A DNA stretch of 63,995 bases, the filler included, from Sluysia triapertura (Eukaryota): assembly GCA_046118255.1 (NCBI GenBank). It is 5 parts of 5 records of this genome, joined end to end, with 100 filler letters (N's around TTAATTAATTAA, not from the genome) between each part and the next. Parts side by side here need not be neighbours in the genome. Positions count along the whole stretch, not along the records: positions 1 to 18,127 come from JBJNIA010175251.1; positions 18,228 to 29,271 come from JBJNIA010189686.1; 3 more parts are not named here. The stretch is one strand, 5' to 3'. The notes under the pieces were generated by a model that was not told the DNA's origin, did not search any database, and worked only from the letters and a program-made list of their open reading frames with translations. This document shows positions 1-63,995 of this stretch, piece after piece. The position numbers and the translations under genes were made by a program. How positions within the stretch are numbered: the stretch's first letter is position 1; the number at the start of each line of letters is the position of its first letter.

Positions 1-92
1 TTCTTTCTGTTTCAGAAATATTATGGTGAATGATTTACCTTAAGCGCTTTTGAGTACTTTCGCGGTAGATATGAGCAAAATATAAATTAATA

Positions 93-131
<39 letters not shown>

Positions 132-132
132 T

Positions 133-2285
133 GAAAGGAAATTAGGTACTTTAATTGAACAATTAGGAGGATGGAAAAAAGACAAAGATAAAGAAAAAGA
201 AGAAAAGAATATTTTAAATGAACCGTTTAACACAATACCCAGACTAATTAATAATAAAGGAAATACAAATGGATCATTCCAGAAATTTGGAACTTCAATA
301 AATAATATGCTATTTATAATTGTTTTATTAGCGTTATTTGGAATTAATAAAACTCATACTATAAAAGCTTTTGACTGTAGTCAACCTCAAACTGGAAAAA
401 CGTTCTCTTTATTAGATACCGAGGATTGTTCTGAATCAAGACCGAATCGGGTCAAAATAAAAGATATGAAAATATTAAATGTGTACCAGGAAGGAAATCT
501 AGTTACGACTTTAGTTAGAGAATGATTAGTTAAATGATCTGTGGTTATTTGATATTGTGGGCATCACAGTCATTCTTCAATTATTGATATATCAAATATA
601 TTAAAACATTTTAAAATATAACCAAACAATTGTCGTGATGCATTCGAAACTGGAAATATAAGTTTAAATAAAGGTGATAAATTAAGAACTAAGAATAATG
701 AGAAAATAATTTATAATATTAGAACAGCTGGTAATGTATTAATAGAGGGTACTTGCGAAAGAGGATCAATAGAATATGAAGGAAAAATTTATCATAATGT
801 TGTAGCTCAATAAACATATGTAGTAAGTTTAAAATCTTTTAAAGAAAGTTTTTATTTAGAAAAGAGTATATGATGTCTAGACCTTTTTGCAGGAGTGATC
901 AAACAAGTTGTGACACTGGCTAATCTATATTAATATATGAATTGGAAAAATATCAGTGCCCATTAATATTCTTAAAACAAATTAAGTTTAATCTAATTTC
1001 AGGACTTGTTTATCAAAATGAAGATGTAGAAGAAATAAATAAAAAGCAAATTTATAAGGATAATTTAGATATACCTGAAAGAAAAAGACTTCACGAAATT
1101 GAAACTCCAACAATTTTAATGGCAAATAAAGAAGAAGATGGATTAATATTTGTTTCAAAGAAATTAGTAATTAGATGTGGACAAGAAGTCACAGAAACTA
1201 ACTACCAAGGAATATATTTAGATGCGACAAGAGATCACAGAAAAAAACTATCAAGGCATATACTTCTAAGAAAAGACTATACTTCAAGCCAAAAAAGGAA
1301 CAGATACAAAGAATTTACAATTAAACACGTATTTTAATAATAAAATTGATTTTTATTATCATTTAGGACCTATGTCATTAGAAAAAGTTTATCAGGCTGC
1401 GATAGCGAGGGATTGCCAATTAAATAAAGAAATAGTAAGAACTAAATTAGCTGTAGCGATAACTAACCCAGACTTAGTAGCACCATTACTTCCATTAGAA
1501 GAAGGAGTATTTGATAGGCTAATGGGTGAAGGTCTATACACATACAAATGTAGAAAATTAGAAGTGCAAATACAAGAAATTGAATGTACTAATGAATTTA
1601 CGGCAATATACAAAAATCAAAATACTTATTTAGAACCAGTTACGAGAATCACTATGCCAAATAATAAACTTAAACGAAAAACCTTACACTGTTCAAATAT
1701 AATGACTCCGGAATATAAAATCGATGATAATCTTTGGATATCTTTACCACATCGAAGCAAAGTTAAAACACCGGAAATTATAAGTTTAACAGAATTAAAA
1801 AACAAAATTAAAATTTTCAGCTACAAAAAATATTCCAAGATCAGGAATCTTTTCGAATGAAGATATTTAGGCAGCTTGGCATGAAATCCTATTTCCAATT
1901 AAAAGATCTAAAGTACTTACTGATATATTTGACTGCAATGGTAGAAAAAGATGGCAAAATAAATTTTGAATTATTATTAGGACCTGACCATTTTAAGAAA
2001 GCAGCACACAATACTCGAAAACAAAGTTGGGGAAATTTTCTCGTCATTGGTCAAGCTTTTTCAGGTTTAATAGGAATATATGTAATAATTAAAGTTATTG
2101 CTCTTATAACCTCTCAATTATTTTCGGTAGTATGTATTTGTAAAATATCAGGTTTTACATGGAAGTTAATAATCAGTTGCTTTCCATTTTTAGCTAAGTT
2201 CCTGTTACATCATCACACAGATGCTCTATTAAACGCTTTAAAGAAAGAGAAAAACAAGCTGAAGAAATCGCATTACAAAAAATAG
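133..2285 (+). pseudogene. env: Degenerate envelope glycoprotein, chuvirus/herpes gB-like class III fusogen type, of an LTR retroelement
   Basis: Signal peptide MLFIIVLLALFG at 307, then AFDCSQPQTGKTFSLLDTEDC; reading through stops gives E*LVK*SVVI*YCGHHSHSS (YCGHHSH 553-573); Cys-rich ectodomain fragments at 942-1337 and 1372-1860 (GEGLYTYKC, YLEPVTRI); C-terminal TM WGNFLVIGQAFSGLIGIYVIIKVI in 1857-2285. The frame is open upstream to at least 133. Many stops and frameshifts. Confidence 0.8.
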
Positions 2286-2369
2286 ATATCGAACCAGTCA
2301 ACGAAGAAAAACAAATATTATATCCACAAAGAAACTTAGTTTAGATGATTTGTGCTAATAATAATTATA

Positions 2370-5300
2370 ATAGTACGCGAAGACCTATGGTAGACATGAG
2401 AGCTAATGGTAGAATGTTATCTGCATTAGTTGATACAAGAGCAGTTGCTTCATTAATAAGCGAATCATTATTAACCACTAAGGAATTAAATAATTTAGCT
2501 AAGCAGCATTCATAACTAACATGAGTAACAGGTGATGAAACTGATATACTAGGAGTAGTAAAAATATTATACGAAATCAGACAAAACAAAATTGAAATAA
2601 AATGCAGAGTAATGAGGAAATGTCCGGAAGACATGATATTAGGTATGATGTGCTATCACAATTAAAAGGAGTTTCATTAGATTTTAGTAAAGCAAGGTTA
2701 ATGGACACATACATAGAAAGACCAATTGATGACAATGATGCTATATTAGAAGAACCACGTTGGTTATTAAAAAGAACATAATGCATAATTCCAAGAAAAA
2801 CAAATAGTTTAAGAAATGGTCCAATAATGTTTGTAGCTTCAAAAAATATCCGAGAGAAATTATATATAGGAATTGCTGATTCAATATGTAGAATTAATGA
2901 TGGGAATATTCCAATAAAAATAATAAATTATACATACCAAACAAATGGCTATGTGCAGGTACTAAACTAGGAGAAATAGTTAACTATAAATTGCAAACAC
3001 AAATAAATATGGTGTCAGATGATAAATCAAGAAATAAAAACATAAGTCTACAAATAAACATTGAAGATGAAGAAGAAATACAAATAAAGAATAAGAATTT
3101 AACTAAACAACAAAAAGAAACGTTATATAAAGTTATCTAAAGATATCCATGGGCAATTGCACGAAACAAATAAGATATTGAAGATTCCGTTAATAGAAGA
3201 TAAAGTAATTAGGAAGAAACCCTACACAATTCCATTGTGCAACAAACAGGAGATGAAATATCAAATAGATACAATGAAAAAGGCTGGAGTAATTAGACAA
3301 AGATTTTCTCAATTTTCATCACCAGTATTATTAGTTAAGAAAAAAGATGGGACTATGAGATTTTGTATTGACTTCACAGAATTAAATAAAATTATAAGAA
3401 AAGATGTGTTTCCGTTACCAAGAATTGATGAAATGTTAGATAAATTGGGAAACGCTAAATATTTTACTACATTAGATCTTCAGAGTGGTTATTAGCAAAT
3501 AGAAGTAGCTGAAAAAGATAAACATAAAACAGCATTTTCATCTGGAGACGAACTTTATGAATGTGAAAAGATGCCATTTGGATTAACAGGTGCACCGGCG
3601 ACATTCCAAGGATCTATGAATTTTCGTACTGTCCGGTTGTAAGAATGTTATGGTTTACATTGATGATATAATAATATTTTCAAAAGATTTTGACACTAAT
3701 GTAGTAGATATTGATAACACACTATAAAAATTAGAAGTAGCAAGACTAAAGATTAAACCGACTAAATGCGTATAGGCAGAGACAAGTTGATTTTTAAGTT
3801 ACATAGTTTCGCACAAAGGTATAAAACCAAATCCAAGAAATATAGAAAAAGTTGTGAAATTTCCATCACCAGATAATGTGAAGAAAGTTCAAAGTTTTTA
3901 GGATTACCAAAATATTATAGAAAATTCGTAAAAGATTTTGCGAAAATAGCCAAACCTTTAAGAATGTTAACACAGAAGAATGTAACATTTAAGTGGACTG
4001 AGAAACAAACAAAAGCATTCATTGAATCAAAGAAAAGATTAACAACCGCACCAATATTAATGTTCCCAGATATGAGCAAACCATTTATACTAACAACAGA
4101 TGCTAGCAACTTTGCAATAAGAGCAATCCTGGAACAGAGAAATAAAGAAAATTTAGAAGATGTTATAGCTTATGTAAGTAGGAGATTAAATAAAGCGGAA
4201 TTAAAGTATTCTACAATAGAAAAAATAATGTTTAGCAATTGTATACGCTTGTAAAATATTTCGACATTATCTACTAGGACAGAAAGTATTATTACATACA
4301 GATCATAAGCCATTAACATATCTATACAACCACAGAGATTAAATAGATTAAATATATGGTTTACAAAGCTAGCAGAATTTGATTTACAAACCAGGGTCAA
4401 TGAACAATGGTGCTGATTGTATGTCAAGGTTAACAAATACATATGAACAAGGAAATGTGAATTTTATACAAATAATGTCAATTTCGGGAAAAGCTGAAGA
4501 ACCAAAAGAAATAATGAAACATCAAAGAGAAGATGAGGAAATGTCATGTGCATTCGAAGCAATAGAAAAACGAAGACCAAAGTTATCAATAACAGATGGC
4601 ATATTACGTTTTAGAGATTCAAAAGATGAATGGAAAACAATTGTACCGAAATCTTTAATAACACCACTGTTAATTCAATATCATGACGGACAATTAAGTG
4701 GGCATTTATCAACAAGGAAAACATTATCAAGAATTAAAAATAAATATTAGTGGGATAGCATGGAAGAGGTTATTAAGAAATGATGCAAGAACTGTATTAT
4801 ATGTTGTAGAAGAAAAAATACTGGAGTGAAAACAAAAGTACCATTAAGACCTATGCCAGTACCACTATCTCCAATGGGACCATTGCCAGAAACAATAAAT
4901 GGAAATAAGTACATATTAGTATTCGCAGATTATTTGACAAAATTGCCAGAAGCAAAAAGCGGAAACAGTAGCTCAAATTCTAGTATAAAAAATAATATAT
5001 AGATATGGAACTCCAAGAAAATTATTAACAGATCAAGGAACCAATTTTACTAGTGATGTGATAAAATCTGTTGCAAAAATATTGAATATTTTAAAAATAT
5101 ATACATCACCATATAATCCACAGACAGATGGATTAGTAGAAAGGTTTAATAGAACATTAATAAATATGTTAAAATTATATGTAAATGTGAGACAGAAAGA
5201 TTGGGAATTATATATATCACCATGTTTATTCGCATATTTAAGCTCACCGCATTATATCTTATGTACGGTAGACATTCAAACATGCCAGTAGATTTAGATC

Positions 5301-5673
5301 GGTTACCACCTTCATCACAATATATGGAAACTCCAGAAAATTTACAAGATGCTTGGAAACGCGCTGGTTTACAACGCGTTACACCCAAGAAACTTATAAA
5401 GATACTTATGATAAAAAGGAAAATGAACATAATTTCATGGTAGGAGACAAAGTATTAGTAGATTATCCAATAAAAATCAGGATATTCTCCAAAATTACAT
5501 AAACCATTTAAAGGACCTTATGAAGTAATGAAAACAACTTCTACTAATTTATACATAAAGAAACCTAATGATATGAATGCAGAAACGTTTGTGGTGCATG
5601 TAAACCGATGTAAATTAGTACCTAATGATAAATATATTTTAAGAGATAGAAAAGTGCTACAAAAAGTGTATTA
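2370..5673 (+). mobile_element. pol: Degenerate Ty3/Gypsy pol (protease-RT-RNase H-integrase)
   Basis: Protease ALVDTR (2432, mutated DTG); RT SPVLLVKKKDGTMRFCIDF, LDLQSGY, MPFGL, YIDD at 3656-3667; RNase H LTTDAS; integrase H-x6-H and C-x2-C, LTDQGTNF, PQTDGLVERFNRTL; GPY/F motif FKGPY near 5510. PR-RT-RH-IN order is Gypsy-type. Confidence 0.95.
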
Positions 5674-5799
5674 AAAGTTAAACCGAGAATTAAGGACAGA
5701 GACAAACCATCTAAATCACTAAGTATATCATCTAAACCATAAGCACAGATGTAACAAATAATAAAGTGATAAGCACAATAAATATGATAAGTACAATAT

Positions 5800-6202
5800 A
5801 CAAAATCATTTAGTTCAGAGTATTAAATTCAATCAAAGATAGGTACGAGCAGTCACAGATACAGGCTCGAATAATACTATTATCAATTATAATGTATTAA
5901 ATGCCTTAGAAGTTAATATGTTGCAACAAACGGGAATACGATTATTTGCAGTAGATAGCTCGCATATTCTATTTAATGGCATATTGCAATGTCAATTAAC
6001 AATATTAGATGTAGATTTATTTGTAACAATACTAGCTTGGGAAAGATGTCCATATGATGTTATATTAGGAATGGATGTATTAAACAAATTAGAAAATGTA
6101 GTAATACATGGAAGATTAGGATTTCTTAAAATACCTTTAGGTACACATGTAGTATTACCACAATTAGTTTTACCTCCAATGTCAAGAGCAGTGCAGCCAT
6201 GA
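5800..6202 (+). pseudogene. Second retropepsin-like aspartic protease downstream of integrase
   Basis: In frame with ORF 5918-6202: VRAVTDTGSNNTII (DTG 5858-5866) and YDVILGMDVL; in-frame TAG at 5840-5842. Confidence 0.8.
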
Positions 6203-6262
6203 CCACAAAATTATCAAATTATTTCATTAAATCCAATTATACCACCATCACCAACTCCAAAT

Positions 6263-7527
6263 TTGGAAAATCTTGATTGGTGGGACACCAGAGTTTCTTC
6301 GACTTCAGGTTTAGGAACATGTAATAATAATGACAATAGTACTAACAATAGTAGTAATAGTAATAGCAGCATAATGTTTATAAGAGGAATTCCAAATAAT
6401 AGATTTCATTATATAATAACTTTCATATTATTGTTATTTCATTTAACAACCATGATATCGCAATATCCAGCAAACTTAACAAGTTATACCGATACTAAAC
6501 AAGCAATTTTTCTAACAAAGATTTTGGACAGTTGAAATAGGCGAGAGAAATGAAATACCTAATTACAATTTAGAAATTTATTGCATACATTGGAAACCAT
6601 CATTAATAAAGAAACCTTTGTTAATAGATGATATTTATCAATGAGAACACTCAATCTATTTTACTGCAATAATAGGATTTTCGTTTTATGATAGTAAATT
6701 GATAACATTTAATTTTACAGATATACTTAATGAACAGTGTTATAAGGAAACTTAAATAGCACCTACAACAGTAACAAGCAATTTGGAAAGTTCAACAAAT
6801 AAAGAAATAAGTATGGAAATAAGTACGAATACAATAATGAAAAAGAACGAAGATAGTACAAAGAATTTCTTTATATTGGCACTTTTAATTTTTACCATAA
6901 TATACATACTATTTACTATTTATTATATTCTTACTTGTAACAGAATCTTAAGAACTAATAATATTCGACGAGACATAATGTTACTTATTATATTATCATT
7001 AGTATCAATTGCAAACGGATCACAAAGAGTATATAGATCAAAATATTTTGATTTCTACAACTATGATACAGAAGCCCAAATTAAAATGACCAGTACAAAT
7101 AAAAAAGCGCAATATATATGTATTAATCCAGCAACACTAAACTTTAGTTTATGGGAAATCCATCAGCTTGCAAAACCTCATACGGAATACTCCGTTACAA
7201 TTTGTAAGGGTTTTTTTGCTTTCCAAAGATAGGCACATGGTAATATTTATAAAAAGGCAAGCCAAAATCATTAAACAACCTCATTATGCAATACAAGGTA
7301 ACTGAAAAGAATTAACAATTATGAAATCATTACGAAAGGATCCATCATTGGCAACTCTAGTAATAGCAGCAACTTTATTTATTATTGATTTAATTATAAC
7401 CTTATTAATGATCATGTTCTTTATAATGAATAAATGCAGATATTTAAATTTTTCACCCAGTAACGACGACGATATTCATTATTCAGAACCAAGAATCATG
7501 TCAAAGTGTATTTTGTATATTTTGTAG
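6263..7527 (+). pseudogene. Fragmented accessory ORF(s) with several hydrophobic TM or signal segments, probably part of the retroelement
   Basis: ORFs 6263-6535, 6783-7232 and 7321-7527 each have hydrophobic runs; same strand and A-rich composition as pol. Confidence 0.45.
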
Positions 7528-7975
7528 TTTATAATTTATAATTTGTATGATATTTCCTTTTATGGTTATAAATAATTATTTTTATTTTAATAAATTTCAA
7601 ATAAAATAAATTGTAAGTTAAAATGAAATTTAAATTTTAAAAATATAAATTCTAAAATTTCAAATATTTCAAAGAATTACTTTATTAAAATTTTAAAATG
7701 CGAATTTTAATATTTTAGTATTTTCTATTTATTTACAATAAAATAAAATTTAAAAAATAAATTAAAAAATAAAATTTTGTTTAAATAAATTAAAATTAAA
7801 TTATTTCTTTATTTTTCTTTAAATGAATCAATTTAATAAATAGAAGACATCTTCCAATATGGAGTTAATCAATTTTATATAAGCTTTTAACATAAATTTT
7901 TAGACAATTTTTATAAAGTTCTTTCGGTGAAAATTTCAGATGATAAATATTCCATGCTTTCCAAGTAATTTTTTA

Positions 7976-8776
7976 TTGTTAGGGTTTGCCTATTGATCTT
8001 AATAAGGGAATAGTAAAATATACTAAAAATCATTTTTATTTTGATGCAAGACCTTAATAGGGGTTGCGAAACTTATTTTAAAATCTTCTAAAACTGCCAA
8101 ACGAGGTTGAATAGTTAACTAAGTTATTATCGTTATTATAGTTTTAATCTTTGTACGAAGTTTAATTAGTTTTTTTGTTGATAATATACTTAATCGATAA
8201 TGTTCTTAATTGATAATGTTCTTAATCAATAGTGCGATAAACTTATAAAATCATTTTTGTTAAGCAACACCTTAATACGGGTTGCTTAATTATAAAATCT
8301 GTAATTTTAATTAAACAACACCTCACAATTGGTTGAAGAGTTACAAACGATTAATCAGCCGTAAGTCATAAGTAAGAAACTATTCTAAAGTTGATTAAGT
8401 TAAGTTATAGAAAACCCTAATAGTACGTCTCCAATAGTAGTATAAATCGTATATATTAGACGAACCGACTCCTTGGATATTCCATAAGTAAAATTCAGTT
8501 TTTAAGAGAAACACTTGTAATCAGTTCATCAGTGGATAACGGTGAAACGAAGTTATTTCTTTAAAAATCAGCTAAAGTAAAATAGTTTAGTATAAAGTAG
8601 GAATAAAGGTTAGTAACATGATCGTATTTTGTATTAATACGGGCGTCAAAATTTATCTTAGATAAGTTGTGTCACCCATGCTTGCGATTCATCATTAAAG
8701 AATAATTTATATTATTATAAAGAATAATATGTACTGTTGATGTTAGAAAGAATATTTTAGTTGTAATCTTGTGACA
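7976..8776. repeat. Repeat region, possibly the 3' LTR/UTR, with ~220-bp diverged direct repeats and a segment shared with 18865-18990
   Basis: gcaagaccttaataggggttgc (8046) vs gcaacaccttaatacgggttgc (8264); 26-nt identity between 8523-8548 and 18896-18921. No clear PPT or TSD found. Confidence 0.4.
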
Positions 8777-9259
8777 ATATAAAGAATATATCAAGATTTT
8801 GAATTTATTTAGATATTTAGTTTTAATTGATAATTTTTAAAATAAAAAGCACAAAAGACACATCAAAACATAAAGTAAAATTAATTAAGAAATATAAATT
8901 ATAAATTAGACTTCATTAACAAAATCCTAAACAATGAAGATTAATAAATTAATTAGACAAAAATTGCTTTTGTCAAATTTACTATTTTTAGTATTATTGT
9001 AAAATGCATCTGTTATTGTTATGACTGTTGGAGCATAGCTTTACCACCGATTATCTTTAGTTATAGTATTTTTTTGAAATTCAATGTCTAAATTTTAATA
9101 AGATCAGATTTTAGTCGACGTGTAAAAATTCAGGGAATCTTGTAAATTATTATATGAAATCAAATGAAATTGCATATTATTAATGTAAAATTTAAAGAAT
9201 GATTTTAATTTGTCTGATGCTTAAGTTAAGGTATATATAAATTAATAGTTAGTAATTCT

Positions 9260-11131
9260 TCAACCTGGACCAGCACAGCATTGTTCACTTGTTTCCTCTC
9301 TTTAATGTTTCTTATGAATATTTAAATTTTTATCATGTGACCATTCCGAGTATTTTTTGTAAGTTTCAACAGAAAATGCTCTCCACTTCAAATATTTTTA
9401 TCAAATCTAATGGAAACATGATTAAAAAGTAAACAAATGAAATAAATTTAAATAATTTTTTAACCCACATAGGTTTCTGTAAATGCAATAATAATAAATA
9501 ATATCTTTGGAAACTTTATTATTTTGTGTTGTAATATTAGCTTAAAGATTTTAAAAATTTGAAATGTTAACTTGTAGATTTTTGTATCTTTAACAAGATA
9601 TGTTCCTAATGATTCAGTATCGTAGAGACAAAATCGAGTTGTTTTTGATAAGGAGTTTATGTTAGACTTCAGATTTTTAGGTTCGGATCTAGTAAGTAAA
9701 TCAATTATGATAATAGTAAAATTCTGTACAAGGATCTGACGGATGACGAAGTGAGATGTTAGGTTATGAGTCGTGTTTACTGTTACGTATGTACATTTAC
9801 ATATAGGTATAGTTTGATCTTTTAAGTTATCAAAAGACATTGACTTACGTTACGAACTGGTTTTTGTCGTAATAATACGAAATTCTTTTTTAAGAAATAA
9901 TAGATTTAATTTTAGCGTTTTAATTTCTAAAATAAATATAAAAATTCTAAGTACAATACATTTATTATATGAAATGGGAATTTTAAATTTTGACAAAGTT
10001 TTCTCTTATTAAATCTTTGTCCAACACTACGACCAGTTGCTCTCCATTGATCCATTCTTTAATTTGATTGACTAAAATATAAATCAAAAAGGTTATAGAA
10101 CAAAACTTACATACAACATCTTACCTCAAAAAGTATTGTTCATTAATTTGCATAAATTCACTGTGCTCATCAATTTAGTGTTAATGATGTTGTCAACTGT
10201 TGACGTTGTAGTGTTGTGTTGAACTCATTAATTCGTAGTAGAATAAACTTGTAATGATAGATCTTAAAACCATTCGTAGCATTAATTTTTGATATTGAAC
10301 TAAAGCGATGTACTGCTGTGTCTAGGAACAATTCGATTAAATTTTTTCGCATTATAGTGCTGGCCTTTGGTCGGCTTGACAGATGATAACCAATTAGTTC
10401 ATGTTTATACTCCTTTGATATATTGTGTAGGTTACTCATGGTCCGTATACTTCTGGCTAAATCTTTATTGTCATAATTATCCAATTCGTCTTCGAGTACT
10501 CTCTCAATAACTAACTGCTCATTCAGGATTTGGGATATTTGATAAACTTTTCGTTGAACTAGTTCAATGATTAAAATTTTTTGCCGTGGTTTGATTATTA
10601 ATAGAAAATTTTTTGAAAATAGCATCGTATACGTGTCAGTAAGGCAAGCTGATTTTGTCAGATTTACACTATTAACTAAGTCGATTAAACCTTTTGAACT
10701 TGGTTTATTGGATCCACTATTCCCATTATTATTCATTTCTGGTGCTGCATTATAACTTGTAATTTTAACTTCATCATAAACATTTGTTCTAATTGTTTCG
10801 TAGAAGGGATTATCTTCATTCTTTAGAGTACTACAAGAATCACATTGATTATGTTCGAAGACATTAGAAAGGGTAATTAATGGATGGTAGCTTTATTGTC
10901 ATTAAGAAAAGATAATACACCATAAACATTTGAAATTTGCTTTGTTTTTTGCTTTCGATCTAAATAGAATTCATTAAACTCGTTAAAATCTTTCATAAAT
11001 TTATTTGCCAACAAATTACTACTTGGTTTTAGAATATCATTATCAAGAGTAGTACATTTTACTAAAGTTTGGACATAAGATGATTCCATAGAATTTTTAA
11101 TAACTGGTCGATTCGGAGAAGTTTTTGCCAT
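9260..11131 (-). pseudogene. Disrupted spliced host-like gene, tentatively RhoGEF (DH-PH)-like
   Basis: ORF pieces 10877-11131 and 10170-10736; RQKILIIELVQRKVYQ and KIYHYKFILLRI resemble DH start and end helices; GTAAG donors near 10123 and 9848; exon SIKLKEWINGEQLVVVLDKDLIRENFVKI resembles a PH-domain start. Frameshifted. Confidence 0.35.
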
Positions 11132-11299
11132 GATTTAATGTGAATGAATATTCGGCGTCAAAAATTACACATGAAAAACAATTCTATTTGACTGTAAAAT
11201 GGTCTTTTTTATTAGCAAAACAAATAAATTGTCACACTTTGTATAATATTGTTTAAGAAAGAAAGTATTCACTGTAATTTTTATTAACTAATATAAAAT

Positions 11300-11557
11300 T
11301 GTCCATTTTACCCAATCAGAGTCTCGGAAAGAATATTTAATAGTATGAACTCTGATTGGGTAGTGTGTACAAACTATAGACATAAATTGAAGTTTGACAT
11401 AGACATAAATTGATGATTGACCATCATCAGTGTTGGCACTTTAATGAAAAATGTAACGTATAGTGTCAACACTTGTGATGGTAGCAACCAGGTTGATCGT
11501 CATTTAAATGAGTTTAAAGTAAATTATATTTTGTGAAAATAAAATAATTTAACGTTT

Positions 11558-11608
<51 letters not shown>

Positions 11609-12450
11609 CTTTCTTGACAATCCTTAAAAACATTATCTTTTCTTTCTATGTCTTAATTTCTTACATATTAAAATAAGATAACAAATAAAACTATTGGAAT
11701 TATGTGAAGGAGCAACGGTAACGTGTTATATGGTGTTTAGGTTATCGTTGCTGCCTTCACCAAAGAAATGAATTCTTTAATGCTCTATTAAATTTATTTT
11801 TTGAAAATGAAAGAATGATTTGAGCTGCAAGTAAAATAAAGAATGCTAGAATAAACTCTTGAGATTCATTCAAGGTTTATAATTGAAAATATGGTTTATG
11901 CACTGAATGTAATGGTTTAAAATGCTTGTTAATAGGTTATAGTTTATTTGATTTAAAAGACAATTACAAAATAAATCTTAGCGTATTTACAATGTTATTG
12001 AAGAATGTTAATAATGATTATGTGTAGAGGCAATGGGTTTAAATTAGTTTGACTGATTCGTGATTGTAGTGTAAATGTTTTCTATGTTTCGGGTACTTGT
12101 TTGTAATTTAAATATTATGTGTTATGATTGTAATTTGGTTTAAGAGAATGACTATTGAGTGAACGTTATGGATTGCTTTTCGTGTTAATTATCGAAGTAG
12201 AGTGTGAGATGAATGATTGAGAGTATTCGACGAGTTGTTTTTAAGAAGTGTATATTGTTGAATTAATATGAATGTCGAATGTTGTTTTTGATGCATCGGT
12301 TAATGTATTGGATAGTATGAAATGTGATTGATTTAGAAGTTATGTTGTTTTGTAAACTGATTGTTGTGGTTTGAATATGTTAAGTCTGATTAATATTTAA
12401 AATTGTAGGATTTTTAGAAAATTTAGAATTGTGGGTGTTGGCCACTACAA
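11300..12450 (-). repeat. Dispersed non-coding repeat, copy 1 (homologous, inverted, to 19150-20145)
   Basis: Reverse-complement matches: gttggccactacaa/ttgtggtggccaac, tttgagctgc/gcagctcaaa, and 11405-11490 vs 19945-20030; strong GT/CA strand skew. Confidence 0.7.
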
Positions 12451-12459
12451 GATGACTAA

Positions 12460-13560
12460 TGGACTAACGTTTATTAACGTATTATTAACATACTATTGAT
12501 TATTTATGACTAACAAATTATTCATTGTAATATTTGTTCACATTATTTAATTGAATTATCGATTTATTAATACTATTTTTAATTATTATTCATTTTATAT
12601 TTCTTTGTATTTTTGAATATTCGAATTTTTATGTGATTTATTTAATTTTGGAATATTTGAATGCGATTCAAAGTAAGAAATTATATAATTATATTAATCG
12701 CTAATTAAATTAATATATTAATAGTTAAACTACGTAATTATAGAATTAAATAAATTTATAAAATAAATTTTAATATTTTGTTTTAATCTGACCAATGTCA
12801 GATTAAAGCAAATATATAGATCTAAAATTTTGCAAAATAACTTACAATTTTTGCTGACACAATTTTTGATAGCACACAATTTCAACTTATAAAGTTCTTC
12901 AATACAACTTGTTATTACAAGTCTTCTTTTAATACTGGAATTCGTGGTTTACGATTCGAAATCATTCTACTGTCATGCTTCAAAATAAATTTTATTTAAC
13001 GTTACGTTAGTTTAATTGTGATAAGTCAAGTTATTAACAATATCAACGTAAATTCATTTGATATGTATTTTAACTTCTGTTCAGTTAAAATACGCAAATT
13101 AATTGTTATTAATATTACTATTATATACATTATATTATTGTTTCATAATAAATTATTAAAATCGAGTTTCATTATTCAATTTACATATTCGTAAAAATAA
13201 AATCCATAGACGAAAACACGTTTTCAACAATTGGAATTTTAATCCAATTTCGTAAAATCATTTTTGAGATTCCATTTCAAGGAATCCACTTAAAATAATC
13301 CTAATAACATTATTATTATTATTAATTTTGATTATTTAAATAAAATTTTATAAAATTTATTAGTATTAAAATTTACCTCCAAAAAATTTTTAATATTTCA
13401 CTGTCAAGATATAAACTAGCATCATTAACAAAACTTTTTGAGTATTTCTATAGCCTTAGTTAATAATCCTTTTATTCACAAATCCAACGGCTGGTCCTAA
13501 CTGGTAAGCCCACTGCGTTGGTGGACTCACGTTAAAACTTTTGATTTATTCTATCTTTAC
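12460..13560 (+). repeat. Dispersed repeat related to ~34600-35390
   Basis: ctggtcctaactggtaagcccactgcgttggtggactcac (13491) vs ctagccctaccggtaagactagatgtattggtgaactcac (35312), plus similar attattaaca..tattgattattt starts. Confidence 0.5.
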
Positions 13561-16500
13561 TTTACTTTTCCCACAGAACTTAATTCTGCTAGATTCAAAT
13601 AATTAAATTACAAAAATATTTTGTCTTTATTTAAAATAGGACTTGAAAAATATATTTTGAGTTTCTTTAAAATAATCCTTGAAAAACAATAATGTGACAT
13701 ATTTTATAACTTCTAAAACTATCTATTTTTATTTTTTGAAATAGCTCATTAGTTTTAGCCTATATAAAATTGCTTTTTAAAGAGGCGCTGAGGATTAAAA
13801 GAAACCAATAAATAATATGAAGACTACTATTTGATAAACAAAATGATTTGTAATTGTTAAGGAATTAATAATCAGATATACAATAGAGAAATGATAACCG
13901 AGTTGCTAAATTAAATCTCAAAAGTTTTTAATTGATATTTATTTTGTTTTGATTAGATTTTATCGACTTATTTAAAAGGGTCATTTAAAAATTTAAAAAG
14001 ATTTTAAGTCGGATTTTAATATGCTTTAAGGATATTAAAACTTAAAAATAAAAATCTAACGTATATCTTTTATGAAATTAATGCGGACTTCGTTTCCGAT
14101 TCAAATTTACTTGGGATAACCAGATGGTATATAAAAATTCTGAAATACGAATTAAGTTTTGCCAAAAATAAAATATAAAATTTTCAAAGTGAAATGTAGA
14201 ATTTTCACAAAAATTTGTATCACCAAAAATGAAATGTGGCACAAAGTTTTTTGCAAAATAAAATTATGAAAATTATTTAACTAATAATGTAAATAACAAA
14301 ACAAGAATATGGTGTTTATTTTTTTGTTTTACTTAACAAAAGAAGGGAGCACCATTTATAGTACATTTTGATTTGACATTTAAGGTCTTTATATTAATGC
14401 ATAATCTGCGTACTGGTTTAAAGGTTTTTTACTTTAGCTTACTGAATACTTTTTCACTTACTACGAATGAAAAATTATTATTATCATTGTTGTTTCTATT
14501 ATTCTTTTTATTGCATTATTCTTTTTAAAATTCATATTTTTTGTACAAAGACAGATAAATTCAGATCTTTTAAATTTTTCAGTAAAACATTTTTGAAATA
14601 AATCTCTCATGCTAAATACAAGAATAAATTATGTAGACAAAATCTAAAGCAAATAAATTTTTCTTTGGTTTAAAAATCTAAAAATAAATGTTAAAGACAA
14701 ATTAGGATTCTAATGTATCAAATTGGGCTGTAGTTACGTGACAAAAAATTTTAATGTGTCAATATAATAATGTAATATTCGTATAAATAAAAGAATTTAT
14801 AATATAGAAATTAAGTAAGGTGGATGCAAATTTCAAATAAAATTACATTACAGAATGGAAGAAAAAGTGAAAAAAATATATATTGTGTAAGATTTGTCAA
14901 ATGGTGAGATTAACTATGGAAAGAAATTGATCTTGAGAAAACTCAAATAGGAATTTTTTTGGTTCTAACAAAGTACTCGTTAAAAACTATACAAGGAGAA
15001 ACATCTTAGAGAAAAGCACAAAGAAAATACAAGTTGAGACAAAAAAGAATCAAACGAAAAGGAACTAGGAAATATTTCACTTTAAATTTACCAGATATAT
15101 CCAAACAATTAATTTTAATATTAGAACCGTTAGAATATGTAACGTATTGTTGAATCAGTGTTACGCTGTGTTACTCGTTTTAACTTCTAATAATTATTCA
15201 TCATTCTAATATTCGATTATCGACTAAGACTGTATTGAAAATAATTATTCAGTACACATAATTTCCGAGGATTCGTTATTACAGAGTACAATAACAAATT
15301 GGTAATTTTGAAAGGTTTAACTAATATAAAATTTTATTTTGCAAATTTAGTTTTATAAAATTATTAAAAAATTATTTTGTTAAACTATTTTAAATTTTAA
15401 TTTGTTAAATTTTTAGTGAACCTCAATTTGTAAATTTATTAAAACGGATTTTATAACATGTGCTTTTTATCATAATCATCAATTTGTATTATCATAAATA
15501 TATTGTTTTTAAAATTCAAGCTTAATAATTATTCTTTGCAAGAACTTAAGTTAAACTTTTTCAATTATATATTATTACGTATCGACAATAGTTTAAAATC
15601 TCTTGATGCTTATCTATTCTTAACAACCCTTTATTTTCTTGATTTATAAATGATTTTTATGTTGTATTTTATATGAAAGCGTGAGCTCGGATACTCGTAT
15701 ATATATAACCTGGAATAGAAATGCACAAGTCTAAAGTCTAATTAAAGTCTACTGTATTTAGTAAAAGTACTCTAAATTAATTCTATGTGCTATAAATTCA
15801 CTCTTATTTTCAATTGTGACGTGTTCTTTAATTTATTTTCTTTTGGGGGCACTGATTCCAATAAAAAACAAGGATCATATTCGAAAATTTATTATTCAAA
15901 TACTGCATACAGAATTAGTAATGATAAAATTAACAATAGTAAACAAAAGCAATTTTATTAAATAAACGAACACAGAAATTTTAGTAATTGTTACAATGAT
16001 TATGAAGTTAATAAAAAATATATTTATCGTAACTTTAATTAGTATAATTTTAAACTGATAGTGTAATAAATATCACTTACTTAACCTCAGTAAGTCTTTG
16101 TTATACTTAATGATAGTTTGTATCTCCCAAACGAATTCGAAAAAAATTCTCCAACAATTCCTCCTTTTTCGTATATTAATTGTGATTCCCAAATATTTCT
16201 CCTCGTACAAAAAATCGTATATCCCAAGTAGAATTTCTAAGAATATTTCTGCTTTTAGTACAAAATCGTATGACCCAAATAAAATTTTTAACAATATTTT
16301 TCCTCGTACAAAAAAATCGTGTGTGATTTTATTGCACTCTAATATTAATTATTTATTTACATTTTAAGTATGTAGTTATGAAAAATAATTTTTACATTGA
16401 TAATAATAGTGCATAAATAATGCATAACTTAACTTGTTAAAATGGTACATAATAATAAATACTTAATAATATGTTATGTGCATTTAATTTCATAATAATA

Positions 16501-16669
16501 ACGAGTGATATATAAATTAATTTGTTAATAGGTAATAATGATAGTTAATAAGTAATAAATGTACACTATGATTTTTCTCGATTATAATGCTTTTAATTTT
16601 GAAATAATTTTGATATTACATTATTCTTTATGTTCTACCAATTCTTTAATTTAAGTTGATTTTAAATTG

Positions 16670-16917
16670 TAAAATGGTTGAAATTTTAAAATGGCGATTT
16701 TCATTAAACTGATGCAAGTTTATATACTAGTCATCAGCAAACGAAAATCGATGGAATGTTCTAAAACATTCTAGAAGCTTCTATTTTATTTATAGAAGCT
16801 TTATTTATAGAAATTTATTTTCTTTTTTGGAAAATTAATATTTTTTAGGTGTTTTTAGACATTTATAAATAATTTTAAAGCATGTTGTGTGATTTTAAAG
16901 GGTTATAATAACAACCT
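16670..16917 (-). promoter_or_regulatory. Repeated promoter-like cassette, copy A (HSE array, TATA, YY1-like motif)
   Basis: GAAtgTTCtaAAAcaTTCtaGAAgcTTC at 16754-16781; TATATAAA on the minus strand; AAAATGGCG; closely similar to 22920-23175. Confidence 0.6.
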
Positions 16918-17463
16918 AACACTCATCTGAGCAAAACCACATCACATTCGTAATACAAAATATTTGTTCTGTACATTATGTAACTAAATTTTATCAAAAA
17001 AATAACGTACATAAAACATATTGGGAAACGTAAAAAATTTATCTTTAAAAGTATTTTAAAATAATAGTAAAATGCATTTCAAACTAAAGTTTAATAAAGT
17101 ATTATTTTTCAAATAATATCTAAAATTGTATTTTCAGCTAATTGTAAACTAATTATTGTGTTACTTTTTTCTATTTATTTCATTAAATAATAATAAATTT
17201 TAAATTATTTTCTTATTTAATATAGTGATTATGAATTTTTTTCAAGTTATTATTAAATATGGAATATACAAATTTCAAATTTAAGTTTAGATTAGCATTA
17301 CTAAATGTGAAAAAAATAATTTTTCTACTCTCACAATCCATACATTTGAAGAAGGTAAATGAACAAATCAAAATGTACAATTTTTTTCAATGGAAAATAT
17401 AAAAGTTGATTACTCAAGAAAGCAAAAGTTTGTTTTTTTATTGTGTTGCTTGAAAAGATTAAA

Positions 17464-17734
17464 ATGAGTCATTCTAAAATTAGTTCTTCATCATCACCTA
17501 AACAAAGTAATATTTCATCTGCTTATAATGATGCTAATTCGATTAATGACGATTTGGACTATAAAATAGAACAAGTATTAAATCAAAGCTTTAAAGAAAA
17601 AATTATTCAATTATGTAAAAATATATCAATTTTATTGCTCATGACATCGATAACGTTAGGCTTGATGGGTTATGTATTTTCTAGTAAATTGGAAACTGAT
17701 CGTAAAGCAACGTTATTGAAATCACTAATTCAGT
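17464..17734 (+). CDS. Possible exon of a small single-pass membrane protein
   Basis: ATG at 17464, Ser-rich N-terminus, TM ISILLLMTSITLGLMGYVF, GTTAGT donor at 17735; no family recognised. Confidence 0.35.
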
Positions 17735-18073
17735 GTTAGTTTTTTATATTTAATGTTTGATATAGATTTATACAATTTTTAATTGACATTTTTAGGTCTT
17801 ACCACAACATGTTTCCAGATTCAATTGTGTTGCATTCAAATATTTAATTAATTGACTTTATCTATAGAGTGTTTAGATATGTAGATTCACCAATGTTAGA
17901 ATTCATAAAATGGACTGATTAGAATTCTGCCTCGGGCCTTTTATACATTATACAATTTTATATATTACAAATTATATATTTTAAAATGGTACGTTTAGGT
18001 CTAGACTTCAACATTAATTTTCTAATTTGATAATTTGCAGGTTACAATACGGCAATGAAAGTAATATTACGTT

Positions 18074-18074
<1 letters not shown>

Positions 18075-18127
<53 letters not shown>
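18075..18127. repeat. (ACT)n microsatellite at contig end
   Basis: Direct observation. Confidence 0.95.
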
Positions 18128-18227
18128 NNNNNNNNNNNNNNNNNNNNNNNNNNNNNNNNNNNNNNNNNNNNTTAATTAATTAANNNNNNNNNNNNNNNNN
18201 NNNNNNNNNNNNNNNNNNNNNNNNNNN
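18128..18227. other. Artificial contig join (N run + TTAATTAATTAA linker)
   Basis: 100 nt with a six-frame stop linker; same structure at all four gaps. Confidence 0.97.
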
Positions 18228-18439
18228 TGCTCATTATAAAATGATATTGGATTTAGTGCATAATATTGAATTTTATTAATGTTTTTAATGATGAACTATT
18301 TCGAAGCACGTCAGCGTAAATAACGTAAAAATTAGTTATTTTAATTTATTTTTATAATTTAAAATTAAAGTTAAATATGTTCCGATGTCTATATATTAAT
18401 AAAGTATATATCAAATTAATGTTTATAGAGAGATCAAAT

Positions 18440-19140
18440 CAAATATGTTATTGAACTTGACGTGCGACACACAACGTATTAATGCGGAATACTCCTTTGA
18501 GAAATAAATTTATTATTTCGTTAATTTTATCGTTAAATTAAATTGACAAATTATGTTATCATTATAAAAGCAATGTGGCAATGATTTTTAATTTTAATTA
18601 GGTGATATTAAGAAGATAAAGGGATTGTTTTACACAAATTCCATTATCTTTAGATATTTGGAATGATAATGAAGTTGAACAAAGACGGATATTGCTGTCA
18701 ACATTTAATCGGTGAAATTAGTCGGCGAAAATCGACAACTTTAATTTCTATCTTTTTCGATTTCTGATTTTTAATTTCATTAATTGCCATAAAACTGATA
18801 TATCAGTAGTTATATTTCTGCAATTAAAACAGAAGTAAAAACGAGTCAGGATAAATCAAATAAACTAAATTTTTTAACTTTAGAGAAGCTGCTTTAGTTC
18901 ATCAGTGGATAACGGTGAAACTAAAGTCATTTCTTTAGCAATTGACTAAAATAATCTATTTTCTTTTTAGAGAAATGGTTAGTAATATATTTCTTATTGT
19001 TTATATGCTTATAAAGATACCAATTCAAATACGTTATTGAACTTGACGTGCGAGGTATGGTTGACGCACAACGTATTACACAAAAGATTCCTATAGAAAA
19101 ATAAATTTATTATTCCATTAATTTAATTTTTAATTTAAGT
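18440..19140 (+). repeat. Pair of ~100-bp direct repeats (18440-18545 and 19025-19140)
   Basis: gttattgaacttgacgtgcga...cacaacgtatta...aaataaatttattatt present in both. Confidence 0.75.
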
Positions 19141-19149
19141 TAATAAATT

Positions 19150-20145
19150 GCGTTTGTGGTGGCCAACTTATTTCCCTAATGAGTTTTATAGAAAATTACC
19201 TGGACTTTCACTAACCTAACAATCATTCTCAAAATCTATAAATCACATTTAAAAATCAACAGAAAGAAACATTAAACTAAATAAACACATTGTACATAAA
19301 ATCACACTTTTAAACATTGTAATATTTCCACATTTATCTCTTTTACATCCATTAAAAACATCTTCATCCTTTAAAACTAATTAAACCCACAATCCCATAA
19401 CATTCAAACCACAAACACATTCAATACATCAAATTACATTAAAATTCTTTTACCTTAAAACAATTCAATTACAACTACATTCGAAATTAATCAACACGCA
19501 TTTCAAAGCAATTCAAACATTATAAATTCACGATCTAGTATCATTAAATCCTAACAACCAAACACGACTTTCTTTCAAAACACCAGGTATACATTTAAAA
19601 ACTAATTTTAAAGCAGCTCAAATCGTAAATCTCTAGAATCACAAAATAATAATAGCGTTATAAATTTTTAAAGAATCTAAGACTTTCTGCATTTTAATAA
19701 CAATAATAACAATAACATTGTCGCTCTTGTTATTATTGTTATTATCCTTAATTCCATCATTTTAACTCTAACTTTCATATATTTCAAGAAATATAAAGAA
19801 AATCAAAAAAAGATCGTGTGAAATTCTAGAATAAAAAGTTTATGTGATTTTTGGATAATAATAATAACATTTTGTTATTATTATTATTATCTCCATTTTT
19901 AATTTTTATTAATTTTATTGTTAACTAGAAATAGCAAATTATGCCGTAACTACCACTACCAATGGTGACTACATTAATTTACAATGACAGTCAATGTCAT
20001 CACTGATAGTGGTTCACTCATCAATTATCAAGTAATATGTTGGCACACCAATCACACAACTCTTGATCTTTATTATTGGTCGTCCTACCAGATTTATGCT
20101 TATCACTATTTTTATGTTTCTCTGGTTGGACGGCCAATCAGGTCG
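19150..20145 (+). repeat. Dispersed non-coding repeat, copy 2 (homologous to 11300-12450)
   Basis: See copy 1; hairpins at 19696-19743 and 20076-20139. Confidence 0.7.
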
Positions 20146-20374
20146 ATTTTTTTATCAGATTCTTTTGATTTTATACTGATGGCTAATGATTGAAAATGCC
20201 AGTTCACAAAATTTTATTTTTGTTGTACAGAGAAAAGGATATTAAAATAGATATCTGACAAACAATTGGCATCAATAAAAATTTTCAGTTTAAAAATAAC
20301 AAAAAAAGAGTTTTAAATAAACATACGCATTAAAAAGTTTTCGAAACGCAATTCCTGAGCTAAGTGAACTAAAA

Positions 20375-21407
20375 ATGGATTTTAATGATTATAAAAACAA
20401 TGAAAATGCTGCAGATGATGTTAACAAACTAGACAATAGTAAAGATGATAATGCTCTAGTTATAAATGCTAAATATGATCAAAATAGAGTAAAAGATGTT
20501 AAACATAACAATTATCAAATACGTAATTATAAAGTTTAGATTAACCTGATCGACAATAATAAAGATGTTAATGCTCTAGTTGTGATTGCTCAAGATTATC
20601 AGAATAAAGATGATGATGATGATGAATATAACAATTATGAAATATGTAGTTATTAATGCTAAAGACGATAAGAATAAAATTAGTGATGATCAGGTCGAAA
20701 ACTTTAGAGCATATAATTTTCAAGATCTGTATAACGAAATTGGCATTAGCAGAGATAACGATTTACAAAATAACAATCTTTAAGGCGACAATGACAAAGT
20801 TATTAATGTTGAAGTTAAGTATTGCGAGTCTAACAATTATAACCCTAATTACAATAAAGATAACAATGTTGGAGATGTGGTTACACAGACTGAGAAGAAG
20901 AAATATATCGATTATCAAGTCAACAACAATGACGAACACGATGGTTTCTTTATCCGCTATGAAGATAAATGTTATAAACTTAAACAATACAAAGTCGATT
21001 TTCTTAGTATTTATAAAAATTATATACGTGTTTTCGAACTTTATTATTATGAACTAATTGTAATTAATTTTCTTAATGTTAATAATAATATTTATTCTAT
21101 TGATATAAATAAACCTAAGATTAATGAAAGGCATAATAAGGACAAATAGTATTTTTGTCCTCTTGATAATTATAGATGTAATGACTCTCGGCGTAAAGAT
21201 AATAAGCATGAGTATTGTATGTTAAATAAAAGAAAATCTACTGTTACAACTGCTATGTGTCCAGCTCTTACTGATAATAAAGGTATCTGCTTAATGTGTG
21301 GAGTGTACTGCAGATACACTCATTCTATTCATAGATTGAAGTTCAGCAAACAAGACCTTTGTAACTTACGACTTGCACTTGCTACTAAATACAGAATTAC
21401 TAAATAA
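20375..21407 (+). pseudogene. Disrupted ORF: D/N-rich repeats followed by CCCH-type zinc finger(s)
   Basis: ATG at 20375 (MDFNDYKNNENAADD); repeats gacaat.gtaaagatg.taatgctctagtt at 20431 and 20552; reading through TAG 21147 gives YFCPLDNYRC...KH then TAMCPALTDNKGICLMCGVYCRYTHS. Confidence 0.55.
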
Positions 21408-21750
21408 TATTGCAGGTGTTTCCAACATTTCAGGCGGCAATAATTTAATAGACAACAACGTTAAGGTAAATAATATTTACTTTTATTTATGTCGTGTTAA
21501 CAATCATTATCATTATTATTATTACTTTTATTTATTAACTAGGTAGAACGTCGAGAAGAAGTAGCAGTCAAATATAAAAATTAAAATTTTTCAAAAATAA
21601 ATCTTTACGTTTTTATTTTCAATTTCTGTATAGGGAAGATATTACAACTAGTTTAGAACTAAAAAAATTTTAGAATTTTAGTAAAAGCTAATCTTAAATT
21701 TTATAAAGTTAAAAAATAGTTTAAATTTAAAATTTAAAAATAACTATCAA

Positions 21751-22802
21751 TCAATCATAAACACCATCAACTTTCCACAACAGGCGGAGATGGGCATGCT
21801 GGAGTTCGCCGTTCGAAGTACTTAGCCACTTTTTCAATTTGGTTGGTAGAATCCAGAAATCTTGTCGTATATGTAGGCTGATCTGATGTGGTAATTGATT
21901 GCCGTAGTGCCGTCCTGATCGCGTTGGATACTGCGGACTCGTTAAAGCGGAAGAACAAGAATAAAAATATTTTTTAGCAGTAGACTTAGATGAGTAAAGG
22001 AAAAGTGCCGGTGGGAGTTTATTACAATTTGGTATGAACATCAGATCTTTATCCCTGATCAGATCAAGAAGTTCAACCAACACAGACGCAAGTTCCCTAA
22101 ACGTAAATTTAGGAAGGACAAGATACAACAGTTTAAGTGTCTGTCTCGCCCTAAGAAAGTCATCTTCTATTGTGAATGAGATGAGGTTGTGATTAGTAAG
22201 ATTAATCACTCCTCTCAACCATCCAAAAGGCAACTGGAGGGATTCGATAACAAATCGGGGATTTAAGGGCACCAATATCTTGTCCTGAAGGTGACCGTAG
22301 AATAACTGATAATGTTAAAACAATAATCATAAAATATAAATGCTATTATCTCCGAGTTAATCATAATATAACCACAATAACAAACATTACTGTCTTCCTC
22401 GTTTCCCAAAATAATTATAGATTCGAAGTCTATCATTACTTTCTTCTTCGAACAAGCAATCAATATCTCTTAATAATGTTTCCTTCTCTTATTCTTCTTC
22501 TTCGTCATTTGTTATACCGTTGTCTTTCATCCATCTACTTACAATTGTTGCAACGTATTTTCTTTTTTCTTCAAGTTGTTGAGCATTTTTAATTATCTTT
22601 TTGTCTTTCTTCCTTTAGTTGTGCTTCCTTTTTCCTTTTGGCTTCTTTTTCCCTTTTGGCTTCCTTTTCCTTTGGGTTCTGTTTCCTTTTCCCTTACTAG
22701 TTGCATGAAACATTCATGTAAGTAATTGATAAATATATCATCTCCATCGTCATGTTTACTTTTAGGTTGTTTTCTTTCCTCCTTATGTTCAGTACTATCC
22801 AT
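21751..22802 (-). pseudogene. Orphan ORF cluster, paralogue 1 (basic/acidic ORF 22593-22802 and ORF 21751-22275)
   Basis: GC higher than flanks; LVPLNPRFVIESLQLPFGWLRGVINLTNHNLISF..DDFLRARQTLKLLY matches the 23394-23850 copy. Confidence 0.5.
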
Positions 22803-22854
22803 CTTTGCCTACGGAATTTCTGATTGAATCACTAAATTGCTTTGCAAATTGAAG

Positions 22855-23175
22855 CTAAAATGGCGACTAAAAAATTTAACTGCTAAAATCAAAATGGCTG
22901 TACTAAATAGCTAACTAATTAAATGGCGATTTTCATTAAACTGATGCTAGTTTATATAGTAGTCATCAACCAATGAAAATCGATGGAATGTTCAGAACAT
23001 TCTAGAAGCTTCTATTCTATTTATAGAAGCAAATTTTCCTTTTTAGAATTTCTATTTTATTTTTTGGAAAATAATTTCTTTTTGGATGTTTGGAAACTCT
23101 AAAATATTTTTTAAATGATTTAAAAGAAATTTTAATAATATTTTTCATAATTTTAAGGGGTTGTGATGGCAACCT
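22855..23175 (-). promoter_or_regulatory. Repeated promoter-like cassette, copy B
   Basis: Perfect four-unit HSE GAAcaTTCtaGAAgcTTC at 22995-23012; CCAAT 22970-22974; TATATAAA (-) 22951-22958; three AAATGGC motifs at 22857-22928; ATG at 22802 downstream. Confidence 0.65.
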
Positions 23176-23304
23176 TATATCTCTTCTCCGTTTATAAGAA
23201 TTTGTCCATAAATTTCAAAACTAAAGATATAAAGAATTAATAAACACAATATAATAAATGTAACGTTAAAAAAATGAAAATTATTATTTTAATCACAATT
23301 ATTA

Positions 23305-24400
23305 TCAATGTAAATGCCAGTTAAATATCTCCGAGTCTTCTTCGCAATGGTATAATGTATCATCTGGTGCGAACCAGTCAGTATCGGAATCGTCTAGATC
23401 GACGCCTGGCGAGTGACATCTCGAGAGTGTTGATTTGGCTGGATGGTCACAGATGATCTGAGTAGACGTAAAAGGAGACAGGCCGGAATGATCATGGAGG
23501 AGTTGTTCGGGACTGGTCGAATCGAATTGGTGGAGAAGTTGTGATAGGATAGGAGAAGGAGGATTTGTATAAGAAGGAGAAGAACAGATAGGAGAAGGGA
23601 AAGAAGAAATCGGAAGAGGAGGAGGTAGATTTTGCGGCAAAAAGGTCGAATGGAATTAGAGATGAAGTCGAAACATGTCATTTTAGGCAAGAATGGGTAT
23701 ATAAGTTTCAACACCAACTTAGCCCTTAGAAATTGGTCGACTGTGGAGAACGAAACTAAATGCATGTTGGTGAGGCTTACTATTCCTCTCAACCAACACA
23801 AGGGATACCTAGAGTTTTAATAACGATGTCTGGATATAAAGATACCAAGAACTTGTCGTGTAAGGAGGCTAGCCAGTAGCTCCTTATATCATCTACGTCT
23901 TTTGCTGACGACAGATTTTCATCATTGAGTCCATGAATCTCCTTATAAAAGTTTTGAGCTCTAACCCGAGGACGAATGATATCTATCGAGTGAAATTTTT
24001 TATGGTATGGCATAAATCCTAGTTGGATAATTCGATGGTCACGATTCACATCCAAAACATGATGAAAAGCTACGAAAATAAGCTTATGCAGGAAGATGTG
24101 GAGTATGTGTAAACATTCATGCCACTCGTCAAGATGTTGAACGTCAGTGGCATAGAGAGGGTTTAAACAAGATTTGGTGACCCTAGGATGAATAGGAAAT
24201 AGTATAACAAAAGTGGTGGGGGTGTTCATCAGCTTCGATTTTGATAACTTGAGATTTGGTGAAATTCTCCACCCGTAATGAAGAATATCCGTAGATTCTA
24301 AAAAGGAATGGGGAAAATGCTAATGTCATCGTGACTTTAAGGACGCCAAAATAATGAAACTTTTATCGTCAGGGAATCCAAAAAGAGCATTAACGATAAT
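23305..24400 (-). pseudogene. Orphan ORF, paralogue 2, frameshifted, with Pro/Ser-rich acidic tail
   Basis: 23789-24229 ends LVSLYPDIVIKTLGIP and continues after a frameshift as CWLRGIVSLTNMHLVSF..DQFLRAKLVLKLIY; tail in 23305-23640. Confidence 0.55.
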
Positions 24401-25039
24401 CGAAGAAAGGGTTTCCGATAGAAAAATAAATGTGTTATAAAATTTGTATTTAGTTCAGATTTAAGAGGGTTAGGTGTTGTTTTTGGGTTAAGAAAAGAAA
24501 TGGCAGGGTTCTTCTTCCTGCAAAACCTCTTAAAAGTTATAGCAAAGTCGGCATGTACGAGAAACCCAAACCACCGAAGGCAGCAAATCGAATCCAATCG
24601 GAAACAAAAATTTTGCAAAGTCAACGAATCGAGTCTTCAAAACAATATATTTCAAACAACATAAAAGTGTATGTACATAGTACAGATACATATGGAGTTT
24701 AAAAACTCTACAGATAAGAATAAATAATAAAGTCTTTCGATCACATTATGTCAATTTGTTATTACTCAAATATTCGATGATTCTGTTTCCTCGATTGATG
24801 CCACATTGTTTTCTTCTGCACGATTTTCTTCGTTTATTTCTGCTTCATCGGATTCTTCTTTGTCAATCTCTACATTGTTGATATCTACATGCATATCTGG
24901 TTCGTTGATATGTATCTGCTCCGTTAGTTTCAACTTCACTATCACCATTGTCGAAGAATATACCATTATTGTGCATATTATAGATTCTGCAACTTCACGC
25001 AATAGATTTAATTATACATTCCTTCTTTATCTTTTAGAT

Positions 25040-26900
25040 AAAGAGAAACCAAGTAATTTCAGGATTTTGTTGTTTTCAGGATGCCAACTGCCCAATGATC
25101 CCACGCAAATCGAGAAATACCGCCCAGTTTGGTTTTTTTGATTTAATTTCATTGATAAGATTCTGATATTTTGTCTCGTTGAGAGTTCGAGAAAGATTCA
25201 CATTGGTCGCCTCATCATAAGTCATGTATTTGTTCTTTGATTCTGATATTAATTGTATGTCTAGTCTCAACATACTTGAGCTGAATTCGAATATTCTGTC
25301 CATAATAACTTGGAAGTCGTGCAGATTGAGTAGATAATTAGATATTATTCGGAGAAATGAGTTAAGCCTGTCAGTAATCATATCTGAGTTGTTGATACAA
25401 TGATTCAGAATATAAGATTGTGATTCAGGCCACATTTTGCATTTTCGACAAAGCCTATCATTATAGTGTCTATCAGGCCTGTCGTTAACTGGAAGAGAAT
25501 TAGTTCGGCTCTGTGTATGAATGCCCATTGATAATATCGAAGATTTCCATGGTAAAGAATTGTTGTTCTGGAATTTGATATTGATGTTTCGCATTTTCCA
25601 GCAAACTTTTGTACTGACCACTTATAAAAGTAAATATATTTTATATTTAGAGGTTATTAATTTTGAATCTATAATATTTGATATTTTGTTATTAAATTGT
25701 AATTGTAAACAAATACCTAATTCTAATTTAACAAAATTTATGGCAATTAAAAAGTTGTGATTTAAATAGAAAATGCTGTTCCTGACCCTACACCACCAAC
25801 TTGGAAATATATCATTTCCTTGACCAGAATTTAGCCATTTAAGTGGATCTGGATTTTCAGAATTATGTGGTAAATGAGAGTGTCGCGATGAAGTATCTAA
25901 AAGTTCTTCAAAAGGCAAGGTTGGCAACATTTTCTTCATCACAAACTAATATTCGGAATGCAAAAATGATTGAATTTACTTCATAATCATCCCTTTCTGA
26001 GACTAAGCCAACACCACCATTAGATATTGGAGGATAAAGGTAATTATTCGTTGCATAATGTGGTAGCTTGAGAATTCCTTTAAATAGCTTAGATATTTTT
26101 GCATCATATCCAGGTTGCTTGATATATTGTTCAGTGCGATTTTTGAATCCATGACTAGATAGCATGTCAATGTGGAACCATGATGTTCTCATTGTAAATT
26201 GTAGAGGTGAGTGTATAAAGGTTTCGTAAATGTACAGCGTTTTCGATGGTTTTAGTCCACATTTAGAGATTTTATCAAAAACTAAAATAGCTTTTTCCAG
26301 TAACTCTTTTGGATCATGCTTTTGGAAATGAACGAAATGTACTCCCAAATATTTATATGAATTCCTAGATATTATTGGAATTGCGTTTTCATAAATAGTA
26401 GGTGCCTTTCTATTTTCTGGAAAGGATAAATAACCTCATTTTCGGGTTTAAATTTTAATTGTGTCCAGTCTGGATTTCAATAGCTTTATATATCATTTTC
26501 CACAACACAAAATTTGATGGTGCTATTAATGCCAAGTCATCGGCATAAGCTAAAACAGATATTTTTATATTATTTGAATTCCGTAGTGCTCAACTTTTGA
26601 TATTTCTGTTATAACTGGGTTTATTCCAATATTGCATAGTAACATAGACAAGGGGCATGCTTGGCGAGCAACTCTTCGCAATTCAATCTTCGATGTCACT
26701 GTTGATTCGCATATATAGCTTGAACTGCAACCCTTATACAGAATCCCTATTAACACCCATGCGTTGCAGTAAACCATTAATATGTTCAATTGGTATAGAT
26801 GGAAACGCTTCAGCTATATCAAGAAAGGCAATGTGTATTGGTAAAATGGAGTGACACCGTTGATGTTTCTCAATTAGAGATGTTAAAGTAAAGATATGCT
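25040..26900 (-). mobile_element. 5'-truncated degenerate non-LTR retrotransposon of the restriction-like endonuclease type (R2/NeSL/R4-like)
   Basis: DIAEAFPSI, RQACPLS (from QGCPLS), VLAYADDLALIA (YADD 26536-26547), YKYLG, GGVGL; C-terminal CRKC..ESQSYILNHC knuckle and RLDI (from RPD). Confidence 0.88.
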
Positions 26901-28064
26901 TTTAATTTTAGTAATTGTCAAGAAGAGTTCAATAAAATTATTATATTAATGTTCATTAGTAGATATTTGTTAAATAAATTCGATAATTCTATGTATCATG
27001 AATTTATCATAATCAAACACTTAGGTTTACTTAGATCTTATAAGTGCGTGTCAAATAGATTTATTCGTAGGAATTTTTCTGCAAAAGAATTCAAATTTTA
27101 TTGTAATCTAATTATACTGAATAATTATTTACCTAACGGACACAAACTTAATTTAAGATCATTTAAACAAAATAAATTAAATAATTTCTATCTAATACCA
27201 CAATACCATCACATAAACGATATTAACTTACATAGTTAAAATTTATATAAAATCAATACGTAATTTGTTTAACGGGCTATTTTTTTCAAGTCTTATTTTA
27301 CTATTAACACTTTACTTTACTATTAACAATTTCTAATCGCATTAAGATTAACAGAGTTTAAACTTTACTGTAATTACTATTGAAGAAGTCAATAATTAAG
27401 AATCTGTATATCAAATAGGTAATTAACCACCTTGATTTAGCTGTTAGCTAGAAATCATAAAGGCAAGACCTTAACAGAGTAATTCTTTTACCATAGGAGA
27501 ACTCACAAATTTTTAAAATCAATCTATGTCAGATAAGTTTTTAGAAGAAACGACAGACTAAGAACTAAATTTGAACCGAAAAATACACTATGAAACAAAA
27601 TATATATAATGAAAATTGAAAAAATAATCTCTGTTTTGCAAGGTAACAATAAATTTTAAATTGGTTTTATACTTTTTAGACGTAACGTGGCACATACTGG
27701 TTGACACTTTAGATTTAGTCACGTATATAGTATAAATTTATCTAAACAAACATGAATTGTCTTTAGTTGCTACTTTAGAATAAACGAGTTTTGGGATTCG
27801 CGACAGTTAAATCAATACATAAGATATCATATTTCATGCTTAAAACCTATGCATGTGGTGTGAATATTTGTGAATTAGATAGGCTATTAAATTTCTGATT
27901 TAATTTGTTACAGTAACGACTTGAGGGTTTCACATGATATATTATGTAAGAATATTGTGTCACAGTGTGTGGCAAGTATGTATATGCATTTTATTTATTA
28001 ACAGTTATTGTTTAAATTAATTGCATGCATATTTACTTATTATTTTTATTTAAAAAATTGCAAA

Positions 28065-28380
28065 TTGAATATTTTGCTAAGAGAAACATTAAATAATATA
28101 AATGAAAATGTTAATGTATTAATGGAAATGTATAATACAAATGAAAATATTAATGGAAAAATTGATTAATGTATTTTTGTGAAACTAAATGAATGGAAAT
28201 AATTATTGTTAATGGATTTTGAAAATACAAATGTTAATGAATTTAGTATAAAAGGATGAGACAAATTATTAACACAAGATTTCAGTTAAAAAAGATTTCC
28301 TTACAAAAAAATAGTTTGATTTCTGCATGTCAATTTTGGTTTTTTCCATTTATACCTATGATCATTAGCAAAATATTCAA
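28065..28380. mobile_element. Short element bounded by perfect 16-bp inverted repeats (MITE-like)
   Basis: ttgaatattttgctaa at 28065-28080 and ttagcaaaatattcaa at 28365-28380. Confidence 0.5.
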
Positions 28381-28589
28381 TCAACGTTTTTTTTTTCGAA
28401 AAAAATTATTTAACCTTTAATTAACAGTAAGTTTGTAAATAAGTTCAACTCTCCATTTTTGTGTGAGCAATAAGATCTACGTAAAATAATTGAATTTTTT
28501 AAGACTGGCTTAATTTAGTTATAAATTCTTAATCAAATATTTCTTTTGTTGGTTGTGAATAAAGCCTAAAAGACTTTATTCCTAATCTA

Positions 28590-29000
28590 TTATTATCATT
28601 GTTGGAATAGGCATTTTGAGACAAATTCAATCACATTATTATTGCTGGGTTCTTTTTTAACCTAAAGACTTACCTACAGCAAAATAATTAATATTTATGA
28701 GTCCGTTTACAGTATACGACTTACCTATGGCGTACCTGTAAAAATCACGTGAAGTAATTATCAAAATTAACTCTTTAAAAGATGCTTCGTCTCTATTTAA
28801 CAATAACAAGCAAAATCGTTATTTTACAACAAATAACTTAAAAAACTAAGCAAAACTAGATGAAACCAACGTTAGACTTAAGTAATAAAATTATTTAAGG
28901 TGTCAGTTAAATAGTGAAGGTGTAAAACTTCTTGGTATGAATTATTATATTTTTTAATAACAAAATATCTTAGTAAAATAATGCTGTAATTGTACTTTAA
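28590..29000 (+). mobile_element. Very decayed non-LTR RT remnant
   Basis: Traces RLTYGVP (~28717-28737) and EGVKLLG (~28917-28937) in the expected order. Confidence 0.3.
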
Positions 29001-29271
29001 CGTTTTACCCTTTTAATATCAATTTAAATAACAAGATACTAAAAACCTAATATTTTTATTCTACCAAAAAACAAAATAATATCAACACAAATATTAAACA
29101 ATTACTATTAAAATTTAATTATAATAATAGAACTAAAAATTATCAAAGTAATATCCACACAATTATTAAAGATTTATTATTACAAATTCAAAAAATATAA
29201 TAAAAACAACAATAATAAATTCGTATTAACGATAAAGATTTTAAATATAATAAGGGTCTAGCTTTAATAAA

Positions 29272-29371
29272 NNNNNNNNNNNNNNNNNNNNNNNNNNNNN
29301 NNNNNNNNNNNNNNNTTAATTAATTAANNNNNNNNNNNNNNNNNNNNNNNNNNNNNNNNNNNNNNNNNNNN
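29272..29371. other. Artificial contig join
   Basis: N run + TTAATTAATTAA. Confidence 0.97.
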
Positions 29372-29476
29372 TAATAATACAGTAAACAGAATTATAATTT
29401 AATATTAAACTGATTTTTCTTGATATAAATTGGGAAAGTTATTATTTTGCTGCAATTAAAGTCTAACTTTTGATTC

Positions 29477-29540
<64 letters not shown>

Positions 29541-32500
29541 TTTTATTAAATATAATTTATGAAATATTAATAATACATGTAATAACAATAATTAATATTA
29601 TCTGTTAAAGTTTTTCATTAAATATAATTTATTAAATATTAATAATATATTTTATTATAATAATTATTATTATCTGTTAAAGATTTTCATTAATAATAAT
29701 AATAATAAATCTTACTAAATACTTTTTTTATTTCACTAAACTAAAAACTTAAAATATATTTAAACACCTTTTAAAATATAAATTTACTGATCATTTACGA
29801 TTTTAAAAAGAATTAATTTGAAATATTTTTTTAATTTTCATTTTGAAGTATTTCCAACATTTAAAAATTATAATTTAATAAATCTAATTCAGCTTTAGAT
29901 TTGGTGAAATGTTTTATTAAAAAATTACTTTTTACTGTTTAACTTAAATTTCGAGAACCTTTCGAGAAATTTCACTATAAAATCGTTATGAACAAATGAA
30001 TTATGTATTTAATTGTTTATGTTATTTATTCTGTTTAAAGATAAAAAGTTATATTTATAAATTTTAACAAAATGGTCACAAATTTTTTATTCTAGTAATA
30101 ATTTGCATAATAATTTTCTTCAAAATATTCATTTTATTATAATTTATTTAAGTTTCAATTAATTTTTAATTCGCCAAAAATTTTCAGAAATAAAAATATG
30201 AATAAATTAATTTGATTTGACAGATTGTGTAATTTCTATTAATCTTTTTCTTGTTCACAATGATAAAAGAATTTAAAATATATATAAATGTAAAATTTTT
30301 TGACATATTTGTTCGGTTAAAATTTTACTATTAAAATATTATTTTAATAATAAATACAATAATGAATTAATAAATAAAAAAATATAAATTTTTAAAAATA
30401 AAATTTACAAATTAAATATAAATTATTAAATTTCAAAATATTTACTAAAACTGATTAACATCTTTATGTATTTAGATAATTCGTTTTAATTTGACAATAT
30501 CTAAATTATCTGATTTTATTATTTCTTTTTAATTTAAGTAAAGGACATCTTAAATTTTTAATTAAATTACTTGTCTTTAAATATAATTAAAGTAAAGCAT
30601 AATCATATTTAAAGTAAACTTGATCAAACTTTATATTACTTATTTTGAAATTTTTGTTTTAAGTTACGTAAGTTTAAATTAAGACATTTTAAAATTTTTT
30701 AAAAGTTTAAAAATTATTGAACAATTTGATATATTTGATCTATTGTAAGACTTATCAGATAGAACCTTTATGAAATTTTGTTTAATTACTCAAAAATTTA
30801 TATATTTATGTAATTTTGCTTAAAATTTATTATTTCTTTAACAATACTTTGAATATAAATCATTTGAAATAATCGATAAATGTAGTTCTATATACTGTGT
30901 TGGCTAAAATTTTATTTAAAAGTAAACAAACTTTACATTATTTTGAAAAATAATATTATAAAATAATAAACCTATAATTTTTTAAATTATGAATCAAGTT
31001 TCATTAACCATGAAATTAAATAAAATATATTATATTGAAATAATTTAAATATTTAAAAAATAATTATTAAATTAATTAAAATATATATAAAATTTTAAAT
31101 AAATAAATTCTTAATTTTAATAATTTTAATATTAAATAATAAAATTACTCAAACAATTTTTATTTATCAATTAAATATTCTTAATAATTATAATTTATTT
31201 TAAATTAACACTGCATCTGTAAATTAAATTTTAAATAAATACTTTTATTTTTTATTTTCAAATTTAAGTTTAATTAAATTAACAATATCTAATCAAATAA
31301 AATAATTTTTAAAATAATATCTAAATTAAACATTATGCTTTTAATTAAAAATGAAATATGTTTGTCTTAATAGATAAATTATCAAAACAACATGAAAAAA
31401 TATTAATATTATTTAAATAATGAAAAATAATATTCATTTTCATTATAATAATGGTAAGAAAAATATGAAATTATAAATTTAAATAAAATAAATTTAAAGT
31501 AAATAAATTATGTGTAAAATTAGAAATTAAAATAAAATCTTCTTAAATTTAATAAATAATTATTAAATATATGTAACTTATGAACAAAAAATAATTAACA
31601 ATATGTTGTAAATTTCGTAAATAATATTTTACATTACGCACAATAGTTATTTCGTCCTTTTAATGTTCCTATAACAAAATAAAATATTTTGCATGTTCTC
31701 TATTACGACTTTCTTGGTTTTATTCTCACAAAATAATACAAAAAGCAACGCTTCTAAATATTGATAAATATTTAAAATAAATTAATTTTATATCCATTTA
31801 AATATGTTTAGTATTTTTAATAGTTCAGTGTCTAAATGACGAAATTATTAATATTTAAAAAATAATTTTTGTTTTTTCTGTTCTTTCATGTATAAATATT
31901 TAACGGGATAAGATAAAATCTTTCAAAAAAGAATCAACCTTTTTAACAATCTTTTAAAATAAATAAAATATAAAAAATGATGTTTCCTATAACTTTAATT
32001 CATTTAATTAATAAATATTTTTTATAAGAATTAAAACATTTTTATTAATTTTAAATAGTTATTTTCTTTATTCATTAATTTTATTACTTAAATTTACCAA
32101 ATTATATTAAAATCCTTACAAAAATAGACAAAAACTAATTAATAATTTAAAACTAATAATAAATTAATAATAATTACATTAATAATTTAATATATATTTT
32201 TGGTCAATCTTAAATTTATGGCAACATATTTTGACTAATTTAAATTTGTGTTAGTTTTTGCAAAAAGGTCTGATAGAGAATCGAAAATAAAAAATATTAA
32301 TTAATTAATTTAATTAAAGTTTTAGAGCAAAACATTTTTTTATATTTTATTTATTTTAAAAGATTGTTAAAAAGGTCTTAGAATTACAAGTTGATTCTTT
32401 TTTGAAAGATTTCATGTTATCAAAAATTATTTTTTTAATAATAATTTTAATAGTTTTATTAGTTAGTTATATAAAATAGATATTTTCACAATACAATTAT

Positions 32501-32618
32501 ATAAATATTTTCTAGTTTAATATCAATAAAATGAAATATTTTTTAACACAAGTAACAATTTTACAATTACAATAATTAATTTCGATAGTTAATTTAAATT
32601 TAAAATCAATTAAGAAAA

Positions 32619-33845
32619 TTATATTTTATCCGAATAATTTGATTGTATCAGTAAATTTTCTTGCATTATTTTGTAATTTCCATCTGATTTATTTATTACA
32701 TTATGTCTTGCATTATGTAATGATAATAATGATTTTGAAGTACGATTACGATCTTCATAAACTGAATTTCTATTTGAACATTGTATTAATTTCATAATAT
32801 CATTTCGAAATCGTCTTCCGGCAATACAGTAGAGAAAAAAGTTTATTGAATGATTAGTGTACATTAAGGTTTCCACAATAGTATCAATAAGCATAATTTT
32901 GGATCGTTGTTCTTGATCTTGGAAATAAATAGGAAAATGTTTCCAAATTATTGTAAGAGTAATTTTAAAAATTGCAACTGGTATAATGGTCAACAAAAAC
33001 ACCCATGATACTAGTATAAGCATAATTAATTGTTGAGATGTTTGTGAATCAACATAATTTCTAATTGAATCGGAATTAGTAGTTTCATTTTTATTTATTT
33101 TTTTGGTATTATGTTGCAGTTTTTGTCGTTGACGTTTCGATTTCATTAAATAATGAATTATTTTAACATTTGCAATATAAATTATTAAACAAGGACAATA
33201 ACTATAAAGACTAGCATCAATCCAAGCCCAAACATTTTCAAATAGTTTGTTTTGTAAAATACATTTACTATTATACTTTATGGTAGTAATATTTATTGAT
33301 GATGCTGTAAAAGTTGAATTTGGTAAATTAGTTTTGTGCAATGACATTGTAAATAAAAAGTGCACATTGATTAATAAAAGTGCAATAAGCATACATAGTA
33401 CACTAATTCTTGCACGATATGCTGTAGTTTGTGAAGAAGCTTTTAAAGGTCTTGAGACTACAATCATTCGTTCAACGGTAACAGCAACAATTAACCAAAT
33501 AGCGAAATGTGATATAGTTGATGAAACAAATGATAAAACTTTACAGCTAAATATCGATATGTTGAATAATTTTATATTAAATGTTTGACCAAGCCATTTA
33601 GTAGTTAAATTAACAGTTAGAACACATTGGTCTGCAATGGCAAGGGAAAACAGATATATGTAAGTTGATATATGGCGAGTATGACGATACAAAACCCACA
33701 TGACCATAATGTTACCAAATGAACCAATCAAAAATAATATCGGAGGGCAGTATGTTCTAATGTATTTGTGACATCGAAATGCAGAATAATTTTGAAACCA
33801 TTCTACTTCGTCTGGTTGAAGATTCATTACAATGATATTGTTCAA
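32619..33845 (-). CDS. Rhodopsin-family (class A) GPCR, FMRFamide/sex-peptide/myosuppressin-receptor-like group
   Basis: Intact 408-codon ORF with 7 TM; GN in TM1, LAIAD in TM2, C-K TM3 start, TVER (DRY variant), NHSINFFLY (NPxxY variant). First ATG is at 33827; an AG acceptor at 33861-33860 suggests an upstream exon. Confidence 0.95.
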   Translation of the reverse strand: MNNIIVMNLQPDEVEWFQNYSAFRCHKYIRTYCPPILFLIGSFGNIMVMWVLYRHTRHISTYIYLFSLAIADQCVLTVNLTTKWLGQTFNIKLFNISIFSCKVLSFVSSTISHFAIWLIVAVTVERMIVVSRPLKASSQTTAYRARISVLCMLIALLLINVHFLFTMSLHKTNLPNSTFTASSINITTIKYNSKCILQNKLFENVWAWIDASLYSYCPCLIIYIANVKIIHYLMKSKRQRQKLQHNTKKINKNETTNSDSIRNYVDSQTSQQLIMLILVSWVFLLTIIPVAIFKITLTIIWKHFPIYFQDQEQRSKIMLIDTIVETLMYTNHSINFFLYCIAGRRFRNDIMKLIQCSNRNSVYEDRNRTSKSLLSLHNARHNVINKSDGNYKIMQENLLIQSNYSDKI

Positions 33846-36800
33846 ACTTTTATTTGCGCCTAATAAATTATAATTAATTTTAATACTAATAATAAATAAT
33901 AGTTTTATGTTTTAAAATTATTATACAATTATTAAATACAAGCATGTTTTATTAGGCAAATAAATAAAACTCAATAATCATTGATAGATTGATGGTGAAA
34001 AATTTTATTTATGATTAATTGGAAACTATACTAGGATTTAATTTCAGATGTTTCATTGTAGTAAAGTCTTGGTAAGAAATTAATCTTATGAGTTATCTTA
34101 AATTATATTTTAAGTAATGTTTGTTAGTTCTTTTTAATCTTTATATAAATAAGTTATGATAAAATATTTTAAGAAATTGAGCGGTTTATAATAATGGTTA
34201 AGCTTATTTCAACCTTAATACAAATTAATCGAACTTAATAAGAATTTTATTTCAATCCCTATAAACAATTTTAATTCATCTTTGTATGATATCAAAATCG
34301 TTTTAAAATTAAATTTAATTACATGTAATATTGAGCAAAATTTTATCTAGTACCTGAATGGACAAAAGGTATAAACAATTATAATTCCTATTAAGGAAAT
34401 TAAATATACCACAAATATCACTTAGATAAAAAAGTTAAAATATAAAACGCTTCCTATTACAGCATATTATTTAATATTTTTACAGTAATATTAAAGTAAG
34501 ATATTAAAGTTGAGAATTATAATTATAATCATAAAAGATGATATTACAAGTATGAATTGAAGTTTACTGATGAATTAAGTTTGATAGAGTATTTTAGGAT
34601 ATTGTTAACAATTGTGTTATTGATTATTTAACATATTAATTCGTATTGAGTGTTTTAATAATATTATCGATTATTTAACATTATTCATTACTATTATTTG
34701 GAATTATTATTGGAACAATTGGAATTTTATTTCATTATAAATTCAATTTTGAATAAATTTAATTATAAATTGAATTTAACTAACGATAACCAGTTTTGTT
34801 TTCTTAAATAAAAATAATTGTGTCAAGGCTAAAATAGCAACATTTCAATAGATAATTTCATAATTTTTTACAACTTAATTGGAACTGCTTTAGAAATTCG
34901 ACTTTTGCAAATTACGAAAGATTTGGTTGTCGTTAGTTTAATTTGATTAGGTTTCGCGACATTTTAGTCGCTAAGTAAAATACATTTAAAATATCTCTAA
35001 TTGAAATTATAGTTAACTTTTAAGACGTTAACTTAGTAAAATCTTTTTTTGAAAATTCTAATACACATCAAAGATTATTAAGAAATAATCAAAATAAAAT
35101 ATTTATCCTGCATTATATTATTCTTTAAACGTATTTTGTGTTTTTATAATACATTTTCTTAATTAAGTTCTTAATTAACAAATTTGATTTTCCAGGTTCT
35201 TTTTAATAAAGAACCACAGTAAAATAACGTCAACTGACATTAATAGAGACAATTTAAAATCTCATATCAGATTAACTTCTAGAAGTTTTCTTTTACTTTT
35301 AAATCCAAAAACTAGCCCTACCGGTAAGACTAGATGTATTGGTGAACTCACAGTTTATTCTGTTCAAACTCAATAAACTTCATTTCTCACATTATAATAA
35401 GAATGATGTTTAAAATTTATGAAAATGTTTTAACGTTGTAAAGTAAGAAGTTGTAATAATTGTGATATGTTGTATGGAGTGTTTATGGATGCTTTGGTTA
35501 TTGATAAAATTGTCAGCTATACAGTGAACCATCACACTATAAAAAGTAGTAAGAACAACACTATTTTAATTATAATTAGAAAAACATTGTGTGACATGAT
35601 TTATTAATATCAAAACTATTTCGCTTCACGCAATTCTTCTAAACTTCTTGAATGGAAGACTTTCGATAATTCTTCGAAATATTTCTTCATAATAAAGCAA
35701 TAATTCAAAAGTGGTTTCTAATTTTTTGTTTATTTGATTAAATAAGAATAAAAAATTTTACAATTCGTGTTTGAGTTGCCTCACTAAGTTAATATAACTG
35801 GAATAAATTGAAATAAAATTTTCGTAACACCGTTGACAGAATATGAATAGACACAAACTGCAATATTTAAATCTATAATATATCTCTTACCGTTATTCAA
35901 TGGTTTTTGTCTTTACGTTTTTTTCATATATCATCATTAAAAAGAGAAATATTTCATTTAAAATTTAAAATGTTACGTAATACTATGAATACGTTTTTCT
36001 TTAATGATCAATATTCAACTTTATTCACATTATTGCAATATTTTCTTCATAAAAAACATTAAACAAAACTTACATTTTGCTAACCTTTCATAAAAAATCA
36101 ATATTTCTTTTTCATTTATATTAATGAGATAATGGATTTGCATTTGAATTAATGAACTTATAAAATGCATTTTGTTAAAACTTTATTTTATTTTTATTAT
36201 TATAGTTCCTTGTTTGAAATTCAAGTTATTTTTAAGTTTATAAATGTTAATTTAGACGTATTGAAATTAACAAATATACACAAAATATGTATTTATATAA
36301 ATTAATAGCATAAATAAATTTAATTTTAAATTATCCACATTTCTTCCGCAATACTTTTCTCTTACTTTACTGAAACCTTTCTTATAAATATTAAAATTTT
36401 AATTTAATATATATTTTTATTAAAATTATAATTATAATAATAAATTTTTATACCTTTGTGCACTTAGTACAAGCATTTTTAATTTAAAAAAATATTTCAT
36501 ATTTATTTATTTAAATAATTGAATTCATTAATAAGAATAATATTTCAATTTATTTTAAAGAATTAAAAGCCAAAAATAGAATTCAAAGTCATGATATTAA
36601 TCCATAAATATTTAAGATGTTGAATTTTTGAGTATCTTTGAAGGTCTTAAAAGAATGTAAACAATAATAAATGACGTTATACAAATATAAGGTGATAATA
36701 AGACAAGCAAAATGTTATAAACTCTTTATGTTTTAGGAATATACAACAATCATCCAGCGATTATGATATCATTAATAAATTATGAATTATTTAAAGCAGA

Positions 36801-37477
36801 AGTAATTTCTATTTCAGAAATATTAAGTCGATTGTCATATTCTTAGCGTTTTTGATACTTATTTTATAACAGATATTAGCGATATAAATTAATAATAATA
36901 ATAATAATAATTATATTATTATTATTATATTCATTTTTTGAATAATATTTTGAATAATTACGTAAAAAATTCTGTTTTTATATTTACAAACCTTTTTGAA
37001 TTTCAATTTTTAATTTTGTATCAGATTTAAGATCATTGTTTTAAAGTAATAATAATAATAATAATAAGAACAATAATAATAATAATATTTTTAAATTTTA
37101 AATAAAACTTTCTAAGCAAGGATTTCATTATCAATATTTTATTTATTAAAATAATTATACAAGTTGTTTTAATTTTTCTTTTGATTAAAAATATTTTTTG
37201 TTTTAATTCCTTATTATTATGTTTCCTTACAATCTTTTATTTGTATTCTCATGAGACTTATCCATTATTCAATATTTTTACATTCATTTAAGGTATTAAG
37301 CGACAGAAATGGTAAAATGTACCAGACACAAATACGTTTAGGATGATTTAAATCTTTTAATTAATTTTTGAAAGCAGAATAAATTTAGATCTATTTAATG
37401 TTGCAGTACAACCATTTTTTGGCAATAGTTTTATTTAAATTTAATTTACACTAATGGTTATTTCAAATATTTTGGAG

Positions 37478-37520
<43 letters not shown>

Positions 37521-39249
37521 GTGTTTATTATTATTATTAGTGTTTATTATAAAGCGTGTCCTTAAATAAAATTATCTATTTTATATAAGACAATCAGCAG
37601 TTTATCGAAAAATTAATCATTCATTCAGTAATTCTATTTTCCACAATTGGACTTAGTCTAGGCATGATATGATAGTAGCTATTTATTTAGTAATAACAAA
37701 TTTTTGACTTATTTTTACAGTTAGCGTTAGAAATATTTTTTCTATTGCATGATTAGCAACCACCATCAGTCTGATAATCTTTCAGTCCAAATTTCAAAAT
37801 ATGAAAATGTTAGTAATTAATTGTATAATGAAATTTAACAATTAATTTTAAAATTTTAAACCTAATTTATATGTTACTGAAATTTTATCATAAGCTTAGA
37901 AAGTTTAATTTTTCTTTAATAACTTTCATTTTGTTGTTTTTTTGTCAATTTTAACAATTTATTTGACACTATTCTGACTAACAATATTAGGCAGGCCATT
38001 CCAGAATTTTTGTATTTTAAAAACATTCTGAAGAGCTTTTATTTGTACTATTTGACTTCAAATTTTTAAAATTTTTTCGAATTAATATTTATAAGTAATA
38101 AATCTTTTCGAAATTTTCATATTGTGAAATGTTCAAATATGATTTCCTTCATTAACCAAGACAGAAAAGTAAGAATTTATGAAATACAATTTTGTATTAT
38201 AATTCAATCGTTTTAAATATAATAATTCTTACGATTTTGAAGTTTTTATAGTTATAGTTCGTCACATTTGTATTTCCCACGATATTGGGTAACAATCAAT
38301 AGAAAATATTAAATCATGATTTATTTGAACTTTTAACATTTTGAACATATTTAATTTTACTGTAACATCATGATGAGTACATTTATTTTATAAAAATAAC
38401 CGAAATATAATTTTATTCGGAAATCAAGTAAATGAATATAAGATTAGCAAGCATAAATTAAATTTTAATAATTGTGAACAAAACAGCTTGGTAGATGTAA
38501 AAGTACTTTGCATTGTTTACATAAGATTAAATCATAAGATTAAGAGATTGTTTAGATGTGATTCAATTAAAGTTACGATTGCGCATAATGAGTCTAACAG
38601 AAATTTCCAAAAGTAGAAAACTGAAATGCTTCGAAAATTGAGTAAAATAAAAAGAAATCAAACCAGCTAATATTTATAATTAATGCTTAGGTGAAATACT
38701 TTTTGTGTAGAATTATTAGATTCCATTGTTTAGATCAATATCCGTAAATTACCAAATAAAACCATTTATAACAGTCATCGGTCGTAACAAACTGATGATC
38801 TTAACAATCTAATATCAATAATTATACAGAGAAATTTTTAAAGTTTAATTTAAATAATTTGTAACTTTAAAAACCAAATTTGATTGATTGAAGCGATGCT
38901 TTTAGTTGCTTTACTTTAAGATTGAAAAAAAATCTGATATGAATAAAACAGAAAATTCAATTAATTTGATGTGAATCGTACATAAACTAGCTACATTAAG
39001 CATGAAAATAGTCAAAAGAAATGTATTTTAAACTGGAATTTGATAGAACGAAAAAGTATAACAGTGATTCATGTTCATATTCAAAATCTGATCTGTGATA
39101 TAGAAAAATAATAAACAATCTTTGATATTTTCTTTGGAGAATACGTGAACATTTTATCAATTTGCGTTGAATTTGATGTGAAAAAATAATTTGAATATCT
39201 ACAGTAACAATATTGGAATGTTTAAATTTCTTGTTGCAATAAATTAATG

Positions 39250-39780
39250 ATGTTATCTTAAGTCAAAGTTCAGAATAATTATGGATCTTTAATAGAAAGC
39301 ATCCCCAAGAACATAGCTTTATATAGATGGTGTCGCAATTTCTTAACTTATTAAACCATTTTAAGTCTTATCAGGGAATCATAAGAATATGGATTGTGTC
39401 CAGATAATTATCTGCATTCATAATTAAGAAACATATTATATTATATCTGCATAATGTCCAATATTATTTTACTATATTATTTTACATAAATGTATCTTTA
39501 TGGTTATTCATATGATGAAATTCAATAGTATCAATCATCATATATAACATATAATATCTATTTCTTCCATTAGTATTCAAATATTTACTTAAACTATTCA
39601 TTAACTTTGAAATGAAATCTAGGGGAATTTTCTTTTAAAATTTGATTTGGCAACATAATTAAAGAAGTTGTCCAATGGATTTAAGTATTGACGACTTATG
39701 ATATGATCATCAAAATCGATAGTTTTAAAACATACTCAACATTGTCTTGTAATACACAATTTTCTAAAATATTAACGTAA
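39250..39780 (-). mobile_element. Possible highly decayed non-LTR RT remnant
   Basis: YAD-like tatgcagat near 39444-39452 followed by FLG near 39305; no long ORF. Confidence 0.25.
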
Positions 39781-40714
39781 TTAAAGAATTTTAATTTAAC
39801 TACAAATTTTTGTAAATTTAATAATTTTTAATTAGAATGATCCATTAAGAAGATAAACGTGTGAACCAAGTTGAACCATATGTAATTTCTGGAAAATCGC
39901 CATTACATTATAATCATTAGTTTCTAATTTGAGAAATAATAAGTGTTCAATAATTTACAAATTATTTTTTCGCTTCAAGATTATTAGCTGCTAGTCTGGT
40001 AAGTTTTATTCCACAAGGAGGACTTCATTTTAAGTTCTTCTTGCTTTTGAACACTTTTATGTAACTACTGTACCATTTTTTCTTTATCTAGCCTAGTAAT
40101 CTTTAAAATGAAAAATTTTCTTTCATGGATGAATTATTATAGATAAAATAGAACCTTTAAAGTCCTTGTTCTATTTTTTGGTTAATTTGTAAATCAATAA
40201 ATCAATAATTATTTTTTAAAATTATAATCAGATAAAATACATAAAATCAATTTATTTAATAAATTAATAAAAGAAGTACGTCTTTATTTATTATTGACAT
40301 TCATTATAGTACAAAAATATTTTTATAACGAAAATTTTTATGAACCTTTTATTTAATCAATATATAACATGAAAAAATTATTAAGTGGAAATAATAATAA
40401 TAATTTCTAAAATATTTTTCTTAAATTCTTTTGAAATGATTGGAAATTGAAAAATTGTCAGAGCAAGATGTAAGATAAACGGTTATTTAAAATTAAATTT
40501 TATTATTTTGTGAACTTAACAGCTAATATCATTATAAAACAAAATGCTTTCTTATATCTCTGCAGCAAAATTTCTTTAAAATATAAACTGAAACAAGTTT
40601 ATCGTTTTTTAGTCAAATAACTTATTATAATTTTATTAATAGCAGATTTTTAAGGAATAGGTGCCCTAATACAGAGGTTAGCAACAAGACTAATAACAAA
40701 GACAATAGTATAAT

Positions 40715-40814
40715 NNNNNNNNNNNNNNNNNNNNNNNNNNNNNNNNNNNNNNNNNNNNTTAATTAATTAANNNNNNNNNNNNNNNNNNNNNNNNNNNNNN
40801 NNNNNNNNNNNNNN
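40715..40814. other. Artificial contig join
   Basis: N run + TTAATTAATTAA. Confidence 0.97.
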
Positions 40815-41159
40815 ATTGAAATTATTAAGGTTTAAAGTGATCAAGGTAATAATAGTGAGTTTAATATTTAACAAGTTTTAAAGACGCAACAGTAATAATA
40901 GAGTAAAAGTCTTGCCACATCTTGTATTCTTTGTAGCAATACAAGCGCTCGTACTCATTCATCATACACGGAATAGTAATAAGTAGTTTTTTTCTTTTGA
41001 AAGTGTCTCGACCAGGTGTAAAACGTATCTAATTAGTCGAACTGAGACTTACCATATTTTTTGTAAGTGTAAGTATAAGTTTTTAAACAAAACACTTGCA
41101 ATACTTATGTTCATTTTCAATAAAATCAAGATTAGAATTCAAAATTATAACAATAATTT

Positions 41160-42145
41160 ATGAATGCCTACATCATAGAAAGTCGGAAACCAAAATAAAT
41201 CTCATTACGATAAAATAATTTATGCAGTGATGTTTATATCAATGATGTTTCAAGTGTAATCGAATCATATGGTTTTAAATACCATATATACAATTATGTT
41301 AAAATATATTGAATTTGAAATGAATAGCATAGAAAATACTATTCAAAGAACAGAAGAACTAATATCTGAACTAGTTTGGAAATAAATATTTGAAAACCAA
41401 TGATGAAAAGTCAGAATTTTTAATCTTCATTAATAAAAATAGCCACAATGCCAAAATAAACGAAACAAATTAATTGTAGATTGTAAGACAATTAAACTAA
41501 AAGTACAAAATATAGGCCGTTATATAGATTCAAAAATGAACATGGAAGAAAATATTAAGTGTATTGTTAAAAAGTGTAAATATCATTTAAAGAAAATATT
41601 AGAAAATTTATTAATAAAGAAACAGCTAAACTAACTGTTCATTCATTGATAATTAATAACACAGATTTTAACAATTGTATATAGTACTCAATTCATATAG
41701 AAAAGTGAAAAAATTACAATTAATAATTAAACAAGCAGTATGACTAATTTTCTAAGTAGGAAGATCTCATATAACACCTCATCTTAAGGAATTACATTGG
41801 TTGCCAATAAAAGCAAGAATAGTAATCAAAATCATGAGAATAATTTGCAAATCCTTACATTGTGGAAGTCCTGAATCTCTTAGAAATAATAAAAAATTTG
41901 GAAGTCAAGATGAATATTTCATTGGGACATAATAATCTATGCAGAACCCACAGTGATAATAAGCCATGTTATATACCGTTTGTTTCAAAAATGTACACCA
42001 GCTACAAAGAATTACTGGAAGATTATGTTACACTTAATAAAGTGCATAAATCTTTTATATTTCATAAATATTATAGTGAATGATTTATTTTAAGTGCTTT
42101 TGCGATCTTATTTTACGATATATAATAATAATATTATTATTAATT
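41160..42145 (+). mobile_element. Degenerate 3' part of an L2/CR1-clade LINE
   Basis: Decayed YADD at 41221, VQNIGRYIDSKMNMEENI, hallmark HITPHLKELHWLPIKARI (~41768-41821), TAA-rich tail. Confidence 0.8.
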
Positions 42146-42395
42146 AAATTTCGAAAAAATTAAATGTAAACTAAAAGGAGAAAATCTTTATTTCATTGAA
42201 ATACGATATACCTATATTGCAAAAGAATCTTTTGCAATCTATGCATATAAATTATTAATTGTTTAAATTTATTTTAGATATATAGAATTGATCTTAACTT
42301 AATATAAATGGCCATCATTCTTATTGCACTTTATTATTTTAGCATTAATAAATTTATTATGATTCAAATTAATAGTTTATTTTTCAAAATTTAGA

Positions 42396-45300
42396 ATGGA
42401 TCACCTTAAAGAAATGGTTAAGGATTACGCTTTGATGGATGGTATAGTTTATTGAAGTGATTTAAAATTTTTTTATAACTAGGACTTATGTTAAAAACTC
42501 CTGATTTAAAAAGTGTTCAGACAGTGCCTTTAACTTTATTACCTACTCCTTTTCCTAAATCTTTGTATGACTGTGCTGTTCACATCCAAAAAGATTTCCA
42601 ATTTTTATTGAATAAAGTCTCAAGAGATTACGATTTATTAAAATACATTCTGAAACAGTAAGCTTTTTGTAATTTTTATTAATACTATAGTGTTATTGAA
42701 ACAGATGATTTCATAAAAAATTTATGGAACATTTACGAAACGGTAAGGCATGATGGTTCAATTCAGCCAATATTTTTAGGCCTAGTACGTAATGATTATA
42801 TGGTTCATATTCCAGTTGAGTATAAAGGTATTAACCTTGATTTATCTGAGTTATACAATAAACCTGGTGTTACACTCAAGCAAGTTGAATATAATATGAT
42901 TGCGTCGAGCTTTGGCGGTTTGTCTCAAAAAATAACACCATTTCATAATTTAAATATGGCTTTAGTGGGTAAGACTTTTGATGAAAATCAAGTTAGTACA
43001 ATATTTTTTGCATAATTTGTATGTAAATTCATGAATATAATTCATGTATAATATTTCAAGTATAATGGTCATTTATTGATTTTAAGCATAATATTGTATT
43101 ACTGAATGTTTCATACTCTAAGTTCATGAAGTTAATTGCATAATAAATTTATTGGAGTTATTTGAAAATGAGTGTAATTTTGAAACAAAGTATATTTTCG
43201 TCTATATTAATTTAACTTATAATATTAAACAATAAAGAAAAAAGTTCTGCCCGTAAAATTACATTTACACAATTTCTACCCCTCAACAAAAATAATTTTA
43301 AGAAATAAAAATAAATAATTTTAAACATTAAACCAAAATCAATAAACAATTTTTATTGATAAAAATCTCTCAATAATTCTAAAGTTTTTTCAAAACTCTA
43401 TCCTTTAACGTTATCTCTCCACATAAATTCACTTAAATAATTCTCTAAAAATTCTTTTTTCATTATTGTTTTTCATTTTTTGTTTTTAGTCCAATGAGAT
43501 TCTATGTTTTGAGTGTGAATACCTGATTAACGGTATGATGTTCATATTCCAAAACTTCAAGATTATTATAGGCCTTCCATTCATTGCTATGAATAGTGGG
43601 TCCTGGAAGCACTGCTTAAATAGGCTTTAAAGTAGTTGCCCTATTTAGGACCACTTTCATATATCCTTTAGCGTGTACATATGACGTGTCCACAATTCCA
43701 AACACACAAATTTGGTCATTAGGAACTCTATGTCGATCTCTGTTGATTCTTAAAAATTATGTACTTATCACGTCTTAGATATCTTTTAATTACTAAATGT
43801 TTCTTTAGCCTTAATAATAAAAATTTCTGTTAATGCATATCTTTTACATATTTTACGAAAGCTTTATCCAGCAATGAATTTTTATTAATACGTGAAGAGA
43901 AGAAATACTTGGTTTCATTATATAAATAATAAGATAAATTTCATTAATTATGCTTAGATAGAAATTAATAACTCAATAATTTGTATATTTTAATGATAGG
44001 TCACATAATAGAACAACACCAATCTATCTAAACCCTGATAGCCTGTGATTATTTTTATGAATGTTGATCAAATCTTAGATATAAATGATATTGAAGATAG
44101 TGTAAGTATAAACGCATTACTGTCATGAAAATAATTTTTTACTTTTGGATCCATTTGTTAATCTCAGCTTATTGTCAAATAATTATAAGTTAGATGAGTA
44201 TAATACAACAGTGTTGTACAAAAATAATCAATTCATTATAAAATGAAAAGGCATCATTAATTCAATCTAATAATAATGATAATAATAATATTAATAATAA
44301 TAATAATTATAATAATCACAATAAATTAATAATTAAATTACTTTTCGCTATTTTACGTCAACGTAAAAAGTTTCCATTTTGTTGATTATAAAAATACTAC
44401 TAAAATTAGTAGTAGACCACAAATGATTTTTCAAGATATTCTATCACACAACTATTTTTCGAGTACAATTTTTAGTTTAACACAACAGAAAGTATGGCTT
44501 CCATTCCTAAGTTACCAATAACCGAAAGCAACGGCAAAGTTGATCAGGATCGAATGCTGAATTCTTTAATAGAAAAAGTTGATGAAGTACAGAGTAACAC
44601 TAATAAATTGAATGAGCAAGTTAGTGAAGAAATACTAGAATAATGTGTTAACCTAATAAGGTCCATTCCGAGTTTCTGGATCAATGCTTTTAGTAATCAT
44701 CAGCAGTTAATGATATTGATTACTCAGCTGGACGAGTATTTACTACAAACTTTATTTAGCCTTGATGTCGATGAATTTGATGATATTATGATATTATGTT
44801 AACATTTTATCCAAATGATTACTTACTGATGCTATTATTACTAAATCTATAAATGTTGGTGAGTTAGAAATTAAAGCAACTTGTGATGAAGTGGTATGTG
44901 AAGATGAAAAAAAATTACATTAAAACCATGAATGAGTCAGTTCATAAAGTTGGTTCTGGCAACAAAACCTTTAAAAAACTTGTAAAACTTAATATAAAAC
45001 TTATATAAAACTTGAGGTAGTTTATAACGTTTTATAATTTTGTTTACAATATTTTTAGGTTTAAAAGACTTATAAAACTTAACCCAAACAATACTATTAA
45101 ATTAACTAGTGAATTTATATTAATCAAACTAGGAACTAAAATAAAAAGGTAAGAAACATACGTGCATAAGTCATATAACATATTAAAAGCTACAGTTGTG
45201 CCATAATTCTATCACATACGATTGATATACCAACGTAGGTGAAATAACGTAAAATTAATAAGATTAACAAATTAATAAAATTAATCGTTAATCTAACATA

Positions 45301-48300
45301 ACTTTCAATAGAATCAATAAGTCACTTTTCGAACAAGTTTTAATAGTTAACTGTTGTTCACGAATAACATTTAATCTTATCCATTTTTTTTGTAAAATTC
45401 GATGTTTGTTTCCTATTTAAGATATTTCTCCTTTACTCCAATTCGTAGCTAACAAAGTCAGAACTTTGAACCTCATTTGATTTAATTGCTCCTTTAGGAA
45501 ATACTATATAGAACTTTAAATTAGGTTGAAGCGTTAATAACAATATTTGACATTTAACAAAAATAATATCATTTTTATGACGATTTCTTTTATATTTACT
45601 TAATGATGTTAAATCATTCATAGATAATATTGCTTTTTTGATGATAGATGAGATTAACGACAAATTTGTACATTAAACTAAAATCATCTGTAAAATTCTT
45701 TTGATCATCAGGTAACCATACTAGTAAACTTGAAAACTCTACTAATTCATCAATAACTTCAAATTTTTGATAAGTACGTTCATCATTTTCTTCAAGTACA
45801 TTGAACATCAGAGAGCTATCATTCTTATAAGGTAGTGAAGTTCCATTTTTAGTGTTGTCCATAGCACTCATTAATTTTTATTGCCATGTAACAATTTACC
45901 TAACAATTTTTAATTGATTTCTTTTTAGATAATTTATAATTTTAATATTTAATATAATAATAACATAAAAAATAAAAATAATAATAAATTTCAAAATTTG
46001 TTTGTATGAAGAAATATTCTTTGATTACTTTATCTAACTTGTGTTAACCTTCAAATAAATGCTTAGATAACGTTCTGCGAAGAGTTTCATCTTTTAATAT
46101 AGGATCTTCAGTTATTCTAACTTTATCAGTCAAATACTTACTGAAATACTTTTCAAAATGATTAATCCTCAGCTTTTTCAGTTTATTCCCATCACCTAGA
46201 AAAGTTGTGCAATTTTCTGGGAACTCAGTATTCTTTTATCTCGGAAGAATTCAGACACTAAATTTTGAATTTCAAAGTAATCAGGAAAGTGTTTATTGTG
46301 ACCAAATTTTTCAATCCGACGATTAAGCTCAATTTGGGGTAGTTCATTGTATGTAAATTTTCTGTAATATTTATGACCTAGAGAACTTTTTTGTTTTTTT
46401 AATTTTTTAATATTTTTCAAAATTATTACACAATGGCTCTTCAATTTATCAAGATGGAAATAAGAACTACATTCATCATCTAAATTATCTAATGTTAATT
46501 CTTCCTCTTCTCTTATTTCAACTTCTCTTTGCGTGTCAAATAATAATTTTTCAGTTTTTCGATTCTTTTCTGAATTTTATTAGGCATTTCATTTGACGAT
46601 TTATTCGCATTAGAAATTGGAGTTAAACTAGGTTTCGAAGTTTTAGTTGTTTCTAAAGTCGTTTTAGATAAGTCACTAATGACATCTAAAGAAGTTCTTG
46701 AAATCTTATCAAATGGCTCCGATTTTGATTTAATTTCTGTTTCTGTTTTGTGTGATAGACGCTTAAATAAATTTTCTGATTCGAGTATGTCTCTCAGGCA
46801 ACAAAAGACGATTATTTGTTGTGATATAAATTTTCTTGGTGTGGATTTGGATTTCTTGTGAGTATTAACTTGGTAAGAGGGAAGTGAGAATGAAGAAAAG
46901 AGTTGTAATCGAGAATTATGGATAATTTTCCATACATTTAATAAATAATGCTTAATATATGTGTATATGCAACTTGAAAAGGATGTTTTGAAGATGAAGG
47001 ATACATTGAAGATGCTATTGAATTTCGAATTGTCCAAGATTAGTTGAGTGTAAATAATGAAGAGATGATTTTTAACTACCAACAAGTTGAAAATCCGTAG
47101 TTAATGAATTTGACAGTACCACGCCAGTTAGGTATTTTTATAGATGAAAAGTAAAAATGATTGATAAGTTGTTGTAAATAATGATTTATCTTAAGCGATT
47201 TTGAGTAATAAAATGAAGTAAAAATGGCAGAAATAATTATAAGAATAGTGATGAAATGCGAGGAACAATAAAAAATATATACATAAAGAGGAAGGGAAAA
47301 CATTGCAAAAACAATGTAACGACATTAGCTATTATAGTAACAATCAGAATTATTATAACAATAGTAGTTATTATCATGATAATAGGTATTATTATTGTGG
47401 TGATAATAATAATTGTAAAATTATTATAGTTATAAATTATTATACCTATTTTTATGTTCTGTATGAATTTGTTTATGTAAAAAGTGTTGATTTGTGATGA
47501 ATGTGTTTATGATTGTAATGTGTCGATTTAGAGTTCAGTTGAAAATGCAAAAGTACAGAGGACTGTACTTAAAATACGCAGGACAAGAAAAATTTCTGGT
47601 TACCAAGCTTAATTGTTAGCTTGTATAAATTAATTGATTCGTTCATTTTGTATGCAATAAATTTGGATTCTTACACCTCATAAGTTTGCACTTACTATTT
47701 GCAAATATAACGAATGAATAATTTTTTAATTTGCATACTGTTTTAGTTTCCATTGATTAAATTTTAAATGACTAATGTCACCTGAAATGTAACCTTTGTA
47801 ATTAATGTTTGTTAGCATGACAAAAATGACAAAATGATTTCTTTGTACCTATTTATATACATAAATTTTTCAACCCACACACATTAACAAAAAAATGACA
47901 AAACTCACGCGTATAAAATTTTTTGTATAATAAAAATGCAAACTGATAAAATTTGTGCATCATTTTTGTATACAATGTCTCATATACAATTTTATTAAAA
48001 TCGCCTGGTGTTTCTAAATTATCCGGCCTACTAAATCCGACCATCATTCCAAAATTGTCATCCAATTGTAAACGAAATTTTTCGTCCGACACTGATACTT
48101 TAGATCAGAATTAGATAATCTAATCAGTTCATTTATGAAAGATTAAACACCAATGTACAAAAAACCTAGAATGTTTAACTCATAAGAAATGTATTTTTAC
48201 AGGAAGATAAAATTTACAAATTTAAATCACGTGTAGTTTGGTCGCATTTTATTAGAAATAAGTAAAGATGTCACATAATTAAATGAAATGCTCAACAAAT

Positions 48301-49703
48301 TCAATTCACCAAATGTAATTCCATAATTTCTTATATAAAAGTTAATGATAAAACTAATGTTCTGAATGTTACAAAAATGATAGGAAGTATTTGATCAACG
48401 ATAATAATAATAATACTGCATTAGTGTCAGAATTACTGGTATGAAGAAAGATAAAAGTTGTTCATAAACACATTGATTTGGTACGTTTAGGCAATTATGT
48501 ATTTCAATTTTTAGTATTTTGCGTTAATAATATATATTTGTTACTGAAAATTGTTTTTATTTATTTAGAGTTGTAGGCATACAAATAATATATACGATAA
48601 TATACAAATAATACATCGTTCCTTTTTAAAATCTATCCAATTTATTAACACAAAATGAAAATTAATACTCTAACCAATCAAAACTCTCAACCAATAGGCA
48701 GCATTCAGCTACAAATTAACAAAATCTAAATCTAATATACTCAATCTAACCAATACAAAACACTCAATCAATCGGAACGATCAGCACGAGTAAATCAAGT
48801 ATATCCAACCCTTCCCTTCTACTATGTTCGAACATGAAATATATTTGTGTTATAAATAGTTTTGTGCTCCTAAATTAATTTTAATGATTATTTAATCTGA
48901 TATTGATTATATTACTTTATTTTGAACTTACTACCAATTGTAGTGAAGTTGAGGTCAAATAACGCAAGAAAAATATATAATAAATGTTAACGTTTTCATT
49001 TTAAATTTTTTTATAGATTCCCTTTTGGAACATTTATATCTGTACTGATTTGTGCCTATAGTTCCAGAAGTGTAACAAAATTTTAATCTGGCATTTTGAG
49101 AAAAGTTCTTAGTGTTTAGTGCTTAAATATTTATTACTCATTTCTTGACAAAAATGTTAAATTTGTACAAAAGCTCCGACAAAATTGGGTTAATGTATTT
49201 AGTGACTTAATTATTATAAGTGTAATATTGATCATTTTAAACTGATTTTAAAAGAGTTGCTTTTATCAATAAAATTTATTTAAGGTAATACTCGTTACAA
49301 AATAAAACACTGCAAAATGAAGTATGTAATGTTGTACTATTCTGAATGAAAATAAATATTTTAATTAATATTTTTATTCTGCTATTCAGTGAAAATAATA
49401 TATTTAATGAAAATAATTTTTATAATACATATTTAGATAATAATTTGGTTAATGTTTTAAATAGATTCCAATAAATAAGCCAGCAGATGGTTTGGCAAAG
49501 GGTTTATTATGTGCTTGGAAAAAGTATCACCAAGAAGAAGCTGCAATTTTGTTTATCGTTTCATCAGAAGAAAGGAATGTGTTTGATCAACGGTTTCTTG
49601 AACGTTGTATTTATTTACAAAACCCTCAAGTTCGAGTTTTATTTCGCACATTTGAATACTGTTATGATCATGGAAAATTAGATGAAAATAAAATATTAAA
49701 GAT
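42396..49703 (+). CDS. GSS: Glutathione synthetase, 5' part: exons 42396-42441, 42483-42657, 42691-42991, 49465-49703; 3' exons not found in the window
   Basis: Phase-compatible GT-AG introns of 41, 33 and 6473 nt; PLTLLPTPFP, DDFIKNLW, LGLVRNDYM, LKQVEYNMIASSFGGL, EERNVFDQRFLE are eukaryotic GSS motifs. Confidence 0.95.
43400..44000 (-). mobile_element. Merlin (IS1016/ISXO2-like) transposase remnant in GSS intron 3
   Basis: Minus-strand DQICVFGIVD, HSNEWKAYNN, EHHTVN, GIHTQNIESHW in correct order. Confidence 0.8.
44494..44925 (+). pseudogene. SET: SET/TAF-I (NAP-family histone chaperone) intronless pseudogene
   Basis: MASIPK...IEKVDEVQSNTNKLNEQVSEEILE* then in frame LIRSIPSFWINAFSNHQQL...LDVDEFDDI; stop at 44641, internal deletion, later frameshifts. 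Confidence 0.88.
45433..45871 (-). pseudogene. Unidentified frameshifted ORF between the SET and DAXX remnants
   Basis: Overlapping ORFs 45614-45871 and 45433-45663 with protein-like composition; no family recognised. Confidence 0.35.
46005..46850 (-). pseudogene. DAXX: DAXX-like pseudogene (histone H3.3/H4-binding domain)
   Basis: Rebuilt across frameshifts near 46550 and 46195: KRIEKL/KLLFDTQREVEIREEEELTLDNLDDECSSYFHLDKLK...SSLG...ELNRRIEKF...FPDYFEI.../GNKLKKLR...YLTD...EDPILKDETLRRTL...*HKLDKVIKEY, collinear with DAXX ELDDPDSAY/EVNRRIE/FPDY/HLTD/DPALSD/RLDEVISKY. Confidence 0.85.
48539..49077 (+). mobile_element. Solo LTR (~539 bp)
   Basis: TGTTAC...GTAACA termini, imperfect 5-bp TSD atatt/aaatt, several CCAAT boxes at 48670-48775, TATAAA near 48852, AATAAA near 48979. 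Confidence 0.65.
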
Positions 49704-52700
49704 GTTTGTAATTTTTTCATATATTTATACTTATTTTAAATTTTCTCAAATCTCTATTATCGAGTCTTCTTTTAGGATCCACAAGATCTTTTTTCATTTT
49801 TTAAAAACTTGTACATTTATCTATACAAGTATCTCTATTTCTTTCTTGCGTAAATATTTTTCTTCTAATCTTATTAATTTTTGTGGGTCATCGGGGCACC
49901 AATTTATTTTGAATTTTAAATTTAAAAGTTCAAATTTTTAATATTATTCTTAGTTAAAGTGCATGATTTTTGCAACCCCTTTCTATTTCTATAAAATAAT
50001 AAGGAGCTTATATTTTCAATAATAAGAGAAATTAGGAGCAAATCGTATTTATCAGCAATAATAAGTCCAAACAAACCTATGATTACTTCGACAATCACTA
50101 ACTATTGATTTGATAACGAGTTTGAATTCATTTGTGCTACTAATTAAATCTGATGTTTCCAGTTTAAGATTACAGGTGTCTAACTATCATCACAAAAAAT
50201 TGTTTCACCATTTGTAATTTTATAATTTTAACATCTAAATTTTATATTTTCTGATTTTACAGTTTTATCACTACATTTAACACCTTTGGAAGTACGACTT
50301 CTGCTGAAACTGACATTAATGTTTGTGTAAAATATTGTATTTTTATTTTTTAATGTATTGTGTTTGATTTCAAGTCTTAATAGATTTTGGACTTTAATTC
50401 TTCCCAAAATTTTTTCTTTAAAGCCCCATTACTGATAATGTAAAACATTTTACTGCAATGAAAAATTTTCAACTTAAGTGTATGAATAAAATTTATATAA
50501 CTTTATTCTTTCTCGTAAAACTTGTAACTTTTATAGTAATTTTTTAATTGTTTGTAGCTATCCTAAGCTTTAACTTTATATCTCTTTATTTACTTAATTC
50601 CTTTTATATAGATTACTCAGAGCTTATTCTCTATAATTTTGTTACCTGCTGAGCTCTAGAATCTACATATTAATTGAATAACTCTTTATATAATTCGTTT
50701 ACTTTTTATCAGTTTCTTTCTTAACTAAAATTAAATTCTCTTTGTAATTTTAGTCTAAATGTATAGGAACTTCTCACTTAAATTATTCAATGTATCTTTT
50801 ATAAGTTTAATTTGGGTATTTTAAAATCTTCAATCCTCGATAACTAATTAAGCCTTTAGGTCTTTATTAAATCAAAACCTCTTGTCTATCTGTAAATATC
50901 TATCAAGTAACTCACTATCAAATCTTTAAAATCTTGTTTTTCAATTCCTTATAAACGTTATATTTAAAAGTTATACAATAAATACAGTTATAATTACAAA
51001 TACAACAAAATTTCATAACATACAAAAAATTTTATCAAACATTAATCATAGTAGTTCATTTTATAAAAGGTTTAATGATTAAATCTTATACAGAAATTTA
51101 AATAATTAATATTTCACTTACGTGTGTAAATCAAAATTGTCTTTTAAATAATAATAGATACACCAGTTCTTCGGTTAATCTCGAGTTTTCTGATGTCGTT
51201 ATTCAAATAAACATTGGTGATTAGTTCTATTAGATATCAATTTTAGAATAAATAGATGAATATTTATTTTTTATTATTCTTAGATGTATTAATTTTATAG
51301 TATTACTTATAAATTTCAGTTAATATATAATCATTAAATTCCAGTTAAATTTTGTTTATTAAAATATATCTACATATTTTTTATTAATAGTATGTGTACA
51401 TGGTTTGTGAGTTATTAAATTATTGTTTCTATTTTATGTAATTAAACATAAATTATACTATTTACAAGATTTAGAAAATTACTATTAAAATTTGTCATTC
51501 AACATTTATTAATCTAGTAGTATTAATTAAACATATGCATCATCCAATACTACTATTTACAAAATTTTAGAAAATTAAAATTTATCATTCAGTATTAATT
51601 ATTTCTATTTATTTATCATATCAAAATTTTACTGATCACTCATAAGTTTAATAATTAATTATTCAAATAACAATTAAATCACTTTTATTTCATATCTAGT
51701 AAAATTAATTAATATATTTAGCGAGTTTTTATTCATTTATCAGTAATTTATTTATTACCAAAATTTCATTAAAATATTTCATAAACATTCTTTAACCGCA
51801 TTTATTAAAGCATTAATCACATTCATCAAAAAATGTATTAAAAATATTTATTTACATTCGTTTATAAAAGCATTAGTATCTCTAGACCGCTTGAAACTTA
51901 AAATCTATTATAAGCTTCAAATTTAGTTTAAGGCTTTTCATTTCAATTATTAACTTAAAAATAAGCTTACGGGTGCTTATTAAATGCACAAAATAAAAAA
52001 GTAAAGTAATACGATAAATTGATAAACAAAACGCAGTTTGTAATTACAGTTTGTAAACTGGTCGCCTTTATTTCATCTTTCTGTTGCCAACATTTCAAAT
52101 GAACTATATGATTAAAAATTTCACCATTTTCCAGGATTAATCTTCTAACATTTAAATAATATTCCTGATTTGATATCTAAGAGTTTTTACAATATATCTA
52201 CACTATTTTTCATCGTAATCCACCAAACGGAACAATACTTTCAGCAGTGTATCAGTTTACCAATATAAATCTTCATACAGCTGATACTACTGAAAACAAG
52301 ACCATCTTTAATGATAAAATTCAAAATTTTGATAAAGCAAATTTCAAATCTGTGAAGTATATTCGGGTTGTTTGATTGATTCATTGATACATGTAGCTGT
52401 TATTGATAATACTTCTTACAGAAGACTATCAGAAGCATCGAAAGCAAAGGCTCCGGTATGGTCATTTAATTAGTTAGTGCTAGACTCTTGGCTTTTTCCC
52501 GATGAATGTAATCGATCATTACTTTTTGTTTTTGAATTCATTACCTTTACATTTACGGTATAAAACGCGGTACAGGAAACGAGGATGAACATTAAGTTGT
52601 TTTCTGATTATCAACAATCTTCTAATAACGATCGTACAATTTATCGAGAATTAGCATTAGAAGTTTCATTTTCATTCGGATCCAACCACTTTTTAATTTT

Positions 52701-52917
52701 ACCACATCCAATATCATTTTCGAAATCGAAGTTGACTTATTTTTTTTTATTATTACTTTTATTATTTTTAAATTATTTTTCTTTTTAATAAAAATAATTA
52801 ATAAAAATATTTAAAATAGTAATGAAGGTAATAAAATTAACATCAATATAGCAAAGAAATATAATATAATAATAATAATAATTATAATAATAATAACAAT
52901 AATAGTAATAGTAATAG

Positions 52918-52950
<33 letters not shown>

Positions 52951-52958
52951 GAATAATG

Positions 52959-53058
52959 NNNNNNNNNNNNNNNNNNNNNNNNNNNNNNNNNNNNNNNNNN
53001 NNTTAATTAATTAANNNNNNNNNNNNNNNNNNNNNNNNNNNNNNNNNNNNNNNNNNNN
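52959..53058. other. Artificial contig join
   Basis: N run + TTAATTAATTAA. Confidence 0.97.
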
Positions 53059-56000
53059 TTAAAAATTGTGTGATGAATTGTGTGAATTTAGTTATGTGAA
53101 AAGATATATATACCTATTTTTTGTGAAGGTCATTGTAGGTTTAGTTAAACAATTATAATAATTTTAATAGTTTCAATAATTTTAATAATAATATCTTAAC
53201 AAATAATAATGTTTAATAATACATAATTTTTAAAATAATGTTCAATATTAAATGATCAAGAACTTTTAAATAATAGAATAAAAATTATGAAAATAATAAA
53301 AATTATAAATTTAACTAACTTGGAAGATGGTAATGCCAAATGAAAATTAATCCCTTGATAAAATAAAATTTAAATTTAAATGAATCCTTTTTGATAAAAT
53401 AATTGATAAAATGATGAAAATTAAGATTTAAATGAATTTATATAATTAATATTTATGTTTAAATTAAGATTTAAATTTATGTTTATTATTTATTACTAAC
53501 TATTTACAATCTAAACTTTGGACCTTTAATTTAACTTTTACTGACGTTTACAATATTATGAGTGTAGAATTATGTTTTTAAATATAAAAAACACTAATTT
53601 ATATCATATTTTCCATTGATTTTGTACTATGACCCAAAAAATTATCGTGATAATATAGCTGAGTTCATCTATATATTTCATGTAATATTATAATCCAAGT
53701 ATACAGTCGCACAGATTCATTTATTTGTTAGTTGATTTGTATTAGTTGTGATTGTTAGTATTCGGTTTAATAAATTTATTGGTTCTTCTGGTGCTCACAT
53801 GTTCCAATCTATATTTCTTGCATTATGTTTTTGTTTTATTTTGATTACTTTTTTGTTTTAAGACATTTATTTTTTCAGTTACTACGATGTTATACTTTTA
53901 ATTTATTGTTTAATTTTATTTATTGTAATGTTATTTTGTTAATACTAAGCAATATTTTTAGCTTTAAATATTTCTAGTTAATGAAATAATTTCAATTTAA
54001 TTATTATGAAAGGGAAAAATTTTAATATTTGAATAATTTTTGTGTGTATTATGTGAATTATAAGTTTAATTATGACTAGATTATTGTAATTGGTTATACG
54101 ATTGCTTGTTTTGCAATTAATAAGATCTTTTAAGTTACTTTTTATATTATTTATTTCAATATAAACGATCAAATAAAATAAATTAACGACATAAACACGA
54201 ACACTTGATATATTAAAAACTTTATCTACACGATTATATTCAAAAACAAAAGAGTAAATCTCAAGCTAAGAGTAGATTTAGTTGTGAACAACCGTATGTA
54301 AAACTGATTTTATAAATTGATTTTTAAGAAGAATATCATCACTTAGTCAAATTTGGTAACAATATGACTTACTAAAATACTTCAACAAAAAGCATCAAGC
54401 ATATTCTTGAAAAATTAAATACCACATTTTTTTATAAATTGAACTGTTGAGTTTTAAGAGATAAGTCTTTTTCTACACGGACTTGTTAATACATAATTGG
54501 ATATACATCTGTATAGCACTTTCCTTAAATCACAACTAGTCAAAATTTGAGCATTGGAGTAATGGTTTAGATAATAATGATGACTAAAACTCGTGTAGGA
54601 ATCATTTGTTTGCACATTCATAGAATACCATGAAATATCGAACTTACCCAATTCTTCTCTTGAATAAAACTTTTGTTAAAACTTTACAAAAACAGCATAC
54701 TACATTATCTAAATATTTATAAACATTGGGATCAAGGTAATATTCATCTAATATCAGGATTAAGATTCGAAGTTAAATTTTGTGATTGTACAAGTAGATC
54801 GATGAATGATTCAATGATCTACTTATCGTGCAAAAAATATTTTTACATCGACTTTGATTAATGATAATGTACTTTGTTAAACTTTAAAATAAAACTACAA
54901 ATAATGTGTTGATTATTGTGCCAGCCACTAATTTTATTTGCCTATAAATATAAATTAAATAGCAACTTCATACGTTACAGTAAATTAAAAAATTATTAAA
55001 ATTTTATTATTATTATTATTATTATTCTGCAATTATGATAATTATTATCGTACATATGCATTCACATTATTATGCATGTGAAAACAACCTTCATCTTTTA
55101 ATGAAATTGGTTTTCGATTTTTGGAAAACAGTGAAATAGAATATGAGTCTCCGTTGAGCTTTTACAATTCTCAGACCAAACCAGAATCGAAGTAATTGTT
55201 ACCAAAAATGCTCCATGTTTTGAGTGTTTATTGGGATTTAAAAGTTGCACGGAATGTGAATTTTTACGATAGTTGGCCTGTTCAACAACATAATCAATAA
55301 AGTCAGAAAGTTAAGACAAAAGCCACCATTGAGCAGCTATTTTTAATACATAACACAAATCCTAACTAACATAGAATGAAATCACAAGATCTGAGTTTTT
55401 CCAATTGCATCATCCTCTAAAAAAGCTCAAATATGTTAACCTTTTTTGTTAAAATTCTATTTATTCTTTTTAAATATTTTTCTTATATTTGTCGGATCAC
55501 TTATCTAGATCTGTAACATTTTATTACCTTTATCATAAATCATTGATGGAAAATCTATGACACGTGATGAAATTTCATTGGCAAGTAAAAATAAAAATTT
55601 ACTTTCTTGGAAATTATAAATAGTCAAAAAAATTATTTTAATTCAATTTTTGTTTCTTACTATAATTTGTTATTTTTATATTGTTTTTAAGTAAGTATTG
55701 TATTTCTATTTGTATTTTGTAAATAGATAAGTTCATTTTATTAAAAACTCAATTATTCGACACTCGACAAACCCTAACACATATTTCCCTTTTTGTCGCC
55801 CATCTTCCGAAAAAGGTTTGTCATGACATAAACACACATTCTTGATTAAATTAAAATCTGTATTTTGATGACCATATTATAGAATTTGAGTGACGGAAGA
55901 AAATTTATGTGCATTACAACTATCTTTATTTTGATTATAAATATAACGATATCAGAGCACATTGTATGTGTGTCCAATAAACTCAAATAATGAATATTTT

Positions 56001-56331
56001 TGATAATAATTTCAATAATGAAATTCTTTTAATTTAAATATTAATATTAATATAAATTTAAATTTTCTGTTATGAATTTAACAAACACACATTACACATT
56101 TTCTATTCATATTAATTATTTTATAAATATTTATAATTTTTATTTGACATGTTTTTGATTGATAAAACGGAAAATAATAATAGAATTGAAAACTCGTATT
56201 ACTCATTAAACGATATATTTCATATTGCATAAATAAAACATTTTACAAAACTAAATGATATTTTGTTCCAATGCATTGCCTAGAAAGTTTGAAAACTTTG
56301 ATGTCACTACACAATTTATTCTGATTTTTAA

Positions 56332-56512
56332 CACTAAACGTACCACGACCGGTCTAATGACGTTTTTACTTTAAAAAAATACTATGAAATTGTATTGTTT
56401 TTAACTATTTTATAATAGGATTTTTATTTTTGTATAAAATTTTCTATTTAATTATATATATACCGGTCAAATGACTGGTGATGGTATGAATCAAGCCTTG
56501 GTACATTTAGTA
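56332..56512. mobile_element. piggyBac-type MITE (181 bp)
   Basis: TTAA on both sides; TIRs cactaaacgtacca / tggtacatttagta (12/14); internal repeat accggtc.aatgac at 56348 and 56462. Confidence 0.75.
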
Positions 56513-57980
56513 TTAAATCTGTAAATGTATCTCATATAAATTGATTGTGCTCATCAAAACTTTTTCAAAAAACAAATTGTTTAACAATTTCTCATACTTT
56601 AAAATCTGGGAAGAGAAAGTGACGCTGTATAATCATAGTATTGTAAATAATAATATTAAATGTAAAATAATATTAAACATGTAAATTTCTGTTAATTTGA
56701 TTTTAAAATTTAATTTTGTTGAATATTAATTGTAAATAATTCTAATAATTTCGAAAAGTTAAGTTTTTAATTATAATTATATTTGAACTCTGACATTTAA
56801 TCTAATCGAAATTAAAAATTTTTAAACAATTTATAAATATTCAGAACTTAATCTATAAATAATAATTTTACAAATATTTATTTTGAACTTTATCGCAAAA
56901 TTTTAACTGGAAAATTCATTATTCAATTAACGGAAATAAATAATTCTACGGAAATAATTTGGAATTTAATCTATAAATAATTTTTCTGTAGTACCTTAAG
57001 TAAGCTTATTTTTGTTAGGTTTAAGACACTGATAAAAGTTGTCTCAACATTCAACTTAAAATCATTTAAATTTTTATGCCCAAAGATTAACTCTGGGTCA
57101 AATTAATTTAAATTAAAATTTGAAAATTTATGTTTTATTTATATATTTTCTTTTGTTTGATACATATATATTATTTGTTAAAAAATTGTTTTAATAAATT
57201 CTTGTTTTTTTAAAAAGTTTTTTATTTTTAAGCAACAAAAGGTTCCATAGAAATATAAAATTAAAACCAAGATTAAAAGATTAGAATATAACGTGTAAGA
57301 ACTTGACACAGTGACCCTCAGCATCAACTTTTCTTTTAGTAAAATCCTACGTAGGTGTCCTTCCTTAAGATAAATCGCTTAACGTAGGCGAACCCAGTCT
57401 TTTTTGAAAGTATTCATAATTGTTCAGCAAATAAAAGCGAACAGTATGAAAATATTGTATAAGGTAATTTCTAAAACAAAACTTTTTGAATATATTTCTG
57501 TTTTCGGTGATATTCTGTGTAATATTTAAAGTATTAAAATTAACCCCATGATTACCAAGAAAAAATTACGTAGATTACTAAGCACGGACAAAATTGTCCA
57601 CAATAAATTTCATATTTAAACACACTCATTACACAGTATTACCTTCTTGGAATCTAAAAGATAAATATAATTGTTGCATTTACCATATATACTAGAAATT
57701 CTTTTAGTTTTTTGTTTTTCTTTGTGTATGGCAGAAAATAAAGTACCTTCCTCGGAATGTTGTTCTTGTTGTTATGTTTAAATTTTTCTCTGTGTATATG
57801 GCTTTGAGTCCGCTCAAAACATCAGTGTGCAGTCCAACAATGTTTCTTTTTTCTACATGAGGTTTGACTAAAGCAAAGTTAAAATGGAAAATAATTAAAA
57901 ATTTACGTTTTATGAAGCCGAAATGATTTGATAATGATTTCAATAAAAAGATTATTATTATCATTATTATTATTATTTAG

Positions 57981-59257
57981 ATGGAACCGATTCAAAATGA
58001 AGCTCAAATAAATACGAATGCAAATGAGGTAATATTAGTAAGTGCTTGACCCAAGACTACTTTTAAATAAGATTATTAAGACTTATTTGTTTATTATAAA
58101 TCAATAAATGATAATCATAATATTTCTTTTTTATTGTTTTAATATTTTATAATTTTTGATAAATAAAATATTCTTCAATAATGTCATCATTAACATCTGT
58201 AAAAAAATACTTAATATATAGGAAAAATAATATTAATCTAAATTATAATTTCAAAGTATTTGTTTTAAAAAGATTCTTTTTCACTGTAATCATACTACTA
58301 CTTTAAATAAATCATCTTTTAAGTTGTAGATAATTTTCATTTCTATTTTTATACGTTAGATTGAAATAGTAAAATTTATTTTATCTATATTATTTATTAA
58401 TTTTCCATCTTTTGAAACGCTAATCAGAATAGTTTTAGTCATTGTAAGTTCACACATTTTTTTAGTTTAATAAAACAATAACAAAAATTTTACAGGATAT
58501 CAATATCTGTGTCACTTAAATGAGCAAAAATTATAGTCATTGTTTGATTAAAATAGAAAATGTTATGATCCATCTTTAGTATTTTTATTTCATGTAATAA
58601 AAATAAAATAAAATTCAGATTAAACCAAATGCAAGTATCATTTCATTTTTCTTGTAATTTCCTCTTTTTACACAAAAACTTAGAATGGTATTTTCTTCTG
58701 TCAGAAATGCTTAACTTTTTTGGTTAGTTGGTAAAAATTCGAATTATCTTACTATATAATTAATATATATAGTAATAATATATGCGTTACCATAAATATT
58801 AATATAATGATACAGGAATACAAATAGTACAAGAATAAATCCTTTATTGTACAAATTTCTATACATATTAATAAAATAAGTGTCTTCAAAATAGCAATAT
58901 CTCTCATTTACTGATACTGACAAAGTAGACCTTATGAGATGTTAAAGATATGTATAAATTAATAACATAGTTTTGATTTTATCGAAAGCAATCTTAATTT
59001 TTTAAATTTCTTTTTGCAAGAAAGTAAATACTTTTCGGGCAAATCAATATTCTGTATCATATTTCATATTTTATAAAAATGAATATTAATAAAAGTACTT
59101 TTAAAGCAATTAAACAGAAATATTTTCTTATAAACTATTTGAACAGGAAAATGAAAATCAAATTGAACATCATCAGTATAGTGAAGAAGAAGAAAAAGCA
59201 GCCATTATTATTCAGGCTGGTATACGTGGTCATTTAACACGTAAACGTGTAAGATAA
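57981..59257 (+). CDS. Small acidic IQ-motif (calmodulin-binding) protein; exons 57981-58028 and 59147-59257
   Basis: ttag|ATG..GAG|gtaat and cag|GAA phase-0 join gives MEPIQNEAQINTNANE-ENENQIEHHQYSEEEEKAAIIIQAGIRGHLTRKRVR* (52 aa) with canonical IQxxxRGxxxR. Confidence 0.7.
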
Positions 59258-59905
59258 TTTCCTGACATTTTTCATTTCATTCTATATAAAAATTTATACG
59301 CTTATAATCAAATGAACATAGAAAGTATTGTACAGTGTTTTTTAATTAATTTGCTTTAATTCTTTTTGATGTTTATTATTTTAAATAGTGTACTTTTACT
59401 TTTTATTGAAACAATGAAATTATTAGTTGAGAATCTCTATTAGGTTAGACTTTAAAAAATCCCAATAAAGCTAAACTCGAAGAGAAGTTTAATGCAAACA
59501 TATTTTAGAAGCACGTTTCCCAATTCAATTTGAGATTGTCAAATTATTCAGAAATTTCTAAATAATAAGATTATAGATTTATTTGAAAATTTATGTGCAA
59601 ATTTAACTTACCTACTAAATTTTAGTAAAGAATCGATTATTTATGTGCGTTTTATCAATAGAAAAAGTCTCATTAAATGAAATAGACTTTAATTTTATTG
59701 ACAAGATTATTAAACTGACTTTAATTTGCAAAACTTACCCACAATTTAATTTCTGATTGATTTAATAAAAGAAATTTGGTATGAAGTTCTATGTCCCTTC
59801 TTGTTCGAAACATTGGTTTCACAATTACGGTATAATCCAAAGACATGAAATAAGACAAACACTTGAACTATTCCGTCGCAGATTACTTAGAAGATTCGTT
59901 TGTTA

Positions 59906-60402
59906 TCGTGTTTCCCCGAAAATAAGTCAGGGCTTATATTAATTTTCACTCGAAAATATGACTAGGTCCTCTTTTCATCTATCGAAAAACAAAGTTACAA
60001 AGTAGAGAATTATGATAGATAATTTCTAACAGATAGTCTAATTATCTCTCATGTTTTTCAGTTGGAACGCAACCTTTAGTTGATTATTTATAAATTTCAT
60101 TTAAAATTTAAACTTGTTTCTGTCACAATGAACATTCTTAATTTAACTGATTTTCATTATTTTGTCATTATCATAGTTATTGTGCGGCAAAGGAGAATGA
60201 TTTGACAATGAAAGTAACTAAGAATGTATTGTAATTTAAAGCTAATTGGGCTTTAAATACAGTTGTATATGCTAAACAATGCATTGAACGCCGTCTCAGG
60301 CCATTTCTTGACTTATTAGGTATCCTAATCGGCTATCAACAAAAGCCTATTTTATGAGTAAGTCTTAAGCGTCACGCTAGGTCTTATTTTCGAGAAAATA
60401 CC
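59906..60402. mobile_element. Tc1/mariner-pogo-type non-autonomous element
   Basis: TA flanks; TIRs tcgtgtttccccgaaaataag / cttattttcgagaaaatacc; internal ctaggtc repeats. Confidence 0.7.
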
Positions 60403-63400
60403 TATAAAGAATTAAGTATTTAAAAGTTTATTTTTGACCTGTTTTGATATATCATAAGCGTACTTTTGAAACCACTTAGAAATTTTATAATTTGTATTTT
60501 ATTATCATTTAATATTGCACTATTTAAAATTATATTCCAAATAACAATACTGATAAATATTTTCTATGTTCCACATGTTTTGCATTGAGGAATTGTAAAT
60601 CTAATAATAGAATAAAATAGAATTTCAAACCCAATATGTATAATTTTACTAAACAAACAACTGTTAACATAAGTAATACTCAACTCATAAGTTGCTCAAT
60701 TCATAACATAATTTTACTGTCTCATCAGTATACAGTTACCAAACAATTCATAAAATTTAACAAAACCTTGAATGGTAATTTTCATGTATATTGTTACTGA
60801 TTAAAGCATTATTCAATTATAATGTTTATAAAAAAAATATTGTACAAAGGTCATGTTTATGCTTCAATATAACTTTTACTTTATACTATTAAGTATCATT
60901 ATATCACAGCTTTAGAACCTTTAAGTGTATTAGCACTTTAAATGCTTAATAATAAATTTTATGAAGTAATATTTAATTTAATAACTTTATAATATAATAT
61001 AATAATAGTAACAATAATAATAAATCTGCGTAAAATCCTAGGTATTAACGTGACAAATTAAAAGTTATGCTCCCAAACCAATAAATTATCAATTGACTAC
61101 ATTAGCTGTTAATTCATATTTCATTGGAGCAATCTTAAAACAAAAAATTGTTGGTGCTTATATTAAAGTTTATTTTGTAACTCCCATTTATAGTATTATA
61201 ATTATTAGTGAAGCGGAAGGTTTACAATATAATTATAATAAGCGCATTTCACAATAGATTTAGTTTTACATATTAAATGTCATTCAAAAATGATGATAGA
61301 AACATAGTATTTGACTTATTCGAAGAAGACAATTTAAAAATGAATTTATTCTGATAATAGCAAGCAAATAAAAGTTGCAATATTTTAAAGATCAGAATAA
61401 TTGTCTAATAAACACAAAAATTGTTAAATCATAATTGACAACCATTGAAAAATTAGTTTTAGCTAGTATTCTTCATGGATGACAGGGTTTGCAAATAAAA
61501 TTTATGATTGAAAGTGAAAATTTGGAAAACCTAAGTTTCATTAAATTCCGTGCAGATGATATTTCTAAACCAATATGCCTAAATGAAACGAAGTTATTCA
61601 GAGAACTTAATATTAATGAAAAAGAAGACTAACTGGATAAATACTATTGTTACAAGATTAACAAGACAATTTAAGAAATTCGTTTCTGGATATTAGATAA
61701 GTTAATTGCAATAAGTCACTTAGATGTCAAAATGTGTACAAGATTCATAAAAATTGCTTATTATTTAATTAATGAGTTAAATCCATGCTTAGTAACAAAT
61801 AGTAATTTTAATTATCGGTTATATTCAAAAATGGAAATCACTTTGATACTTGTTTATCATTGAACAAAACTTAATGAATTTTGATAATATTTTGGAATTT
61901 AACAAGACTCAAATGTTCTTCTTGCGACTAAAGTTGATTTAAAGAAGTTGTCTAAGCACATGAATTTGTCTGATGACAATTTGGGTATTGGTGACGAATT
62001 GAAAGTGTGTAACAGTGAGGAAGACTACGAACGACTTACCCGAAGCTCTTTAAAAAGAAAAGTCAATCTAGTTAATGAAGATAGATAAAACATTAATTTG
62101 AAAGTTAATATTTACAACAAACAATATGCAGCTTCTTATGCTCTAGGTATAAATAGTAAAGGAAACCAATTTATAATGAATCTAGATTTTTAAATACAAT
62201 GCCGGAAAATACTGATTTCTTACAAGGAATCCGTAACAATTCATATGTCTCAATTAAAATTTTGTACAAACCTTATAGTAAGTCTTTGATATTTTATTTT
62301 TATTATAGACTTCAGTTCAAAACAATAATGTATTATAATTGATCAAGTTGTTTATTATTCTTTTGTTTTTCAATTAATGTCAAATTTCTGATTATGCGCC
62401 CAGAATTAATCAATAATTAATCAATAATTACTAATACATATATGCGGAAAATAATTTTAAGCTCTTTTGGATTTAAGTCTGGGACGGGAAATGAAATAAA
62501 TTCTCTCTTATTTTCATTATTTGGCTGTGAGATTGAAATTAATTTTAACCGAAATTCGAAACTGTTTTACATTATAATGAAACTACTAAGTCATAACTTA
62601 TATAATAATCTACCAGGTAAATAGAGTTCTTCTTAAGTTTAAGACTAAATATTCAGACTGAATGCAGTTAATAAACAAATGTTGGAAAATAGATTCTGAT
62701 ACGTTGTACATTCACATAAGAACAAAACTCTATATATGAAACTATAAATGTTTACTTTAATCATGCCATTAATACCAATAAGAATAAAGAACCTCATAAT
62801 TCAAAGTGACATTAGTAACAAAAATTAAACTCTTTCATACTTAGTAAAATCCACTCGGTTTAACCTCATTTTCATCTTAACACCTACATCAATTTACTTT
62901 TCTAATGCATCTTACACAGTTACAAATCATTCAATAATGTCACATTAATCGACCCCACTAGAAAAATAGTATCATGAAGACATTAGAAAATTGGTGTCTA
63001 GTCATTGCATCAGAATTTTGAAAAAATTAATTTAAAATTACAAATAATAATTACAAGTAATAATTATATTTTAAAAATTTAGTTTCTAAAATGTGTTAAA
63101 GGTCACACATACAACAATTACTAAGAAACAATTAACAACTTCGTATTCTTTGAAATTAATTTAATAATTTTAAAAATTAAAACATTAATAATAAATTAAA
63201 ATAATAATAATAATTTATGTAGTGCTAATATCTACTATAAAAAAAGTACTCAAAAGCGCTTAACACGTTCGTTGCCAAATAAGAGTTATCTCATAGGTAG
63301 AAGTTTGTGTTAAAAAAATAATTCATAATATTTCTGAAATAGAAAGAACTTTTACATATGTAATAATCTTCTATTAACATTCTGTGGTAGTTGATTTTGA

Positions 63401-63995
63401 AACATAAACGGTGTAAAACCTATTAATGTGGAACTATAAATCGGAAATAATTTACTAAATGTAATTTCTGTATATTAAAAAAGAAATATATTTTTTAATG
63501 TTTTTATTTATTTCTATTGATGAATGTTTTATTTGAAAATAAAAGATTTATCGAATAAATCGAACAGTATTGAAAAACTCAGAAACCAAAATGAACATGA
63601 TATATTAATTTGTACAGAATCTAAAGTGAGTTATAGGTTATGTACCGTTTATGTTATATAAGTCTACAGCCATTTACCAAATAATTGGAAGCTTGCGAAA
63701 AATTTAAGAAAACCAAATTCTTTATATTTCAAAAATATTATACAATGACTTATTTTTTAAGCACTTTTCATTAATTATTTTATAGAAATTTTAGCGCTCT
63801 TTAAATTAATATATTATTACTTATGGTTGAAATAAAAATGATATATAATAATGTTGCCTTTTAAAATACTTCAATTTAATTTAATTTATTTTTATTTTAA
63901 CTTTAACCCCTTAACGCGCGTTTTTTTTATTTCACATAATTAATAGATACATGTATTTGAATGTAAAAATGTAATATTTTAACATAAAAACAATC

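Follow-up and report, generated by a model that had tools for sequence, protein, structure and literature searches.

Remains of a Ty3/gypsy retroelement with a gB-like envelope gene ahead of pol in the genome of Sluysia triapertura

Errantiviruses with a GAG-ENV-POL layout and an HSV/gB-type env, termed 'ancient errantiviruses', have been described from Nematoda, Bryozoa and Platyhelminthes (Chary and Hayashi 2026, PMC13524379). That study lists 9 flatworm families (Smed_errantivirus_1-6, Mlig, Pcro), argues for an ancient env acquisition with ORF rearrangement, and leaves open the mode of release and of cell entry of gB-type errantiviruses. Non-canonical nematode endogenous retroviruses (Sacco et al. 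2022, PMID 35550022), as cited in PMC13524379, are Metavirus elements with a captured RNA-virus-like glycoprotein and a flipped env/pol order. The mosquito element Anakin, as given in the accessible part of its description (Dezordi et al. 2020, PMC7642597), carries a chuvirus glycoprotein of the same broad family (PF24664) on a BEL/Pao pol, not a gypsy pol. Cer1 was rejected as a model, because in the available part of PMC10309623 its extra ORF follows pol and does not encode an env.

The window analysed here, 63,995 nucleotides of joined contigs from Sluysia triapertura, contains what is very probably a Ty3/gypsy LTR retroelement of GAG-ENV-POL layout whose env is of HSV/gB type; the copy is dead, has lost its 5' part and lies in an AT-rich, probably spiralian animal genome. 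Compared by description with the elements of PMC13524379, it shares a Ty3/gypsy pol and a gB-type env that has a signal peptide and a TM segment and precedes pol, and it differs in being broken and truncated. The captured glycoprotein and flipped gene order of the nematode elements, as far as they are described in PMC13524379, are also found here, but the host looks spiralian. In insect F-type errantiviruses (Drosophila gypsy, ZAM) a baculovirus/paramyxovirus F-like env follows pol, whereas here a PF24664 gB-like env precedes it. The features of the locus are as follows.

1-131, strand not assigned: dispersed repeat of the host with a (TTA)n microsatellite at its end, outside the element proper (blastn, repeat family D14)
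130-180, plus strand: candidate trace of a Bcl-2-like domain, namely its C-terminal (BH2-like) end, sharing the env frame (17-mer block test)
289-366, plus strand: internal env signal peptide (hydropathy; alignable to the corresponding segment in P0007, P0005 and P0008)
367-2215, plus strand: decayed HSV/gB-type (chuvirus-like, class III) env in five frame segments, TM at 2040-2150 by hydropathy (PF24664, tblastn, fold of a relative)
2198-2341, plus strand: env cytoplasmic tail and junction of env with protease, YPx(n)L-type motif at 2321 (open frame 2; motif counts in relatives)
2369-2650, plus strand: first retropepsin, degenerate and interrupted by stops (PF13975 E 3e-6, at cut-off; PF00077 E 3e-4)
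3184-3900, plus strand: broken RT, catalytic YxDD at about 3656 (PF00078 E 2.4e-16; 60% identity to P0009, 58% to P0010)
3994-4390, plus strand: RNase H (PF17919 E 3.6e-26, PF17917 E 1.6e-16)
4643-5620, plus strand: integrase with H2C2 finger, catalytic core and C-terminal p58/SH3-like part (PF17921 E 4.5e-17, PF00665 E 5e-5, PF22938 E 4.6e-5)
5822-6130, plus strand: second retropepsin-like domain, downstream of integrase (PF13975 below cut-off, E 1.3e-4)
6203-7440, plus strand: post-pol remains with hydrophobic segments at 6315-6371, 6855-6941 and 7342-7437 (hydropathy)

Pfam matches place env directly before protease, RT, RNase H and integrase, and the order PR-RT-RNase H-integrase is that by which Ty3/gypsy elements (Metaviridae) are recognized. 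Env lies upstream of pol within 2 kb, the criterion of PMC13524379. Three single-frame pieces of env matched PF24664 (Monjiviricetes_fusion, 653 positions) in order and above the cut-off, at model positions 3-189 (E 5.8e-25), 295-463 (E 2e-23) and 514-623 (E 2.6e-13). A fourth piece, at 870-1337, gave no Pfam match and is 32-37% identical to relatives; the window env is collinear with P0005-P0010 at 26-51% identity (tblastn). Within pol, the retropepsin-like domain starts at about 2370-2390, and the H2C2 finger, core and C-terminal module expected of an integrase are all found, the core being 57-69% identical to P0009 and P0010. The PF00665 and PF22938 matches fall below cut-off because the pieces are short. 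The gB-like envelope gene upstream of a gypsy pol that the earlier note had claimed is borne out by these matches.

The modelled ectodomain of the intact relative P0008 showed the herpesvirus gB fold (Foldseek E 2.6e-13), and VIA-align superimposed 415 residues on gB with Z 9.8 and rmsd 8.5. The resemblance to herpesvirus gB and class III fusogens is one of ectodomain fold; P0008 is 9-13% identical to them, the element env sits in a retroelement polyprotein, and no gH/gL partners were seen. With the fold taken from the P0008 model and a sequence match for the window copy, the prediction that the window env is a class III, gB-like fusogen, as previously suggested, is supported.

The end of env had been placed at about 2285. 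Env does adjoin the protease, but homology stops near 2215 and the tail at 2198-2341 joins the protease. The frame over this tail is open and holds a Tyr-Pro motif that precedes the protease aspartate by 37 codons, which indicates that the gap is env tail running into protease, with no intergenic spacer. Tyr-Pro occurs 29-91 residues before the aspartate in all nine env-protease polyproteins examined. The YPx(n)L-type motif, a possible late domain, is present in six of nine polyprotein relatives (shuffle frequency 0.01-0.15 each) and in 15 of 38 stand-alone glycoproteins, against 2.4 expected. From env start to protease aspartate the window has 688 codons, and eight of nine relatives have 684-753.

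Frame switches interrupt env near 860, 1235, 1810, 1930 and 2215-2285, and pol holds more stops and frame switches. The copy is therefore dead, which has no bearing on its lineage; the uninterrupted ORFs by which PMC13524379 admitted intact elements are missing from it. Copies of the repeat at 1-131 lie on three other contigs of the window (36806-36928, 42054-42102, 63171-63348 and 63718-63824; 71-96% identity, blastn). Because this host repeat cuts the element at about 130, gag, PBS and 5' LTR are absent. The frame 5' of the signal peptide is open, as the earlier note had it, but for only about 55 codons (133-300) before the host repeat. Upstream, where it proposed to look for gag and a 5' LTR, lies the repeat, ending at about 131. 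No gag, PBS or LTR is present anywhere in the window copy. A search of the window for a second copy or an LTR-like direct repeat involving the element turned up nothing but microsatellites, short repeats of the host and runs of spacer, and none of the several purine tracts at 5635-8800 could be assigned as PPT.

Among 142 env homologues, RT was present in five, with env N-terminal to RT in every one. P0009 and P0010 follow the window collinearly for about 5.3 kb, env through integrase, and P0010 continues to the second protease. Gag or zinc-knuckle features occur 5' of env in P0007, P0009, P0015, P0017, P0035 and P0070. The earlier claim that the (gag)-env-pol order is real and polyprotein-like thus stands, and env after pol, which the note had named as counter-evidence, was not seen among the five RT-bearing homologues. 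In relatives, gag-env-pol is predicted to be a single polyprotein; the relatives are predicted proteins, some of which look like gene-model fusions (P0011, P0022, P0113), and 'one ORF' stands or falls with these predictions. In the mid-env tree, the window grouped with P0005, P0006, P0008, P0009, P0010, P0015 and P0026 (support 0.97), and this group is nested in an env-before-pol clade (support 1.0) apart from the stand-alone glycoproteins. The N-terminal env tree was poorly resolved. By env as by RT similarity, P0009 and P0010 are closer than P0058 and P0035, the other two full-length relatives; the RT tree contained no named references and only these four relatives.

An env from the 3' end of one element, or an EVE derived from a chuvirus glycoprotein, could have come to lie beside the pol of another by chance, and a decayed, repeat-truncated copy without gag or LTR, in which a stop and a broken frame separate the env TM from the protease, is compatible with such an event. 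Nevertheless, in intact relatives one chain holds the parts in this order and at this spacing, env and RT similarities agree and, as had been noted earlier, no LTR or gag lies between env and pol. With all RT-bearing homologues env-first and two of them collinear throughout, a chance fusion is very unlikely. Still less probable, to the point of being negligible, is a BEL/Pao element of the Anakin type with a chuvirus glycoprotein. The env family is the one tied to mosquito Pao elements in the accessible part of PMC7642597, and the distant match P0093 has DUF5641 before env; yet in the window env precedes the protease, the pol pieces match gypsy-type models, and no DUF5641 or Pao peptidase was found by Pfam among the pieces scanned. 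The Anakin env follows pol, consistent with P0093. A BEL/Pao pol with env downstream, which marks Anakin, differs from the window order, env-PR-RT-RH-IN.

The locus had also been proposed as an undescribed lineage arising from independent env capture, partly on the premise that gB-like envs are mostly found in BEL/Pao elements. That premise is not supported: gypsy elements with an HSV/gB-type env are reported in PMC13524379. The proposal itself now appears improbable. The same order and env type are published there for three phyla, including six Schmidtea families, and the window env falls in one well-supported clade with every env-before-protease protein of the mid-env tree. On the other side, the closest relatives are only 33-53% (env) and at most 60% (RT) identical, and the GAG-ENV-POL elements of PMC13524379 are not monophyletic, so the window branch could be one unsampled there. 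The element is accordingly best placed with the described GAG-ENV-POL type, and as env-before-pol with a gB-type env is already in print, the window copy adds little by itself.

Downstream of integrase, the second retropepsin-like domain is 25% identical to the first (E 4e-8), and P0010 has a protease at the same place in collinear alignment with the window. The remains at 6203-7440 are possibly a decayed accessory membrane protein and a candidate part of the element. Post-integrase extensions with hydrophobic segments occur in P0009, P0010 and P0058; compared with window 6200-7800, they gave no significant similarity beyond the protease. Matches to hepadnavirus surface antigen at 6203-6532 (E 1.5e-4, below cut-off) and to Orf78 (E 0.007) were rejected as low-complexity or hydrophobic noise.

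In seven relatives, a Bcl-2-like helical domain lies directly before the env signal peptide. It shares with the Bcl-2 family, including viral A179L, KsBcl-2 and BHRF1, helices matching alpha4-alpha8 and, in all seven, a BH2-like motif; it differs in that only its C-terminal half is confidently modelled, BH1 is degenerate and the domain sits inside a polyprotein. PF00452 matched six of the seven individually over the BH1-BH2 region, sub-threshold, with a best E of 7.7e-5. All 60 matches listed, of 94, in a PDB profile search were Bcl-xL or Bcl-2 chains (best E 0.01), and all 39 Foldseek matches listed were Bcl-2-family (best E 0.026, probability 0.99). These results argue against a generic helical bundle, such as a matrix-like part of Gag, with a GGW-type motif arising by chance, as do the VIA-align rows for Bcl-2 chains, whose identity (13-22% over 68-80 residues at 2.4-3.1 Å) exceeds that of most other rows. 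In favor of a generic bundle, the PF00452 scores, where listed, were 16-20 bits against a curated cut-off of 31.4. With the P0065 model, Bcl-2 chains made up nine of 50 VIA-align rows at Z 6.1-6.7, level with unrelated bundles; the top row (Z 7.6) was unrelated and no Z reached 8. That model has a mean pLDDT of 51 and is confident only for residues ~74-146. ESM Atlas returned nothing at 0.9 or more and no Bcl-2 family or cluster for the pre-env region of P0065, and a word-based search with its Bcl-2-like region found only P0065 itself among 22 candidates. The NWGR signature of BH1 is not conserved; of it, the aligned relatives retain at most a basic residue where Arg stands. A generic bundle is on balance unlikely, though a serious contender. 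The support for a Bcl-2-like domain is consistent but sub-threshold, and the Pfam, PDB-profile, Foldseek and VIA-align tests draw on a common sequence signal and are thus not wholly independent of one another.

Only 17 residues of the domain remain in the window. Scored against a block from the seven relatives, chosen after the motif had been noticed, 130-180 ranked first among 33,956 stop-free window 17-mers (23.9; next 19.3), and the relatives themselves scored 31-50 when left out one at a time. The remnant lies 72 residues before mature env, compared with 56-86 in relatives. A whole-domain HMM from the seven relatives, run against 3,479 six-frame window segments, did not return it among the 15 best, and its top match (E 0.38) was elsewhere. 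The BH2-like motif was absent from twelve other long relatives (best 14.7, most under 8), and P0009 and P0010, among the closest full-length relatives, lack it. One possible reading, which we hold doubtful, is that a gB-enveloped gypsy branch captured a host Bcl-2 gene whose product still functions, anchored in the membrane, as a module of the polyprotein placed between Gag and Env. Such a viral Bcl-2 carried by a retroelement would keep the producing or infected cell (e.g. a stem or germ cell) alive; the window would then preserve the last helix of this module.

Three features were not found in print: the one-chain gag-env-pol of the relatives, the second protease after integrase and the Bcl-2-like domain before env. 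The main text of PMC13524379 contains no 'Bcl', 'polyprotein', 'single ORF' or extra proteases; 'Bcl' is likewise absent from one supplementary file of that paper and from PMC12801592. Searching the literature for LTR elements with a Bcl-2 domain brought up nothing relevant. There is reportedly a preprint on the planarian Burro element with a host-derived anti-apoptotic protein which, if so, lowers the novelty of the domain.

The ancestral element may have encoded one long polyprotein crossing the ER membrane twice. Gag and the accessory domains would remain cytosolic. Directed by the internal signal peptide, the gB-like ectodomain would enter the lumen, after which the TM segment would bring the chain back to the cytosol. 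There, a tail with the YPxL-type motif, possibly recruiting ESCRT/ALIX for budding, would lead into PR-RT-RH-IN and the second protease. Cleavage by signal peptidase and by the protease(s) of the element would release the separate proteins, and the resulting enveloped particles might pass between cells, e.g. to stem cells or the germline. Some members of the lineage, probably the window copy among them, would have a putative Bcl-2-derived helical domain directly before the signal peptide and, once cleaved, the signal sequence could anchor this domain in the membrane.

The host is probably a spiralian. A host GPCR on another contig of the window gave 57 matches, and all 15 named ones are molluscs, at no more than 37% identity; the ESM Atlas clusters are mostly nematode, and window GC is ~13-35%. 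For the family, a chain that joins gag, env and pol has to pass through the ER membrane and be cleaved by proteases of both host and element, whereas the env of retroviruses is spliced, and this one-chain anatomy bears on the release and cell entry of gB-type errantiviruses. Viral Bcl-2 mimicry is known from large DNA viruses. If real and active, the Bcl-2-like domain would extend such mimicry to LTR retroelements and would give a transposon a means, open to test, of protecting its host cell from death.

The env region of the element was read frame by frame, with X for stops. Between 367 and 2215, three pieces match the Pfam family PF24664 (Monjiviricetes_fusion) collinearly and above cut-off (E 5.8e-25, 2e-23 and 2.6e-13), and the pieces between these matches align to relatives. 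A signal-like segment lies ahead of env and a transmembrane (TM) segment at 2040-2150. Pfam identified a protease (~2370-2650) downstream of env, then RT, RNase H and integrase, and the env-then-pol layout claimed in the earlier note is thereby borne out. A second protease-like domain follows the integrase (5822-6130). Reading-frame switches in env near 860, 1235, 1810, 1930 and 2215-2285, together with further breaks in pol, were observed, and the copy is dead.

Neither gag nor an LTR lies between env and protease. Inspection of the upstream sequence for gag and a 5' LTR, as the earlier note had proposed, revealed a dispersed (TTA)n-ended repeat, of which three other contigs carry similar copies, abutting the 5' limit of the element at ~130. 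Gag and the 5' LTR are missing because this repeat cuts the element there. The element sits at the start of the first contig (1-18127) in a window of ~13-35% GC, made up of five separate contigs of ~11-18 kb with spacers N44-TTAATTAATTAA-N44 at 18128-18227, 29272-29371, 40715-40814 and 52959-53058; neighbors across the spacers are therefore not linked. Other features of the window are the following.

1-131, 36806-36928, 42054-42102, 63171-63348 and 63718-63824: dispersed short repeat, some copies ending in (TTA)n
32622-33911, minus strand: intact, single-exon rhodopsin-family GPCR (PF00001, E 2.8e-21)
42683-43012 and 49465-49938, plus strand: eukaryotic glutathione synthase exons (PF03917, E 2e-21; PF03199, E 1e-7)
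10173-10892 and 46516-47100, minus strand: two open frames (240 and 195 codons) with no Pfam match
16689-16761 and 22921-22993, on two different contigs: 73-nt repeat, 93% identity

The dispersed repeat is possibly a SINE or MITE end, and its presence on several contigs indicates that these come from one genome. The best relative of the GPCR (48%) has no name, and all 15 named matches among 57 are from molluscs, at no more than 37% identity. This suggests a spiralian host, either fast-evolving or with few named sequences from its kin; a flatworm would be a guess, and Atlas clusters, mostly nematode, were uninformative. The region at ~21750-26435 (minus strand) has higher GC and fragmentary ORFs; by eye it resembles a decayed non-LTR retrotransposon with a zinc finger and an endonuclease-like end, and Pfam gave no convincing match there.

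The fold of env was assessed through P0008, an intact predicted relative 26-46% identical to the window env pieces, in place of the window's own env. Its model, built with 71 sequences (pLDDT 82), returned herpesvirus gB in all Foldseek matches listed (best E 2.6e-13, with E ≤0.001 for 113 matches). VIA-align placed five gB entries on top (Z 9.8, rmsd 8.5, 415 residues); glycoproteins of thogotovirus and vesiculovirus came next (Z 5.5-5.8), amid unrelated coiled coils. The predicted fold of P0008 is thus like that of herpesvirus gB, which argues for the gB-like class III env that the earlier note had proposed.

Env and pol of two elements could have been joined by chance. A search with a mid-env piece found three proteins of 42-48% identity; in each, one chain carries env and, behind it, a protease. 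The N-terminal env piece, searched against 1.84 billion representatives, gave 142 matches; RT is present in five, with env N-terminal to RT in each, a count blind to elements whose env is a separate downstream ORF. The predicted polyproteins P0009 (2627 aa) and P0010 (2855 aa) are collinear with the window from env to integrase, and the P0010 alignment runs on through the second protease; another relative, P0007, begins with a Gag-like region that includes a zinc knuckle. From env start to protease aspartate the window has 688 codons, eight of nine relatives 684-753 and the ninth 915. Four full-length relatives rank the same by env as by RT. In a mid-env tree of the window and the 30 best of 49 matches, the window falls among proteins that have env before protease (support 0.97, and 1.0 for the wider clade), and stand-alone glycoproteins lie apart; an N-terminal env tree gave no resolution. 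A few env matches look like gene-model fusions. Since order and spacing in relatives, the env/RT ranking and the mid-env tree agree, chance fusion appears unlikely, and env is probably genuinely linked to pol, in a single chain to judge from relatives that are predicted proteins.

In the more distant P0089 and P0027, env stands behind regions resembling BEL-type gag by eye, a different env-in-polyprotein arrangement; that region of P0089 has a protease-like motif.

The claim of an undescribed lineage was not supported. As far as the available portions of PMC13524379 go, gB-type env is widespread among Ty3/gypsy elements, with ancient acquisition favored, and GAG-ENV-POL order occurs in Nematoda, Bryozoa and Platyhelminthes, including nine flatworm families of 1 to 215 copies each; nematode elements with flipped env/pol order are credited there to Sacco et al. 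2022. The BEL/Pao case is treated in PMC7642597. The window element is a dead copy of an already published kind of element; accessory features of its lineage are possibly unreported so far.

Seven env relatives (P0005, P0008, P0017, P0029, P0065, P0066 and P0071), chosen by motif and alignment among the 25 matches in which the start of env is recognizable and 60 or more residues precede it, have in common a helical domain ending 56-86 residues ahead of mature env. Six of the seven match Pfam Bcl-2 (best E 7.7e-5), and the listed scores lie below cut-off. A PDB search with a profile of five sequences, the window's N-terminal piece among them, gave Bcl-xL or Bcl-2 in every one of the best 60 of 94 matches (best E 0.01). 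The P0065 model is confident at residues ~74-146 only; the 39 rows that Foldseek listed for it all belong to the Bcl-2 family (best E 0.026), and VIA-align gave the family in 9 of 50 rows, level with generic bundles. An Atlas search with the region gave no support, and NWGR, the Bcl-2 signature, is absent from the relatives' domain. At 130-180 the window keeps 17 codons, at the expected distance from env, that score best of 33,956 stop-free 17-mers against the terminal block, which was chosen after the motif had been seen; the whole-domain HMM did not pick up this segment. Twelve other long relatives, the close P0009 and P0010 among them, lack the motif, so the distribution of the domain is patchy. 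Descent of the domain from Bcl-2 is probable; Bcl-2-like activity is doubtful. Literature searches, with most subscription journals outside their coverage, listed nothing relevant on a Bcl-2 domain in LTR elements. A preprint reportedly describes anti-apoptotic cargo in a planarian Burro element.

A ubiquitin-like segment was observed between Gag and Env, upstream of the Bcl-2-like domain, in P0017 (PF00240, E 0.031) and by eye also in P0014, P0015 and P0029. The gag-env spacer seems to gather accessory domains.

Two to four protease copies follow env in P0005, P0006, P0010, P0015 and P0070, and the post-integrase protease is found in both P0010 and the window. The env tail in the window has a YPx(n)L-type motif, a kind of motif that binds ALIX; 6 of 9 polyproteins also have one, as do 15 of 38 stand-alone glycoproteins, where 2.4 would be expected. 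Behind integrase, P0009 (2190-2627), P0010 (2400-2855) and P0058 (2255-3243) continue for a long stretch containing signal- or TM-like segments, which suggests that the chain carries a second accessory protein, membrane-bound or secreted.

The domain order, the kind of fold in one relative and the joining of env to pol in single predicted chains were observed; the mechanism that follows is an inference. A single polyprotein would thread the ER membrane, with Gag and accessory domains staying cytosolic while an internal signal carries the gB-like ectodomain across. The TM segment would bring the chain back, keeping Pol on the cytosolic side until freed by the element's proteases. After the signal peptidase cut, the upstream part would end in a hydrophobic segment that could anchor the Bcl-2-like domain, as does the tail of cellular Bcl-2. 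The outcome would be an enveloped particle capable of moving between cells.

Follow-up and report, generated by a model that had tools for sequence, protein, structure and literature searches.

The window analysed here is a stretch of 63,995 nucleotides from the genome of Sluysia triapertura (GCA_046118255.1), in which parts of five records are joined by linkers of 100 N. It holds two leaders of 1.0-1.2 kb, A and B, each with three hairpins and an open reading frame (ORF) behind them; a right module follows the ORF of copy B, and a decayed Gypsy fragment lies near the start of the window (Table 1). The first-pass annotation took the leaders to be homologous and alike in layout. The common layout of hairpins, spacings and ATG distances is real: hairpins 1 and 3 are spaced by 342 nt in A and 333 nt in B, the ATG stands 178 nt (A) or 237 nt (B) behind the CCAAT-containing hairpin 3, and a C-rich, G-poor tract precedes hairpin 1 in both. 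Both leader starts carry the sequence TTGT.GTGGCCAAC, which is found nowhere else in the window (expected 1.6e-4). Homology is clear at the hairpin-2 region (z 8.2) but weak overall and invisible to BLASTn, which gave no A-B match in a self-search (2/-3) and none among the matches listed with 1/-1 scoring. In a first setting, a composition-aware alignment reached a score of 70.3, where 100 local shuffles gave 42.2+-6.2 and at most 63.4; in a second setting it reached 68.7, below the best shuffle (74.1); the C/A tracts (460-620 nt) can be aligned only at the 14-nt start motif (z 3.5). The window contains no second copy of either leader, and the linker at 18128-18227 separates A from B, so that their back-to-back arrangement is not established.

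Table 1. Features of copies A and B and of the Gypsy fragment, in positions of the whole window.
Feature	Position	Strand	Remarks
Decayed Gypsy fragment	91..5750	+	env (Monjiviricetes fusion) ahead of PR-RT-RH-IN (Pfam); Burro-type order
Copy A ORF	9460..11131	-	about 550 codons; frameshift near 10880, further stops and shifts; repeated
Copy A leader	11300-12449	-	starts with TGTAGTGGCCAAC; hairpins 1-3, ORF downstream
Hairpin 3, copy A	11309..11362	-	CCAAT-containing; z -5.64; high-copy part ends nearby
Hairpin 2, copy A	11420..11484 (approx.)	-	RNA z -4.29
(ATA)16 run, copy A	11559..11607	.	strand not assigned
Hairpin 1, copy A	11704..11760	-	RNA z -6.55; consensus with B; then shared TAATTCCA
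Shared 12-mer, copy A	11817..11828	-	GCAGCTCAAATC; two occurrences in window, one per copy
C/A-rich, G-poor tract, copy A	11829..12442	-	C 135, G 35; summed depth 10-48k; putative U3
Left terminus, copy A	12443..12449	-	TGTAGTG, LTR-like, start of TGTAGTGGCCAAC; contigs depart at 12449, 12450
Copy B leader, ORF and right module	19155-21646	+	2.49 kb
Left terminus, copy B	19155..19161	+	TGTGGTG, exact TGTGGYG; contig match begins at 19154 after 133 foreign letters
C/A-rich tract, copy B	19162..19612	+	C 99, G 22; depth 6-10k; putative U3
Shared 12-mer, copy B	19613..19624	+	GCAGCTCAAATC; as in copy A
Hairpin 1, copy B	19696..19743	+	RNA z -5.71; consensus with A
Fourth hairpin, copy B only	19854..19889	+	in AAT/TTA run; z -3.86
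Hairpin 2, copy B	19950..20014 (approx.)	+	z -2.16 on this strand; 4/200 shuffles as good
Hairpin 3, copy B	20076..20139	+	z -4.95; high-copy part ends directly after
Copy B ORF	20376..21407	+	about 340 codons, Asn/Asp-rich; putative C-terminal CCCH finger; repeated
Right module, copy B	21382..21646	+	AATAAA at 21596, T-rich stretch, end TATTACA; putative R/U5 and right LTR end

Leaders A and B belong, as diverged copies, to an abundant repeat family of the S. triapertura genome. All depth and copy data come from contigs of one public run of one study. Summed depth gives no more than a rough idea of abundance, and the following values are to be read in that sense: the median depth of the leaders is 596 times (A) and 346 times (B) that of single-copy contigs, that of the ORFs about 48 and 72 times, and that of the right module of B 629 times. 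Both copies have the same profile, with a high leader, a dip and then an ORF at tens-fold depth. At the edge of hairpin 3, depth is 9376 (bin 11276-11436) against 335 (bin 11115-11275) in A, and 2701 at 20086 against 35 at 20158 in B; the ORFs lie at 577-1283 (A, across 9505-11114) and 543-2561 (B). Among the contigs listed, none joins leader, ORF and right module of B, and these could thus be neighbouring repeats. Joints from 19715 and 19745 to 21502-21506, considered as short deletion variants, were left out of the count, having a side of 21 nt in low-complexity TTA sequence.

Hairpins 1 and 3 of both copies, which had been proposed before, are confirmed, none of 200 shuffles folding equally well. 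Hairpin 2, common to A and B, was absent from the earlier layout. Not all stem sequences are unrelated, as hairpins 1 and 2 are related between the copies and carry paired changes: 8 of 14 pairs are identical and 5 changed on both sides in hairpin 1, and in hairpin 2 these numbers are 9 and 3 of 12. For hairpin 3, no consensus structure of the two copies was found, although inspection by eye shows 9 of 10 letters in common between the 3' arms. A mismatch at 11474 in hairpin 2 of copy A is replaced by a pairing base in 93 contigs, and a pairing base is found at 20086 in hairpin 3 of copy B in 45 contigs. No tRNA genes were found. Elsewhere, 38 metagenome loci and 2 viral ones match a degenerate hairpin-2 motif; as none of the 40 extends past 26 nt, they are attributed to chance.

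Both ORFs can be read without introns, and both are broken, as claimed earlier, that of B by three stops (near 20537, 20781 and 21148) and one frameshift (near 20645). They show no similarity to each other in DNA (z -1.0) or protein. The description of ORF A as RhoGEF-like is not upheld, as three pieces of it gave no RhoGEF match in Pfam at E<=0.1. A PDB search returned no match save one ribosomal (E 0.91), none of 155 candidates of near length was a homolog at E<=1, the Atlas held no usable match, and the predicted model was unusable (pLDDT 32.5). For ORF B, a C-x-C-x-C-x3-H motif is present as the CCCH assignment implies, but the profile match is weak (PF25427, E 1.4e-5, 25.3 bits) and below the cut-off of 31.1; none of six candidates among longer proteins was a homolog of the CCCH piece. 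The notion of captured, host-like cargo is not supported, both ORFs being repeated, intronless and without a host homolog in the searches. The different repeated ORF behind each leader is likely the element's own and not captured from the host. For a possible intron around hairpins 2-3, the best donor of A (11664) has no counterpart in B, hairpin 3 ends with donor-like sites that score 6.1 and 5.3 and have a background rate of 2-4 per kb, and TTT(T/A)CAG acceptors, with a rate of 0.26 per kb, lie 60 and 87 nt before the ATGs.

Both leaders begin with a sharp end, TGT(A/G)GTG, which is an end motif of Gypsy LTRs. The support consists of three contigs (12449, 12450 and 19154), with sides of 21-22 nt or in one piece. 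In the cited part of the literature on the CsRN1 clade of animal Metaviridae, the 5' integrase motif of the LTR is TGTGGYG, and AATAAA with a downstream G/T-rich stretch is among the conserved LTR features (PMC3601003). Copy B matches the former at 7/7 positions and A at 6/7, with one mismatch; the motif occurs four times in the window and is no guide to orientation, since it is of the inverted-repeat type. Copy B runs from TGTGGTG to TATTACA, TG...CA termini with short inverted repeats, and depth changes at both ends, the right module dropping from 9.6-12.9k to 488 and then 21; in A only the left end was found. In B, AATAAA lies 50 nt before the end and is followed by a G/T-rich stretch, although the motif is common at 4 per kb. 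The last 90 nt of B resemble the end (48945-49016) of a 460-nt TGT...ACA unit at 48572-49032 (z 7.2-8.9), which carries CCAAT, TATA and AATAAA. The first 170 nt of B resemble 23157-23313 (z 7.7), where the related start (23162) comes after a purine run. In the cited clade models, the 3' end of B agrees with MSYYAMA at 5/7 positions only, and the length of 2.5 kb, the internal ORF and the hairpin cluster fall outside those models (PMC3601003).

We put about an even chance on the reading that A and B are long LTRs of a giant Gypsy retrotransposon, from two subfamilies that each have an accessory ORF of their own. Copy B would be a whole solo LTR of 2.49 kb, and A a copy whose right part was lost or has diverged, with the C/A tract as U3. 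The elements may have spread by reverse transcription and integration provided by an autonomous Burro-like partner, for which the Gypsy fragment is a candidate relative; neither A nor B has sequence similarity to it. Across subfamilies, LTR ends and hairpins would be kept and the ORF slot exchanged or lost, which is proposed to give the U-shaped depth. Several results count against this reading: a paired LTR was not found within the window, no target-site duplication of 4-6 bp flanks B, and six of seven hairpins fold better in the direction opposite to the ORF. No primer-binding site or polypurine tract adjoins A or B, and the only primer-binding-site match after candidate ends is at chance level (20263); neither is expected to adjoin solo LTRs. 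No matching right end for A was found, 8861-9504 being single-copy with a best match to the right module of B of z 2.6. A right end of A at 8762 (shared AAGAT..TACAACTA) was rejected, with single-copy DNA in between and a repeat of 27k depth crossing 8762; this repeat has no similarity to that at 18228-19150 (z -0.3). The very-high-copy repeat upstream of B was likewise rejected as a 5' LTR, with TGGTGGCC as primer-binding site, since B interrupts an internal repeat of about 590 nt; another copy of it has a different flank, and it is matched neither upstream of A nor downstream of B.

Giant Gypsy elements are known from planarians. Burro and GYPSM1 are LTR retrotransposons with thousands of copies and accessory ORFs, and in Burro an internal region of up to 25 kb and a total of more than 30 kb imply, by subtraction, LTRs of kilobase size (PMC6431247, in part). 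Burro has env between gag and pol, an order matched by window 91-5750; in the cited part of that account no ORF or hairpin cluster is described inside the LTR, and the ORFs of A and B match none of the listed Burro domains in Pfam (PMC6431247).

It is unlikely that the LTR consists of the leader only and reads on the other strand, with ...CAC(T/C)ACA as its end, the ORFs being antisense in the internal region and A the 3' LTR of an env-pol element at 91-7530. The high-copy part does stop at hairpin 3, TATAAAA stands ahead of hairpin 3 on that strand in both copies (A 11293, B 20176), the leader:ORF depth of about 10:1 fits an excess of solo LTRs, and the env-pol fragment is oriented toward A on that strand. 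Of the seven hairpins, six have the greater stability on the strand opposite to that of the ORF (hairpin 2 of copy B: -26.1 against -18.5 kcal/mol on the other strand), but this strand is G/U-rich and favours folding anyway, two of the six differences are below 1 kcal/mol, and G-U pairs in single copies do not fix the strand. This arrangement leaves the high-copy right module of B unexplained, TATAAAA has a frequency of 0.9 per kb, AATAAA is not conserved ahead of the G/T-rich part, the purine runs ahead of candidate starts are weak, and another repeat and 650 nt of single-copy DNA lie between ORF A and the env-pol fragment.

Nearest to the first-pass idea of a gene-capturing element is a non-autonomous DNA transposon, Helitron/Helentron-like or of another kind, with different genes captured in its interior; we consider this very unlikely. 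No 4-6 bp target-site duplication lies within 3 nt of the ends of copy B (one old copy tested), the ends are high-copy and the middle variable, and an internal microsatellite is a further likeness to the cited Helitron and Helentron-HINE descriptions (PMC4778049, PMC4067079, each in part). A TC preceded by A occurs three bases outside TGT in A, but the contigs stop at 12449-12450, short of it, and B has no TC; CTAG followed by T occurs just after TTACA in B, but only a weak A/T fold lies nearby (-3.0 kcal/mol), and the Helitron palindrome, placed about 11 nt ahead of the 3' terminus, is absent. Those descriptions (PMC4778049, PMC4067079) have a terminal TC, a hairpin at the 3' side of the element preceding CTRR, and subterminal inverted repeats, all unmatched here: repeats of 12-15 bp at 2-4 nt and 38-60 nt from the ends are absent, the search giving only scattered matches of 10/12 to 12/14 and none at Helentron distances. 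That both ORFs are without host homologs also speaks against capture. Equally improbable is an independent family of retroposed structured RNAs or miRNA clusters, adjoined by chance by the ORFs and the right module of B as separate repeats: the hairpins are of pre-miRNA size (50-70 nt) and in the stretch from hairpin 3 to the ATG depth falls to 335 in A and 62 in B, with about one tenth of leader depth continuing into the ORF, but an intronless, tens-fold repeated ORF follows hairpin 3 in the same orientation and at the distances given above in two independent copies, one contig bridges hairpin 3 of A and the pre-ATG segment (joint 11250-11312), the end is sharp without a poly(A) tail, and Rfam gave no match at E<=1 across 9000-25000.

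The proposal of a mobile element is supported, both leaders being highly repeated with a sharp end. That it is undescribed holds only in part: the ends match a known class, the Gypsy LTR, while our literature searches gave no LTR that combines conserved hairpins with a swappable ORF. ORFs in U3 are known from MMTV (sag) and HIV (nef), and the ORFs of A and B would resemble these in overlapping an LTR. A long LTR with a cluster of pre-miRNA-sized stem-loops would recall foamy viruses as far as described in the cited text (PMC3993851), although the host here is an invertebrate and no test made marks the element as a retrovirus. In the giant-Gypsy reading, the hairpins may, most speculatively, act in the element RNA as a protein-binding site or small-RNA precursor. 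It is decidedly unlikely, but conceivable, that the LTR of an invertebrate Gypsy lineage serves as a regulatory cassette. Its RNA module of three hairpins would be conserved, whereas the protein encoded in its exchangeable slot would differ between subfamilies, one having a CCCH RNA-binding protein and another a protein unrelated to it. Complex retroviruses would offer parallels in their switches of hairpin and protein (Tat/TAR, Rev/RRE) and in their LTR miRNA clusters, except that here the protein would be swapped and the RNA scaffold kept.

If A and B are only ordinary old LTRs, their value lies in repeat annotation and in the warning that the ORFs are not host genes. If they are LTRs of the kind proposed, giant invertebrate Gypsy elements would keep within their terminal repeats both a structured RNA module and a gene that can be exchanged, a combination mainly known from complex vertebrate retroviruses. 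A family of this size lends itself to testing covariation and small RNAs directly, and its hundreds of copies would spread promoter-like and hairpin sequence across the genome.

The leader shared by copy A and copy B, two look-alike stretches each followed by an open reading frame (ORF A and ORF B), is a real feature. The four hairpins of the first-pass annotation have z scores of -5.0 to -6.6, with equally good folds in 0 of 200 shuffles, and their spacing and ATG distances agree with the coordinates; in a fold scan of all 90-nt windows the A and B hairpins rank 1, 2, 4, 5, 6 and 12. The claimed homology of the leaders holds in part. Overall similarity is weak and BLASTn, which gave no A-B match in the window, is blind to it, but the case is carried by collinear anchors: a GTGGCCAAC-type start motif (TTGT.GTGGCCAAC, 2 occurrences in the window versus 1.6e-4 expected), GCAGCTCAAATC, TAATTCCA, AAAGTTTAT, plus a block of 80 nt (z 8.2) that is a third hairpin, absent from the first-pass annotation. 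A composition-aware alignment scored above 100 of 100 local shuffles at one setting, and not so at a second. The C/A tracts are alike in composition only.

The stems, once described as unrelated in sequence, keep identical and paired-change positions in hairpins 1 and 2. In hairpin 2, 9 of 12 pairs are identical and 3 are changed on both sides, one to G-U; of the 14 pairs in hairpin 1, 8 agree, 5 differ on both sides and 1 differs on a single side. Consensus folding of hairpin 3 gave no structure shared by A and B. These paired changes suggest selection on the hairpins, although two aligned stems yield such changes partly by construction. Where the window copies have stem mismatches, most other contigs listed have the pairing base (93 at 11474, 45 at 20086). 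The nearest precedent for a candidate hairpin function is the miRNA cluster of a foamy-virus LTR (excerpts of PMC3993851).

Depth was taken from contigs of one public run of one study (share 0.60) at 80% identity, with a single-locus depth of 17-22; the assembly may have been made from this run. Relative to single copy, the leaders have median depths of 596x and 346x, the ORFs 48x and 72x, and the B right module 629x (excluding B's repeat-skipped bin 19774-19907 and edge bins). Summed depth is not a copy number, and these values are read only as "hundreds" versus "tens". Copy B interrupts a very-high-copy repeat (18228-19151, also 8486-8634; summed depth 68-880k) with a ~590-nt internal repeat.

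Coordinates and contig depth of features of copies A and B and of nearby high-copy repeats
Feature	Coordinates	Depth
Flank beyond ORF A	8861-9504	35-97
ORF A	9460-11131 (-)	577-1283
A gap, ORF to hairpin 3		335
A leader	11300-12449 (-)	3.9-48k; 520 just outside
A hairpins 1; 2; 3	11704-11760; ~11420-11484; 11309-11362	
B-side repeat upstream (separate repeat)	18300-19103	68-880k (summed)
B leader	19155-20145 (+)	5-10k
B hairpin 1	19696-19743	
B hairpin 2	~19950-20014	6190
B hairpin 3	20076-20139	2130
B gap, hairpin 3 to ORF		62
ORF B	20376-21407 (+)	543-2561
B right module	21382-21649	9.6-12.9k, then 488, then 21
High-copy repeat	8700-8860	27k
High-copy repeat	13208-13368	7.9k

Among the contigs listed, two depart from A, one at 12449 and the other at 12450, and a third joins B at 19154, which places the common end at TGT(A/G)GTG. 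In B this reads TGTGGTG and equals the 5´ integrase motif TGTGGYG of CsRN1-clade Gypsy LTRs; animal Gypsy LTRs conserve TG...CA ends, AATAAA and a G/T-rich stretch downstream (both from the accessible text of PMC3601003). Depth in B drops at ~21650, where AATAAA (21596), a T-rich stretch and TATTACA (21646) are found. The first 170 nt of B resemble 23157-23313 (z 7.7), which AAGGGG precedes, and the final 90 nt of B are similar to the end of a TGT...ACA unit 460 nt long (48572-49032; z 7.2-8.9). The latter unit (+), within a glutathione synthase intron, has three CCAAT, TATA and AATAAA and looks like a short solo LTR with an end resembling B's; no target-site duplication was seen there by eye. 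Against an LTR, a target-site duplication and a primer-binding site were sought at the candidate element and not found; neither a second LTR within the window nor a right end for A was found, and among the contigs listed none spans B leader, ORF and right module. The B right module contains a 77-nt intron-like GTAAAT...ACTAG segment (21466-21542, +), whose donor scores 8.6 against a background rate of 0.57 per kb, and the match of one contig restarts at 21417, beside an acceptor-like TTGCAG. A unit repeated at 22905-23175 and 16672-16920 (copies 81-83% alike) has, on the minus strand, ATTGG, TATATAAA, TCAGTT and repeated GCCATTT, as a compact promoter-like module preceding ORF 22593-22808; both copies end with a small GGTTG...CAACC-type palindrome similar to the A/B terminus.

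Both ORFs read without introns and are broken, and they share no similarity, as first described; near the first break of ORF A, three of the contigs listed differ from the window. Searches of Pfam, PHROGs, PDB, a protein database and the Atlas support neither the RhoGEF-like identity proposed for ORF A nor any other. The CCCH finger of ORF B has a Pfam match, but below threshold, and no homolog was found among longer proteins; homolog searches were restricted by length windows and short words. The ORFs had been taken for captured host cargo. Since they are repeated, intronless and without host relatives in these searches, element genes are the simpler reading. A pair of broken paralogs (51% over 49 aa) lies at 21751-24319 (-), with one relative found (365 aa; P0105, E 1.9e-6; no Pfam match); both probably serve a mobile element as accessory genes.

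Other repeats occur in the window, which has ~24% GC, four 100-nt N linkers (that at 18128-18227 separating A from B) and a GPCR at 32622-33827. The GPCR points to a spiralian animal as the source: its named homologs belong to molluscs, annelids and flatworms, and its best match, outside these named ones, is at 48%. Broken ORFs at 25076-26860 (-), without significant Pfam match, recall by eye an R2/NeSL-type non-LTR element. Inverted repeats ~515 nt apart at 31907-32421 (67% self-match) are MITE-like. A ~130-nt repeat end is present five times (1-128, 36806-36928, 42054-42200, 63171-63263, 63718-63849), in several cases with TAA/TTA runs after it, which suggests 3´ ends of a non-LTR element.

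That A and B represent an LTR, in one orientation or the other, is probable. The LTR could instead consist of the leader alone, read from the opposite strand, with the ORFs antisense and internal; six of seven hairpins are more stable on that strand, and we regard this arrangement as unlikely. A separate structured-RNA repeat adjoining unrelated repeats is improbable. A Helitron-like capture element is no less improbable, as the TC end, 3´ hairpin and subterminal repeats all fail (terminal criteria from parts of PMC4778049 and PMC4067079).

A candidate parent lies at 91-5750, where a fusion-glycoprotein env is followed by PR, RT, RH and IN. This domain order is specific to Burro elements of planarians, which occur in thousands of copies and carry accessory ORFs (PMC6431247). 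The fragment belongs to a decayed Gypsy element (91-7530, +) with a Monjiviricetes fusion env (E 2e-23) directly before PR-RT-RH-IN and, past the integrase, a second ORF resembling aspartic proteases (5843-6202), along with several short hydrophobic ORFs. No sequence tie between 91-5750 and A or B was found. For invertebrate Gypsy elements, the literature searched, including parts of PMC8532177 and PMC11410931, describes no LTR that holds an internal ORF together with a hairpin cluster; the primary Burro description, outside its reach, may contain one. Our confidence is evenly divided on the full reading, in which A and B would be long LTRs that keep their ends and hairpins across subfamilies, have an internal ORF slot that differs from one subfamily to the next, and would be mobilised by an autonomous Burro-like partner.
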